From Planctomycetota bacterium (GTDB lineage Bacteria > Planctomycetota > JAJSAM01 > JAJVHW01): 64,000 bases of DNA. The DNA is taken from NCBI GenBank assembly GCA_965248445.1, contig CBDFJG010000001.1, forward strand, positions 192,001 to 256,000, in the 5' to 3' direction. A program made the translations under genes and the position numbers. Shown one piece after another: positions 1 to 64,000 of the stretch. The notes under the pieces were generated by a model. That model was not told where the DNA came from and did not search any database. It saw only the letters and a program-made list of their open reading frames with translations. Position 1 is the stretch's first letter, and every line of letters starts with the position of its first letter.

Positions 1-1461
1 CGGTGCACGCGTCGGCGTCGATCTGCACCTGCCCCTGGCGATCACGCGAATCGCACCGAACTTGCACGCCAGCATGCAGTCGGGGACTTTGCAGTTGTAG
101 CAAGACGAAGTGAGCAGCAGGTCGCCGTAGCGAATCCCCCGTTTGCCGATCCGCGGAATGCGATCGTCGTGCGCCTCGATGCAGCCCGTCACGCACATGT
201 TGCAGTGCGTGCACTTGCTCATGTCGATCACGAGCGCATCACCCGCCTTGATGACCTCGTGCTCGGTGCCGATCTCGGTCGCGCGCTCGCGCGCCTTCGC
301 GTCGTCGGGACTTGGGTTCTCCGTCTCGATCAACTGCCGCACCCGCGCGAGGACCGTGGCCTTTACCTCCGGGTGGGCTTCGAGGAGCGCCAGGAACGGC
401 TCGCGCGGGATGCGCACCAGATCCATGCGATCCACGGCCTCGACGGCCGAACCGCGCGGCGTGTCTCCGAGCAGCGCCAGCTCACCGAAGAACGAGTTCT
501 CGCAGAGCCACGCGACGATTTCCTCGTCGTCCCCGGTCGTGCGAATCACACGCGCGTGACCCGTGCGAACGAGGAAGAACGCGTCACAGGGCGCTCCCTG
601 CTCGACGACGGCCTCGCCCTTCTCCGCCACGATCAGCTCAGCGACGCGTCCGATCTCGCGCAGTACGCGGCGAGACAGTCCGCGGAACAGCGCTACCGAG
701 CCGAGGTGGTTCTCCAGAGCGCGCTCGCGATAGGCGTCGTCGATACGCGTCTTGAACGCGGTGCTCTTTCGATCGCCGTAGCACTTCATGAACACGTGCC
801 GCGGGAGTTGGAGCACGAGAGCCTCGCCCTCGGCGAGGACCGTTGCGTTGCGAGGCGCGTGCGACATGCAACTCATCTCGCCGAACCAGTTCCCCGAACT
901 CAGCGTGCCGAGGTAGTTGCGGTCGCCAGCCTCGGCCTTGTAGACGCCGACGGTCCCGTCGAGCAGGACGAAGAACTCCGAGGTGTACTCCCCCTCCCGG
1001 CAGATCTCAGCGCGCGACGAGAACGCGCGGAACTGCCCTTCCGCCGCGACGGCACGAACCATGCCCGGCGTCAGCCCGCCGAAGACGTCGAGCGCCGCGA
1101 GGTGGGCCTCCTGCGATCCCTCCGCGAACGTCGCGGGCTCCGGGGCACCTGCGGCCGCGGGTGGCACCGGCTGCCCCGACGGCTGCGGCAGGCCCGGCGG
1201 TTTCGGAGTGCCCGGCGGTTTGGGCGGACCGGGTGGCGTCGGCGCACCGGGTGAGCTCGGCGGCCCCGGCGGCACTGGGAGCTTCGGGGGTTTCGGCGCG
1301 CCGGACGGCGGCGGCGGTGCCGGGGGCGGCGGCGCGCCTGGAGGCTTCGGTGGACCGGGAGGCGTCGGTGGACCGGGAGGCTTCGGCGGACCGGGAGGCT
1401 TCGGAGGACCGGGGGGACCCGCGCTTGCGTCGTCGGGGCGATCGGCGTCGTCTGCGCCCAC
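1..1461 (-). CDS. Cyclic-nucleotide-binding (2x cNMP) / 4Fe-4S dicluster protein with Pro-rich N-terminus; runs off the window start
   Basis: Manual translation from GTG at 1461, 1 nt after the upstream stop: MGADDADRPDDASAGPPGPPKPPG... Two phosphate-binding cassettes (WFGEMSCMSHAPRNATVLA; FFGELALLGDTPRGSAVEA) are followed by CTHCNMCVTGC and CYNCKVPDCMLACKFGAI. Absent from the ORF track because no stop lies in the window. Probable 1-nt deletion near position 45. Confidence 0.9.
   Translation of the reverse strand, partial: MGADDADRPDDASAGPPGPPKPPGPPKPPGPPTPPGPPKPPGAPPPPAPPPPSGAPKPPKLPVPPGPPSSPGAPTPPGPPKPPGTPKPPGLPQPSGQPVPPAAAGAPEPATFAEGSQEAHLAALDVFGGLTPGMVRAVAAEGQFRAFSSRAEICREGEYTSEFFVLLDGTVGVYKAEAGDRNYLGTLSSGNWFGEMSCMSHAPRNATVLAEGEALVLQLPRHVFMKCYGDRKSTAFKTRIDDAYRERALENHLGSVALFRGLSRRVLREIGRVAELIVAEKGEAVVEQGAPCDAFFLVRTGHARVIRTTGDDEEIVAWLCENSFFGELALLGDTPRGSAVEAVDRMDLVRIPREPFLALLEAHPEVKATVLARVRQLIETENPSPDDAKARERATEIGTEHEVIKAGDALVIDMSKCTHCNMCVTGCIEAHDDRIPRIGKRGIRYGDLLLTSSCYNCKVPDCMLACKFGAIRVIARGRCRSTPTRAP
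1340..1420 (-). repeat. 18-nt tandem repeat encoding (GPPKPP)n in the Pro-rich N-terminus
   Basis: About 4 imperfect copies of ggtggaccgggaggcttc; the Pro-rich tract extends to about 1150. Confidence 0.8.
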
Positions 1462-1462
1462 G

Positions 1463-2521
1463 TCAGTACCAAATCACCTGGAACACGTGCACTGCGATGA
1501 CGCCGAAGAGCAGCAGCGAGAGCGGGATGTGAATCCACTTCCACACGACGAGCATGCGATCCAACCGGACGGCCGGTGCGGTCACCTCCCGCAGGCGGTC
1601 ACGGGACGCTGCCATGACCGCGAGATCGCGAATCAAGGAAGCAGACTCCGGATGGGCCGGAGCGACCTCATCGAGGACGACCGCATTGCGCCGCGCGATG
1701 GCCGCCTGCGAACGCGCCGTCTTGCGCAGCGGAGCCAGTGCTGTCCGCAGCGGTTCGTCGAGCGTGGCGAGGATGCCGGTCACGCACTGGTGATACGTCG
1801 CCCGCGCGACGCCCGCTTCCTCATACGGAATGCCGGGATCGGCGCGTGAGAGCGCCGGAGGCACGAAGCGGTAGGCCACCGCACCGAACACGCCGGAGAT
1901 CAGGATCAGCGACGAGAGTGTGACCAGCGCCCAGCCGACGTGGTGCCAGACCATCAGGTCCGCGTGCAGCCACACCCCAAGGCACGCGGTGACACCGACG
2001 CCCATGTGCGCCTCGAGCCATGCCTCGAGACGTCCCAACGGCTCGCGACGCACGAGCCGTACGACGCGCACCGTTCGGTCCTGCACGCGCAACGCGGAGA
2101 GCGTCGCCCGCTGGGCGCGATCCACACCGTGATGCACCAGCACCTTGTGGGCCGCCTCGAGGACGCGCTCGTCGCTGGCATAGGCACCGGCGAGGACCTT
2201 GCGATTGACGTCCTGCACGCCCGCCCACGCCGCATCGGTCTGCTCGGGTGTGCGCCGGCCCATGTCACGGACCACGCGCAGCTTGATGCACCACTTTCGC
2301 GCGCTGAAGAGCGCCGCGACGATGAACAGTGCGAGCAGGACGTTGCCCGACCAGAGAAACCAGGTTCGCTCGTCGCCGGGTGATCCGCGAGCCGGCAGAG
2401 CCACGAGAGCCCAGCCGGTGGCGAACGGGATCATCGTCAGTGCCAGCCAGAGCCAAGCGCGCGGTCGCCCGAGGAACCGCACACCGAAGCGGCGGCCGGA
2501 CAGAGTGATCGCGTCGCTCAC
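1463..2521 (-). CDS. Polytopic membrane protein with four His in/near TM helices (ferric-reductase/cytochrome-b-like)
   Basis: GTG at 2521 overlaps the cytochrome stop (GTGA); about 6 hydrophobic segments; WLEAHMGVG, WLHAD, WKWIHIPLS, AVHVFQVIWY. Confidence 0.7.
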   Translation of the reverse strand: MSDAITLSGRRFGVRFLGRPRAWLWLALTMIPFATGWALVALPARGSPGDERTWFLWSGNVLLALFIVAALFSARKWCIKLRVVRDMGRRTPEQTDAAWAGVQDVNRKVLAGAYASDERVLEAAHKVLVHHGVDRAQRATLSALRVQDRTVRVVRLVRREPLGRLEAWLEAHMGVGVTACLGVWLHADLMVWHHVGWALVTLSSLILISGVFGAVAYRFVPPALSRADPGIPYEEAGVARATYHQCVTGILATLDEPLRTALAPLRKTARSQAAIARRNAVVLDEVAPAHPESASLIRDLAVMAASRDRLREVTAPAVRLDRMLVVWKWIHIPLSLLLFGVIAVHVFQVIWY

Positions 2522-4677
2522 TCCCCGAGGTTCCTCAGGTAGCCGCGTGGCTCGCGCCGGTGGCACGTCATGCACGTCCGACCCTGGCCGCCCGGGTCTC
2601 CCTCCGGCTTGTCGATGCGCGGGTCGTTGAACCATGCGTCGGCGAACTGCGGATCGTCGTGGATGCTGCTCGTGACCTTCGCGCGCGTGATCCTTTCCTG
2701 GTACGCCGACCCCTCCTGGTACGACGACCCCTGCTGGTACGACGACCCCGAGGCGGACGAGGACCGCTCGTGACACGCAGCGCACGCGCCCGTGCGGTCG
2801 TGCCACTGCGTTCCCGGCAAGAGGTCGATGTGGACGCGGGTGCGCGGCTGATGCGCCGGAGCCGCGTCCCCGACCGGCCACGCACCGCCGTGGCAATGGG
2901 CACAGCGCGTCGCCTCCTCGCGCGACGCCGCGACGCCGGTGCGCCCGAACTTCTGCGTGTCGGCCGGATCGTGCCCGTGGCAACGCGTGCAGTCCGCAAC
3001 GTCCGCCGGGACGTGGTATCCGGTGTCACCGCCGGGCTCGTGGCAGGTGGTGCAGGGGATGCCGTCCGGCGCGCCGATGTACGTCTTGGCCGAGGCGTGC
3101 GATCGGTGGTCGAACTGTGGGACGACGGCCGAAACCCGCCGCACGCCGAGTTCCCCGGGCAGCGCTCCCGCGTGGCAGTCGAGGCATCCACGCGGATCGA
3201 TGCCGGCCCGAGCTGGGCCGACACGTTCCACGTGGGTGTCGAAGCGGGAGAGATCCTCGCTCCACGATGTCGTGGCTGCCGTCGCGTGGCAACCGAGGCA
3301 CTCCGCTGAGGTCGGGAGATCGCTGACGTGCGGTGCGTGGTCGAACGTGCGCCCGGTAAGGCGCGACGGCACGGTCTCGTTGTCCGCGACGTGACAGTCG
3401 CTGCACGTCTTCCCGTCCGGCTGGGAGTCGTCGACGAGCACCGCACCGTTCGTCGTCACTCCGGGATGCGCATGCACGCCGAACGCGACGGCTTCGACGT
3501 CGTCCCGTTCGACCCGGGCGGTCGCGACGGCGAGGGCGCCGTCCGCCTCGAGATCTCCCGAGTGGCACTTGAAGCAGGCCCACGCGCCGACTCCGTGATT
3601 CGCCACACTCCATGTAGCGTGACACGGCGCGCAGGCGCGGTACTCGATCAGCTCTGCGCGGCCCACCGGCTCGGTCGAATTGCTGCCCGAACCTCTGCCG
3701 GAACCGCTGCGCAGGGGGAAGAGCGAGGCAGCCGCCGCATCCGTCTCCGGGAAGTGGCAAGTCCGGCATCCCGCTGTCACGGCGCCGCTCGTCTCCACGG
3801 TCCCGGCCGGCACAAGATGCGCACTGTGGGGAAAGCGGTCGAACGCGACGTATGGCAACTTGCTCGTCCGGGCGGGCGTCGCCACGCCCGCTAGCGCCGT
3901 ACCCGCCGCGTCGGCAACGTGGCAGGCGGAGCAGCGATCGCGGGTGTCGGTCGCGGGGTCGTAGTCCCAGATGGTCTGACTTGCGCGGATGCCCGCATGG
4001 CAGTCGTCGCACTCCGCCGCCGCGCCGCCGTGATCAGCGTGAAGGAACGGGCGCACGCCCGCGGCCGTCGAGCGCGCTGCCCGGTAGCGCTGTGGGAGGA
4101 TCGACGTCGCGCCCTGGTGGCACGCGGCGCAGCGGCGGCCGTCTCCCGTGACGCCGTCCTGCGTGACCAGCCCCCCGGCGGGTTCATGCTCCGCGTGGCA
4201 GTCCGCGCACGTTCGCGTCCCCAACGCACCCCCCGGCGAGCCGCCGTGACCGCGCGGCCCGAGCCCGCCCGCGGGCACCGAGAACTCGACCCAGTCGTAC
4301 TCGACCTTCATCCGGTGGCAGTCGAAGCAGGTGATCGACTCGTCGCGCAGGTGGGATGCGTGCGGGAATGGCGTGCGCGGACCGTGCGGTGCTGCTCGCT
4401 CGACGACCAGGTGCGCGTCGTCCTGATGGCACTGCGCACACCCACTCAGGTGCGTCTCCTCGCCCCCCGTGTAGTCGTGACACACGCGGCACTCGGAGTC
4501 GTCCGGATCGCCGCGGTCGGCCGCGAACGCTAGCCCGCGGTCGACCGTGGCCGCCGACAGGTGCGGAGCGTGCGGGAAGCTGTACGGGCCCTCCGCGCGC
4601 AGCGTGATCACCGGCACCGTGACCACGACCGCCGCCGCTACGAGAAGAGCGCCGGTAACCGTGATGCGAAGCTTCAT
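2518..4677 (-). CDS. Exported multiheme cytochrome c (18 CxxCH), cytochrome c3/c7-like repeats
   Basis: ATG at 4677 overlaps the upstream stop (ATGA); N-terminal signal/anchor MKLRITVTGALLVAAAVVV; 18 CxxCH counted; recurring FxHxxH distal-ligand motifs (FPHAPH, FPHASH, FLHADH, FPHSAH, FDHAPH, FDHRSH). Confidence 0.93.
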   Translation of the reverse strand: MKLRITVTGALLVAAAVVVTVPVITLRAEGPYSFPHAPHLSAATVDRGLAFAADRGDPDDSECRVCHDYTGGEETHLSGCAQCHQDDAHLVVERAAPHGPRTPFPHASHLRDESITCFDCHRMKVEYDWVEFSVPAGGLGPRGHGGSPGGALGTRTCADCHAEHEPAGGLVTQDGVTGDGRRCAACHQGATSILPQRYRAARSTAAGVRPFLHADHGGAAAECDDCHAGIRASQTIWDYDPATDTRDRCSACHVADAAGTALAGVATPARTSKLPYVAFDRFPHSAHLVPAGTVETSGAVTAGCRTCHFPETDAAAASLFPLRSGSGRGSGSNSTEPVGRAELIEYRACAPCHATWSVANHGVGAWACFKCHSGDLEADGALAVATARVERDDVEAVAFGVHAHPGVTTNGAVLVDDSQPDGKTCSDCHVADNETVPSRLTGRTFDHAPHVSDLPTSAECLGCHATAATTSWSEDLSRFDTHVERVGPARAGIDPRGCLDCHAGALPGELGVRRVSAVVPQFDHRSHASAKTYIGAPDGIPCTTCHEPGGDTGYHVPADVADCTRCHGHDPADTQKFGRTGVAASREEATRCAHCHGGAWPVGDAAPAHQPRTRVHIDLLPGTQWHDRTGACAACHERSSSASGSSYQQGSSYQEGSAYQERITRAKVTSSIHDDPQFADAWFNDPRIDKPEGDPGGQGRTCMTCHRREPRGYLRNLGE

Positions 4678-5684
4678 CGCGTGACGAGGTACACCACGGC
4701 CGCGATCGCTACCGTCAGCAGAATCAGGACGATGCCGAGCACCCACTTGGACGAACCGACCGCGCGCGCGGACGGCGCGACGGCGGCGATGGCGTCCCGC
4801 TGGCGATGGAGTTCGCACCATTGCGCGGGCGTCAGGAGGCCCCGCTCGACGAGCAGGTCACCGACGTCGCGCTGCTCGTCGCGATGGGCCGCCAGCACCT
4901 CGTCACCCTGATGGACGGTCGCCCGGCCCTGCGCCACGACGTGGCGCACGAGCGCGCCCGCCAGGGGATCCTCCGTGCGGCCGCCGGAAGGTGGCCGCGT
5001 CACGAAGAGGCAGTCCACCGTCCCGAAAGTCACCGGCGTGTGAGGCGGCAGCGTCGTCCAGCCGGAGGTCCGGCTGCCCGCCACGAACGTACCGTTCGAC
5101 GAGTCGAGGTCACGGACCTCGAATCTGCCCTCGGCATACCGAATAGCCGCGTGGCGGCCGGAAATCGACGCGTGCGACACGGCGATCTGGCAGGTCTTTG
5201 CGTCGCGGCCGACGGTCATCTCCATCTCGGTGAGCGGGATGGATCTCCTGTCGTGCTCGGCGGCGATCACGAGGCGGGCCTCGGCCGCCTTGAACCGCGC
5301 GATGGCAACCAGCCCGGTGTGGCCCGCCGCGGGCCCGCCGAGGATTGTCTCTCCTGTCGAGCTGTGGAACTCGGATGCCACGCCATCTGCGGCGTGTGCA
5401 ACGACCTCGACGACCGTTCGCCCGAGCGACAGTTTGTTGCCGCGCGCGAATGCCACGGGATGGCCGGGGCGCAGGCGCTCAGAACCGTCGAGCACGGTCC
5501 CGTTCGTCGAGTCGAGGTCCTCGGCTTCGAGCCCTCGCCCGCGGGGGCGGATCGCGAGGTGCCGTGAGGAGAGCTCCTCGTCGTCGATGGCGACGTCCGC
5601 ACCACGCGAGCGCCCGATCACGACCTCTTGATCGATCTCGCGCTCGTCGCGAACAACCCCCTCAACCGAGATCCGGATGCGCAT
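4674..5684 (-). CDS. Tandem FHA-domain protein with MshEN-like segment and C-terminal TM anchor
   Basis: MRIRISVEG start; two FHA motifs (GR..SSRH..DLDSTNGT; GR..SGRH..DLDSSNGT); RDVGDLLVERGLLTPAQW; C-terminal WVLGIVLILLTVAIAAVVYLV. Confidence 0.85.
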   Translation of the reverse strand: MRIRISVEGVVRDEREIDQEVVIGRSRGADVAIDDEELSSRHLAIRPRGRGLEAEDLDSTNGTVLDGSERLRPGHPVAFARGNKLSLGRTVVEVVAHAADGVASEFHSSTGETILGGPAAGHTGLVAIARFKAAEARLVIAAEHDRRSIPLTEMEMTVGRDAKTCQIAVSHASISGRHAAIRYAEGRFEVRDLDSSNGTFVAGSRTSGWTTLPPHTPVTFGTVDCLFVTRPPSGGRTEDPLAGALVRHVVAQGRATVHQGDEVLAAHRDEQRDVGDLLVERGLLTPAQWCELHRQRDAIAAVAPSARAVGSSKWVLGIVLILLTVAIAAVVYLVTR

Positions 5685-5832
5685 CTCTCGGGTCTCGACC
5701 TCCCGTGGCGAGCGCCCCAGGCTGTGCGTGTCGGCAGCGGCTCGTGTCGCCGGTCGGACTTTCTCGGTTCGGCGAGACGCGGCGTGCGCCGAAATGCGCT
5801 CGGGCGACGCTCCCCCATCGTATCCTGCGCTC

Positions 5833-7758
5833 GTGGCGAAGGCGAGACTGACGATCACAGGCGATCAGGCCGAAGCTCGTAACATCGAGTTCGACGGTGA
5901 GGTCGTGATCGGCCGCTCCCCGCGAGCCAACATCCAAATACTCGGAGACCTCGTCTCGAGACAGCATGCCCGGTTCGCGTTCCGCGAGGGCAAGTGGCGG
6001 TTCGAGGATCTCGGCAGCCGGAACGGATCGCTCGTCAACGGGGAGAGCGCGACCGAAGCGATCCTCCGCACCGGCGACGTGGTCATGATCGGCTACGGAC
6101 GCATCGAGTTCGAAGCGCTCGGCGATCCCGGCACCACGTCGATCTCCGTCGACCTCGTGGACGCCGAGGCCTCCCTCGACAGAGCGCTCGTGGCTGAGGA
6201 GGACGACGGGTCGACGAACGCGACCGTCGCACTGTCGTACCAGAACCTCGTCGCCATCAACGAGCGGCTGTCGACGATCGCCCGCATCAGTAGCAACCTG
6301 GCAACCGTTCTCGACCGCCAGGCCCTCCTCGGGCAAGTGCTCGACACGCTCTTCGACCTGTTCGAGCAGCTCGACCGAAGCGCCGTCGTGGTGCGCGACG
6401 ATCTCGGCTCCTTCCGGGTGGACGCAACCCGGCAACGCAGCTCGGCCGACGATTCGGTGATGCGGATCTCGACGTCGCTGATCCAGTTCGTGCAGCGCGA
6501 AGGCAAGGCGGTTCTTTCAGAGGATACGGCGCACGACGACCGGTTCTCCGGCAAGGACAGCATCGTCGCTGCGGGCGGCCGCTCGATCATGTGCGCCCCG
6601 CTCCTCGCAAAGGATGAGTTCCTCGGTGTCATCTACCTCGACACGGCGTCGCTCAGCCAGCCGTTCGCGTTCCAGGACCTGAACCTGCTGCAAGGGATCG
6701 CCGGCCCGATGGCGATCTTCCTCAAGAACGCGGAGCTGATCTCCCAGATCGAGGACGAAACCCGCATTCGGACGAGCCTCTCCCGCTACCTCTCGCCCGA
6801 CGTCGTCTCACAGACCGGCGACGGAACCCTCGACGCGAACCTCGGCGGAGAGATGGTCACAGGAACCGTGATGTTCAGTGACATCGTCGGGTTCACGGCG
6901 ATGGCGGAACGGCTGCCGCCGGTCGAGGTCGTGGACCGCCTGAACCGGTACTTCACGTCGATGCTGCACGCGATCTTCGGCTGGGAGGGAACCGTCGACA
7001 AGTTCGGTGGCGACGCGATCCTCGCGGTGTGGGGAGCACCGCTCGCCAACGCCGATCACGCACGCATGGCGACCGCGGCAGCACTCGACATGCAGGCGCG
7101 CCTGTTCGATCTGAACCTCGCATTGCACGAAGCCGGTGAGCCCAGCATCCGCATGGCGCTCGGCCTGAACTCGGGCAAGTTCGTCGCCGGGAACATCGGG
7201 GGCGAGGACCGCATCGAGTGGACGATCATCGGTGACGCGGTCAACACGGCGCAGCGCGTCGAGGCGCAGGGATTCCCGGGCGGAGTTCTGGTCGAGGGGT
7301 CAACGTGGGACGGACTCGGCGACGACGCCGGCGCATACGCGTTCCCTGCGGTACGCGTGAAGAACCGCGACACACCCGTTCACGTGTTCAGCGTGCGCAC
7401 CCTCCGCGGCCCGCACGGTGTGACCGCAGCCATCCCCGTCATCGTCACCTGGGGCGACGAGGCCGGCGACGGCATGCTCAACGGCGCAGTCCTCGACGAT
7501 CGCGACATCGCCGGACTCCGCATCCACATGGGTGCCGAGCCGGCACTGGGGCCGATCACGGTCTCCGCGATCCTCCCCGAGGTACCCGAGGGGTTGTCGA
7601 TGGACGGCACCGTGACGCACGTCGATCCGCTACCCGGTTCGGAGACCGGGCGAATCGTCACGGTCGAGGTCGAGGAGATGGACGAGGAACTGGGCTGGCT
7701 GCTCAACGCAGAGGGCGCGCGCAACTCGAGCCGCACGCTCGGGGAGATCGGACGATGA
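5833..7758 (+). CDS. FHA-GAF-class III adenylate cyclase
   Basis: FHA (IGRSPRA..VSRQHA..DLGSRNGS), GAF (SIMCAPL..GVIYLD), cyclase motifs MFSDIVGFT, VDKFGGDA, WTIIGDAVNTAQRVE (Lys/Thr pair consistent with ATP substrate); start chosen at GTG 5833. Confidence 0.92.
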   Translation: MAKARLTITGDQAEARNIEFDGEVVIGRSPRANIQILGDLVSRQHARFAFREGKWRFEDLGSRNGSLVNGESATEAILRTGDVVMIGYGRIEFEALGDPGTTSISVDLVDAEASLDRALVAEEDDGSTNATVALSYQNLVAINERLSTIARISSNLATVLDRQALLGQVLDTLFDLFEQLDRSAVVVRDDLGSFRVDATRQRSSADDSVMRISTSLIQFVQREGKAVLSEDTAHDDRFSGKDSIVAAGGRSIMCAPLLAKDEFLGVIYLDTASLSQPFAFQDLNLLQGIAGPMAIFLKNAELISQIEDETRIRTSLSRYLSPDVVSQTGDGTLDANLGGEMVTGTVMFSDIVGFTAMAERLPPVEVVDRLNRYFTSMLHAIFGWEGTVDKFGGDAILAVWGAPLANADHARMATAAALDMQARLFDLNLALHEAGEPSIRMALGLNSGKFVAGNIGGEDRIEWTIIGDAVNTAQRVEAQGFPGGVLVEGSTWDGLGDDAGAYAFPAVRVKNRDTPVHVFSVRTLRGPHGVTAAIPVIVTWGDEAGDGMLNGAVLDDRDIAGLRIHMGAEPALGPITVSAILPEVPEGLSMDGTVTHVDPLPGSETGRIVTVEVEEMDEELGWLLNAEGARNSSRTLGEIGR

Positions 7759-7795
7759 CCGCGGCGACCCGATCGTCGTGGCGCCGGACGGGCTG

Positions 7796-8554
7796 ATGCG
7801 GATCCGCGTCCTCGGCTGCAGCGGGGGCAGCGCCAAGGGCGCAGAGCCATCGTGCTATCTGTTCGAGCACGGGGTCTCCGTGGACGCCGGCGCGCTCGCC
7901 GCAACGCTCACACTCGAGGAACAGCGCGCGGTCACGGACGTCTTCGTGACGCACTCGCACTGGGATCACGTCCGCGACCTGCCGCTCACTACGATCAACC
8001 GGACGCCCGACACACCGACCCTGAACGTGCACGGACTGTCGCAGACGATCGAGGCACTTCGAACTCACCTCATGAACGACGTCATGTGGTTCCCCGCGTT
8101 CGACGTGCCGTCCGCCGACACGCCGTACGTGGCGCCGACCGTCATCGCACCTGGCGAGACCCGCGCCGTGAACCGGTACCGAGTGACCGCCGTGCCGATG
8201 CAGCACTCCGTGCCGGCGATCGGATACCTCCTCGATGACGGAACGGTCTCGGTGCTGATGTGTGCGGACACCGTCGGTGGCGGCGCCTGCCGCGACCTCC
8301 CCCGGGACGCGAGCCCCCTCGCCGCGGTCTTCATCGAGGCGTCCTTCCCGAACCGGATGCGCGCGTTCGCCGAGATGACCGGTCACCTCACACCCGAGAT
8401 GATGGCGGCCGAGTGCGCCCACCTGCCCGCCGACGTGAAGGTGTTCGCCACGCACATGAAGCCGGGGTTCGAGGCGGAGATCACGGCCGAGGTCGCCGCG
8501 CTGGACCGCCCCGGCGTGCGCCCAGCGGTGGGTGGTGAGGAACTGGTCTTCTGA
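7796..8554 (+). CDS. 3',5'-cyclic nucleotide phosphodiesterase, class II (metallo-beta-lactamase fold)
   Basis: MRIRVLGCSGG, VDAG, THSHWDHV, MQHSVPAIGY, CADT, IEASFPN, GHLTP, THMKP; directly downstream of the cyclase. Confidence 0.85.
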   Translation: MRIRVLGCSGGSAKGAEPSCYLFEHGVSVDAGALAATLTLEEQRAVTDVFVTHSHWDHVRDLPLTTINRTPDTPTLNVHGLSQTIEALRTHLMNDVMWFPAFDVPSADTPYVAPTVIAPGETRAVNRYRVTAVPMQHSVPAIGYLLDDGTVSVLMCADTVGGGACRDLPRDASPLAAVFIEASFPNRMRAFAEMTGHLTPEMMAAECAHLPADVKVFATHMKPGFEAEITAEVAALDRPGVRPAVGGEELVF

Positions 8555-8913
8555 GAGGTTGTCCGACGCCGCAGCTTCTGTCCGGCCCCGCTTGGGTCAG
8601 CCCGCATCGTTCACCGGGATCACGCGCCTGACGCGTCGCGGAGAGCGCGATCTCCGCGTTGGCTCGCCTCGCACGGCCCGTGCAGGGCCGATTTCGGCTC
8701 GCCGCCTTGATCTCGCGCTCGCCGCTCGGTCAGAGATGGGCGACGCCGCACCCCGACCCGGGCAAGCCGGGCAACCCTCACGCAGCTCCCGCATCTCTCG
8801 AGAAACCCGCGCGACCCTGGCGAACGAAGCGGGCTAAACTCCCGGACCCAGCGGATGGATGCGGCCCACAGCCGCACCGGCGACCCGCTCGGTGAGCGCA
8901 AGGGAGACGCACG

Positions 8914-9834
8914 ATGTCCATCACACCCCAGGTCCGCGAAATCCTCTCGTGGTACCCCGCGGACAACGCGGGCACGAAGTCCAACATCGCCCGGCTGCTG
9001 ATGACCGGACGCCTGGCCGGCACGGGCAAGCTCGTGATCCTGCCGGTCGACCAGGGCTGCGAGCACGGCCCGGACCGCTCGTTCCTGCCGAACCCCGCGG
9101 GCTACGACCCCACGTATCACCCCGACCTCGCGGTGGAGGCCGGGTGCAACGGTTACGCGGCTCCGCTCGGCGCGATCGAGGCGGCAGCGGACCGCTACCC
9201 CGGTGTGCTCCCGCTCATCCTCAAGGCGAACAACAGCGACGGCATGGGTGGGCCCGGCGACCCCTGGCCGGCGGTCACGGGATCCGTCGAGGACGCCGTG
9301 CGGCTCGGCTGCTCAGGGATCGGGTTCACGATCTACCCGGGGTCGGACTACCGCAACGACATGTACGGCGAGATCCGTGAGATGGCCGCCGACGCCAAGG
9401 CGCACGGTCTCGCCGTCGTCATCTGGTCGTATCCGCGCGGGAGCGGGCTGGACAAGAAGGCGGAGACGGCCGTCGACGTGATTTCGTACGCCGCGCACAT
9501 GGCCTGCCAGCTCGGCGCTCACCTCGTGAAGGTCAAGCCGCCGACGGATCACGTGAACCAGGACCAGTGCCGGAAGCTCTACGAGGAGCACGGCGTCGAA
9601 CTGGACACGCTCGAGAAGCGCATCCGTCACGTCGTCCGGGCCACGTTCGGCGGGCGGCGCATCGTGATCTTCTCCGGCGGCGCCGCGAAGGGCCGCGACG
9701 CGGTCCTCGAGGAGATCCGCCAGATCAACGCCGGCGGCGGCTTCGGGTCGATCGTCGGTCGCAACTCGTTCCAGCGTACGAAGGAGGATGGCGTCGCCCT
9801 CCTGAACGAGATCATGGACATCTACTCCGGCTGA
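8914..9834 (+). CDS. fbaB: Class I fructose-bisphosphate aldolase
   Basis: ILPVDQGCEHGP, WSYPRG, AHLVKVK (Schiff-base Lys), SGG, SIVGRNSFQR. Confidence 0.92.
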   Translation: MSITPQVREILSWYPADNAGTKSNIARLLMTGRLAGTGKLVILPVDQGCEHGPDRSFLPNPAGYDPTYHPDLAVEAGCNGYAAPLGAIEAAADRYPGVLPLILKANNSDGMGGPGDPWPAVTGSVEDAVRLGCSGIGFTIYPGSDYRNDMYGEIREMAADAKAHGLAVVIWSYPRGSGLDKKAETAVDVISYAAHMACQLGAHLVKVKPPTDHVNQDQCRKLYEEHGVELDTLEKRIRHVVRATFGGRRIVIFSGGAAKGRDAVLEEIRQINAGGGFGSIVGRNSFQRTKEDGVALLNEIMDIYSG

Positions 9835-9973
9835 ACCGAGTTCCTGATCTCTGTCGCGGTCGAGCGGCGCGGAACCCTGACAAGCACTGCTTTTCCCCTT
9901 CGCTTTCTCCGAGGCAGTCCTGCGAGCCGCGTAGCATGTGCGACCCGATCGGAACCCCCTGGGAGCTCACCAG

Positions 9974-11791
9974 ATGACCGCCGAGACCTCCGCCCCCGCG
10001 GCCGTGCGCACGCTCGTGAACGACTTCACGATCAACGTCGCGACCGTCAACGGCACCGGGAGCCAGACCGCCAACAACACGCTCATCCGCGCGATCATGC
10101 GCATGGGCATTCCGGTCAGCGGGAAGAACCTGTTCCCGTCCAACATCCAGGGGCTTCCGACGTGGTACGTCATCCGCGTCTCCGAGGCTGGGTGGCTCGC
10201 TCCGACCCCCACCATGGAGGTCGTGATCTGCATGAACCGGACGACCGCGCGGGACGACGTCATGAAGGCGCCGCCCGGAGCGTGGGTGATCTACGACGCG
10301 CCGTTCAAGCTCGACACGCTGCGCGACGACGTGCGCTTCTTCCCTGTGCCGTTCTCCGGCGTCGTGAAGGCCGTCGCACCTCCGAAGCTGTGGCGGCTCG
10401 TGCAGAACATGGTCTACGTCGGTGTCGCCGCGCAACTGCTCGGAATCGACCTCGTTCGGATCGACGCGTCGCTCGACAAGTTCTTCGCCAAGAAGCCCAA
10501 GGCCGCCGAGGTCAACAAGGCCGCCGTCCGCGCGGGGATCGCGTACTCCGAAGAGCACTTCGGGGACACGCCGCCGGCGTACCGCGTCGAGCCGCGCAAC
10601 CTGACGGACGGCAAGGTACTCATCGACGGCAACTCGGCAGCCGGGCTCGGCGCGCTGATGGCGGGCTGCACGGTGCTGACGTGGTACCCGATCACGCCGT
10701 CGTCGTCGCTGGCCGAGGCGTTCGAGGAGTACTGCAACCAGTATCGTCACGGAGAGGACGGCCAGGCCCGCTACGCGATCCTCCAGGCGGAGGACGAACT
10801 CGCCGCAATCGGCATGGTGATCGGCGCGGGCTGGGCCGGAGCGCGCGCGATGACGACGACGTCCGGTCCGGGCATCTCGCTGATGAGCGAGTTCATCGGG
10901 CTCTCGTACTACGCCGAGATCCCCGCAGTCATCGCGAACGTGCAGCGCGTCGGACCCTCCACCGGACTGCCGACCCGCACCGCGCAGGGTGACATTCTGT
11001 TCTGCGCATACAACTCGCACGGCGACACCAAGCACCCGCTCGTCCTTCCCGCGTCGCCGCAGGAAGCGTACGAGTTCATGATGGCGGCGTTCGACATCGC
11101 CGAGCGCTTCCAGACGGTGTGCTTCTTCGTCTCCGACCTCGATCTCGGGATGAACAACTGGCTGGCGGACCCGTTCCCCTACCCGACCGCCGACCTCGAC
11201 CGGGGGAAGGTCCTCTCGAACGAGAAACTCGCCGAGATCGGGCTCGAGAACTGGGGCCGCTACAAGGACCTCGACGGCGACGGGGTCCCGTGGCGTTCGC
11301 TACCGGGACAGGAGCTCGACGGCGCGGCGTTCTTCACGCGCGGGAGCGGCCACAACGCCTACGCCCGCTACACGGAGAGCGGCGAGGCGTACGTCGAGAA
11401 CGTCGACCGACTGAGCCGCAAGTTCGACTCGATGCGCAGTTACATGCCGGCTCCGATCGAGGACCCGGCGCCGGACGGCAGCAAGGTCGGTGTCATCGCC
11501 TACGGCACGACCCACTGGGCGATCCTCGAGGCGCGGGTCGAACTGTTCGAGCAGCACGGTGTGCGCTTCGACTACATGCGCCTCTGCGCCTACCCGTTCG
11601 CCGACTCCGTGCGGACGTTCATCGAAGCCCATGATGTCGTGTACGTCATCGAGCAGAACCGCGACGCCCAGATGCTCACCCTGATCCGTAACGACATGCC
11701 GGATCTCACCGGCAAGACCCGCAGCGTCGTCAACTACGACGGCATGCCCATCTACGCACGTGCCGTCGTCGACGGACTTCTCGCGGACTAG
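9974..11791 (+). CDS. korA: 2-oxoacid:acceptor (ferredoxin) oxidoreductase alpha subunit (gamma-alpha fusion)
   Basis: FPSNIQG, WYPITPSS, QAEDELAA, TSGPG, QRVGPSTGLPT; 2-oxoacid specificity not determinable. Confidence 0.9.
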   Translation: MTAETSAPAAVRTLVNDFTINVATVNGTGSQTANNTLIRAIMRMGIPVSGKNLFPSNIQGLPTWYVIRVSEAGWLAPTPTMEVVICMNRTTARDDVMKAPPGAWVIYDAPFKLDTLRDDVRFFPVPFSGVVKAVAPPKLWRLVQNMVYVGVAAQLLGIDLVRIDASLDKFFAKKPKAAEVNKAAVRAGIAYSEEHFGDTPPAYRVEPRNLTDGKVLIDGNSAAGLGALMAGCTVLTWYPITPSSSLAEAFEEYCNQYRHGEDGQARYAILQAEDELAAIGMVIGAGWAGARAMTTTSGPGISLMSEFIGLSYYAEIPAVIANVQRVGPSTGLPTRTAQGDILFCAYNSHGDTKHPLVLPASPQEAYEFMMAAFDIAERFQTVCFFVSDLDLGMNNWLADPFPYPTADLDRGKVLSNEKLAEIGLENWGRYKDLDGDGVPWRSLPGQELDGAAFFTRGSGHNAYARYTESGEAYVENVDRLSRKFDSMRSYMPAPIEDPAPDGSKVGVIAYGTTHWAILEARVELFEQHGVRFDYMRLCAYPFADSVRTFIEAHDVVYVIEQNRDAQMLTLIRNDMPDLTGKTRSVVNYDGMPIYARAVVDGLLAD

Positions 11792-11807
11792 TCGAAAGGA
11801 AGCCCTC

Positions 11808-12887
11808 ATGGCCGAACTTCCGAAGCTGCCAGGTGCTCCGAGTCTCCCCGGCGGCGGAAAGCCGAAGGGTCCGGCCAAGAACCGGCTCGGGATGGTGCAG
11901 AACGAATACAAGGGCACGGATTCGACGCTCTGCAAGGGCTGTGGACACGACGCCATCACGGCGGCCATCGTCCGCGCGTTGTGGGAGAACGCCGAGAACC
12001 CGTTGAAGGTCGCCAAGATGAGCGGCATCGGTTGCTCGTCGAAGACGACGGCGTACTTCCTCTCGCGATCCTGGGGCTTCAACTCGGTACATGGCCGCAT
12101 GCCGTCGGTCACCACCGGCGCCATGCTCGGCAACCGCACGCTGCTGGCGGTCGGGGTCTCCGGCGACGGCGACTCGGCGTCCATCGGCATGGGCCAGTTC
12201 GTGCACGTGATGCGCCGCAACCTCCCGATGACCTACATCGTCGAGAACAACGGCGTGTACGGGCTCACCAAGGGCCAGTTCAGCGCCACGGCGGACCACG
12301 GCGCGAAGTCGAAGTACGGAGAATCGAACGAGTTCGAGGCGATCGACCTCTGCGGACTCGCTCTCGAGCTCGGCGCCACGTTCGTCGCCCGCAGCTACTC
12401 CGCCGACCGAAAGCAGCTGATCCCAATCCTGCGGGCGGCTCTCGACCACCACGGCACCGCCCTGGTGGACGTCATCTCACCATGCGTCACGTTCAACAAC
12501 CACGCCGGCTCCACCAAGTCGTACGACTGGGGCAAGGAGCACGAGGAGCCGATCCACGAGATCGGATACGTGAACGACTGGGACCTGGGCACAGTCGAGT
12601 ACGAGGAGGGTGGATCGATCCGGGTCGACATGCCCGACGGCGGCGAGTTGCAGCTCACCAAGCTGGCCCGCGACCACGATCCGCGCAATCTGCAGGCGGC
12701 AAAGGCGTTGCTGGCCGAGTCGAAGGGCCGCGGGGAGTTCCTCACGGGGATCTTCTACATCGACGAGTCGAAACCCAATCTGCTCGAGAACCTGAAGATG
12801 GTCGAACGGCCCCTCTGCGAGCTGGGCGCGGCCGACCTCCGCCCCAGCGAAGACGCCCTCCACGAGATCATGGAGTCGTTCCGGTAG
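11808..12887 (+). CDS. korB: 2-oxoacid:ferredoxin oxidoreductase beta subunit
   Basis: CKGCGHD, SGIGCSS, HGR, GDGD...NNGVYGLTKGQ (TPP-binding), SPCVTFN. Confidence 0.9.
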   Translation: MAELPKLPGAPSLPGGGKPKGPAKNRLGMVQNEYKGTDSTLCKGCGHDAITAAIVRALWENAENPLKVAKMSGIGCSSKTTAYFLSRSWGFNSVHGRMPSVTTGAMLGNRTLLAVGVSGDGDSASIGMGQFVHVMRRNLPMTYIVENNGVYGLTKGQFSATADHGAKSKYGESNEFEAIDLCGLALELGATFVARSYSADRKQLIPILRAALDHHGTALVDVISPCVTFNNHAGSTKSYDWGKEHEEPIHEIGYVNDWDLGTVEYEEGGSIRVDMPDGGELQLTKLARDHDPRNLQAAKALLAESKGRGEFLTGIFYIDESKPNLLENLKMVERPLCELGAADLRPSEDALHEIMESFR

Positions 12888-12930
12888 GGGCGCGCGCTGC
12901 GCGCTCCGCTACCGGAACGAACGTCTGCGT

Positions 12931-13426
12931 CACGCGGATCGCTCAAGCGATCCGCGCGCCGCGACCCGCGTGCCTGGCGGCACGGTGTTGTCTCCCTCCT
13001 ACGCGGTCTCCGACGGCTACGGAGGGCTGCGGTCACGGCGCTCGCTACGCGACCCCCGCGCCCTCGCAGTCCGCTACATCGAGAGAGACGTCGCTGTAGG
13101 GGCGGGGCGCTGCCCCGCCCGCGAATGGGCCGGGTCGTTTCACCCTCGCGGGAAACGGTGCCCCGCAACTCGCAGAGCGCGCTCGGTCTCGTCAGTTCGA
13201 CTCCGCCGGTGTACTCCGCGCGCGATGCATGCGCGGGCGCAGCGGCCCGCCGGTACTTGGTGTTACGCGGCGATGCTGCGGATCGGGAGGGCGTGGGGGT
13301 TGCAACGCAATACCCATGACCGACCTCCTCCGTAGCGTCCGGAGGACGCGTAGGAGGGACACGATTCGTGCCGTCAGGCACGCAGGTCGTGGCACGCTGA
13401 TCGCGGAGCGATCAGCGTGCCACGAC
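12931..13426. repeat. REP/REPIN-like intergenic element: ~150-nt imperfect inverted repeat pair with internal hairpins
   Basis: 12931-13081 is an imperfect reverse complement of 13271-13426; core TCCCTCCTACGCG...GCTACGGAGG; GTAGGGGCGGGGCGCTGCCCCGCCCG palindrome at 13096-13121; 19-bp stem at 13386-13426. Confidence 0.75.
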
Positions 13427-13443
13427 AATCAGGCCTACGTCGC

Positions 13444-14736
13444 TCAGCGCGCGTCGATCGGTTCGACCGATCGATCGCGCTCGCCGACGTAGACCTGTCT
13501 GGGCCTCGCGATCTTCTGCTCCTTGTCGCCCATCATCTCGTTCCACTGCGCGACCCAGCCCGGCGTGCGGCCGATGGCGAAGAGCACCGTGAAGTACGCC
13601 GGATCGAAGCCGAGCGACTGGTAGATGAGGCCGGAGTAGAAGTCGACGTTCGGGTACAGGTTGCGCGCCTTGAAGTACTCCTCGGCGAGCGCGATGCGCT
13701 CGAGCTCGACGGCCACGTCGAGGAGCGGGTTGCGCCCTGTCTTCGCGAAGACCTCGTGCGCGATGCCCCCGATGATGCGGGCCCGGGGGTCGTAGCTCTT
13801 GTAGACGCGGTGCCCGAAGCCCATCAGCTTGGCTTCCTTGTCCCGCACGCGCTGCATGTACGCGGGGATGCCGGTCGCATCACCGATCTCGGCCAGCATG
13901 CGCAGGACCGCCTCGTTCGCCCCGCCGTGCAGGGGTCCCGAGAGCGATGCGACGGCGGCGGCCGCCGCCGCGTAGGGAGTGGCCTCAGCGCTGCCGACCA
14001 CGCGCATCGTGCTCGTCGAGCAGTTCTGCTCGTGGTCACCGTGCAGGATGAACAGAACGTCGAGCGCGTGCGCGAGAACGGGGTCCGGATCGACGTCGCC
14101 GTCCTCGGACCCGACCATGCGTAGGAAGTCGGCTGCGTAACCGAGCTCCGGCCGCGCGGCAATGGGCTGCCAGCCCTGCCGGTACCGCCAGACCGCGGCG
14201 GCCAGCAACGGCATCTGCGCGATCAGCTTCCGCGTGCGCATCGAGCGCGCTTCGGGATCGCGAACACGTGTTGCGTCGACATCGTGCGCACCGAGGGCGA
14301 CCAGGACTCCCATCAGCATGCTCATGGGATGCGCGTCGCGCGGGAAGCCGTCGAGCGTGCGCTCGAGACCCGAGGGCAGTGAACCGTACGAGGCGAGTTC
14401 GCTGCCGAACGCATCGAGCTGCGCGCGATTCGGCAGATCGCCCTCGAGCAATGCGTAGCACACCTCGACGAACGAAGTGCCCTCGGCCAGCTGCTCGATC
14501 GGATAGCCGCGGTACTGCAGGACGCCGCGGGCGCCGTCGATGTACGTGATCCGGCTGGTGCAGCACGCGGTGTTCTTGAATGCCGGGTCGTACGACATCA
14601 TCCCGAACTCGTCTTCGGTGACCTTCACCTCGCGCAGCCCCATGGCGGGCACGGTCGAGTTCGTGATCGGAAGCGCGTACTCACGGCCGGTGCGGCCGTC
14701 GCGGATCGTGAGGTTGTCCTGGCTGTCGTTGGGCAT
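13444..14736 (-). CDS. gltA: Citrate synthase
   Basis: YDPAFKNTA, LQYRGYPIEQLA, LHGDHEQNCST, GPLHGGAN, MGFGHRVYK, PNVDFYSG. Confidence 0.95.
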   Translation of the reverse strand: MPNDSQDNLTIRDGRTGREYALPITNSTVPAMGLREVKVTEDEFGMMSYDPAFKNTACCTSRITYIDGARGVLQYRGYPIEQLAEGTSFVEVCYALLEGDLPNRAQLDAFGSELASYGSLPSGLERTLDGFPRDAHPMSMLMGVLVALGAHDVDATRVRDPEARSMRTRKLIAQMPLLAAAVWRYRQGWQPIAARPELGYAADFLRMVGSEDGDVDPDPVLAHALDVLFILHGDHEQNCSTSTMRVVGSAEATPYAAAAAAVASLSGPLHGGANEAVLRMLAEIGDATGIPAYMQRVRDKEAKLMGFGHRVYKSYDPRARIIGGIAHEVFAKTGRNPLLDVAVELERIALAEEYFKARNLYPNVDFYSGLIYQSLGFDPAYFTVLFAIGRTPGWVAQWNEMMGDKEQKIARPRQVYVGERDRSVEPIDAR

Positions 14737-14974
14737 ACCGGAGGTCCGTTGCTTGTTCCGGACCACCGAGCACTGCAGCGAGCCGGGCATTGCAGGGGGC
14801 GGCGGTCCTGTGGTGGTCGGCAGCGGCGCTTCGCCGAAGCACGCCCAGAGATCTGACGGGCGGGTTCGGCGAGAGTTCCGTTGCCTCGATGTGGAACCGC
14901 TCAGTCTACTTGGGGCTTGCGGGGCGGCGCCGAGGATCCGGAGCCGGACAGGTGGGCCGAGGGTGACGAGAACC

Positions 14975-15850
14975 ATGCAGACAGCGGTTGACAGCCAGAC
15001 GAGCGAGGCCCGCCGGGGCCGGAACTTCGGTTTGCCTGCGCTCGGCGTGTCCGTGGGACTGCGGCGGCCGCACGTGGATCAGATCGTGGCGGAGCGCCCC
15101 GACCTGCCGTTCTTCGAGTTCGTGCCCGAGAACTACATGGACCGTGGTGGTCGCTCGCGGCGCACGCTGCTCTCGGTCGCCGCCCACTACAGCATGGTCA
15201 GCCACGGCGTCGGTCTCGGGATCGGCTCTGTGGACCCGCTCGACTGGGAGTACCTGCGCCGGCTCAAGCAGGTCGTGCAAGACGCGGGCGCCCTGTGGGC
15301 GAGCGACCACCTGTGCTGGAACCGCGCCGACGGCCGGTCGTCGAACGACCTGCTGCCGCTCCCGATGACCGGCGAAGCGGTGCGCCACACGGCCGCGCGT
15401 ATCCGTACGGTTGCAGAGTTCCTCGAGGTGCCGTTCCTGATCGAGAACATCAGCACGTACACGGTGCTGCCGGGCGCCGAGATGAGCGAGGCCGAGTTCA
15501 CCACCGCCGTGCTCGAGGAGGCCGATTGCGGCCTCCTGCTCGACGTCAACAACGTCTACGTGAACTCCCGAAACAACGGCATCGACCCGCACGCCTTCCT
15601 GCGCGGCATCCCCGCGCACCGCATCGGGCAGATGCACATGGCCGGCCACGACGACCAGGGCGACGTCTGCGTCGACTCGCACGGCGCGCCGGTGCGCGAC
15701 GAGGTCTGGGCGCTGTTCCGCGAGGCGCTGGCGATCTCCGGCCCGACCAGCGTGCTCATCGAGTGGGACACCAACATCCCGACGCTGGAGAGGCTCCTCG
15801 AAGAGCGCGCCACCGCACAGCGGATCTACAACGAGGTCGTGTCGTCGTGA
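14975..15850 (+). CDS. DUF692 family multinuclear non-heme iron oxidative enzyme (MNIO)
   Basis: GLRRPH, EFVPENY, HGVGLGIGS, SDHLCW, DLLPLP, LIENIS, LLLDVNNVYVN, HMAGH, DSHG, IEWD. Confidence 0.92.
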   Translation: MQTAVDSQTSEARRGRNFGLPALGVSVGLRRPHVDQIVAERPDLPFFEFVPENYMDRGGRSRRTLLSVAAHYSMVSHGVGLGIGSVDPLDWEYLRRLKQVVQDAGALWASDHLCWNRADGRSSNDLLPLPMTGEAVRHTAARIRTVAEFLEVPFLIENISTYTVLPGAEMSEAEFTTAVLEEADCGLLLDVNNVYVNSRNNGIDPHAFLRGIPAHRIGQMHMAGHDDQGDVCVDSHGAPVRDEVWALFREALAISGPTSVLIEWDTNIPTLERLLEERATAQRIYNEVVSS

Positions 15851-16710
15851 GCGAGCCCCCGGCTTCGCTCGCGGACACGCTCTCACGGTTCGCGGATCGC
15901 CTGTTCCACACCGGCGGCGCGGACCCGGGCGACGACGCAATCCACGTCCCCCCGGAGCGCATGCAGGTCTACCGGCAGCTCCTGTTCGGCAACTACAAGT
16001 CGATGCTGCGCTTCGCGTACACGGCGACCTTCCGCATCGTCGCGCTCGAGGCGAAGAGCAACCCCGTCCCGCCCGGCCTGCCCGCTTCGGTGGGAGAGGC
16101 GGTCGACGTCTACCTGTCCACCCAGCCACCCGCGGGACACAGCACGCGCCTGATCGCGGACACGTTCCGGCCGATCTTCGAGGCGCGCTACCCCGTCCTC
16201 TTCGCCCGCTGGCCGCAACTCGCATCGCTGATGGATGTCGAGCGCGCGGAGCTCCACGCGAACTACCACTGGGACGATCCGGGCCGCGGGCCGGAGGACG
16301 ATGAGTTGCCCGCGATGGCGGCCGAGTCGGTCGCAGAGTTCCTCGCGCGCGAGGTGGTGCGTGCGCCCTCGTCTTCGACTCTCCGGCTCGATCAGCCAGG
16401 TGCCACGCTCCACCACCGCGTGATGCACCGAGACTTCCCAGAGCCGGACGCACTGACGGGCCCCGAGTTCGTGCTGGCGTCGCGTCACCCCGACCGGCTC
16501 GAAGCCGTCATCCAGGTCGTGCCCGAGGAAACGCTCCTCCTGCACGAGCTGGCGATGCCCGGCACACCCGTTCGCATCGAGGCGCTCGCGGTTCGGTGGA
16601 TGGAGTCGCTTCCGTCCCGACTCGCATCGGCAGACGACGCGACGAAGCTCTCGAAGTTCGGCCAGGGCGTGTTCGCGGGCCTGTCGGCCGGGGCGCTGCG
16701 GTTCGCATGA
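15847..16710 (+). CDS. DUF2063-like MNIO partner protein (putative RiPP recognition/DNA-binding domain)
   Basis: GTGA overlap with DUF692; ERMQVYRQLLFGNY..L...Y N-terminal pattern; LASLMDVERAEL; typical genomic position. Confidence 0.72.
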   Translation: MSEPPASLADTLSRFADRLFHTGGADPGDDAIHVPPERMQVYRQLLFGNYKSMLRFAYTATFRIVALEAKSNPVPPGLPASVGEAVDVYLSTQPPAGHSTRLIADTFRPIFEARYPVLFARWPQLASLMDVERAELHANYHWDDPGRGPEDDELPAMAAESVAEFLAREVVRAPSSSTLRLDQPGATLHHRVMHRDFPEPDALTGPEFVLASRHPDRLEAVIQVVPEETLLLHELAMPGTPVRIEALAVRWMESLPSRLASADDATKLSKFGQGVFAGLSAGALRFA

Positions 16711-17189
16711 GCGGAATCTCGGTCCGTCGCGCGGGTCCCGATGACGCAGAGTCGGTGTACGCCTTCGTGTGCGCGCTCGCGCACTACGAACGCGAGCCGG
16801 ACGCCGTCGAGGCGACGCCGGAGACGTATCGCACGCAACTCGCGTCGGACACACCGCCGTTCGAGTGCCTCCTGGCCGAGGAGGCCGGTAGCCCTCGCGG
16901 GTTCGCCCTGTTCTTCACGACGTACTCCACCTGGCGCGGCAAGCCGGGCATCTGGCTCGACGACCTATTCGTGCCCGAGGAGCACCGCGGCCGTGGAATC
17001 GGCAAGGCGCTGTTCGCGGCGGTCGGCCGCATCGCCGTCGAACGGAACGCCGGCCGCCTCGAGTGGTCCGTGCTCGACTGGAACGAGCCGGCCATCGGCT
17101 TCTACCGTGCGCTCGGCGCCGAGCAGATGGACGAGTGGACGACCCACCGCCTGACCGGCGATCACCTTCGTCGCCTCGGCGGTTCGTAG
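16707..17189 (+). CDS. GNAT family N-acetyltransferase (diamine acetyltransferase-like)
   Basis: LAHYE, YSTWRGKPGIWLDDLFVPEEHRGRGIGKAL, VLDWNEPAIGFY; ATGA overlap. Confidence 0.9.
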   Translation: MSGISVRRAGPDDAESVYAFVCALAHYEREPDAVEATPETYRTQLASDTPPFECLLAEEAGSPRGFALFFTTYSTWRGKPGIWLDDLFVPEEHRGRGIGKALFAAVGRIAVERNAGRLEWSVLDWNEPAIGFYRALGAEQMDEWTTHRLTGDHLRRLGGS

Positions 17190-17200
17190 CGGGTCAGCGG

Positions 17201-17788
17201 CTACTCGGCCGCGTCGTCGTCGGGCGTCTCGGGAGTCTCCGGCGGCGCGGGATGCTGTTGCGGCAACGCGATGCGGCCGAGCATCTCACGCGGATCGGGC
17301 ATGGTGAGTTCCTCGATCTGCGCGGGCGACAACGCGATGTCGCCCAGCTCCTCGGGCAGGCAGACCTCTCCCATGGTCGGGGGGAGTTCCGGCGTCTCGA
17401 CGCTCGGGGTGGGCGTTTCGCCGCCACCGGACTCGATGCCTCCGGCCTCGACGGCGCCCTGAGTGCAGGCCATGAGGCCGAACGGAGCGAGCGTCGCGGC
17501 GATCAGCGCGGCCACGCGGCCCAGCCGGCGGCGGGTGCTGCGCACCGGACCGCAGTCCTTCGTCAGGACCGTGCCGTCGGCGCGACGGACCATGCGGCCG
17601 CACAGACGGCCCTCGGTGTTGGCGACAAGGTCGCCGACCTCGCCGCTGGTCATCTGCGAGAAGTCGAAGACGTTCAGGCGGCACTCGCCGCACCAGCGCT
17701 TCGCCCCCTGGCCTTCGAGTTCGTCCCACTTCATGGGACAGGGAGTGCCGACACGCAGGCTCTGCACGAGATCGTTTTTCTCAGTCAC
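17201..17788 (-). CDS. Uncharacterised protein: Cys-rich N-terminal domain, internal hydrophobic/lipobox-like segment, Pro/Glu-rich tail
   Basis: RBS CAGGAG before GTG 17788; PCPMKW...RWCGEC...RLCGR...KDC; RRRLGRVAALIAATLAPFGLMAC. Confidence 0.8.
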   Translation of the reverse strand: MTEKNDLVQSLRVGTPCPMKWDELEGQGAKRWCGECRLNVFDFSQMTSGEVGDLVANTEGRLCGRMVRRADGTVLTKDCGPVRSTRRRLGRVAALIAATLAPFGLMACTQGAVEAGGIESGGGETPTPSVETPELPPTMGEVCLPEELGDIALSPAQIEELTMPDPREMLGRIALPQQHPAPPETPETPDDDAAE

Positions 17789-17969
17789 GGGGTTCTCCTG
17801 TCGGCTTCCTTCCGCGGTCTTGGACGCAGAGGGGGGTGCGGAGTTCGCGGATTCTCGGTCCGAGGCGCCCGCGAGCGCTCCCTGAGCCTGGATCGGGAGA
17901 CTGGGTCGTGCGCATGAGCCGGGACTTCGCAGTAGCCTCACCCGCGATGGGAACGAGGAGAGAACACGG

Positions 17970-18404
17970 GTGAGCGGCGACAACGGAGTGCCGGTGCCGG
18001 CGAGCGCCATCGGGATGCACGAGGGCGCACTGCCAGACGCCCGCGTCGTCCGCGCGTCGCTGCGAGCTCACTGGCCGTCGATCCGTCTCGGCGAGCGGCG
18101 GCCCCTGCAGGATCTCACCGCCGAGCGTTCGCTCGTGTTCCTGGACGGTCCCGACCGCGTGGGAGCGGCCCACTTCCCGTGGACCCTGAGCGTTCCCGGT
18201 GTCGCGATGCCCGAGCACGCGTCGCACATCTGGCTGTCGGTGCGCAACTACGACCGGGAGCGCCGCACCGAAGCCCTACGCCTGCTGGCTCGTGCGACGA
18301 CGGCGATGATCCGCGCGACGCGCGGCGACTTCGTGTGGTGGAGCGTCGGCGACAAGATCATGGCGCCCGCGGTCTTCGCCGCGTCGACCGAGCGCGAGGC
18401 ATGA
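17970..18404 (+). CDS. Hypothetical protein
   Basis: GAGGAG upstream; stop overlaps the HAD gene ATG (ATGA); no recognisable motif. Confidence 0.5.
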   Translation: MSGDNGVPVPASAIGMHEGALPDARVVRASLRAHWPSIRLGERRPLQDLTAERSLVFLDGPDRVGAAHFPWTLSVPGVAMPEHASHIWLSVRNYDRERRTEALRLLARATTAMIRATRGDFVWWSVGDKIMAPAVFAASTEREA

Positions 18405-19246
18405 CCCCGCTGTTCGTGACGGATCTGGACGGCACGCTTCTCGACGCGGATGCGCGCCTCTCCGACACGACGCGCGACGGGCTGATGCAACTACTCGACG
18501 CTGGCGTTCTCGTCACGGTCGCTACGGCGCGCAGTCTTGCATCGATGCGGGAGATCCTCCGGGGAGTCCCGTTCACGCTACCCGTGATCGAGATGTGCGG
18601 AGCGGCGCTGACGAGACTCGACGACGAAACTCGCTACGACGTCGCGGATCTGTCGCACGACGTCGTGCACGACATCGTGGAGATCGCACGGGAACGCAAC
18701 ATGCCGCCGTACCTCTCCGCGCAGGCGGATGGCCGCGATCATCTGTTTCACGAGGCGAGCACGAATGACGCCATGCGCTGGTACGAGGATGACCGCAAGA
18801 GGCTGCCGGATCCACGCTTGACGCCGGTCCATTGCGTCAAATCCGCGGTCGCCGGAGCCGTGCTTTGCCTGACGTTCATGGGATTCGAGGAGCGCGTCCG
18901 CGACGCCGCATCTGTCATCTCCACCAGACATGAGAGCGTGACGGTCAACGTGTACGAGAACCCCTACCACCGCGGCTGGTGGTGGGCTTCGGTGCTCTCG
19001 GAGCGGGCGCAAAAGGGCGCCGCGCTCCGCCGTTTGGTGGCGCGTCACGGTCTCGAAGACGCACGAATCGTCGCATTTGGCGACACCGAGACGGACCTCT
19101 CGCTGTTCGAGGCGGCGCACCACGCCATCGCTCCCGCGAACGCGGAGCCAGCCGCCAGGCGCGCGGCGGACGAGATCATCCCGCCGCACACGGAGGACAG
19201 CGTCGTGCGGTGGATGCTCGAAGCTGCGGGGCGAGTGGGAGCCTAG
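18401..19246 (+). CDS. Cof-type HAD-superfamily hydrolase
   Basis: FVTDLDGTLL, VATAR, KGAAL, AFGDTETDL. Confidence 0.9.
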   Translation: MTPLFVTDLDGTLLDADARLSDTTRDGLMQLLDAGVLVTVATARSLASMREILRGVPFTLPVIEMCGAALTRLDDETRYDVADLSHDVVHDIVEIARERNMPPYLSAQADGRDHLFHEASTNDAMRWYEDDRKRLPDPRLTPVHCVKSAVAGAVLCLTFMGFEERVRDAASVISTRHESVTVNVYENPYHRGWWWASVLSERAQKGAALRRLVARHGLEDARIVAFGDTETDLSLFEAAHHAIAPANAEPAARRAADEIIPPHTEDSVVRWMLEAAGRVGA

Positions 19247-19267
19247 TCCCGGTCCGACAATGACTGC

Positions 19268-19295
19268 TTGAAGTTGTCGCTGAGGGCCGTAAAGT
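19268..19295 (+). promoter_or_regulatory. Putative sigma70-type promoter
   Basis: TTGAAG-N16-TAAAGT immediately upstream of the structured segment. Confidence 0.4.
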
Positions 19296-19298
19296 AAT

Positions 19299-19463
19299 CC
19301 CCAGGTGATGAGTAGTCATGGGGAGGCGGGACACGATCCCGTTCCCGAGTCAACGAGGTCGGTCGAAGCGCAACCGCTCCCTCTGACATTTCGAACGCTT
19401 GTCCGCCACCGCTTCGGCGGTGTCGGATAGCGGAGCACCCCGTTACGACCCTTGAGCCTGGGG
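19299..19463 (+). ncRNA. Candidate structured ncRNA (unassigned; 6S RNA is one possibility)
   Basis: Closing stem CCCCAGG/CCTGGGG, ATGGGG/CCCCGT, three internal hairpins including a UUCG-capped one; promoter-like motif upstream and hairpin downstream; no convincing ORF. Confidence 0.4.
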
Positions 19464-19485
19464 TCAGGGGACTCCCTTCTCTCTC

Positions 19486-19515
19486 GCTCCGGGTCTGCTT
19501 CGGTGGGCCCGGAGC
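19486..19515 (+). terminator. GC-rich hairpin, possible terminator
   Basis: GCTCCGGGTCTGC-TTCG-GTGGGCCCGGAGC; weak U-tract. Confidence 0.45.
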
Positions 19516-19583
19516 ACTCTGATTCTGGGCACTCTGATTCTAGGCGGCGCGGAGCGCGCCTATAGAGAGTGCTCCGGCGTGTA

Positions 19584-19784
19584 TCCCTCCTACGCGGTCT
19601 CCGACCGCTACGGAGGGCTTCTGTCACGCGGTGCGTGGCACCCGACGTGACATCGCGATTCACGCAACGAGTGCCTGCCCATCGAGTGCGGTCTGCGACC
19701 GCTAGGCCGGAGCTGCGGTCACTCCTCCGCGATTCGCGCGACGAGGGCAGACCCCGCACGTGGGGCGGGGTTCCACCCCGCCCG
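19584..19784 (+). repeat. Third copy of the REP-like repeat core plus GGGGCGGG...CCCCGCCCG palindrome
   Basis: 19584-19619 matches 12993-13028 at 35/36 nt; the palindrome at about 19762-19784 resembles 13099-13121. Confidence 0.75.
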
Positions 19785-19940
19785 TGCATCGTGCGCGAGG
19801 CGCACCGGGTGAGTCCAACTGACGGGCGGGCACGCCATCGGCGAGCTGCTGGGGACCGCGTCTCACGAGGACGGAACGCCCCCGATGCGTCGCGGGCGGG
19901 CGGGACGTGTCAACGACTTTGAGACACCGCGTCTTCGAGT

Positions 19941-20969
19941 TTAGTGAGCAGCCTCCTGTGTCGCAGTCTCCAGCGCCGCGAGTTCCCGGGCCGGCGGGTT
20001 GATCCACGTCTCGGTCGGCAGAGCCGGCGGCGTCGGCGCACGGCGCACGAAGCGCTCGGGATGCGCCGCGTACGCGGCATCGAGCACGACCGAGCGCGCG
20101 GCGACGGCCGCTTCGGCGCGGCCGTAGTGCACGGTCTCGGGCGTCAGCAGCCCGAGACTCGAGTGACGATGCTCGCGGTTGTACCAGTGGAAAAAGGCGC
20201 GGCAGTGCGCCCGCGCGTCCTCGATGCAGCCGAAGCGCGCTGGGAAGTCCGGCCGGTACTTCAGCGTGCGGAATTGGCTCTCGGAAAACGGATTGTCATT
20301 CGACGTGTACGGCCGGCTGTGCGACTTCGTCACGCCGAGATCGGCGAGCAGAAAGGCCACCGGCTTGCTGATCATCGGCGGCCCCCGATCGGAGTGGATC
20401 GTGAGCTGCTCCGCCGCGATCCCCTGCTTCTCGCAGGACTGCTCGATGAGTGCCGTCGCCAGCGCACCGCTCTCGCAGTCCGCCAGCATCCAGCCCACGA
20501 CGTTGCGGGAGTAGATGTCGAGCACGACGTAGAGATAGAAGTAGCTCCACTTCACCGGGCCGCGGAGCTTGGTGATGTCCCAGCTCCAGACCTGGTTCGG
20601 GGAGGTCGCGAGGAGCTCGGGCTTCTTGTACGCGGGATGACGCAGCTGGTTGCGGCGCTCACGCACAGCACCAGCCGCACCGAGGATGCGGTACATCGTG
20701 CGCACCGAGCACAGGTAGCGTCCCTCGTCGAGCAGGATCGCCCACGCCGCAAGCGGTGACAGATCGCAGAAGCGCTCCTCGCTCAGCACCGCGAGTACGG
20801 TAAGACGCTCGTCGATCGTGAGGGCGCGCGGCGAGCGCCGGCGCGGCTGCTGGGGCCGGGGGCACGTGCGTGCCGTTCGGCGCCGATAGAGCGTGGCGCG
20901 CGTGACTCCGAGCGCGCGGCACGCGGGGGCGACGCCCACGCGTCCCCCCAGCTCCTCCGCCGCAATCAC
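19941..20969 (-). CDS. IS3-family transposase OrfB (DDE integrase core)
   Basis: PNQVWSWDITKL, LDIYSR, IHSDRG, SNDNPFSESQFRTLK, YNREHRHSSL; GTG overlaps the orfA stop. Confidence 0.93.
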   Translation of the reverse strand: MIAAEELGGRVGVAPACRALGVTRATLYRRRTARTCPRPQQPRRRSPRALTIDERLTVLAVLSEERFCDLSPLAAWAILLDEGRYLCSVRTMYRILGAAGAVRERRNQLRHPAYKKPELLATSPNQVWSWDITKLRGPVKWSYFYLYVVLDIYSRNVVGWMLADCESGALATALIEQSCEKQGIAAEQLTIHSDRGPPMISKPVAFLLADLGVTKSHSRPYTSNDNPFSESQFRTLKYRPDFPARFGCIEDARAHCRAFFHWYNREHRHSSLGLLTPETVHYGRAEAAVAARSVVLDAAYAAHPERFVRRAPTPPALPTETWINPPARELAALETATQEAAH

Positions 20970-21469
20970 GTGTCGCTCCCGCTCGTCTCGGGCATCTCGA
21001 TGCCCAGCAGCCGTGAGACTTTTCGCTGCACGTCGATGATCACCTCGGCCGTCTCGAGCCGCTTCTCGAGACGGGCGACTTCGCGCTCGAGCTGCTCGTT
21101 GCGCTTCTTGAGCGCACGGTCCGGATCGGGCTTGGGACCACGCCGCTTGGGCGAGAGCGCCTCGAGCTGGCCCTGGTCCCGCGCGCGCCGCCACGTCAAC
21201 AAGTGCGAGGAGTACAGCCCCTCACGGCGCAAGAGAGCGCCGATCTCGCCGGGCTTCGTGCACGCGTCCGCCGCCTCGATGATCCGTAGCTTGTACGCGG
21301 CGCCAAAGCGCCGCCGCGAGGCGCGCGGCACGACCTCGGGGTCGCGCACCCCAACGTCCCCCGGGCCGCGCGCCCCGGGGGAGCCCCCTCCGCCTCGATC
21401 GCGCTCGCTATGCTCGCCCTCCCTCGGCTCCGGGATCTCCCCCGGCGCTGTGTTGTGGTTGTTCGTCAT
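20966..21469 (-). CDS. IS3-family transposase OrfA (HTH + coiled coil)
   Basis: RRRFGAAYKLRII..IGALLRREGLYSSHL..WRR; LKKRNEQLEREVARLEKRL. Confidence 0.88.
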   Translation of the reverse strand: MTNNHNTAPGEIPEPREGEHSERDRGGGGSPGARGPGDVGVRDPEVVPRASRRRFGAAYKLRIIEAADACTKPGEIGALLRREGLYSSHLLTWRRARDQGQLEALSPKRRGPKPDPDRALKKRNEQLEREVARLEKRLETAEVIIDVQRKVSRLLGIEMPETSGSDT

Positions 21470-21541
21470 CGCTGGTTCCTCCACCGCCCTGCACAGTAAT
21501 CATCCGTGGGGTCGGTGTCTCAGCCACGTTGGCACAGAGGG

Positions 21542-22021
21542 GGCGCCCACGGTGACCGCGTACTGGAACGCGGACGAGAGGACGGCAGCATGGTGTCGAG
21601 TCGTTGCCGCTCTGAGCCCCTTACGTCGGCTGAACGTGTCGAGCAGCTGCTGCACGTCACCGGTCGTGATCGACGCGAGCGCGCGCTTCCCGAAGTGCTT
21701 GGCCGCGTCACGGATGAACCCGCGTCGCCCGGCGACCGTGGCCGGTCGGAGCGTTGCCTCCCAGTGCCGGAGCAGCGCGGGCGCGAGGGCCTCGAGTGTG
21801 ACGTTGCCGACCTGGCGTTCACCGCTGAGTCGCGCGGCGTCGCGCTCGGTGCCCTTCTTCCGGAGGTACGCCTCGGCTTCGCTCTTGTTCCGCCCGCCGT
21901 ACTCCTGGTGGCGACCGCCCCAGGCGTCCGTGTAGCGGACGTAGAAGCCGGAGTAGAGGGTCCCGTTGGACCTCTTGCGGCGGAACACGGACCCGAATCT
22001 GCGTCGCTTCTTGGCGGCCAT
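21542..22021 (-). pseudogene. Truncated phage-type tyrosine integrase (arm-binding and core-binding domains only)
   Basis: FGSVFRRK..FYVRYTD.WG.RH..G..KSEAE; LASITTGDVQQLL; ATTRHHAAVLSSAFQYAV; reading frame runs into the IS3 end; no catalytic R-H-R-Y domain. Confidence 0.8.
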
Positions 22022-22088
22022 CTTGTGCCTAACTCCTGTCGCGCTAGTGTACCAAATAGGGCACAAGCGGGGAGTCTAGGCTCGCCGG

Positions 22089-23996
22089 TCAATAGTACTG
22101 GTACTGCGAGCTGCTGAGCAGGGCGAGCGCGGCGGTGCGCCAGGTGGCGCCGGGTTCGCTGAGCACCTCGACGAACGCCTTGAGTTCGTCTGCGCTCGGG
22201 TCGCGGCCGAGGAGCCGGTTGAAGAGGCTCGTGATCGTGTCGGCGCTGATGCTCGTCGCCTTCGCGCTGCCGTCGCTGGTGCGCGAGCCGCCGGTTGGGT
22301 CCTCGTCTTCCGGCGCGGGGCCGTCGAGTCCGGCGGGCGGCAGGACGGCGCCGCTGTCGAGCATCACCTTCGCGAGCACGCCGCGGACGGGTGCGGGATC
22401 GGTGAGCGCCTGAAGGGCGTTGCGCATGTTGCGGAACTCCTGCAGAGCCGGCGGGCGGCCCAGGAGGTCGACGAACAACCCGCGTATGAACTGGTGGTCG
22501 TCCTTGATGACGGGTGGGCGCTCCTCCTGCTGGTACTCCTCGCTCGTCAGCCACTCGCGGAGGATCTTCGGGAACTCCATCGGATCGAGCTTCATGCGCT
22601 CGACGGCAACGTAGTGCTCCTCCTCCGTGAGCGGTGCACCGCGGTAGCGCATGGCCATGCGGTTCGCGAACACCTCGAGGTACGCCGGCTGGGCCAGGCT
22701 GATCTGCACGACGTTGGCCTGGTTGGTGCCGAGCGTCTTGAAGATGCGCGTTTTCTCGCCGTCGTACATCTTCTTGGCGGCCTCGAGGAGGCGAACGTCC
22801 TTCTGCACCTCGATGCCGAGGAACTGCTCGAGGATGACGGTGACGTACGTGTCGTTGCCCGGATTGCGTGAGTTGAACTCGGCGCTGAGAGCGAACTCCA
22901 TGTGCGCGTCGCGGAAGCTCGCGCGGCCCTCGCGCATGCGCCCTGGGATGGCCGCGAGGCGGTCGCTGACCGGGCGGAAGCGGTCGATCAGCAGGAAGTA
23001 GAAACTCTCTTCCTTGAACCAGTGCTCCCAGGTCTCGGCGGCGCCGAGCAACTTGTCCACGCGGTCCTCGAAGGGAAGCGCCGCGACTTGCGCGAGTTCC
23101 TCCTCGATCGGACTGCGTCCGTAGAGATCGAAGTACAGGCGGCGGGTGAGACGGCGCTCGACGCTCGCCACCTTGGCGAGCGGCTCGGTCGTGGGGCCGT
23201 CGCCGGCGGTGCCGGTCTCGCGGACGCGTGTTGCGTCGACGCGCACGTAAACCGGCCATGCGCCGAGCTTCTCCGCCTTCACGTTGCAGCGGATGACCCA
23301 CGGGCCCGCGCGGTCGGGGGTGACCTTGGTCTTGGCGCCCGACTTCGCTTCGAGCTTGGCCTCTGCTCCGAGCGGCTTCTCGAGGATCTCCCACGTGACG
23401 GCCGGCTTGTCGCCGTCCGGATCGAAGGAGAGTGTCGCGTCGAGGTTCAGTTCGGTGCCGACGTCGAGCGTGCGCGGCCACGGGGCGAGCACTGCGACGG
23501 GGGGCTTCTCTGTCGCGCTTGCGCCGAAGATCCAGCTGACGAGCGGTCCCTGGGGATCGAGGAGTGCCGTGTCGAAGTCCGTCCCGTCGGCCTTGCCACC
23601 GTCGTGGTCGACGCCGCCGCGGGTCATCGGGGCGAGCTTCGAGAGGAGTGTGCTGCGTTCGGGGGCCGGCGCGTGCAGGAGGGCAGTGATGCCCTTGTAG
23701 TTGGCTTCGACGGACTCGGGGGTCCAGGAGGTGCCGTCGTCCGGCGCGGTCAGGCGGTGGCGGGTGATGTTGTCCGGGTCGTCCGCGTCGTGACACCCGA
23801 TGCACTCGCGCTCGAGCAGAGGGAGCACGTCCGTGCGGAAGAAAGCGGGGTCGTGGCGCACGATCTGCTGCATCTGCATGCCGCCCTCCATCTCGTCCAT
23901 CTTGTCCTGGGCGTGAGCCAGGACGGCGACGGCGAAGAGGGCGCTCGTGGCGAGAGCGGCGGCCAGGTGGTGGGCTCGGAGCTTCACGTCACACAT
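22089..23996 (-). CDS. Exported planctomycete-type cytochrome c protein with PKD/Ig-like and DUF1549/DUF1553-like helical regions
   Basis: Signal peptide; FFRTDVLPLLERECIGCH; LDATLSFDPDGD..VTW; RRLYFDLYGRSP, LFVDLLGRPP, LFNRLLGRDP repeats; start could be 23987. Confidence 0.75.
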   Translation of the reverse strand: MCDVKLRAHHLAAALATSALFAVAVLAHAQDKMDEMEGGMQMQQIVRHDPAFFRTDVLPLLERECIGCHDADDPDNITRHRLTAPDDGTSWTPESVEANYKGITALLHAPAPERSTLLSKLAPMTRGGVDHDGGKADGTDFDTALLDPQGPLVSWIFGASATEKPPVAVLAPWPRTLDVGTELNLDATLSFDPDGDKPAVTWEILEKPLGAEAKLEAKSGAKTKVTPDRAGPWVIRCNVKAEKLGAWPVYVRVDATRVRETGTAGDGPTTEPLAKVASVERRLTRRLYFDLYGRSPIEEELAQVAALPFEDRVDKLLGAAETWEHWFKEESFYFLLIDRFRPVSDRLAAIPGRMREGRASFRDAHMEFALSAEFNSRNPGNDTYVTVILEQFLGIEVQKDVRLLEAAKKMYDGEKTRIFKTLGTNQANVVQISLAQPAYLEVFANRMAMRYRGAPLTEEEHYVAVERMKLDPMEFPKILREWLTSEEYQQEERPPVIKDDHQFIRGLFVDLLGRPPALQEFRNMRNALQALTDPAPVRGVLAKVMLDSGAVLPPAGLDGPAPEDEDPTGGSRTSDGSAKATSISADTITSLFNRLLGRDPSADELKAFVEVLSEPGATWRTAALALLSSSQYQYY

Positions 23997-24497
23997 GGTA
24001 CCGGGGGATCGGCCGGGCGCAGGCTCCACTGGAGGCGTGAGCGCTGCGCGCGCCACTCGTGGGCTCGGACCCCGTCCATGCCGCTGCTGACTGCGTTGTT
24101 CACGCACTCAGCTCGCTCGGGCGCTGGCACGCGCCCTGGCGCCGCGGCCGTTCGCGCCGTCCGGCGCAGCGTGCTGCTCGGGCCTGCCTGTCGGCCGGGA
24201 CGGAGCCCAGTGGTGAGCCTGACCCTTCCCCGCTCGGTCGGCGCTCACCCCACCCACCCACGGGGGAGGACGGTGCGGGCAGGGCTCCGGTTACATCTGC
24301 CGTTCGGACGCGGCGCTGCCGCGGTTCGCAGCGAGACGCTCCCGCTGCTGCGACCCATGCGGAAGACCGCTCGCTACGCCACATCGCTCGGCTGGCGCGG
24401 CGCGGTGGTTCCCGTTCCGCGTTGCTGCTTCGCGTGCCGTAGGCACACAGGAGCACTGCGGAGAGCTCTCGCCACCTCGGCCCGACCCAACAAGCAA

Positions 24498-24562
24498 CCG
24501 CTCTTCTGATTCACGCGAAGCGTGAATCAGAAGAGCGGGGTGATCGTTCGATCACCCCGCTC
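24498..24562 (-). terminator. Two overlapping hairpins downstream of the histone-like gene (probable terminator)
   Basis: 19-bp perfect stem at 24498-24538 followed on the minus strand by TTGCTTGTT; 13-bp stem at 24533-24562. Confidence 0.65.
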
Positions 24563-24590
24563 CGAACGGACCTTGGCCCGTCGTGAGTTG

Positions 24591-25133
24591 CTAGCGAGAG
24601 GACTTGCGGCGCGAGGCCTTCTTGCGAGTCGTCTTCTTGCGGCGTGTCGCCTTCTTACGAGTCGCCTTCTTGCGAGTCGCCTTCTTGCGACGTGTCGTCT
24701 TCTTGCGACGCGTCGTCTTCTTGCGAGTCGCCTTCTTCCGGCGTGTCGTCTTCTTGCGACGCTTCGCCTTCTTGCGAGTCGCCTTCTTGCGACGTGTCGT
24801 CTTCTTGCGAGTCGCCTTCTTCCGGCGTGTCGTCTTCTTACGACGCGTCGTCTTCTTGCGAGTCGCCTTCTTCCGGCGTGTCGTCTTCTTACGACGCGTC
24901 GTCTTCTTGCGAGTCGCCTTCTTGCGGCGTGTCGTCTTCTTGCGACGCGTCGCCTTCTTGCGGGTCGCCTTCTTGCGACGTGTCGTCTTCTTGCGAGTCG
25001 CCTTCTTGCGGCGTGTCGTCTTCTTACGACGCGTCGTCTTCTTGCGAGTCGCCTTCTTGCGGGTGGCCTTCTTGCGAGTGGCCTTCTTCCGCTTTGCCGG
25101 CTTACGTCGCCGGCCAGACTTCTTTGCGGCCAT
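24591..25133 (-). CDS. Histone H1-/Hc2-like highly basic repeat protein (putative nucleoid-condensing protein)
   Basis: GGAGG RBS; MAAKKSGRRRKPAKRKKAT...; 180 aa made almost entirely of RKKAT/RKKTT/RRKKTT units, with no acidic residues. Confidence 0.85.
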   Translation of the reverse strand: MAAKKSGRRRKPAKRKKATRKKATRKKATRKKTTRRKKTTRRKKATRKKTTRRKKATRKKATRRKKTTRRKKATRKKTTRRKKTTRRKKATRKKTTRRKKTTRRKKATRKKTTRRKKATRKKAKRRKKTTRRKKATRKKTTRRKKTTRRKKATRKKATRKKATRRKKTTRKKASRRKSSR

Positions 25134-25247
25134 AGTTGAGATACCTCCGTGTGTGCACGCACATGAGAGCGACACGGCCGTGTGTCACTCTTCACTCAGT
25201 ACATCGACCGAGTTGCCTCAGTACTTCGACAAGCCTTCAGAGAATCT

Positions 25248-25568
25248 TCAGCCGGTGTTGTCCCGGCGCGTCATGACATTGACCCAATGCGCGTACGAGT
25301 TGTTCAATCCACACACTTCCAACACCGCAATCTCCGGAACTTTGTACGGATGCAACTCCTCGACGCGGGCGGTCAGGGCGTCGACCCGGTCCGCCGCGGT
25401 CTTGATCACGAGCAGAGTCTCCTCGTCGGTGGTGACAGCACCCTCCCAGCGGTAGACCGAGGTCACGGCGGGGAGGATGTTCACGCAGGCGGCAAGCCGC
25501 TCCTCGACCAGCGTAGAAGCCAGTGTTCTGGCGGCTTTGGGCGGGACGGTGGACAGGACGATGCGCAT
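25248..25568 (-). CDS. cutA: Divalent-cation tolerance protein CutA
   Basis: LVEERLAACVNI, SVYRWEG, E.LLVIKT, HPYKVPEI. Confidence 0.92.
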   Translation of the reverse strand: MRIVLSTVPPKAARTLASTLVEERLAACVNILPAVTSVYRWEGAVTTDEETLLVIKTAADRVDALTARVEELHPYKVPEIAVLEVCGLNNSYAHWVNVMTRRDNTG

Positions 25569-25660
25569 CCCCGCGCCTCCATGGGGGCCTCCACGCGGTG
25601 CCTGGCAGGTGCCCCGGCAGGCCGCGTTGCCGCCATCCTCGCACGCACGCGGGACCCCTC

Positions 25661-26401
25661 TTACGCCGGGCGCACGCGCGCGAGGAACGTGCGGAGCCGG
25701 TCGCTCTGCGGCGCGCTCAGGAGATCCGAGGTGGCGCCCTCCTCGACCACCTCGCCGGCATCCATGAACACCGTGCGTGTGGAAACTTCCGCGGCGAACG
25801 CGAGCTCGTGCGTGACGACGCACATCGTGGTTCCCGCGGCGGCAATCTCTCGGAGAACCTCGAGAACCTCGCCCACGGTCTCCGGATCCAGGGCGCTCGT
25901 CGGCTCGTCGCAGAGCAGCGCGTCGGGGCGCATCGCGAGTGCACGGGCGATGGCCACTCGCTGCTGCTGGCCGCCCGACAGTTGCGACGGGCGTGACGCC
26001 TCCCGGTCGGCCAGACCGACGCGCCACAGCAGTTCGCGCGCGTGCTGCTCCGCGTCGCGGCGGGACTCCGCTCCCACCAGCACCGGGGCGAGGACGAGAT
26101 TGTCGAGGACAGAGAGATGGGGAAACAGGTGGAAGGCCTGGAAGACCATCGCGACCCGTCGCCGGGCGGCATCGATGCCCCGGGCACCGGCGCGCACCGG
26201 CTGGCCGGCCACCGTCACCTCTCCGGAATCCGGGACCTCCAGCCCGTTCAGGCAGCGCAGGAGGGTGGACTTTCCGCTGCCCGAGCGACCCACGATCGTG
26301 ACGATTTCGCCCCTGCGGACCGTCAGGTCCACTCCGGCGAGCGCAACGGTCTCTCCGTAACGCTTCCGAAGACCGGTGGCGGTGACGACGACGTCGCTCA
26401 C
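25661..26401 (-). CDS. Polar amino acid ABC transporter ATP-binding protein
   Basis: GRSGSGKST, MVFQAFHLFPHL, LSGGQQQRVAIARAL, DEPTSALDPE, VTHE. Confidence 0.93.
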   Translation of the reverse strand: MSDVVVTATGLRKRYGETVALAGVDLTVRRGEIVTIVGRSGSGKSTLLRCLNGLEVPDSGEVTVAGQPVRAGARGIDAARRRVAMVFQAFHLFPHLSVLDNLVLAPVLVGAESRRDAEQHARELLWRVGLADREASRPSQLSGGQQQRVAIARALAMRPDALLCDEPTSALDPETVGEVLEVLREIAAAGTTMCVVTHELAFAAEVSTRTVFMDAGEVVEEGATSDLLSAPQSDRLRTFLARVRPA

Positions 26402-27180
26402 AGCCGCGCCACCGGGAGGGACTCGGGCGGCGCCATGCGGCGCTCGAGCCGTCGCGAGAACCACGCCAGAGGCAGCGTGACACAAAGGTAGAGCGCCGCG
26501 AGCGCCAGGAACGCACCCCAGGTCTCGTAGCGATCTGCCTGCAGACCCTTGGCGTGGTAGGTGATCTCGGCGACGCCGATGATCGAGAGGAGCGAGCTCT
26601 CCTTCACGAGCGACACGGCCTCACCGGTGAGCGGCGGGAGCATGCGCCGCACGCATTGCGGGAGGATCACGTGACGCAGCGCTTGCGCGTGGGACAGACC
26701 GAGCGAGCGCGCGGCCTCCCACTGTCCGCGCCCGACGGATTCGACCGCTGCGCGCACGATCTCCGCGATGTACGCCCCGGCGAACACGCCCAGTCCCGCG
26801 GCGCCCACGACCGCAGCGAGCGACGCATCGAACAGGCGTGCGAGCTGCAGCAACTCCGCGATGCACCAGTACCAGACGTAGAGCTGCACGAGGAACGGTG
26901 TCCCCCGGACGATCTCGACGTAGACCCGCGCTACCTGGTCGAGAGCGACGGACCGCGAGAGGCGGGCCAGCGCGGCCGCCGTTCCGAGGACGAGGCCCAG
27001 CAGCAGCGCCCCCGCGGAGATGGCCACCGTGAGCCAGAGGCCCTGCAGGAACAGCCCGCGCCGCGCCCAGGCGAGGTGCCAACGGATCTCGACTGGAGCG
27101 AGGGAGAGGGCCAGAACGACGAGGGCCGCGAGGCCCAGGGTGACCGCGAAGCGGACTCCCCGCTCCCGGCCCGGGGTCAC
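26398..27180 (-). CDS. Polar amino acid ABC transporter permease
   Basis: YVEIVRGTPFLVQL, AYIAEIVRA, GQWEAARSLG, LVKESSL. Confidence 0.93.
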   Translation of the reverse strand: MTPGRERGVRFAVTLGLAALVVLALSLAPVEIRWHLAWARRGLFLQGLWLTVAISAGALLLGLVLGTAAALARLSRSVALDQVARVYVEIVRGTPFLVQLYVWYWCIAELLQLARLFDASLAAVVGAAGLGVFAGAYIAEIVRAAVESVGRGQWEAARSLGLSHAQALRHVILPQCVRRMLPPLTGEAVSLVKESSLLSIIGVAEITYHAKGLQADRYETWGAFLALAALYLCVTLPLAWFSRRLERRMAPPESLPVARL

Positions 27181-27983
27181 CGTGCGTCCTTGGCCTTGAA
27201 GCGCGCTGGGTCGCCCAGCCAGGTCTCGATCAGCTTCCAGACGCGGCCGCCGGGCTGACTCTCGCGGTCCAGGAACTTGCTGACGGGCTGCGTCAGGGGC
27301 GAGCCCTTGCCGAACGCGATGCAGTAGTGGTCGGTGCCGAGCACCGTGTCGGGCACGCTCGTCTTGTCCGGATGTAGGCCATGCAGCTTGAGCACGGAGA
27401 CCATGTCGTAGACGAGTGCGTCGGCCCGGCCGCCGGCCACCTCGAGCGCGGCGTCGAGTTCACGGTCGTAGGAACGAATCGTGGCGCGCGGGAAGTGCTC
27501 GCGCGCCGTCTCCTCGCCCGTGGTCTTGCGCTGTACTGCAATCACGACACCCTCGCGGTCCAGGGTCGTCAGATCGGTGATCGTTCCCGCCCGCTGTGTG
27601 CTGAGCAACACACCCATTGCCATGCGGACGTAGGGCCGGCTGAAGTCGACCTGCTCCGCGCGCTCGGGGGTGTAGGAGAGGCCCGAGATGACGGCGTCGA
27701 CTCGGCCCAGGCGCAACTCCTCGAGCAGCGCCGCGAACTCGAGGTTGCGGAACTCGATGGGCCGGCCGAGTTCCTCGCCGACGGCGCGCATGAGCTCGAT
27801 GTCGAGCCCGACCAGGCTGCCGTCGTCGGCCACCGATTCGAACGGCGGGAACGCGGCCTCGGTGCCGACGACGAGCGGCTGCTGGCCGGCCGTGGCCGGA
27901 TCCTCCCTCCGGCAGCCGCCGACCGCGACGGCGACCAGCAGTGACGCAAGCAGCAGGGTCCGGCGGGAGGCTGTTCGTGGCAT
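27177..27983 (-). CDS. Polar amino acid ABC transporter substrate-binding lipoprotein
   Basis: Lipobox AVGGC; VGTEAAFPPFES, GLDIEL, TPERAEQVDFSRPY. Confidence 0.92.
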   Translation of the reverse strand: MPRTASRRTLLLASLLVAVAVGGCRREDPATAGQQPLVVGTEAAFPPFESVADDGSLVGLDIELMRAVGEELGRPIEFRNLEFAALLEELRLGRVDAVISGLSYTPERAEQVDFSRPYVRMAMGVLLSTQRAGTITDLTTLDREGVVIAVQRKTTGEETAREHFPRATIRSYDRELDAALEVAGGRADALVYDMVSVLKLHGLHPDKTSVPDTVLGTDHYCIAFGKGSPLTQPVSKFLDRESQPGGRVWKLIETWLGDPARFKAKDAR

Positions 27984-28288
27984 CGGGGCGGAGTGTAAAG
28001 CGCCGCGCGGGTCGGGAGAGGCGCGGATGTAACCAAACCGCCGCGGACGGCGTCCCCGAGCCGTCGAGTGTTGGGGGGGGGGCGGGGGTGGCAGTTTGCG
28101 GTCGCGAGGCCGGGCGACGGGCGGGAGCTTTTCGAGCCTGTCAGGGTCTCAGGACACCCCTTCGGTGACCGGAGGCTCGACCACGGCCTCGGCGGTTCCC
28201 CAGGGCGGGGCTCAACCCCGAGCCTCCGGCTGGCCGAAGAAAGGGAGCGTCCCAAGGCCGTCTGCCTCGGCCGAGATGGAGGAATCCG

Positions 28289-28555
28289 ATGAAGAAGACC
28301 CTGATCGCGCTGGCGGTTGCCAGCCTTCTCACGTCCGGCTGCTACACGTCGCGCCGCGTTGTCGGCGACGAACTGAAGGGCGGCATCACAAACCCCGCTC
28401 TCTGGGTGACGGTCCCGATCGACACCGTGATGGCGCCGTTCCAGATCCCCAAGTGGCTGTCGGACGAGACCGACCCCTGGACCCCCTGGGATCCGGACAC
28501 GATCCGCGAGGAGTACGAGTACTCCGACTGGGCGAAGCAGGGCTTCGCGTTCTAG
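28289..28555 (+). CDS. Small lipoprotein, unknown function
   Basis: GGAGG RBS; MKKTLIALAVASLLTSGC lipobox. Confidence 0.75.
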   Translation: MKKTLIALAVASLLTSGCYTSRRVVGDELKGGITNPALWVTVPIDTVMAPFQIPKWLSDETDPWTPWDPDTIREEYEYSDWAKQGFAF

Positions 28556-28963
28556 CCCTCGCGGGACGCCTCGGCACCCACGGATGCCCCCCGGCCGGAC
28601 GGCCTAGGAGAGCTCGCTCTCCGGTCGCCCGGCCGGCGCTCCAGTGGGGCCCTCGGTAACCGATTCGGCGCTTTTTGTGCACCGTCTCCTCGGGTTGACA
28701 CCCTCCGTCGGCGCAAACCCTGCCACGAGCAGGGTTTCGGTCCATGTGGGGACGTGCTGCGAGATGCCGGAAAGACCCCCACGCACCGAGATTCGTAGGT
28801 GTGCGCTCGCGCGCGTAGGTAGCCTCCGCGGCTTTATCGGGGGAAAGACGTCCAAAGTCCTCCTGACAGGCCTCGAAGCCCCTGCAGAGGGCCGCCACGG
28901 CGGGCCGCGACGCAGGATCTTCACGAGACCGGGACGCGACCCTCGAAAGCGCGCGTACTCCTC

Positions 28964-29179
28964 ATGACGGGCCCCAACGACCGGGCGGGAACATCGTGGC
29001 TTCGCTTCACTCACCTCGGCTTTCAGTACTGCCTGACCTTGCTGCTATTCGTAGCGGCGGGGATGTGGGCGGATCGTCGACTGGAGTGGGATCCGTGGCT
29101 CACGATCGCGGGGTCGGTGGTGGGGTTCGCGGCGGCGACGTATCTGATCGTCAAGCAGACGTCAGAGATCGGCCGCTGA
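28964..29179 (+). CDS. AtpZ/AtpI-family small membrane protein
   Basis: GMWADRRLEWDPWLTIAGSVVGFAA pattern; first gene of the atp operon. Confidence 0.8.
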   Translation: MTGPNDRAGTSWLRFTHLGFQYCLTLLLFVAAGMWADRRLEWDPWLTIAGSVVGFAAATYLIVKQTSEIGR

Positions 29180-29220
29180 CGCCGGCGTCGTTTGTCGAGC
29201 GCGTCTTCGGCACGGGCTCG

Positions 29221-29643
29221 ATGGCGCTGCTGTTCCTCGTACTGCTGTGGCTGGTCGCCGCCTACCGCGGATTCGACCCGACCGTCGCGCTCGGCCTCGC
29301 CGTCGGCACGTTCGTCGGGCTGGTCAGCCTGGTGGGCGAGATCGCCATTGTCGGGCGCTCGATGCGCAGCTTCGCGCGCAACGGCATCGGCGCGACGCTC
29401 ACGACCTTCGGCATGCGACTCGCCACCGTCGGGATGCTCGGCGTCTGGTTCCTGGTGCTCGACGCCGTCGACGCTGAGGCCTTCTGCCTGAGCTATATCT
29501 CGACCTTCTTCGTGTACATGTGCTGGCTCACGTGGCGCTACCACCGCGAGCCGGTGCACTACACGCCTGCCAAGGCGAAGAAGTACATCAAGTACGACGA
29601 CAAGCCGAGCGTTCGTGACCTGGTCCGCGGGGGTGTCGCGTGA
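29221..29643 (+). CDS. ATP synthase subunit I-like membrane protein
   Basis: Four hydrophobic segments directly before atpB (GTGA overlap); start uncertain. Confidence 0.65.
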   Translation: MALLFLVLLWLVAAYRGFDPTVALGLAVGTFVGLVSLVGEIAIVGRSMRSFARNGIGATLTTFGMRLATVGMLGVWFLVLDAVDAEAFCLSYISTFFVYMCWLTWRYHREPVHYTPAKAKKYIKYDDKPSVRDLVRGGVA

Positions 29644-30467
29644 ACGCGCTCCTCGCCGCCGGCGACCCGTTCGAGCACACGTGGAACACGTGGCACATCC
29701 ACTTCTACCGGTGGGACCTCGACCTGCGGGCCATCCCGGGCTTCGAGGCGCTCGGCATCACGAACTTCGTGGTCGTGATGGGAGTGGTCGCCCTGCTGCT
29801 CGCCCTGGTCGGCCGCAAGATCGGCAAGGAGGCCGCGAAGGCGTCCACCGAGGGCCGCATGCCGCGCACGCTGACGCACCTGTTCGAGGTGTTCGTCCAG
29901 TTCATCCGCGACGACATGATGAAGCCGAACATGCCGCACCACTACAAGCGTGAGGGGTTCATCGGGCTGTTCTGCACGATGTTCTTCTTCATCCTGTTGT
30001 GCAACCTGATCGGTCTCCTGCCGCAGCCGTTCGGACACACCGCCACCGGCAGCTTCTGGATCTCAGGCGGACTCGCGTTCGGCGTCACGCTCATCGTGAT
30101 GGTGACGGCCGGCATGAAGGAGCACGGTCCTCTCGGACTCGTGGTTCACCTGGCGCCGCCGTCGCCGTGGTGGGTCCGGTGGCCGATGCTGCTCCCGATC
30201 GAGGTGATCGGCATCTTCGTGAAGCCGTTCTCCTTGACGATCCGGCTCGCGGCCAACATGACCGCGGGCCACATCATCCTCGCGGTTCTCTCCGGCTTCC
30301 TGACCGCTTCGGTCTCGTGGATGGTCGGCGCGCTGGTCTACCCCGCGAGTGCATTCGGCTTCGCCGCCATCACGGTCTTCGAGATCGTGATCGCCTTCAT
30401 CCAGGCATACATCTTCACAGTTCTGAGTTGCGTGTTCGTCGGCCAGATGGTGGCGCACGAGCACTAA
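29640..30467 (+). CDS. atpB: F0F1 ATP synthase subunit a
   Basis: NLIGLLP, KPFSLTIRLAANMTAGH, FIQAYIFTVLS. Confidence 0.95.
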   Translation: MNALLAAGDPFEHTWNTWHIHFYRWDLDLRAIPGFEALGITNFVVVMGVVALLLALVGRKIGKEAAKASTEGRMPRTLTHLFEVFVQFIRDDMMKPNMPHHYKREGFIGLFCTMFFFILLCNLIGLLPQPFGHTATGSFWISGGLAFGVTLIVMVTAGMKEHGPLGLVVHLAPPSPWWVRWPMLLPIEVIGIFVKPFSLTIRLAANMTAGHIILAVLSGFLTASVSWMVGALVYPASAFGFAAITVFEIVIAFIQAYIFTVLSCVFVGQMVAHEH

Positions 30468-30518
30468 TCACAAGGACGCGGTGCGACCCGGTTGGGCGCC
30501 CGCGAGGAGGTAGTTCCG

Positions 30519-30779
30519 ATGGAAGGACTTGGAATCGGATTTCTCGGTGCCGCGCTCGGCGCCGGTGCTGCCGCGCTGGCCGCGGCGTTCGGTATCGGCA
30601 AGATCGCGGCTGCGGCCTGTGAGTCGATCGCGCGCCAGCCCGAGGCTGTCGCGGACATCAAGGCCAACACGATCCTGACGGCCGCCTTCATCGAGGGTGT
30701 CTGCCTGTTCGCCTGCGTGATCGCGCTGCTGGTCAACGGCAACGTCCTCACGGCGATCGAGACGGTCACCGCCAAGTAG
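30519..30779 (+). CDS. atpE: F0F1 ATP synthase subunit c
   Basis: GAGGAGG RBS; ARQPE loop; FIEG (no Na+-binding Q...ES/T motif, so probably H+-coupled). Confidence 0.95.
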   Translation: MEGLGIGFLGAALGAGAAALAAAFGIGKIAAAACESIARQPEAVADIKANTILTAAFIEGVCLFACVIALLVNGNVLTAIETVTAK

Positions 30780-30958
30780 CCCGCTCCACCGACCGGTGCG
30801 CCGGTCGGTGAAGCGTGTGCGTACGCCCGGCTCCGACACCCGCGGGTGGCGGAGCCGGGGCGCGTGGACGGTGGCGCGTCGTGGGGACGGGCTGCCGAGT
30901 TGGAAGTGCGTAGAAGTGCGTGGATGCTCGGCATCCGACGCAGGTTGGGAGCAAGGGC

Positions 30959-31516
30959 ATGCTCTATCTGCTGCTAGCTGCCGAAGAGGGTGGCCACGGG
31001 GTGATCAGCCCCTTGGACTTGTTCCATCCGGCCAATCACAAGGCCGCGTTCTGGGCTCTCGGCATCTTCATCCTGCTGGTCTTCGTTCTGAAGAAGCTGG
31101 CGTGGACTCCGATCGTCGCGGGACTGAACGCCCGCGAAGACCGCATCGCCGAGAGCTTGAAGAAGGCCGAGGAGATCGAGAAGGCCACCGCGGAGCTCGC
31201 CGAGACGAACCGCAAGACCCTCGAAGAGGCGCAGCAGAAGGCGCAGCAGATCATCGCGGACGCCCGCGAGGCCTCCCGCACCGCGGGCGACGAGATCATG
31301 GCCAAGGCGCGCGCCGAAATCGAAGCCAGCCGCGATCGCGCCAAGCGCGAGGTCGCTCTCGAGATGGAGAAGGCCCGCTCGGAGTTGCGCGCAGAGACGG
31401 TCAACCTCACCGTCGCCGCGGCGTCGCGACTCGTCGGACGCAGCCTGTCCGGGGACGACCAGCGCCGCCTTGCGATGGAAGCGCTTCGCGATGCGGAAGA
31501 CGTGGCGAGGAACTAG
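30959..31516 (+). CDS. atpF: F0F1 ATP synthase subunit b
   Basis: FWALGIFILLVFVLKKLAWTPI..LNARE.RI followed by a coiled coil. Confidence 0.93.
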   Translation: MLYLLLAAEEGGHGVISPLDLFHPANHKAAFWALGIFILLVFVLKKLAWTPIVAGLNAREDRIAESLKKAEEIEKATAELAETNRKTLEEAQQKAQQIIADAREASRTAGDEIMAKARAEIEASRDRAKREVALEMEKARSELRAETVNLTVAAASRLVGRSLSGDDQRRLAMEALRDAEDVARN

Positions 31517-31524
31517 AGGCACGC

Positions 31525-32103
31525 GTGGCCAATCCCAGTGAACCTGCTGCCCGCGTCTACGCCGGGGCGCTCGTCCAGGTCGGTCACGAGACCGGTCAGA
31601 TGGGCGCGATCTACCGAGACCTCATGGCCGTCGCGCGCATGTATGCGGATGACGACTGGTTCCGGAACTTCTTCACGTCTCCGCGCATCGACCGGGAGGT
31701 GAAGTGGCGTGCAGTCCTCGCGGCGTTCGAGGGACAGGTCGGCCGTCCTGTCCTGGGGCTTCTCAAGGTCCTCATCACGAAGGGCCGCGCGGCGCTCCTC
31801 GACAACGTGGCGGGCCAGTTCGAGAAGTACCGCGACGAGGCTGAGAACCGCATCCACGCGCACGTGACCCTGGCGACGGAGCTCCCCGCCGCGGACCTGG
31901 ACGCTCTGCGCGGCCGCCTCGAACGCACGAGCGGCAAGACCGTCGAGATGCACGTCCACGTGCACCCCGAGGCGCTCGGCGGCGCCGCGATCCGCATCGG
32001 TGACCGCGTCATCGACCGAACTCTGCGCAAACGCCTATCGGCGCTCCGCGCGAACCTCCTCGCCACGGCCACCGCCAAGTCCGGCTCGGCCATCGCGAAC
32101 TGA
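31525..32103 (+). CDS. atpH: F0F1 ATP synthase subunit delta
   Basis: [26 protein letters not shown]. Confidence 0.9.
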
Positions 32104-32126
32104 GCGAACAACCGGAGAAGAGTGCA

Positions 32127-33770
<1,644 letters not shown>

Positions 33771-33776
33771 AGCGCC

Positions 33777-36111
<2,335 letters not shown>

Positions 36112-36112
<1 letters not shown>

Positions 36113-36525
36113 TGGCGATCAGCTGCCGCGTCGTCTCCCCCGAGCGCCCTCTTTTCGAGGGTGAGGTCGAGCGTCTCGTGGCGCCCGGCACGGTGGGCGA
36201 ACTCGGCATCTACCCGCGTCACGCGCCGCTGATCGCGAAGCTCGGGCCCGGTGTCGTGCGGCTGCACGCGCCCGACGGCATGCAGAAGATCGCGATCCGC
36301 GACGGCTTCATGCAGGTGCGCGACGACGACGTCATCATCCTCGTCACCAAGGCCGTGCGCCCCGAGGACGTCGAGAAGTCGGACGTCGAGAAGGAACTCG
36401 AGATCGTCCTCGAGGAACTGCGCCACCCCGACAGCGAGGAGCGCTTCGCCGAGCTCCTCGACCGCCGCCGCTGGCTCAAGACCTGTCTGAAGGTCTACCG
36501 GGCGCCGCAGCTCATCGAGCGCTGA
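36112..36525 (+). CDS. atpC: F0F1 ATP synthase subunit epsilon
   Basis: VVSPE..LFEGEV, GELGIYPRHAPL. Confidence 0.93.
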
Positions 36526-36527
36526 GT

Positions 36528-37811
36528 TCAGCGCAGCAAGCCCTCGTCCGTGAGGAAGCCGGCCAGCGCCTCGGCCACGATGGCATGCCCGCGCGGCGAC
36601 AGGTGGTTGTCGTCGATGAAGCAACCGCCCTCGCTCGCGGCGACCACCGGCAGCAGGTCGAGCGTCGGCACGCTGTGCTCCCGCCCGAACGCGATGAGCC
36701 GTTTCTGCGGAGCGTCGTTGCCCTCCGGATCCTCCAGTTGCCACGCATAGGGAAACACGGCGATCGCGACTCGCACGTCGCGCTCTCGGCAGTTGTCGAC
36801 GATCTTGCCGAGCGACTCGAGGGTCAGTCCCCACGCCTCCTGGACGCGCGGGCTGTCCGTCTGATCGACGAGCGCCTGCGTGCGGCTCAGCTCTTCGCGC
36901 GCCGCCCCCGCCTGGATGTCGCTGCCGAAGCGGAGTCGGGCGGCTAGCGCGCGCGCTCCCCAGCCGATGCCGCTCGTGCGCCACAGCTCCCACAGTCGCG
37001 GGTTCTCCGTCGAGTGCTCGAGCTGAAAGCCCCGTCCCTGCCCGCCGAAGCGTTGCAGCGCGAACTTCTCGGTCACGTCGTTCAGCACGAAGCAGACGAC
37101 CACCAGATCCGGCTCGTAGCGGAACCCCTCGCTTGCGAGGTAGGCGTGCTCCTGCCACGGTGAGTAACCGCCGACGGCGGCGTTCACCGTCTCGACACTC
37201 ATGCGTTCGCCGGCCAGATACGGGAACACGTCGTTGTGGTCGGGGATGCCGAACCCGAACGTGACCGAGTCGCCGAGGTAGAGGATGCGCCGCGTGCCGG
37301 GCGGCTTCGCGTACTCGACCTCCGGTCCGCGCAGTCCCTTGCCGTTGACATGCACCTGGATGCCCATCCACGGGCCCTCGGCTCCGGGTCGCAAACGCCA
37401 GCCGAGCGATTCGTCCTCCATGAACAGCGTCGTCTTGAAGCTCTGGTCATGTGCCGCGACGGGCCGAAGGCCGAGTTCCACGACGACGAGGGGCACGACG
37501 ACGAGGGGCACGACGACGACAAGACCGCTGAGAAGCAGTCGCGCGACGACCGGTCGCGAGAACCACGGAGCGAGCCACGGCACACGCTGCACCGCCACGG
37601 ACGCGCCGATGAGCACGAGGCCGAGCAGTCCGAGCAGGCGTTGCGACGACCGCACGCCGGTGACGTCGACGGGCTCCATCGCGGCGTCCCCGACGACAGA
37701 GCGGAGGACCCCCTGATTGGCGACGAACGCAGCCACGATCAGCGTGATGCCCGCAGTCAGGAACAGCAGGCGTGCTGCACGAGGCATCGCCGGCGGCGCT
37801 TCTCCTGCCAT
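36528..37811 (-). CDS. Membrane-anchored SGNH/GDSL hydrolase
   Basis: N-terminal TM helices; LGDSVTFG, NAAVGGY, FVLND, DDNHLSPRGH. Confidence 0.85.
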   Translation of the reverse strand: MAGEAPPAMPRAARLLFLTAGITLIVAAFVANQGVLRSVVGDAAMEPVDVTGVRSSQRLLGLLGLVLIGASVAVQRVPWLAPWFSRPVVARLLLSGLVVVVPLVVVPLVVVELGLRPVAAHDQSFKTTLFMEDESLGWRLRPGAEGPWMGIQVHVNGKGLRGPEVEYAKPPGTRRILYLGDSVTFGFGIPDHNDVFPYLAGERMSVETVNAAVGGYSPWQEHAYLASEGFRYEPDLVVVCFVLNDVTEKFALQRFGGQGRGFQLEHSTENPRLWELWRTSGIGWGARALAARLRFGSDIQAGAAREELSRTQALVDQTDSPRVQEAWGLTLESLGKIVDNCRERDVRVAIAVFPYAWQLEDPEGNDAPQKRLIAFGREHSVPTLDLLPVVAASEGGCFIDDNHLSPRGHAIVAEALAGFLTDEGLLR

Positions 37812-37844
37812 CCGCGGAGTCTACCGGTCGGTCTGCCGGGACGC

Positions 37845-39185
37845 TCAGGGGCGCAAACGGTCGTAGGTCGCGCGCTCTTCGAGCAGCACTGCGCGGGCTA
37901 GCGGGAGAGGAACGACCCCGAGGCCGAGCAGCCGGTCGTGGAACTCGCGGAGTGCGGCCTCGCCGTGCTGCGCGATGTACGCGTCGCGCGTGGACTCGAT
38001 GATGCGGCGGCCGATCTCGTAGCTGAGCGCCTGGGTGGGGCGGTTCAGGTACATGCGCACCTCGCGGATTGCGGCGCGGCGGGACATGCCGCTCTCCGTG
38101 ATCAGGTTCTCGACCACCTCTGAGGGCTTCATCCAGCCGCTGTGGAGTGCGGGGTCCGCGTCGCAGCGCACGGCGCGCCACGCGCGCATGCGGAGTGCAG
38201 CCAGCCGGTCGAGCGGACCGTCCAGGCCGCCCATGCGTTCGATCAGGCCCTCGGAGTAGAGACCCCAGCCCTCGACGTAGACGCTGTTGTAGGCGAGTTT
38301 GCGCACCGGGCGCTTCACGCGGGCGGCGTGCGTGAACTGCAGGTGATGGCCGGGGAACGACTCGTGCGCAGTCACCACGCGCATGAAGTGCTGGTCGAAG
38401 TCACGCAGCCACTCTGCCTTGTTCGCAGCGTCGAGGTTGGGCGGCAACGGCGCGAGTGTGTAGTGGCCCCGGAAGACCCCGTTGTCGAAGCGGCCCGGCT
38501 GATACGCCGCGAAGGCGTACGGGAACTGCGATCCGGCGCCGCTCACTTTCAGGCCCTTGCCGCCGTCGGGGATCGAGACCAGCCCGGATCGGAGCGTCGC
38601 GTCGCGCGCGTGCGCGACTGCCTGGCGGGCGTCCTCGACGAGTTCCTCGTACGTCAACGGGCGGTCGACCTGCGCGCGACCGAGCAGGAACTGCCAGTCG
38701 TCGGCACCGTTCTCCTTCGCGTGCTCGACGAGCATCTTCCGTGCGCGCTGGCGGGCGTCGAGACCGATGGCGCGCACGGTCTCGGCGTCGAGGGACAGAC
38801 CGTGCGTGTAGCGCAGTGCCCACTCGAAACGCTCGCGACCAACCGGCCGGAGTCCCTCGCGCTCGAACAGGAGGTCGATCTCGTGTGCATCGTCGGGTAG
38901 AGGAGCACCAGCGGCGTCCCTGCCGCGCGGATATGGGTTGAGTGCGCGTTCCACCGCCATGAGCGCGCAGTGGAGGTCCACCCACTCGTCGTCGTCGAGT
39001 GCGTCGCGGTCCAGGGCTGCGAGCTTCGCGCGATAGGTGACCACGCGATCTCGCTCGCGCGTCGTCAGCACCTCGGTGTCCAGCGTCTGCAGCAGCGTCC
39101 GCAGATCGGCCTTGGCCGTGTCCTGCCCGCCGGCAACCGGGGCCAGGACGAACAGCAGCACGATCAGGAGGAGGGAGCGGCGCAT
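37845..39185 (-). CDS. DUF885 family exported protein (metallopeptidase-like)
   Basis: Signal peptide; HESFPGHHLQ, YVEGWGLYSE, WRAVR..D..LH, PTQALSY..G, FHDRLL. Confidence 0.88.
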   Translation of the reverse strand: MRRSLLLIVLLFVLAPVAGGQDTAKADLRTLLQTLDTEVLTTRERDRVVTYRAKLAALDRDALDDDEWVDLHCALMAVERALNPYPRGRDAAGAPLPDDAHEIDLLFEREGLRPVGRERFEWALRYTHGLSLDAETVRAIGLDARQRARKMLVEHAKENGADDWQFLLGRAQVDRPLTYEELVEDARQAVAHARDATLRSGLVSIPDGGKGLKVSGAGSQFPYAFAAYQPGRFDNGVFRGHYTLAPLPPNLDAANKAEWLRDFDQHFMRVVTAHESFPGHHLQFTHAARVKRPVRKLAYNSVYVEGWGLYSEGLIERMGGLDGPLDRLAALRMRAWRAVRCDADPALHSGWMKPSEVVENLITESGMSRRAAIREVRMYLNRPTQALSYEIGRRIIESTRDAYIAQHGEAALREFHDRLLGLGVVPLPLARAVLLEERATYDRLRP

Positions 39186-39235
39186 CCAGCCCTCATTCTC
39201 GCGTACCCCGGAGGCTCCCGAGTAGGGTCCCGTGC

Positions 39236-39631
39236 ATGTTGCGCCGAACGCTGCTCCCCGTCCTCCTCGCGACCGCCGTCCTCCTGCCTGCCTGCGTCAA
39301 CGCCCGGTCGACGTGGAGGACGACCAAGCAGCTGCCACCCATCCCGGGGGGTGAGCCCGTGCCGCTCTATCTTGCCGCGACCTCGCCGCAGTGGGTCCGC
39401 AACGTCCTGGCGCCCTACGCCGAGTCCACCGCTGCGGCACCGTGGGGCGCGCTGCCCGTCGCGGAGATGGAGGCGAAGCTCGGGATGTTCGGCTCGTGGA
39501 GCACGGCGGTCAACGGCGTGCGCGACTCGGCGCGCAAGGCGGGCGCGGACACGATCGTCGCCTCGGGGACGGCGGAGTACGACGCCGCGCAGATCGTGTT
39601 CTTCCGCCTGCTGCGGCTCGCGAACTACTGA
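39236..39631 (+). CDS. Hypothetical lipoprotein
   Basis: MLRRTLLPVLLATAVLLPAC lipobox-like. Confidence 0.6.
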   Translation: MLRRTLLPVLLATAVLLPACVNARSTWRTTKQLPPIPGGEPVPLYLAATSPQWVRNVLAPYAESTAAAPWGALPVAEMEAKLGMFGSWSTAVNGVRDSARKAGADTIVASGTAEYDAAQIVFFRLLRLANY

Positions 39632-39635
39632 CCAG

Positions 39636-40246
39636 CTATTCGATCGGGCAGACGCAGCCCGGCGTACCGCAGTCCGCGCACCCGAGGTCGAACTCGGCGG
39701 CGCTCACCGCGCCGACGCTGCCTGCATCCCCGCCGCCGAGCGCCTCGCGAATCTGATCCTCAGCGTCGTAGACCGACATGCTCCCGGCCCACACCACCTT
39801 GCCGTCGGGCCCGATCAGGCAGCCGTGCGGCAGATACCCGAAGTTGAAGTCGTGCAGAGTTCGGCCGGTGGGGTCGATGCCGACCGGGAACGGCAGCTGT
39901 TCCTTCTGCGCGAACGCCGCGACCTCGGCGGCCGTGTCGTCGTGGTCGCCCAGCGGAACGTGGACGGTCAGCACCTCGAGTTCGGTGCAGCAGTACTGCG
40001 CCGTGATCTGGCGCATCTCGGGGATCTTGTCGAGGCAGTGCGGGCAGTGCATTGACCAGAACTCGACCAGCAGATGCTTGCCCCGGTTGCCCGCGACCGA
40101 CGTGTCGCGGTGCTCGTGTTCACCCAGGAGGCGACGGACAGCTCGGGGGCAGCCACTCCCTGCTCGAGGCCGTCGGTGAGCGCGCACCCCGTGAGGCCCG
40201 CGAGACTGATCGCGAGCGCAAGCACGGCGGCGGAGAGGGTCTTCAT
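39636..40246 (-). CDS. TlpA/redoxin-family lipoprotein with Cys-rich tail; apparent 1-nt frameshift near 40110
   Basis: Frame 1 MKTLSAAVLALAISLAGLTGC...APELSVASWVN; frame 2 RGKHLLVEFWSMHCPHC...LPFPVGID...LIGPDGKVVW; joined by adding one base in ACCGCGAC. Confidence 0.8.
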
Positions 40247-40460
40247 GGCGCGCTTCACTTCGCTGTCCTCGTGCCGGTGGGACCGATGGCGGTACCGTCT
40301 TGGATCGACCGGCTCCCGGTCTACCTTCATCTGGCCACCTTCACCCGCGGCTGGCTCGATGAATCGGAGGTCCGGAGGCCCCGCTCCCCCGAACAGCGTT
40401 CTAGCGATGGATGTTCCCGTTCGCGAGACCGCTCTCTCCGCGGAGTAGGATCCGTCCGGT

Positions 40461-41810
40461 TTGCCGTCCACCCCGCGCCCCCCTCTGCTCGAGCGCCTCG
40501 CCCTGCACCGCACCGAACTGCGGGCCTGGGCCATGTACGACTGGGGCAACTCGGCCTTCTTCACGACGGTCGTCTCAGCAGTCTTCCCCGTCTATCTGTT
40601 CAAGGTCGCTGACGCCTCGCTCACGGGGGAGGAGACCACCGCCGCGCTCATGTGGGCGAACGCCGGCGCGCTCGGTTTCACGGCGCTGATGGCGCCCTTC
40701 CTGGGTGCGATCGCCGACATGGGCGGTCTTCGCAAGCGGTTCCTCGCGGTCTTCCTGGCCATCGGCGTGACAGCGACGGCCGGCCTGTTCTTCGTGGAGC
40801 CCGGCAAGCATGAGCTCGGGCTGTGGCTGTTCGCCCTCGCGAACGTCGGCGCGTTCGGCACGATGGTGTTCTACGACGCGCTCCTCCCGCACATCGCGAG
40901 CGATGGCGAGTTGGATCAGCTCTCGACCTCCGCGTACGCACTCGGGTACCTGGGCGGAGGCCTGCTGCTCGCCGCTCAACTGCTGGTCATCTCCAATCCC
41001 GGATGGCTCGGTGTGGCAGAGGACTCGACGCTGCTGGTGCGGCTTGTGCTTCTCTCGGTCGCCGTGTGGTGGGTGCTGTTCTCGATCCCTCTGTTCCGCT
41101 GTGTCACGGAGCCGGTCGTCAAGGACCGGCCGCGCGCGACCGCGGCAGTGCGCGCGGCGTTCGTGCAACTCACGGCGACCGTCAAGGAGCTGAAGCTCTA
41201 CCGCCACGCAATGGTGCTGCTCATTGCGTACCTGGTCTACGCAGACGGGATCGGAACGGTCTTCCGCCTTGCGGCCGTCTACTCCAAGGAGATCGGGTTC
41301 GACGACAAGGTGATCATCACCGCGCTGCTCCTCACGCAGTTCCTGGGTGTGCCCGCCGCGTTCGCCTTCGGGCGGCTGGCCGCCAAGACCGGTACGAAGC
41401 GGGCGATCCTCGGCGCACTCGTCGTCTACATGCTTGCGTGCCTGCTGGGCAGCCAGATGCGCACCGAGGTGCACCTGTTCACACTGGCCGGGATGATCGC
41501 GCTCGTGCAGGGCGGCACGCAGGCGCTCAGTCGCTCTCTGTTCGCTTCGATGATCCCGAAGAAGCGCTCCGCCGAGTTCTTCGCGGTGTTCGCGATCTTC
41601 GAGAAGGTCGGGGGCCTGTTCGGCCCGATTGCGTTCATCCAGTTGCAGCGAGCGTTCTCGGACCCGGGCGTCCCCGGGCAGGGCAGCCGCTACGCCGTGG
41701 CGTGCGTCGCCATCGTGTTCGTCATCGGCTTCCTGTTGCTGACGCGGGTCGACGTGGACGCCGGCCGCGAGGCGGTAGCGAGACTCAACGCTTCTGACGC
41801 GGGCGAATGA
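40461..41810 (+). CDS. MFS transporter (UMF1/Atg22-like)
   Basis: AWAMYDWGNSAF, FYDALLP, GYLGG, QGGTQALSRS; about 12 TM segments. Confidence 0.9.
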   Translation: MPSTPRPPLLERLALHRTELRAWAMYDWGNSAFFTTVVSAVFPVYLFKVADASLTGEETTAALMWANAGALGFTALMAPFLGAIADMGGLRKRFLAVFLAIGVTATAGLFFVEPGKHELGLWLFALANVGAFGTMVFYDALLPHIASDGELDQLSTSAYALGYLGGGLLLAAQLLVISNPGWLGVAEDSTLLVRLVLLSVAVWWVLFSIPLFRCVTEPVVKDRPRATAAVRAAFVQLTATVKELKLYRHAMVLLIAYLVYADGIGTVFRLAAVYSKEIGFDDKVIITALLLTQFLGVPAAFAFGRLAAKTGTKRAILGALVVYMLACLLGSQMRTEVHLFTLAGMIALVQGGTQALSRSLFASMIPKKRSAEFFAVFAIFEKVGGLFGPIAFIQLQRAFSDPGVPGQGSRYAVACVAIVFVIGFLLLTRVDVDAGREAVARLNASDAGE

Positions 41811-43338
41811 CCTTCGCGAGCGTGTTGTAGAAGTACTTCAGCAGCATCAGCCAGAGCGAGGACCCGCGCTGCGAGCCGCCGTGCAGCAGGATGCGCAGGT
41901 CCCGCTGGTCGCCGGTCGACAACAGCCCACCCTTCAGCACGTGCGCGTCGTGGGAGGCGAGCGCGGACTCCATGTGCTTCTCGAGCGCGCTCCGCAAGCC
42001 CTCGATGAACTCTCGCGCGACCGCGTCTGGCTGTTCGCGCGACAGCATCGTCAGATGGGCCATGAGCAGCGCCGCTCGCTTCATTGCGTCGGGCGGCGCG
42101 GGGGACGCCTCGAGTTGGAGTAGCAGCTGCCGCGTGAGTTCCTTCAGTGCCTCGAGTTGCCGGTCGCTCAGGTGGAACGCCTCCGCCGGGTCGAGGTCGT
42201 CGATCTCGATGTAGAGATTCGCGATGCGCTCGATCTCGTGGCCGTACTCCTCGCGCAGCTTGTCGCCGACCTTGCGCTGTTCTCCTGCCACGCGGTCGAG
42301 CTCGGCCTCGATCCCTCTTCGCACCTCTCCGCCCGGCTCGCCGCGCGCAGCGTCCTCCAGGCGGCGACGGCGCTGACGGAGTTGGATGACCCGCTGTCCG
42401 AGCCGCGTCTCGGGGTCGCCTCGGAAGTCGAGGACGTCCTTCACGTACTGGTCCGTCGGGAACACGCGCGCGTGACCGATCTTCACGCAGTGCAACCGGA
42501 TGTCGGCACCGAGTGCCTCACGCAAGATGCTCTCGTGGATACGTGCGGCGCCGTCCGTGACGACCAGGATCTCCGCGCCGGCCAGCGTGCCGTGCTCCCG
42601 CACGTCCTCGCATGCCGCGAGGATCGCGCGTTCGAGGCAGGTCCCGTTCCCGAGCACGTGGATGCGGGCGATGCGCCGGATCAAAGCGTCGAACTCGGTG
42701 CGGGTGCGCGCCGAGTGCAGCGGGCCGACGTCCACGTCGAACGTTCGCAGGAACACCTGGCCCATCTCCCGCCGGTTCTCGCGGAGGAAGTGGATCACGG
42801 CCGACTTCGCGAGCGCGAAGCGGTGCGAAAGCGCCATCGACTTCGACGTGTCGAGCAGGACGTGGACCTTCTGCTTCGCAGGAGTCGGTGAGAAGTCGTC
42901 GCCGCCCGAGTCGATGGCGCGGATGCGCGGGGCCTTGGCCATCGGGAAGACGAGCGTCCGGTCCGCGAGGCGTCGCAGGAAGACCTCTTCGGGCAGCAGG
43001 TGCTGCCACGAGTACACGTAGCGGACGTCGCTCCAGCTCCGGATGAACTCGGCTTCGTACTCCTCGCCGGCCGGGACCTCGACGATCTGCGCGTCGCTCT
43101 TGGTCGTGGTGTCCGGCGGTGCGATGTCCTGAGCCGGTGCGAGCTCCATCGCTGCGGCCAGGCGGCTGCGAATGCTGCTGTCGGGGTCCGACAGCACGCG
43201 GCCGATCTCGAACACCGCGCTGAAGCCGGTCGGAAGCTGGTCCTCAAGGTTGTCGAGGAGCCCGAGTCGCTCCATCTCGAAGAGGAAATCGTCGTAAGTG
43301 GAGAGGGCGCCGACGTCGAGTTCGCCGGTCGCGGTCAC
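41785..43338 (-). CDS. vWA domain protein (partner of the MoxR ATPase)
   Basis: MIDAS LDTSKSM, GNGT, VVTDG; GTGA overlap with the ATPase stop. Confidence 0.82.
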   Translation of the reverse strand: MTATGELDVGALSTYDDFLFEMERLGLLDNLEDQLPTGFSAVFEIGRVLSDPDSSIRSRLAAAMELAPAQDIAPPDTTTKSDAQIVEVPAGEEYEAEFIRSWSDVRYVYSWQHLLPEEVFLRRLADRTLVFPMAKAPRIRAIDSGGDDFSPTPAKQKVHVLLDTSKSMALSHRFALAKSAVIHFLRENRREMGQVFLRTFDVDVGPLHSARTRTEFDALIRRIARIHVLGNGTCLERAILAACEDVREHGTLAGAEILVVTDGAARIHESILREALGADIRLHCVKIGHARVFPTDQYVKDVLDFRGDPETRLGQRVIQLRQRRRRLEDAARGEPGGEVRRGIEAELDRVAGEQRKVGDKLREEYGHEIERIANLYIEIDDLDPAEAFHLSDRQLEALKELTRQLLLQLEASPAPPDAMKRAALLMAHLTMLSREQPDAVAREFIEGLRSALEKHMESALASHDAHVLKGGLLSTGDQRDLRILLHGGSQRGSSLWLMLLKYFYNTLAKVIRPRQKR

Positions 43339-44636
43339 TCCCAGCCCTCGTCCGGGTTGAAGATCTGGTTGATCTCGTCGATGAGGCGGAGGCGCAGTAG
43401 GCGGATCTCGTCGGTCAACGGCTCGATGCCCTCGACGTAGTCGATCAGGAGCCGTCGGCTGTGCTGCGCACTCGTCTCCCCGAGGCCGAGCCTCTCCTTC
43501 GCCCACGTGAGGATGGACCGCTTGACCGGCGATGACGCCAGGTCGGCGATCGGCTGCTCGACGAGAGCCGGATCGTCCTGCACACGGTCGAGGACGTCCT
43601 GCAGCTCGAGCAAGTGGTGCAGTTGGTCGAATGCGTGGGAAGCGGTGTAGTGGTTGCGCAGGCTCTCGTACGCGCGCAGGAAGCACTCTTCCTCCTCGCG
43701 GACGCCGGCCGTGCAGAGCAGCACGGGCATCTTCCCGACGTCGGCGAGCACGACCTCGAGCCGCCCGTTCATGACGGCGACCGCGCGGAGTGCGTCGAGG
43801 GTCTTCGCCTGCGTGCGGGGGGAGATGTAGAACTCCGGCTTCCCGCCCTCGAACGTGCCCTGCTGCTTGCGCATGCGGCGCAGTTGCGTCTCGTAGTGAC
43901 GCAGCACCAGGTTGGCGAAGAACATGATCTCGTGCGGAACCTGGACAATGACGTCCGGGTCGTGGCCGCGGATCACCCTCGAGAGTCGCTGCAACGCTGC
44001 GAACGGCATCACGGACTCCGGAGTCGCGATGCCGCCCCGGTGCAGCACGAATTGCTGCGAGATGCGGTACATGAAGAACGGTTCGCGGTCTGGCTCGATC
44101 ACGGCCTTGTAGAGGAAGCGGTCGAGCACGGCCTCGGTGATCTCGGTGACACGGATGTAGTTCGCTGCGCCGATCACCGTGTGGATTGGCGACGGGACGT
44201 CCTGAACGCCACGGACCAGACGCCGCTCGTTCAGCGTCGTGAGCAGCGCGCGCAGCGTGTAGTCGTTCGCGTCGAAGATCTCGTCGATGAACCCGAGTTC
44301 GCTCTCGACGAGCGAGCCCTCCGTGTTGTGGATGATCCGCCCGCGCTTGAGTTCCTCGAGGTCGAGCGCGCCGAAGTATGTGTCGGGCTGCTGTTCCTTG
44401 CTGGCCTGCATCCGGAACACGCGCGCGCCGCTGAACATCGCGAAGATCTGGTTGGCGAGGAGCGACTTGCCCACGCCGGTGCGCGCCGCCAGCAACACGT
44501 GCTCGCGCGTGAGCAGCGCGCAGAAGATCTTCTTCACGACGTCGGAGCGGTTGATCGCCCGCCGCTGGACGAAGGCGATCGCGCGGCGCACGTCGGCGAC
44601 TGCGGAGGCCAGTTCAGGGGGGAGCTGCGAGTCCAC
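43335..44636 (-). CDS. MoxR/RavA-type AAA+ ATPase
   Basis: EHVLLAARTGVGKS, FIDEIFDAN, LLTTLNER, AVLDRF, ISPR; start at GTG 44636 inferred. Confidence 0.85.
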   Translation of the reverse strand: MDSQLPPELASAVADVRRAIAFVQRRAINRSDVVKKIFCALLTREHVLLAARTGVGKSLLANQIFAMFSGARVFRMQASKEQQPDTYFGALDLEELKRGRIIHNTEGSLVESELGFIDEIFDANDYTLRALLTTLNERRLVRGVQDVPSPIHTVIGAANYIRVTEITEAVLDRFLYKAVIEPDREPFFMYRISQQFVLHRGGIATPESVMPFAALQRLSRVIRGHDPDVIVQVPHEIMFFANLVLRHYETQLRRMRKQQGTFEGGKPEFYISPRTQAKTLDALRAVAVMNGRLEVVLADVGKMPVLLCTAGVREEEECFLRAYESLRNHYTASHAFDQLHHLLELQDVLDRVQDDPALVEQPIADLASSPVKRSILTWAKERLGLGETSAQHSRRLLIDYVEGIEPLTDEIRLLRLRLIDEINQIFNPDEGWE

Positions 44637-44671
44637 GAGCGGCGGACGATAGCCGCCGTGCGTAGGCGGTA

Positions 44672-45118
44672 TCAAATGCCGACGAGAGCCGAGCGTGCCT
44701 CGGAGGGGCTCTGGGCGGCCGCCAGGAGGCCGCGGCGGGTCCCGTCGTTCAGGAGCGCCGCCAGCTCCCCGAGCAGCACGAGGTGCCGGCTGGCCTGCAC
44801 TGAGTTCGAGACGCAGAGGAGCACGATCCGGCAGGCGGCCCCGTCGATGGCGTCCCACTCGATGCCGGCGGGGGCGATTCCGAGAGCGCACAGGCTCCCC
44901 GCGACCCGATCCGTCCTGCCGTGCGGAATAGCGACTCCGCCGCCGATCCCGGTAGAGGCCTCGGCCTCCCGGGCCAACACGGCTGCGCGAGCGGCGGCGC
45001 GGGTCAGGTCGTCGTCGAACGGGAGGGCGTCGAGCAGTTCGTCGACGGCGGTGATCGGCGACGTCGCGCAGAGCGGTGCGCGGATCTGCGTGATCGGCAG
45101 TGCGGCGGCGAGTTCCAT
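44672..45118 (-). CDS. PTS IIA domain protein (PtsN/fructose-type)
   Basis: AVLAREAEASTGIGGGVAIPHGR, GIEWDAIDG. Confidence 0.88.
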   Translation of the reverse strand: MELAAALPITQIRAPLCATSPITAVDELLDALPFDDDLTRAAARAAVLAREAEASTGIGGGVAIPHGRTDRVAGSLCALGIAPAGIEWDAIDGAACRIVLLCVSNSVQASRHLVLLGELAALLNDGTRRGLLAAAQSPSEARSALVGI

Positions 45119-45239
45119 GAACGCGGCAAGCTACCCGGGCCCGGCGACTGCAAGATCCGCGCACCGGATCGTGTCGCGGCCGGAGCCCTCCTAGAATCGA
45201 CCACGGCCCGCGCACCGATTGGTGCGCGGGCCGTGCTGC

Positions 45240-46739
45240 GTAACCGTTCACCCCTTCGTCGCGAGCCAGGATCCAGATCGTTCGGCCATCGGTCGATCAA
45301 GATGTTGTGGGCGAGCGGCAGGACGAGGATCTGCGGGCGATGGTCGAGGGCCTTCTGGCCTGGATCGAGGAGCTGGAGCGTCGCGAAGCGAAGCATCTGC
45401 GCCGCATCGACGAGCTCGAGTCGCGTCTGAAGCGTGACTCCCGCAACAGCTCGAGGCCTCCGTCGTCGGACCCGGCGTGGTCCAAGCGCCGTCGCGGCCG
45501 AAGGCCGCGTAGCGGTCGCCAGCAGGGCGGACAGCCGGGCCATGAGGGCACGGCGCGCGAGCTGGTGGATCCGTCCAACGTCGATGAGACCAAGGAGCAC
45601 CGTCCCGACCTCTGCGACGCGTGCGGACACGACGATCTCGAGCAGGGCATCGGCGATCCGTACCGGCACCAGGTGACGGTGCTCCCGCGCGTGCTCGTCA
45701 CGGTGCGGGAGCACCGGCTGCACAAGGCGCGGTGCCGGCGCTGTCGTGCGGTCACGACGGCGGTCCTGCCCGATGGCGTGCCGACCGGGGCCTTCGGTCC
45801 GCGGCTGACCACACTTGCCGGCGCGCTGCGCGGCGTGTACCGCGTGAGCGTGCGGGAGACGCAGCGGCTGCTCGGTGAGATTTTCGGTGTGAAGATGTCG
45901 CTGGGCAAGATCAGCGACTGTGAGCGTCGGCTCAGTGACGCTCTGCACTCGTCGTACCTCGAAGCCCTCGGGGCAGTCCGCACGTCGCTGCGAGCCAACG
46001 TGGACGAGACGTCGTGGAAGGAACGGGGCCGGGTGTGCTGGCTGTGGGCGGCGGAGAGCGAGCACGCCACAGCCTTCGGGATCGATCGCCGCCGCAGTGC
46101 CAAGGCGAAAGGGCGGCTGATCGGGCGGCGCTTCGGTGGCACGGTGATCAGCGACCGGATGGGTGCCTACGAGTCACACCCACTTGCCCGCCGCCAGCTC
46201 TGCTGGGCGCACATCGAGCGCGCCTTCCGTGCGCTGGCCGAAGGCCCGCGAGGACATCGCCGCTTCGGCAACAAGGGCGTCATGATCGCGCAGTCGGTCA
46301 TGCGCAGCTACCGGCTCTTCGGTGAGCACGGCGACCGTGACCGGCTGCAAGGCGAAGCCGCTGTGCTGCGCGGACGGCTCGAGCGACTGATCGCGAACGA
46401 CGACTCGGCTCTGGCCAACCATCTGCGCCCCCGCGTGGTCGCCCTCTTCACCTATGCGCGGACCCAGGACGTGAGTCCGACGAACAACGCCGCCGAGCGC
46501 GCGGTCCGCAAAGCGGTGCTCTGGCGCAAGGGCTCCTTCGGAAGCCAGTCCGCTCGCGGACTCCGCTTCGCCGAGCGCGTGTTGACCGCCGCGGCCACGC
46601 TGCGACGCCGTGGCGACCAAGTCTTCGACTTCCTCGCCGACTCGGTCGCCGCGCACCTCACCGGCGCCGACCCGCCCGTCATGGTCCCGCTGCCCGTCGC
46701 ACGCTGAGGCTCACACGCTGTCAAGGGGTGAACGGTTAC
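45240..46739 (+). mobile_element. IS66-family insertion sequence (single-ORF, ISBst12-like), 1500 bp
   Basis: Perfect 17-bp terminal IRs GTAACCGTTCACCCCTT / AAGGGGTGAACGGTTAC. Confidence 0.93.
45307..46707 (+). CDS. IS66 transposase
   Basis: NSSRPPSSD, GGQPGHEG, CxxC zinc finger, VDETSW, ISDR..AY, QLCWAH, PTNNAAER. Confidence 0.94.
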   Translation: MGERQDEDLRAMVEGLLAWIEELERREAKHLRRIDELESRLKRDSRNSSRPPSSDPAWSKRRRGRRPRSGRQQGGQPGHEGTARELVDPSNVDETKEHRPDLCDACGHDDLEQGIGDPYRHQVTVLPRVLVTVREHRLHKARCRRCRAVTTAVLPDGVPTGAFGPRLTTLAGALRGVYRVSVRETQRLLGEIFGVKMSLGKISDCERRLSDALHSSYLEALGAVRTSLRANVDETSWKERGRVCWLWAAESEHATAFGIDRRRSAKAKGRLIGRRFGGTVISDRMGAYESHPLARRQLCWAHIERAFRALAEGPRGHRRFGNKGVMIAQSVMRSYRLFGEHGDRDRLQGEAAVLRGRLERLIANDDSALANHLRPRVVALFTYARTQDVSPTNNAAERAVRKAVLWRKGSFGSQSARGLRFAERVLTAAATLRRRGDQVFDFLADSVAAHLTGADPPVMVPLPVAR

Positions 46740-46856
46740 GCTCCAACTGCATCGTCTGCGTCAGCAGACGAGCCAGATGTCACGGACCGCGAAGGGTACT
46801 CATACGGCTTCCGGCCGGGCGGATATTCCATCCCGGCCCGACGCCCGTGGTTCGTT

Positions 46857-50996
<4,140 letters not shown>

Positions 50997-51081
50997 CGCT
51001 GCTCCTCCCCAATCAAGTGGATTGGGTACGGGACGTGGGTGCGGTGCGGGGTGGCGGTCTGACGAGTGGCGGCGGTCATTC

Positions 51082-54000
51082 TCAGAACGCCTGCCTTTCG
51101 AGCTCGATGTTCAGTGCGAGTCCCTTGATCTCGTTGCAGAGCACCTCGAACGACACGGGCGTGCCGGCTTCGAGGAGGTTCTCGCCCTTGACCATGGACT
51201 CGTAGATCTTGGTGCGACCGTCGACGTCGTCGGACTTGACGGTCAGCAACTCCTGCAGGATGTACGCGGCGCCGTACGCCTCGAGCGCCCACACTTCCAT
51301 CTCACCGAAGCGCTGGCCGCCGAAGCGCGCCTTGCCGCCGAGCGGCTGCTGGGTGATCAGGCTGTACGGTCCGGTCGCGCGCGCGTGCACCTTGTCGTCG
51401 ACGAGGTGGTGCAGCTTCAGCATGTAGATGATGCCGACGGTGACCTCCTGGTCGCACGGGTGTCCGGTGCGCCCGTCGATCACCTTGGTCGTGCCGGTCT
51501 TCGGCAGCCCGGCCTGCAACAGCATCTCTTCGATCTGCGCTTCGGTGCAGCCGTCGAACGCCGGTGTCGCGACGCGCCTGCCGAGCCGCTTGGCGGCCCA
51601 GCCGAGGTGCGTCTCGAGGATCTGCCCCACGTTCATGCGCGACGGCACGCCCAGCGGATTCAGGATGATGTCGACCGGAGTCCCGTCCTCGAGGTACGGC
51701 ATGTCCTCGATCGGGAGGATCTTGGAGACGACGCCCTTGTTTCCGTGCCGGCCGGCCATCTTGTCGCCCACCGAGAGGTGGCGCTTGGTCGCGACGTACA
51801 CGCGCACCATTTCGAGCACGCCGGTCGGCAGCTCGTCGCCGCGCGAGAGGCGGTTGACGCGCTTGTTCTTGTCGTTCTCGAGCGTGTCGATGCGGTCGAA
51901 CAGGTCTTTCACTACCCGTATGCCGCGGTCCTTACCCTTGCCGTCCTTCGAGTGGATAACCACCGACTTCAAGCGGTCACGCATCGCGCGCGCCTCGTTG
52001 ATGTTCATGTCGTCGGCGAACGCGAACGGCTTCTTCGTCTCGGGGTCGGTCAGCTTCCCGGAGAACGCTGCCTGAACCTTGTCGACGCACTCGCGCACGA
52101 GGCCCTTGTGGTCCGCGGTCAACCCGCGCTCGAGGCGCTTGATCTCCGCCAGGTTCTGCTGGCGCTCCTCCTCGGTCAGGTTCACCTTGCGCGTGAACTT
52201 CTCGGCATCGATGACGATGCCCTCGACGCCGGGCGGGACCTCGAGAGAGTCGTTCTTCACGTCCTCACCGGCGCGACCGAAGATCGCGTGCAGCAGCTTC
52301 TCCTCGGGAGACAGCTCGCTCTTGCTCTTCGGTGCGACCTTGCCGACAAGGATGTCGCCGGGTGAGACCCGCGTGCCCATGCGGATGACGCCGGTCTCGT
52401 CGAGATTGCGCAAGGCCTTCTCCGAGACGTTCGGGATGTCTCGCGTGAACTCCTCGCGACCGAGCTTCGTCTCGCGAATCTCTATCTCGAACTCCTCGAT
52501 GTGGATCGACGTGTACACGTCGCGCTTGAGGAGCCCCTCGGACACGATGATCGCGTCCTCGAAGTTGTATCCCTCCCACGACATGAAGGCGACGAGGACG
52601 TTCTTACCGAGCGCCAACTCGCCGTTCAGCGTGCCGCCGCCGTCCGCGAGGACCTGACCCTTCGTCACTTCCTGACCGAGCTCGATGCAGGGCTGCTGGT
52701 TCAGGCAAGTGCGCTCGTTCAGTCCGACGAACTTGCGGAGGCGGTACTCCTTCTCATCAACCAGGATGCGCTCGGCATCCACGTGCATGATCGTGCCGGA
52801 CTCCTGGGCGACGACGACCATCCCCGAGTAGCGCGGGACGTGTGCCTCCATGCCGGTGCCGACGACGGGCGGGTCCGTCCAGATCAGGGGCACCGCCTGG
52901 CGCATCATGTTCGAGCCCATCAGCGCGCGGTTCGCGTCATCGTGCTCGAGGAACGGCACCAGGGCGGCCGAGACGCCGACGACCTGGCGTGGCGAGACGT
53001 CGAGGTACTCGACCTCGAGCGGCGTCACGAGGACGAAGTCGCCCGCGCGGCGCGCCAACACACTGTCACCGGTGAGCTTGCCCGAGGGGTCGAGCGCAGC
53101 GTCTGCCGGTCCGAGTGTGGCCGCAGCTTCCTGGTCTGCGCGCAAGAGCTGGATGTCGTTGGTGACAGCACCCTTCTTCACCACGCGATACGGCGTGACG
53201 AGGAAGCCGTAATCATCAACGGACGCGTAGATCGCGAGCGACGAGATCAGGCCGATGTTCGTGCCTTCCGGCGTCTCGATCGGGCAGATACGGCCGTAGT
53301 GCGAGATGTGCACGTCGCGCACTTCGAAGCCGGCGCGCTTGCGGTTGAGGCCGCCCGGTCCGAGTGCCGAGAGACGGCGCTCGTGCGTCAGCTGCGAGAG
53401 CGGATTCGTCTGGTCCACGACCTGCGACAGTTCGCCGCGACCGAAGAAGTACTCGATTGCGGACGAGATCGTCTTGCTGTTGATCAGCTGGCGCGGCGTG
53501 AGCTTGGACGGTTCGTCCATGTTCATCCGCTCCTGGACGGTGCGGCGGAGCTTCAGGAAGCCCTTGCGCAATTCGTCCGACGCCAGTTCGCAGATGGAGC
53601 GCACGCGGCGGTTGCCGAGATGGTCGATGTCGTCCACCTCGCCCTCGCCGCGGCGGAGCTTCATCAGGTACTTGATGCAGTTGAGGAGATCCTCGGGCTT
53701 GAGCGTCTGCTCCGTTTCGGGGATGTTCAGGCCGTACTTCCGGTTGAGGCGGAAGCGTCCGACCTTGCCGAGGCGGTAGCGGGACGGATCGAAGAACTTG
53801 TCGCGGAACAGGTCGCGCGCCTTGTCGATGTTGGGCGGGTTGCCCGGACGCAGACGGCCGTAGATCTTGAGCAGCGCCTCCTCGTGGGACTGCGTGACGT
53901 CCTCGGCCAGTGTCTTGAGCAGCAGCTCGTCGTCGGACTCGGTCACGATCTCGACGGCCGGGACCCCGGCACCGGCGATGACGCCGGCCATGTCCTCGCT

Positions 54001-54771
54001 GATGACCTGCAGCGCGTCGCAGAAGATCTCGCCCGTGTCCGGGTTGACGACCTCTGCAGTCGGACGGCGCCCGGTGATCTGCGCACGGAACGTGCGCGCC
54101 GTCCGCGTGACAGTCTTGGTCTGATAGAAGAGCCGCAGGATGTCGGCGTCGCTCGAGTACTCCTCGGAGAGCGCGCGCAGCAAAGCCGTGCAGGGGAACT
54201 TACCGCTCTGATCGATGCGGACCTGCAGGAGGTCCTTCTTGCTGACGTTCAACTCGATCCACGAGCCGCGCTCCGGGATGATCCAGCAGGAGTGGAGCTT
54301 GCGTTCGCCCGACTCGATCGCGACCGAGAAGTCAACGCCCGGCGAGCGGTGCAGCTGTGTGACGATCACGCGCTCGGCGCCGTTGATGATGAACTCGCCG
54401 CCGCCCAGCATGAGCGGGATCTCGCCGAGGTAGACCTCCTCCTCGACAGCGTCTTCCTTGTCGAGGCGTACGCGCACCTTGAAGGGTGCGCCGTACGTGA
54501 GGCGCAGCCGGCGGCACTCGTCCGGCGTGTAGCGCGGGCGTCCGAGCTCGTAGCCGACGTACTCGAGCGAGATCTCCCCGTTGAACGACTTGATGGGGAA
54601 GATCTCGCGGAGGATGGCTTCGAGACCGACGTTTCGACGCTCGCTGTACGGAACGTCCGCCTGCAAGAAGTCGCTGTAGGCACGTGTCTGGAGCTCGACG
54701 AGATTCGGGACGTCGAGCACCTCGGTCACTGTGCCGAAGGACTCCATGGGTGGAACAACCTGAATGGTCAT
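51082..54771 (-). CDS. rpoB: RNA polymerase beta subunit
   Basis: [37 protein letters not shown]. Confidence 0.99.
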
Positions 54772-55029
54772 CGCGCGGGCTCTCCTGCTACGGGGTCAGG
54801 GGAGATGAGGTACGCGGGACACGGCAGCCCTGCCGCGCTCACGGACCGAAAGGACATCACTTCGCACGGAGTCCGGGGGACTCCGATCGACGGGCCATGG
54901 CGGCCACGCAACCCAACACTGCGGCGCGGATGAACATACGTTCCACCCGCCCCGTAGTGGGGCTGCTCGGAAACGGGCGACCGCGGTCGCCACTCGGACA
55001 CGGACTGTGCCGACAACTCCGTGCCGGAC

Positions 55030-55413
55030 CTACGAGAGGGCGACTTCGGCGCCGCTGGCTTCGAGTTCCGACTTGATCTTCTCGCCTTCTTCCTTGCTGA
55101 CGTCGTCCTTGACCACCGACGGCGCACCGCCCACGACCGCCTTGGCCTCTTTGAGACCGAGACCGGTGACGGCACGGACCGCCTTGATGACTTGGATCTT
55201 GTTCGCACCGAACGACTTGAGCTCGACCTTGAACGAAGTCTGCTCTTCGACTTCGGCCGCACCGCCGCCGCCACCGCCGACCGCCATGGCCATGGGCGCT
55301 GCCGCCGTGACACCGAATACTTCTTCGATCTGGTTCTTGAGCTCGGCGAGCTCGAGCGCCGTCATGCCCTTCAGGGCCTCGATCACGGTTTCCACCGTCT
55401 TGGACTCCGACAT
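55030..55413 (-). CDS. rplL: 50S ribosomal protein L7/L12
   Basis: [26 protein letters not shown]. Confidence 0.97.
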
Positions 55414-55546
55414 CGCGGGTCTCCTCCTGCTGCGTGCTCCCGCCTGCTGTTCGGGAGCAATACTGCGACTGCTTCCAGTCGCGACTTCAGCTCCGTCCTG
55501 TCCTGTTCATGACGCGGCCCGCTCACGCGGAACGCGAGGCCGGCGC

Positions 55547-56089
55547 TCAGGCGGCGTCGGCCTTCTCCTTCTGCTCTCGAACCGCGTCCACTGCGCGGGC
55601 GACTCCTGCGAGCATCTCGTTCAGCTGTCCGGCGATGTTCTGCATCGGTGCCACTACCGCGCTGGCGATCATCGAGAGGAGATCGTCGCGCGAGGGCAGC
55701 GTGGCCAGCGTGTTGACGTCGCCCACGGACAACACGCGGCCGTCCATGAACCCGCCGAGCACGTGAACGGTGCTCTCCTTGTTGGCCTTGGCGAAGTCGG
55801 TCACGATGCGCGAGACCGTCAGGACGCCTTCGTCGCCGCCGCCATGGGCCACGGCACTCATGCCCTCGAGCACGCCGCCGAGGCCGTCGAGCCCCATGTC
55901 GTCGAAGACCTTCGATGCGACACGGTTCTTCAGCACCGTCATCTGCGCACCCTCGGCGCGCAGCTTCGAGCGCAGGTCGTTGACGCGCGCGACCGTCAGA
56001 CGGTCGAGCTGCACGACGACGAGGCTCTTGTCGTCTCCCATCCGCGACTTGATGTCCGCGGCGATGTAGCGCTTGAGTGCTTTGCTCAC
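55547..56089 (-). CDS. rplJ: 50S ribosomal protein L10
   Basis: LRSKLR..VLKN, LATLPSRDDLL; position in the cluster. Confidence 0.95.
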   Translation of the reverse strand: MSKALKRYIAADIKSRMGDDKSLVVVQLDRLTVARVNDLRSKLRAEGAQMTVLKNRVASKVFDDMGLDGLGGVLEGMSAVAHGGGDEGVLTVSRIVTDFAKANKESTVHVLGGFMDGRVLSVGDVNTLATLPSRDDLLSMIASAVVAPMQNIAGQLNEMLAGVARAVDAVREQKEKADAA

Positions 56090-56098
56090 AAGGGCCTC

Positions 56099-56785
56099 CT
56101 ACTGGACGTCCAGCCGTAGGCCGGGACCCATCGACGAGGCGATGGACACGCGGCGGATGTAGATCCCCTTCGACCCGGACGGCTTGGCCGCGCGGACGCT
56201 GTCGACGAACGCCTGCACGTTCTCGACCAGCTTGTCGTCGGTGAACGAGACCCTGCCAACCGGCGCGTGGACGTTCGCGCCGGAGTCGACGCGATACTCC
56301 ACCTTGCCCGCCTTGTACGCATTGACCGCGGAGGTGACGTCGTCGGTGACCGTTCCGGCCTTCGGCGACGGCATCTTGCCCTGCGGGCCCAGCACGCGAC
56401 CGAGCTTGCCGACGTGACGCATCATGGCCGGCACGGCCACGGCGACGTCGAAGTCGGTCCAGCCGCCCTGGATCTTCTCGACGAGCTCCGCGCCACCGAC
56501 GAAGTCGGCGCCCGCGGCCTCGGCCTCCGCCGCCTTGTCGCCCTCGGCGAACACGAGCACGCTGCGCGCCTTCCCGCCGAGCCCGTGGGGCAGCACGACG
56601 CTGCCGCGCACTTGCTGATCGCCCTTTCGGGGATCGACGCCGAGCCGGAGCGAGAGCTCGACCGTCTCGTCGAACTTCGCTGTCGCGAGTTCCTTCACCA
56701 GCGAGATCGCCTCGGCGATCGCGTACCGCCGTTCGCGGTCCACCTTCTCGAACAGCGCAAGGTAGCGCTTCGATCTGTCAGCCAT
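56099..56785 (-). CDS. rplA: 50S ribosomal protein L1
   Basis: [37 protein letters not shown]. Confidence 0.97.
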
Positions 56786-56894
56786 TCTTCACCTCGCTCC
56801 CCGGATGGCCACTGCGAGACGAGTCTCGGTTGCGGGTCCGGGTTCGAACGCGATCTGTCGCGGGGCAAGCGCCCCACCAACTTCGAAGGGCCTC

Positions 56895-57329
56895 TCAGCC
56901 CTCCACTTCGATTCCGCACGAACGAGCAGTTCCCGCGATCATGCGGACGGCCGTCTCGAGCGAGCCGGCCCCCAGGTCTTCCATCTTTGTCTTGGCGATC
57001 TCTTCGAGGTCGGCGCGGGTGACCTTGCCGACGGGTGCCTCGCGGCCGGGCTCGTTGGCGCCCTTCGCCAGGTTGGCGGCGCGCTTCAGTAGCACGGCCG
57101 CCGGCGGCGACTTGATGATGAAGTCGAACGTGCGGTCCTTGTAGACCGAGATCACGACCGGCAGCACCAGGCCCATGCGGTCGCCGGTGCGGTCGTTGAA
57201 CGTCTTCACGAACTGACCGATGTTGACGCCGTGCTGACCGAGTGCGGGTCCGACCGGCGGCGCAGGGGTTCCCTGGCCGCCGGGGATCTGCAGCTTGATC
57301 AGCGCAGTGATTTCCTTCTTCTTCGCCAT
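56895..57329 (-). CDS. rplK: 50S ribosomal protein L11
   Basis: [25 protein letters not shown]. Confidence 0.97.
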
Positions 57330-57380
57330 GACGTGCTCCCAACCGGCGCGTGTGACCGCGCAGGTGCCCGGTCTCCCGGA

Positions 57381-57905
57381 CTAGATCGTTTCCACCTGCC
57401 AGTACTCGAGTTCCACCGGAGTCGGCCGGCCGAAGATCGTGACGACGACCTTGACGATGCCCTTGTCCGGCAGGACCTCGTCAACGATGCCGTCGAAGCT
57501 CTCGAAGGGGCCTTCCTTGATCTTGACGGACTCGCCCTTCTGGAACTGGATCTTCACCTTCGGCTTCTCGGCCGTCTTGTTCATGGTGCCGAGCACCGCG
57601 TCGACCTCGTGCTGCTCCATCGGAGCCGGTCGTCCGGGGGCGCCGACGAAGTCGCCGATCCCGCCCGTCTCACGGATCAGGAACCAGACGTCTTCATCGA
57701 TGTCCATCTTGCAGAGGAGGTAGCCGGGGTAGAGCTTGCGGCGGTAGTTGCGCTTCTTGCCGCCCTTGATCTCGGACACCGTTTCCGTCGGGACGAGGAC
57801 CTCGGTGATCTTCTCGTCCAGACCGGCAGCCTTGATGCGGCGGCGCAGTGTCTCGGCCACGCGGTCTTCGCGACCGCTCTGACAACGGAGGACATACCAG
57901 TTCAC
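57381..57905 (-). CDS. nusG: Transcription termination/antitermination factor NusG
   Basis: [35 protein letters not shown]. Confidence 0.97.
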
Positions 57906-57919
57906 GAGATTCGCTTTCC

Positions 57920-58438
57920 CTATCCCTTGGCGATCAGCTCGATCACCGAGCCGATCACGATGTCGAACAGAAACGTCATACCCACAAGCGCAACCGTGAA
58001 CAGCGTCACCACGATGGTGCTCTGCCACGCGTCGCCGAACGTCGGCCACGACACCTTCTTGAGTTCTTGCTCCATCTCGATCACGAGATCCGCCCACTTC
58101 GGGCGGTTCATGAAGCGCCACCACCACAGCGACCCGCCCAAGAGCACGACCAGCGCGATTGCCAGCGCCGGGCTCACCTTCGTCGAGAAGAACACCAGAT
58201 CGACGGACCAGGCCTCCTGCGGCAGCGCCCCGCCGAACATCTCGAACTCGTTGAGCCCCTGACCGAGGCGCGGGAAGAACTCGGGCAGCGCAAGCATGAG
58301 CGAGCGGCAACCCCAGGCCAGCAGGATGAGGCCCGTCCAGAGGATCAGAGTCCTGGACGTCTTCCCCTGACCGGGCTTGTACGCCTGGAACAGGGTGCGG
58401 GGCTTCGCCGGGCTGAAGACCTCCACGCTCAAGACCAT
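57920..58438 (-). CDS. secE: Preprotein translocase SecE (long form)
   Basis: YKPGQG N-terminus; ELKKVSWPT; lies between tRNA-Trp and nusG. Confidence 0.9.
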   Translation of the reverse strand: MVLSVEVFSPAKPRTLFQAYKPGQGKTSRTLILWTGLILLAWGCRSLMLALPEFFPRLGQGLNEFEMFGGALPQEAWSVDLVFFSTKVSPALAIALVVLLGGSLWWWRFMNRPKWADLVIEMEQELKKVSWPTFGDAWQSTIVVTLFTVALVGMTFLFDIVIGSVIELIAKG

Positions 58439-58576
58439 CTCCTATCCATCCAACAACACTTCAGTGCGCCGTGTCCGGCGCATCACTCGCAGTCCAACAA
58501 CAGTTCGACGCGCCGAGACCGACGCGTCACTCGGATTTCGTAATCAGCCCGGCGTCGCCGCGCCCTAGCCACCGTC

Positions 58577-58652
58577 TGGCAGGACGCGAGGGACTCGAAC
58601 CCCCAACCGCCCGGTTTGGAACCGGGTGCTCTACCAATTGAGCTAGCGTCCT
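58577..58652 (-). tRNA. trnW: tRNA-Trp(CCA)
   Basis: AGGACGC/GCGTCCT acceptor stem, anticodon arm CCCGG-TTCCAAA-CCGGG, GTTCGAG, encoded CCA end. Confidence 0.96.
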
Positions 58653-58729
58653 CCAGTCGGACCGCCGACCGGGTGTCGGCTCCCCCGAACGAGCGCTACT
58701 TCTTCTTCTCGCCGGCCGTGGACACGGCC

Positions 58730-58894
58730 CTACTTCTTCTTCTCGCGGTGTTCGACGTGCTTCCGGCACGTCGAGCAGTACTTCGAGATGTTGAGCTTGT
58801 ACTCCGCCTTGGTCCGACGCGGCTTCCGGTAGTTCCGGTTGCCACAGTCGGGGCACTGCAGGCTCACCCACTCGCGGTTCGTTGCCTTTGCCAT
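58730..58894 (-). CDS. rpmG: 50S ribosomal protein L33 (Zn-binding C+ form)
   Basis: Manual translation MAKATNREWVSLQCPDCGNRNY...KYCSTCRKHVEHREKKK (54 aa; below the ORF-track cutoff). Confidence 0.95.
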   Translation of the reverse strand: MAKATNREWVSLQCPDCGNRNYRKPRRTKAEYKLNISKYCSTCRKHVEHREKKK

Positions 58895-58901
58895 CGGTGC
58901 C

Positions 58902-60104
58902 CTACTCGATGACCTCGGTCACGCGTCCGGCGCCAACCGTGCGACCACCCTCTCGGATGGCAAAGCGCACGCCCTGCTCCATCGCGATCGGCTGGATCAG
59001 CTCGACCGTGATCTCGATATTGTCACCCGGCAGCACCATCTGCGCACCGTGCAGGTCCGCAATGGCCCCCGTCACGTCCGTCGTACGGAAGTAGAACTGC
59101 GGGCGATAACCGGCGTTGAAGTGCGTGTGCCGTCCGCCCTCTTCCTTGCTGAGGATGTAGACCTGCGACTTGAACTTCGTGTGCGGGGTGATCGACTTGG
59201 GCTTCGCGAGCACCATGCCGCGCTCGATCTCGTCCTTGCCGACGCCGCGGAGCAACACGCCGACGTTGTCGCCGGCCTGGCCCGAGTCGAGCGTCTTCTG
59301 GAACATCTCGACGCCGGTGCAGGTCGTCGCCATCGGCTCCTCGCGGAGGCCGATGATGGCGATCGGGTCACCGGTCTTCACCATGCCACGCTCCACGCGA
59401 CCGGTCGCCACCGTGCCGCGGCCCTTGATCGAGAACACGTCCTCGACGGGCATCAGGAACGGCTTGTCGACCTCGCGCGCGGGCTCCGGGATGTAGGTGT
59501 CAAGCGCCTCGATGAGCTGGTAGATGGGCTGAGCAGCCGGGTCGTCCGCGCTCTCAGCGTTCAGCGCCGGGAGCGAGGCACCCTGGATCACAGGAGTGTC
59601 GTCGCCAGGGAACTCATAGGCGTCGAGCAGCTCGCGGACCTCGAGCTCGACGAGCTCGAGGAGTTCGTCGTCGTCGACCAGATCACACTTGTTGAGGAAG
59701 ACAACGATGAACGGGACACCGACCTGGCGGCCGAGGAGCACGTGCTCCTTCGTCTGCGGCATCGGGCCGGTGGACGCGTCGACCACCAGGATCGCACCGT
59801 CCATCTGCGCGGCGCCCGTGATCATGTTCTTCACGTAGTCGGCGTGACCCGGGCAGTCGACGTGCGCGTAGTGGCGCGTGTCGCTCTCGTACTCGACGTG
59901 CGCCACCGCGATCGTCACCGTCTTGCTGGCGTCACGCACGGTGCCGCCCTTGGCGATGTCGGCGTACTCCTTGAACTTCGCGAGACCCTTGAACTCGAGG
60001 CACTTCAGCATCGCTGCTGTGAGGGTGGTCTTGCCGTGGTCAACGTGGCCGATCGTCCCGACGTTCACGTGGGGCTTCGTGCGGACGAATGTTTCCTTCG
60101 CCAT
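58902..60104 (-). CDS. tuf: Elongation factor Tu
   Basis: [35 protein letters not shown]. Confidence 0.99.
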
Positions 60105-60197
60105 CTCTCCATCCTTCGGCGTCTTGCGCCCTCGTTTGGGGACCGTTCGACACGGGCCCTACGTTCCCTCAGTGGCGTCTGCGTTCGCTCAGTGGTG

Positions 60198-60272
60198 TGG
60201 AGCTGCCGATGGGACTCGAACCCATGACCTCCTCCTTACCAAGGAGGTGCTCTACCACTGAGCTACGGCAGC
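60198..60272 (-). tRNA. trnT: tRNA-Thr(GGT)
   Basis: GCTGCCG/CGGCAGC acceptor stem; CCTCC-TTGGTAA-GGAGG anticodon arm; CCA end. Confidence 0.96.
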
Positions 60273-60539
60273 GGTGCCTCAATGCACGGGCGCTCGGTAA
60301 CGCGTTACCGTTGCACCCGGGCCTGACCCTGACGCGCCACTCCCGACTCGTGTCGGTGCCGCAGGAACACGCGTTCCCGCACGACGCCGGCACTGCTCCG
60401 GGAACCGTGTCTCCTCGACGAAACGGCCGACGGGCACGCCCCGTCCGACCACAGATCGCGACGTGATCGCCGCGCCAACAACCGTCCCAACAGCGTCAGC
60501 TGTTGGACCGAAAAAGCAACGCTCCCGTCGCCGCGCCGT

Positions 60540-60613
60540 TGGAGCGGGCGAAGGGAATCGAACCCTCGTAAGTAGCTTGGAAGGCTACCGCTCTACCATT
60601 GAGCTACGCCCGC
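60540..60613 (-). tRNA. trnG: tRNA-Gly(TCC)
   Basis: GCGGGCG/CGCCCGC acceptor stem; GTAGC-CTTCCAA-GCTAC anticodon arm; CCA end. Confidence 0.96.
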
Positions 60614-60869
60614 TCGCCACGACGCGCTCACACCGTCACGACGCACCGATTCCGGAGCCGCCACACCGCTGTCCGCGCACCTCTTCCGAGGCTGGGAGAC
60701 CGGGTTGCGGCCCCTTCGGTGACCGTTCCGAAGTGGGCTCGACGCGCCGAACCGGCGCGAAACCCCGAGACTGTAGGGGGCCGGCTGTGGCGCGCCACTT
60801 TTTTCGGTGGCCGTCCCAGGCTCCGGCCGAGGCAACGGGAACGACCTCCCGCCGCCGAGCCGGAGGCGG

Positions 60870-61736
60870 TCAGGCCGCCTGGTGCATGTGGACGTCCTGC
60901 TGGGGGAACGGGATCGAGATCCCGGCATCGTCGAGTGCCAGCTTGATCCGCTCGTGGGTGTTGAAGCGGACATCCCAGTAGTGGTCCGGGTGACACCAGG
61001 GGAAGACGGCGAAGTTGACGCTCGAGTCGGCCAACTCGCTGACAGCCACGCTGGGAGCCGGGTCCTTCAGCACCTGGGGGTCGCGCTCCAGGACGCCCAT
61101 CATGATCTCCTTGGCCTTCCGGATGTCATCCTCGTAGCCGATGCCCATCGTCATCTCGACGCGGATCCGTCCGTTTGCGGAGAGATTCGTGATATTTGCT
61201 GCCGTGATCGTGCCGTTCGGCACGATCACTCTCTTCCCGTCCGGGGTCGTGAACGTGGTGGCGAACAGGCCGAGTTCGTCGACCACACCGAAGGTGCCTC
61301 CTGCCTCCACGAGGTCCCCCACGCCGATGGGCTTGAAGAAGACGAGCATGACGCCGGCGGCGAAGTTGCCGAGGGACCCCTGCAGCGCCATGCCGACGGC
61401 GAACCCGGCGGCGGCCAGGATGGCGGCCACCGACGTCACGTTGACGCCCATCTTGTCGAGCGCGGCCAGCACGACGAACACCATCAACAGGCCGTAGGCA
61501 ATGTTGCCCGTGAAGGTGACGAGCGTCTCGTCGAGCTTGGACCGGCGGCAGATCTTCTGGAGAACCCGGCTGGCCATCCCCGCGACCCACTTGCCGATCA
61601 CGAAGATCGCCAGCACCGTGAGGAGTTTGCCACCCCACGTGACCCCCGTGTTCTGCAGCCACTGAGGATCGGTCAGCTTCTGCAGCAGTCCGACCGTGGT
61701 CTCGGCTTCTTGCGCCAGTAGTGTCGAGAACTCCAC
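60870..61736 (-). CDS. mscS: Small-conductance mechanosensitive channel
   Basis: GGAGG RBS; AAGFAVGMALQGSLGNFAAG, VIVPNG, LADSSVNF, ISIPFPQ. Confidence 0.93.
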   Translation of the reverse strand: MEFSTLLAQEAETTVGLLQKLTDPQWLQNTGVTWGGKLLTVLAIFVIGKWVAGMASRVLQKICRRSKLDETLVTFTGNIAYGLLMVFVVLAALDKMGVNVTSVAAILAAAGFAVGMALQGSLGNFAAGVMLVFFKPIGVGDLVEAGGTFGVVDELGLFATTFTTPDGKRVIVPNGTITAANITNLSANGRIRVEMTMGIGYEDDIRKAKEIMMGVLERDPQVLKDPAPSVAVSELADSSVNFAVFPWCHPDHYWDVRFNTHERIKLALDDAGISIPFPQQDVHMHQAA

Positions 61737-61854
61737 ATCAACCTCCGTCTGAGTTGGGCGACCCGCCGCTTGATGTGCGACGAACGCGCGCTGTTCAAAA
61801 CCGCATCGCGGAGGGTAGCGACGCCGGCGGGGAGCCGCACGAGTGGATACCGCC

Positions 61855-62442
61855 TCAGGCGTGGAGACGCGGCGCGGGCGGGAGATCTGAGAGGACCGCG
61901 GCCTCGTGCGCCGACATCGCCTGGGCTCGCTCCCGGATCTCGTCCTCGCAGAAGCCGACCGCGCGGGCGAGGTCCGTGTACACGCGGTGGTGCCGCGCCT
62001 CGGCCGCCAGCAGCCCGTCGTACAGAGAAGCGAGTTCCGCCTCGCCCGCATCCGCCAGTGCCGCGGCGAGGAGTTGCATGCGCTCGCAAGACCTCGCCTC
62101 GATCAAACCGCACGCGAGGAGCGTGTCGAGCAGCCGGCCGGGCTCGGCGTCCCGGCAGCCGGCCATCAGACGGGCGGCGTAGGCGCTGGGGTGGAGGCGG
62201 TCGAACGGGATGCCCCGACGCTCGAGCACGGCGAGCATCTGCTCGAAGTGCGCGAGCTCCTCGCGTGCCAGTTCGGAGAGCGGTCGGAGCAGCGCCGTGC
62301 GATCGGCGTAGCGGAAGATCAAGTTGATCGCGGTCGAAGCCGCCTTCTTCTCGCAGTGCGTATGATCCAGCAGGACCTGCGGCAGATCCGCCATCGCGCG
62401 CACGGCCCACTCCGGGCCGGTCAGGCACGCGAGGCCGAGCAT
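61855..62442 (-). CDS. miaE: tRNA-(ms2io6A) hydroxylase
   Basis: DHTHCEKKAA, LAREELAHF, LIEARSCER, EARHH di-iron ligands. Confidence 0.92.
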   Translation of the reverse strand: MLGLACLTGPEWAVRAMADLPQVLLDHTHCEKKAASTAINLIFRYADRTALLRPLSELAREELAHFEQMLAVLERRGIPFDRLHPSAYAARLMAGCRDAEPGRLLDTLLACGLIEARSCERMQLLAAALADAGEAELASLYDGLLAAEARHHRVYTDLARAVGFCEDEIRERAQAMSAHEAAVLSDLPPAPRLHA

Positions 62443-62482
62443 CGCTAGGTTCGCCGCCGGCCCCGACCACCGACCGTGCGCA

Positions 62483-64000
62483 TCACTCCGACTCCCGGAT
62501 CTCGAGGAGACCGTTGCGCGGGATTCCGTCGGTGACTACCTGCCTCGTCCCCGATGGCCACACGACTTCGACGGCGTCCGCGCGCTGCGCGCTGCCCAGA
62601 CCGAAGTAGAGCGGCACGACTCCCTGCGAGAGGTACCCGGTTCGGCCGTCCCACAGCTGGAGGATGCGGGCACTCCCGGCGCGCACGGTGACGCGCGCTC
62701 CGAACCCGTCGCGATTGGACTTGGTCCCGGTCAGCCGGATCTTCAGGTAGGAGAGGTCCGGCTTCCGGTCGGAGAGGTTGCTGATGAGCACCTGAGGCCG
62801 CCATGCCCACTCGCGCGCGAAGATGTCCAGGTCGCCGTCGTCGTCGATGTCGAACACGGCCGCCGCCCGCGTCACCGGTGCATCCCACAGAGCCACGTGT
62901 CCCTTCAGACCGAGACCTGACACGATGGGAAGTTCGCGGGGCGAGTCCCCCGTGTCCATGTGTGTCCACGGCTTCGTCGTGCGCCCGTCGCGCCGCGGTT
63001 CGACCCCGAGGATGTACTCGGCATCCCGGAAGCGGCGACCACCGTCATTCAGCAGCACCGAGTTGGGGTGGTAGCGGTAGACGAACCCCATGCCCGCGGG
63101 AATCACGAGATCCGGGTGCCCGTCGGCGTTCAGATCCGCGACGGACGGCCCCCACGGCCAGTACATCTCGGCACCCCACTCCGCGGAGACCTCGACGAAC
63201 CGATCGGGGCCGTCGTTACGGAAGAGCGCATTGCCGAAGATGCTCGTGCCGCCGGTCCGGAGGAACGACTCGGGCTCGTCGCCCGCGTCGATCTTCTCGG
63301 CCTCGAGTGCGCGGTCCGCGGCATGAATTCTGAACATGTCCGAGTGCATGTCGGTGATGAAGATGTCGAGATCGCCGTCGCCGTCGAAGTCGAGCGTGCT
63401 CGCACCCATCGAGCCCCACGGGGTGCGCGGGAAGACGTCGGTGGTCCGGCGCTCGAAGCGCTCGCCGCCGCGGTTCTCCCAGTACTCGTCCCGGCCCTGC
63501 ATGTTGAGCACGTACAGGTCCGGCCAGCCGTCGCGATTCCCGTCGATGGGAAGGGCAGCGCCGGTCCAGCTCTCGTCGCCGTCGAGACCCACTCGCTCGC
63601 TGACGTCCTCGAACCGGAGCCCCCCGAGATTCCGATACAGGACGCTGTGCTCGACCCGCTCGGGTATCACGTGCCCGGCGAATGCATCCACGAGGCCGAC
63701 GTAGTACCGCAGGTCCCCCTCGCCCGGCCTGTGCGAAGAGGCGACGAGTTCGTCGGATGTGAAGACCCCTACGTTCGCGACGTAGAGGTCCAGCAGACCG
63801 TCCCGGTCATAGTCGAACGCGAGCGCCTGAGAGGAGTGGCCGGCGTAGCCGATCCTCGCCTCCTCGGTGATCTCGACAAAGCGGCCCGTGCCGTCGTTCT
63901 CGAACAGGCGGTTACCCGTGCGAATGCAGGCGAAGAAGGCGTCCACATCGCCGTCGTTGTCGAGGTCCGCGAACGTCGAACGTCGTGGACGCGCCCACCG
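62483..64000 (-). CDS. CRTAC1-like FG-GAP repeat / ASPIC-UnbV protein (5' end outside the window)
   Basis: Repeated DxDxDGxxD motifs; NRDGFGARVTV, GYLSQ..LYFGLG, VEVVWPSG. Confidence 0.9.
   Translation of the reverse strand, partial: RWARPRRSTFADLDNDGDVDAFFACIRTGNRLFENDGTGRFVEITEEARIGYAGHSSQALAFDYDRDGLLDLYVANVGVFTSDELVASSHRPGEGDLRYYVGLVDAFAGHVIPERVEHSVLYRNLGGLRFEDVSERVGLDGDESWTGAALPIDGNRDGWPDLYVLNMQGRDEYWENRGGERFERRTTDVFPRTPWGSMGASTLDFDGDGDLDIFITDMHSDMFRIHAADRALEAEKIDAGDEPESFLRTGGTSIFGNALFRNDGPDRFVEVSAEWGAEMYWPWGPSVADLNADGHPDLVIPAGMGFVYRYHPNSVLLNDGGRRFRDAEYILGVEPRRDGRTTKPWTHMDTGDSPRELPIVSGLGLKGHVALWDAPVTRAAAVFDIDDDGDLDIFAREWAWRPQVLISNLSDRKPDLSYLKIRLTGTKSNRDGFGARVTVRAGSARILQLWDGRTGYLSQGVVPLYFGLGSAQRADAVEVVWPSGTRQVVTDGIPRNGLLEIRESE

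What the first reader, a model, noticed from the sequence alone, without database searches (positions are those of the whole stretch)
1..8554. Candidate cAMP-gated transmembrane electron conduit with its own cyclase and phosphodiesterase
Seen: four tightly coupled minus-strand genes (ATGA, GTGA and 1-nt junctions). They encode an FHA-FHA anchor protein, an exported 18-heme cytochrome c, a membrane protein with four His positioned like b-heme ligands, and a cytoplasmic protein fusing two intact cNMP-binding cassettes to a DmsB/NrfC-type 4Fe-4S array. About 150 bp away and divergent are an FHA-GAF class III adenylate cyclase and a class II MBL-fold phosphodiesterase. Established: these families make, degrade and sense cAMP, and multiheme c / cytochrome b / polyferredoxin trios typically form redox loops. 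Inference: a self-contained circuit in which local cAMP switches electron flow across the membrane (or redox state feeds back on signalling), with phosphothreonine input through three FHA domains. I recall similar neighbourhoods annotated in other bacteria but know of no functional characterisation.
Basis: partly seen in the sequence, partly recalled or inferred. Interest (0 to 1): 0.85.

Follow-up and report, generated by a model that had tools for sequence, protein, structure and literature searches.

The report
cAMP-linked multiheme membrane electron conduit
A conserved planctomycete gene cluster encodes a predicted electron wire across the cell membrane whose inner protein carries two cyclic-nucleotide pockets, next to the only class III nucleotide cyclase found in this genome, so cAMP likely tunes electron flow; the core is named in print but untested, and this genome's iron-sulfur gene is frameshifted.

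Summary
The six genes are real and as described, with two corrections: the operon has a fifth gene beyond position 1 (FHA-like/TM/15-heme cytochrome, not an oxidoreductase), and the cNMP-FeS gene has a 1-nt frameshift (window 47/46), while 7 of 7 fully covered same-order copies are intact. The core matches by architecture the uncharacterised ptdEFG and Ferrigenium NHC modules; this scan noted that core before on other DNA. New here is comparative evidence for cAMP control: the cyclase is the genome's only class III cyclase; cyclases lie in 12 of 54 related cNMP-FeS loci (0.58 expected) and 0 of 40 control loci; one clade lost the pocket arginine, and 5 of its 6 hosts have no class III cyclase; other lineages carry a CpdA-like phosphoesterase instead; the homologous cyclase elsewhere adjoins an NDH-2-cNMP fusion. 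Against: family-level linkage is partly synteny, 0 of 80 metagenome loci hold a cyclase, 34 of 71 homologues have degenerate pockets, no donor enzyme is encoded nearby, nothing is shown biochemically. Verdict: new variant of a named, uncharacterised system; cAMP-modulated conduit about 50%; interest 0.62.

The parts
4674..5684 (-). FHA-FHA protein, 336 aa, C-terminal TM anchor, degenerate MshEN-like segment before the TM
   Evidence: Pfam PF00498 x2 E 4.5e-30; NF053729 weak, 15.8 bits against cut-off 38; TM 314-332; alignment
2518..4677 (-). 18-heme cytochrome c, 719 aa, N-terminal signal/anchor
   Evidence: 18 CxxCH, 46 His, 3 Met; PF14522/PF14537/PF02085; 18 hemes in all 9 same-order copies, 17-18 in most others
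1463..2521 (-). PtdF-like membrane protein, 352 aa, five predicted TM helices, predicted di-heme b (His172/186 and His331/345)
   Evidence: His invariant in 61 of 61; three invariant and H345 >=90% in 121; AlphaFold pLDDT 93.8; member hits to DUF4405 34, Ni_hydr_CYTB 15, Ferric_reduct 13 of 121
1..1461 (-). PtdE-like protein: Pro-rich arm, two cNMP domains (778-1029, 373-627), four-motif 4Fe-4S domain; frameshifted in this genome; runs off the window to G000:C1:191669. Outside the window it is followed by a GTGA-coupled fifth gene (C1:191672-189636: degenerate FHA-like head, one TM, 15-heme cytochrome c, PtdG/NHC-like) and, 6 kb further, a probable partner trio (C1:176003-183632: HbpS-like protein, porin-like hypothetical protein, LVIVD-repeat 10-heme cytochrome)
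   Evidence: 16 Cys invariant in 29 homologues; fifth gene; trio, LVIVD cytochrome in 24 of 55 cNMP-FeS loci and 15 of 40 other loci
46..47 (-). site of the 1-nt deletion in the cNMP-FeS gene
   Evidence: DNA alignment with 4 relatives; same letters in 4 Logan contigs of one sample; tblastn frame change
5685..5832 (.). divergent intergenic region; conserved TATCCT-type hexamer (5821-5826) just before the cyclase GTG
   Evidence: alignment of 7 family sequences; promoter role inferred
5833..7758 (+). FHA-GAF-class III cyclase with PilZ-like tail, 641 aa; motifs FSDIVGF, DKFGGD, EWTIIGDAVNTAQR; only PF00211 match in the genome
   Evidence: tail: Atlas feature score 0.94, recognition under 2300, weak
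7796..8554 (+). class II (MBL-fold) cyclic-nucleotide phosphodiesterase homologue, 252 aa
   Evidence: PF02112 45.2 bits, cut-off 23.7; only PDB hit yeast Pde1 4ojv E 1.1e-5; one match in this genome

Best explanation
The five-gene operon encodes a predicted inner-membrane electron conduit of the ptdEFG type, and in this lineage cAMP made and removed by the neighbouring predicted cyclase and phosphodiesterase likely modulates it by binding the two cNMP domains fused to the iron-sulfur wire. Inferred path: a cytoplasmic low-potential donor (not encoded here; in other lineages an NAD(P)H flavoprotein is fused to the same protein) -> four [4Fe-4S] clusters -> two b hemes in the membrane protein (His172/331 near the cytoplasm, His186/345 near the periplasm) -> anchored 15-heme and exported 18-heme cytochromes -> possibly the LVIVD decaheme/porin-like pair. 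Inferred switch: cAMP re-orients the tandem cNMP domains, as in PKA regulatory subunits, and changes access to the clusters or docking on the membrane protein. FHA domains would tie cyclase and conduit to Ser/Thr phosphorylation. Shown: genes, motifs, conservation, linkage, correlated loss. Not shown: heme binding, cAMP binding, complex formation, direction, sign of regulation. In this genome the FeS subunit is probably non-functional (frameshift; about 65% a real mutation).
For: Four His conserved and di-heme-type Pfam hits in family members; 16 invariant Cys; five-gene order in many families; flavoprotein fused to the cNMP-FeS homologue in Sphingobium and in 5 of 75 metagenome copies. Only class III cyclase in the genome, with K/T specificity residues (their meaning recalled). 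Cyclase in 12 of 54 cNMP-FeS loci from 5 families against 0.58 expected, 0 of 40 other membrane-protein loci. Pocket Arg kept in at least one domain in 42 of 44 loci of cyclase-bearing genomes and in 0 of 5 loci of genomes without a PF00211 match; the sixth degenerate copy is in G088, whose only cyclase and PDE lie beside a second, intact module (L122). A CpdA-like metallophosphoesterase follows the module in L044, L182, L183, L214, all with both pockets intact. In 7 of 7 fetched f71 loci the homologous cyclase adjoins an NDH-2-cNMP fusion with an intact pocket. Model of an intact relative matches PKA/PKG regulatory domains best.
Against: Within the family the aldolase gene is as syntenic as the cyclase, so 6 of the 12 linked loci are one event. 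The Arg-less proteins form one clade (95/86): one loss event. Only 1 of 21 five-gene-type loci outside the family has a cyclase in the stretch. 0 of 80 metagenome loci hold a cyclase or class II PDE (many short) and 34 of 71 scorable copies lack the Arg in both domains. Three of the linked cyclases (family f6) lack the DKF motif. CYTH proteins exist in G000 and in 3 of 4 tested genomes without class III cyclase. No PtdC-like flavoprotein found in G000. The FeS gene is frameshifted here.
Confidence: 0.5

Rival explanations
1. The conduit is real, but the cNMP domains are structural or read another ligand; cyclase and PDE are neighbours through synteny and serve the cell's cNMP-kinase and cNMP-phosphatase.
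For: 34 of 71 metagenome homologues keep the fold without the pocket Arg; aldolase and korAB share the family synteny; in family f2 cyclase, PDE and module lie on different contigs; two other cNMP receptors in G000.
Against: Linkage recurs in four other families and with a non-homologous phosphoesterase; pockets are kept where class III cyclases exist and lost where none was found.
Confidence: 0.22
2. The chain is a redox sensor, not a bulk conduit: periplasmic hemes set the redox state of the FeS clusters, which changes cNMP affinity or FHA contacts and so feeds back on cAMP and phosphorylation signalling.
For: No donor or acceptor enzyme in the locus or found in the genome; cytoplasmic face is rich in signalling parts (FHA, Pro-rich arm, cNMP); Ser/Thr kinase genes follow the operon directly in L142-L146 and L151; 56 kinase matches over cut-off in G000.
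Against: 33 c-hemes in the operon are costly for a sensor (inference); homologues carry NAD(P)H flavoprotein domains fused to the FeS protein, or fused or adjacent to the membrane protein (38 of 40 other loci have one).
Confidence: 0.18
3. In this particular strain the module is a decaying relic (independent of what intact copies do): the frameshift removes half the cluster ligands.
For: Deletion reproduced in 4 of 4 runs; only 2 frame changes among 36 matched places; hemC not found in G000 but in 4 of 4 relatives.
Against: The runs are one sample and may be the assembly's source, library not on record; the part behind the shift is about as conserved as the rest (62-64% identity, all Cys); the other six genes are intact; cytochrome c maturation genes are present.
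Confidence: 0.6

Closest known systems
ptdABCDEFG operon (bioRxiv 10.1101/2023.11.21.568154; passages and section 8 read)
   Same: cNMP-binding protein with 4Fe-4S clusters (PtdE), ferric-reductase-like membrane protein (PtdF), periplasmic multiheme cytochrome (PtdG); reported also from Planctomycetes; function stated as unknown. Homologous loci in my set show the penta/tetra/E/F/decaheme layout (e.g. L099).
   Different: Here 15 hemes with an FHA-like head instead of a decaheme; extra 18-heme cytochrome and FHA-FHA anchor; no PtdC, PtdD or pentaheme PtdA in the locus; order F-E-G; own cyclase and PDE. The paper's main text does not mention cyclase, cAMP or phosphodiesterase. Matched by description, not against the paper's sequences.
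NHC cluster of Ferrigenium straubiae (bioRxiv 10.64898/2026.01.22.701106; passages and section 6.3.2 read)
   Same: FHA-1TM-multiheme cytochrome, 5-TM protein, [4Fe-4S] protein; expressed; function unclear.
   Different: Nine hemes against 15; the paper finds no redox motif in the 5-TM protein and does not mention cyclic nucleotides; proposes electron entry to quinone.
NrfC/DmsB-type polyferredoxin plus di-heme cytochrome b redox modules (recalled)
   Same: Four 4-Cys motifs; four His in two pairs 14 residues apart in a membrane subunit.
   Different: No molybdo- or other catalytic subunit; the membrane protein is a separate family; tandem cNMP domains fused.
PKA/PKG regulatory subunits (tandem cNMP domains; PDB 5j3u, 3of1, 4z07)
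   Same: Best Foldseek matches of the modelled intact relative, E to 3.7e-21.
   Different: Output is an FeS domain, not a kinase.
Sphingobium herbicidovorans MH pMSHV locus B6S01_RS18455-18440
   Same: cNMP2-FeS protein (28% identity), homologous membrane protein (hhalign probability 99.7), FHA-decaheme, HbpS/porin-like/LVIVD trio.
   Different: N-terminal FAD/NAD(P) domain fused; CpdA-like phosphoesterase, no cyclase in the 25-kb stretch by my profile.

Membership tests
ptd operon | PtdE: cNMP-binding domain protein with 4Fe-4S clusters | tested here: met
   (four motifs; the paper says two clusters); frameshifted in this genome
ptd operon | PtdF: ferric-reductase-like membrane protein beside PtdE | tested here: met
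ptd operon | PtdG: periplasmic decaheme | tested here: not met
   homologous position holds a 15-heme protein
ptd operon | PtdC FAD/NAD(P) oxidoreductase, PtdD tetraheme, PtdA pentaheme | tested here: not met
   none in the locus; no close flavoprotein homologue found in G000, 92% complete
ptd operon | sequence homology to the published Ptd proteins | not tested
   bioRxiv supplements closed; no Ptd sequence fetched
NHC cluster | FHA-1TM-multiheme + 5-TM + 4Fe-4S protein | tested here: met
   (architecture only; 15 not 9 hemes)
di-heme cytochrome b | four conserved TM His in two pairs | tested here: met
di-heme cytochrome b | fold match to a solved cytochrome b | tested here: inconclusive
di-heme cytochrome b | binds two hemes | not testable with these tools
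   needs spectra
class III adenylate cyclase | two metal Asp, substrate K and T/D, transition-state N and R | tested here: met
   residue roles recalled; activity untested
class II cyclic-nucleotide PDE | MBL fold with HxHxDH, PF02112 | tested here: met
   substrate untested
cNMP-binding domain | phosphate-binding cassette G-E-x8-R | tested here: met
   both domains in G000 and 6 of 6 same-family copies
NrfC/DmsB-type four-cluster protein | 16 Cys in one reading frame | tested here: not met
   met in 29 homologues but not in this genome's product

The most novel reading that the evidence does not exclude
Bacteria use cAMP as a direct allosteric switch on respiratory electron flow: an FHA-GAF cyclase/PDE cassette has been paired repeatedly with cNMP-fused redox proteins (the PtdE-type FeS wire here, NDH-2 in another family), and lineages that dropped cAMP rewired the same conduit to Ser/Thr-kinase/FHA control.
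Probability: 0.35. Interest if true: 0.85.

Novelty: new variant of a known kind. Interest (0 to 1): 0.62.

Why it matters
Known cAMP control of bacterial electron transport acts through transcription (CRP; recalled). A wire with built-in cNMP pockets would be post-translational, fast gating of electron flow across the membrane. The membrane subunit family is large (4223 clusters at 50% identity; 119 of 401 genomes of the phylum) and without a known function. The linkage and correlated-loss data name the ligand to test and supply natural negative controls (Arg-less clade); a cultured, intact, donor-fused version exists in Sphingobium herbicidovorans.

Tried and rejected
Complex prediction (membrane protein + cNMP-FeS + heme + cAMP): queue full, no job ran; no verdict. 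Fold and PDB-sequence searches with the membrane protein found no meaningful match (no Foldseek hit at E<=0.001; best VIA Z 9.5 to unrelated helical hairpins). No RNA holder listed for the locus, so expression is unchecked. Rfam: only three tRNAs far away. Oxidoreductase beyond position 1: not there. korAB as dedicated donor: linkage only inside the family, not adopted. c-di-GMP input through the MshEN-like segment or the PilZ-like tail: motifs degenerate, scores weak, kept as leads. Frameshift as assembly slip: not supported, not excluded. One search had two rows in the wrong frame; the search made with it had no positive control and is not used. My first pocket patterns were too loose (one false 'intact', L055) and too strict; counts use the register. 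Literature searches returned nothing; the listings of 22, 97, 98, 117 showed nothing on cAMP control of such a module; two gave the two preprints. Look-ups were empty.
Full report
OBSERVATION. The window is G000:C1:192001-256000 of a 5.4-Mb, 92% complete genome; named records that carry close homologues are mostly Planctomycetota MAGs (9 of 10 titles). The six genes, their junctions, the 18 CxxCH motifs and the four histidines are as described. Reading left of position 1 shows a fifth, GTGA-coupled gene for a 678-aa protein with a degenerate FHA-like head, one TM helix and 15 CxxCH, and 6 kb further an HbpS-like protein, a porin-like hypothetical protein (label inferred) and an LVIVD-repeat 10-heme cytochrome. 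The cNMP-FeS gene lacks one base between window 47 and 46. Four separately assembled runs of one sample cover the stretch in single contigs with 0 differences (depth 4.8-11); they may be the assembly's source and the library is not on record. Only 2 of 36 matched places showed a true frame change. The product as encoded keeps 8 of 16 cluster cysteines; in this fold each cluster takes ligands from two motifs (recalled), so probably no cluster is complete. The 6 same-family and 1 same-order copies that are fully covered are intact.

THE CONDUIT. The membrane protein search returned 64 proteins, the query included; in the 61 aligned, His172, 186, 331 and 345 are invariant. A wider profile finds 4223 clusters at E<=0.001; in 121 sequences that I chose by length from these two lists, three His are invariant and the fourth is at least 90%. 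The model (pLDDT 93.8) has five long helices that fit the hydrophobic segments, with one His pair on the third and one on the fifth; I could not measure distances. Members hit DUF4405 (34 of 121), Ni_hydr_CYTB (15) and Ferric_reduct (13). In 29 cNMP-FeS homologues 16 Cys are invariant; a model of the intact G001 copy (pLDDT 78.6) matches PKA/PKG regulatory domains best. The membrane gene occurs in 119 of 401 genomes of the phylum. I fetched 95 stretches around strong matches (15, 80 picked from the 190 matches) and mapped them with home-made profiles; one (L033) showed no membrane gene. Two types appear: with a cNMP-FeS gene or the FHA-FHA/17-18-heme layout (54 loci besides the own), and 40 others, 38 with an NAD(P)H flavoprotein.

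THE cAMP LINK. The cyclase is the only PF00211 match in the genome and has both metal Asp, the K/T pair and N/R (roles recalled; best PDB hits 2w01 and 6fht). The PDE is single-copy. The genome has four cNMP domains: two here, one on a Ser/Thr kinase, one on a phosphatase-like protein. All 7 same-family genomes keep cyclase and PDE near the module, 6 directly divergent, one about 13 kb from the membrane gene. Over the 54 loci, 12 hold a cyclase against 0.58 expected from each genome's cyclase count; 0 of 40 other loci do (no expectation computed for these 40). The 12 come from five families: 6 own family (one event; the aldolase gene is equally syntenic), G404, G088, three of one genus with a divergent cyclase, and G348 (different architecture, perhaps chance). 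The linked cyclases fall in three separate branches (G007 and G348 left out; long branches flagged). In five genomes with the module and no PF00211 match (90-94% complete, one a single contig) both pockets lack the Arg; in cyclase-bearing genomes 42 of 44 loci keep it in at least one domain. Six of the seven Arg-less proteins are one starred clade (the seventh, L093, is a long divergent branch), so this is one loss event; its sixth host, G088, has its only cyclase and a PDE beside a second, intact module. Sphingobium herbicidovorans and three metagenome contigs carry a flavoprotein-fused version with both pockets intact, followed by a CpdA-like metallophosphoesterase (CpdA label from recalled motifs). 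In 7 of 7 fetched loci (of 8 f71 genomes) the homologous FHA-GAF cyclase lies tail-to-tail with an NDH-2 fused to an intact cNMP domain, in 3 with the PDE.

RESULTS AGAINST. Outside the family only 1 of 21 five-gene-type loci has a cyclase in the stretch, several being cut by contig ends. Of the 80 best of 558 metagenome loci (788 kb) none has a cyclase or class II PDE, 3 have the CpdA-like gene; of 71 scorable copies 7 keep both pockets, 30 only the first, 34 neither. CYTH proteins, some of which are cyclases (recalled), occur in G000 and in 3 of 4 tested genomes without class III cyclase. No donor enzyme was found in G000.

MECHANISM. Most likely (0.5): an inner-membrane wire, FeS clusters to two b hemes to 15- and 18-heme cytochromes, probably outward because homologues fuse an NAD(P)H flavoprotein to the FeS protein, with cAMP acting allosterically on the tandem cNMP domains. 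cAMP is a regulatory add-on that some lineages lost; some of those have a Ser/Thr kinase gene directly behind the operon (L142-L146, L151). Rivals: incidental neighbours (0.22), redox sensor (0.18). Separately, this genome's copy is probably broken (0.6).

WHAT IS KNOWN. The ptd preprint (passages and section 8 read) names PtdE, F and G and calls the function unknown; the Ferrigenium preprint (passages and section 6.3.2) describes the FHA-nonaheme/5-TM/FeS trio. Neither main text contains 'cyclase' or 'phosphodiesterase'; their figures and supplements (ptd Tables S7, S8, Figure 4) were not visible and could show such neighbours. Ten searches of open-access full text (listings only, apart from the two preprints) found no study of cAMP control of this module; subscription papers are not covered. 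This locus is not a full ptd operon (no PtdA, C, D; 15 hemes), but works like its EFG core. Earlier notes of this scan describe the core on other DNA and led me to both preprints; another describes NDH-2-cNMP beside a cyclase.

VERDICT. Real, conserved, uncharacterised; new variant of a named kind. The comparative case for cAMP as ligand is the new part. Interest 0.62, lowered from 0.85 because the core is in print and was noted before, the cyclase link is lineage-limited, and this copy is frameshifted.

Noticed in passing
L222:5043-6641, L223, L226, L233-L236: NDH-2 fused to a cNMP domain with intact pocket, tail-to-tail with the FHA-GAF cyclase in 7 of 7 fetched f71 loci; the fusion, often with CBS domains, fills the 120 best of 2428 hits.
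   Followed up: partly
window 5821-5826: TATCCT-type hexamer 6-9 nt before the cyclase start in 7 aligned family sequences; may be the -10 box of a leaderless transcript.
   Followed up: partly
window 1134-1461: Pro-rich arm with repeated PKPP/PTPP/PSPP units, of varying length in all family copies; possible kinase/FHA docking tether. In L027 and L138 an FHA domain is fused in front of the cNMP domains.
   Followed up: partly
G000 whole genome: hemC (PF01379) not found, present in 4 of 4 relatives; hemB and cytochrome c maturation present.
   Followed up: partly
G000:C3:1563309-1564592 and C4:1262660-1263976: cNMP-Ser/Thr kinase and phosphatase-like-cNMP fusions: the other two cNMP receptors.
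   Followed up: no
L019:5571-5573: In G007 the cyclase has an in-frame stop between GAF and catalytic domain.
   Followed up: no
window 8914-14976: Aldolase, 2-oxoacid:ferredoxin oxidoreductase alpha/beta and citrate synthase homologues; aldolase-korA syntenic with cyclase-PDE inside the family only (names from recalled sequence motifs).
   Followed up: partly
L154, L168: cNMP2-FeS fused to the membrane domain in one frame, next to a tetraheme and a flavoprotein.
   Followed up: no
L205: Module interleaved with several Ser/Thr kinase genes and a four-FHA protein; pockets degenerate.
   Followed up: no
G000:C4:1846329: Frame difference against a relative's radical-SAM-like gene; which genome carries the shift was not resolved.
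   Followed up: no
window 58580-60613: Three tRNA genes on the minus strand.
   Followed up: no
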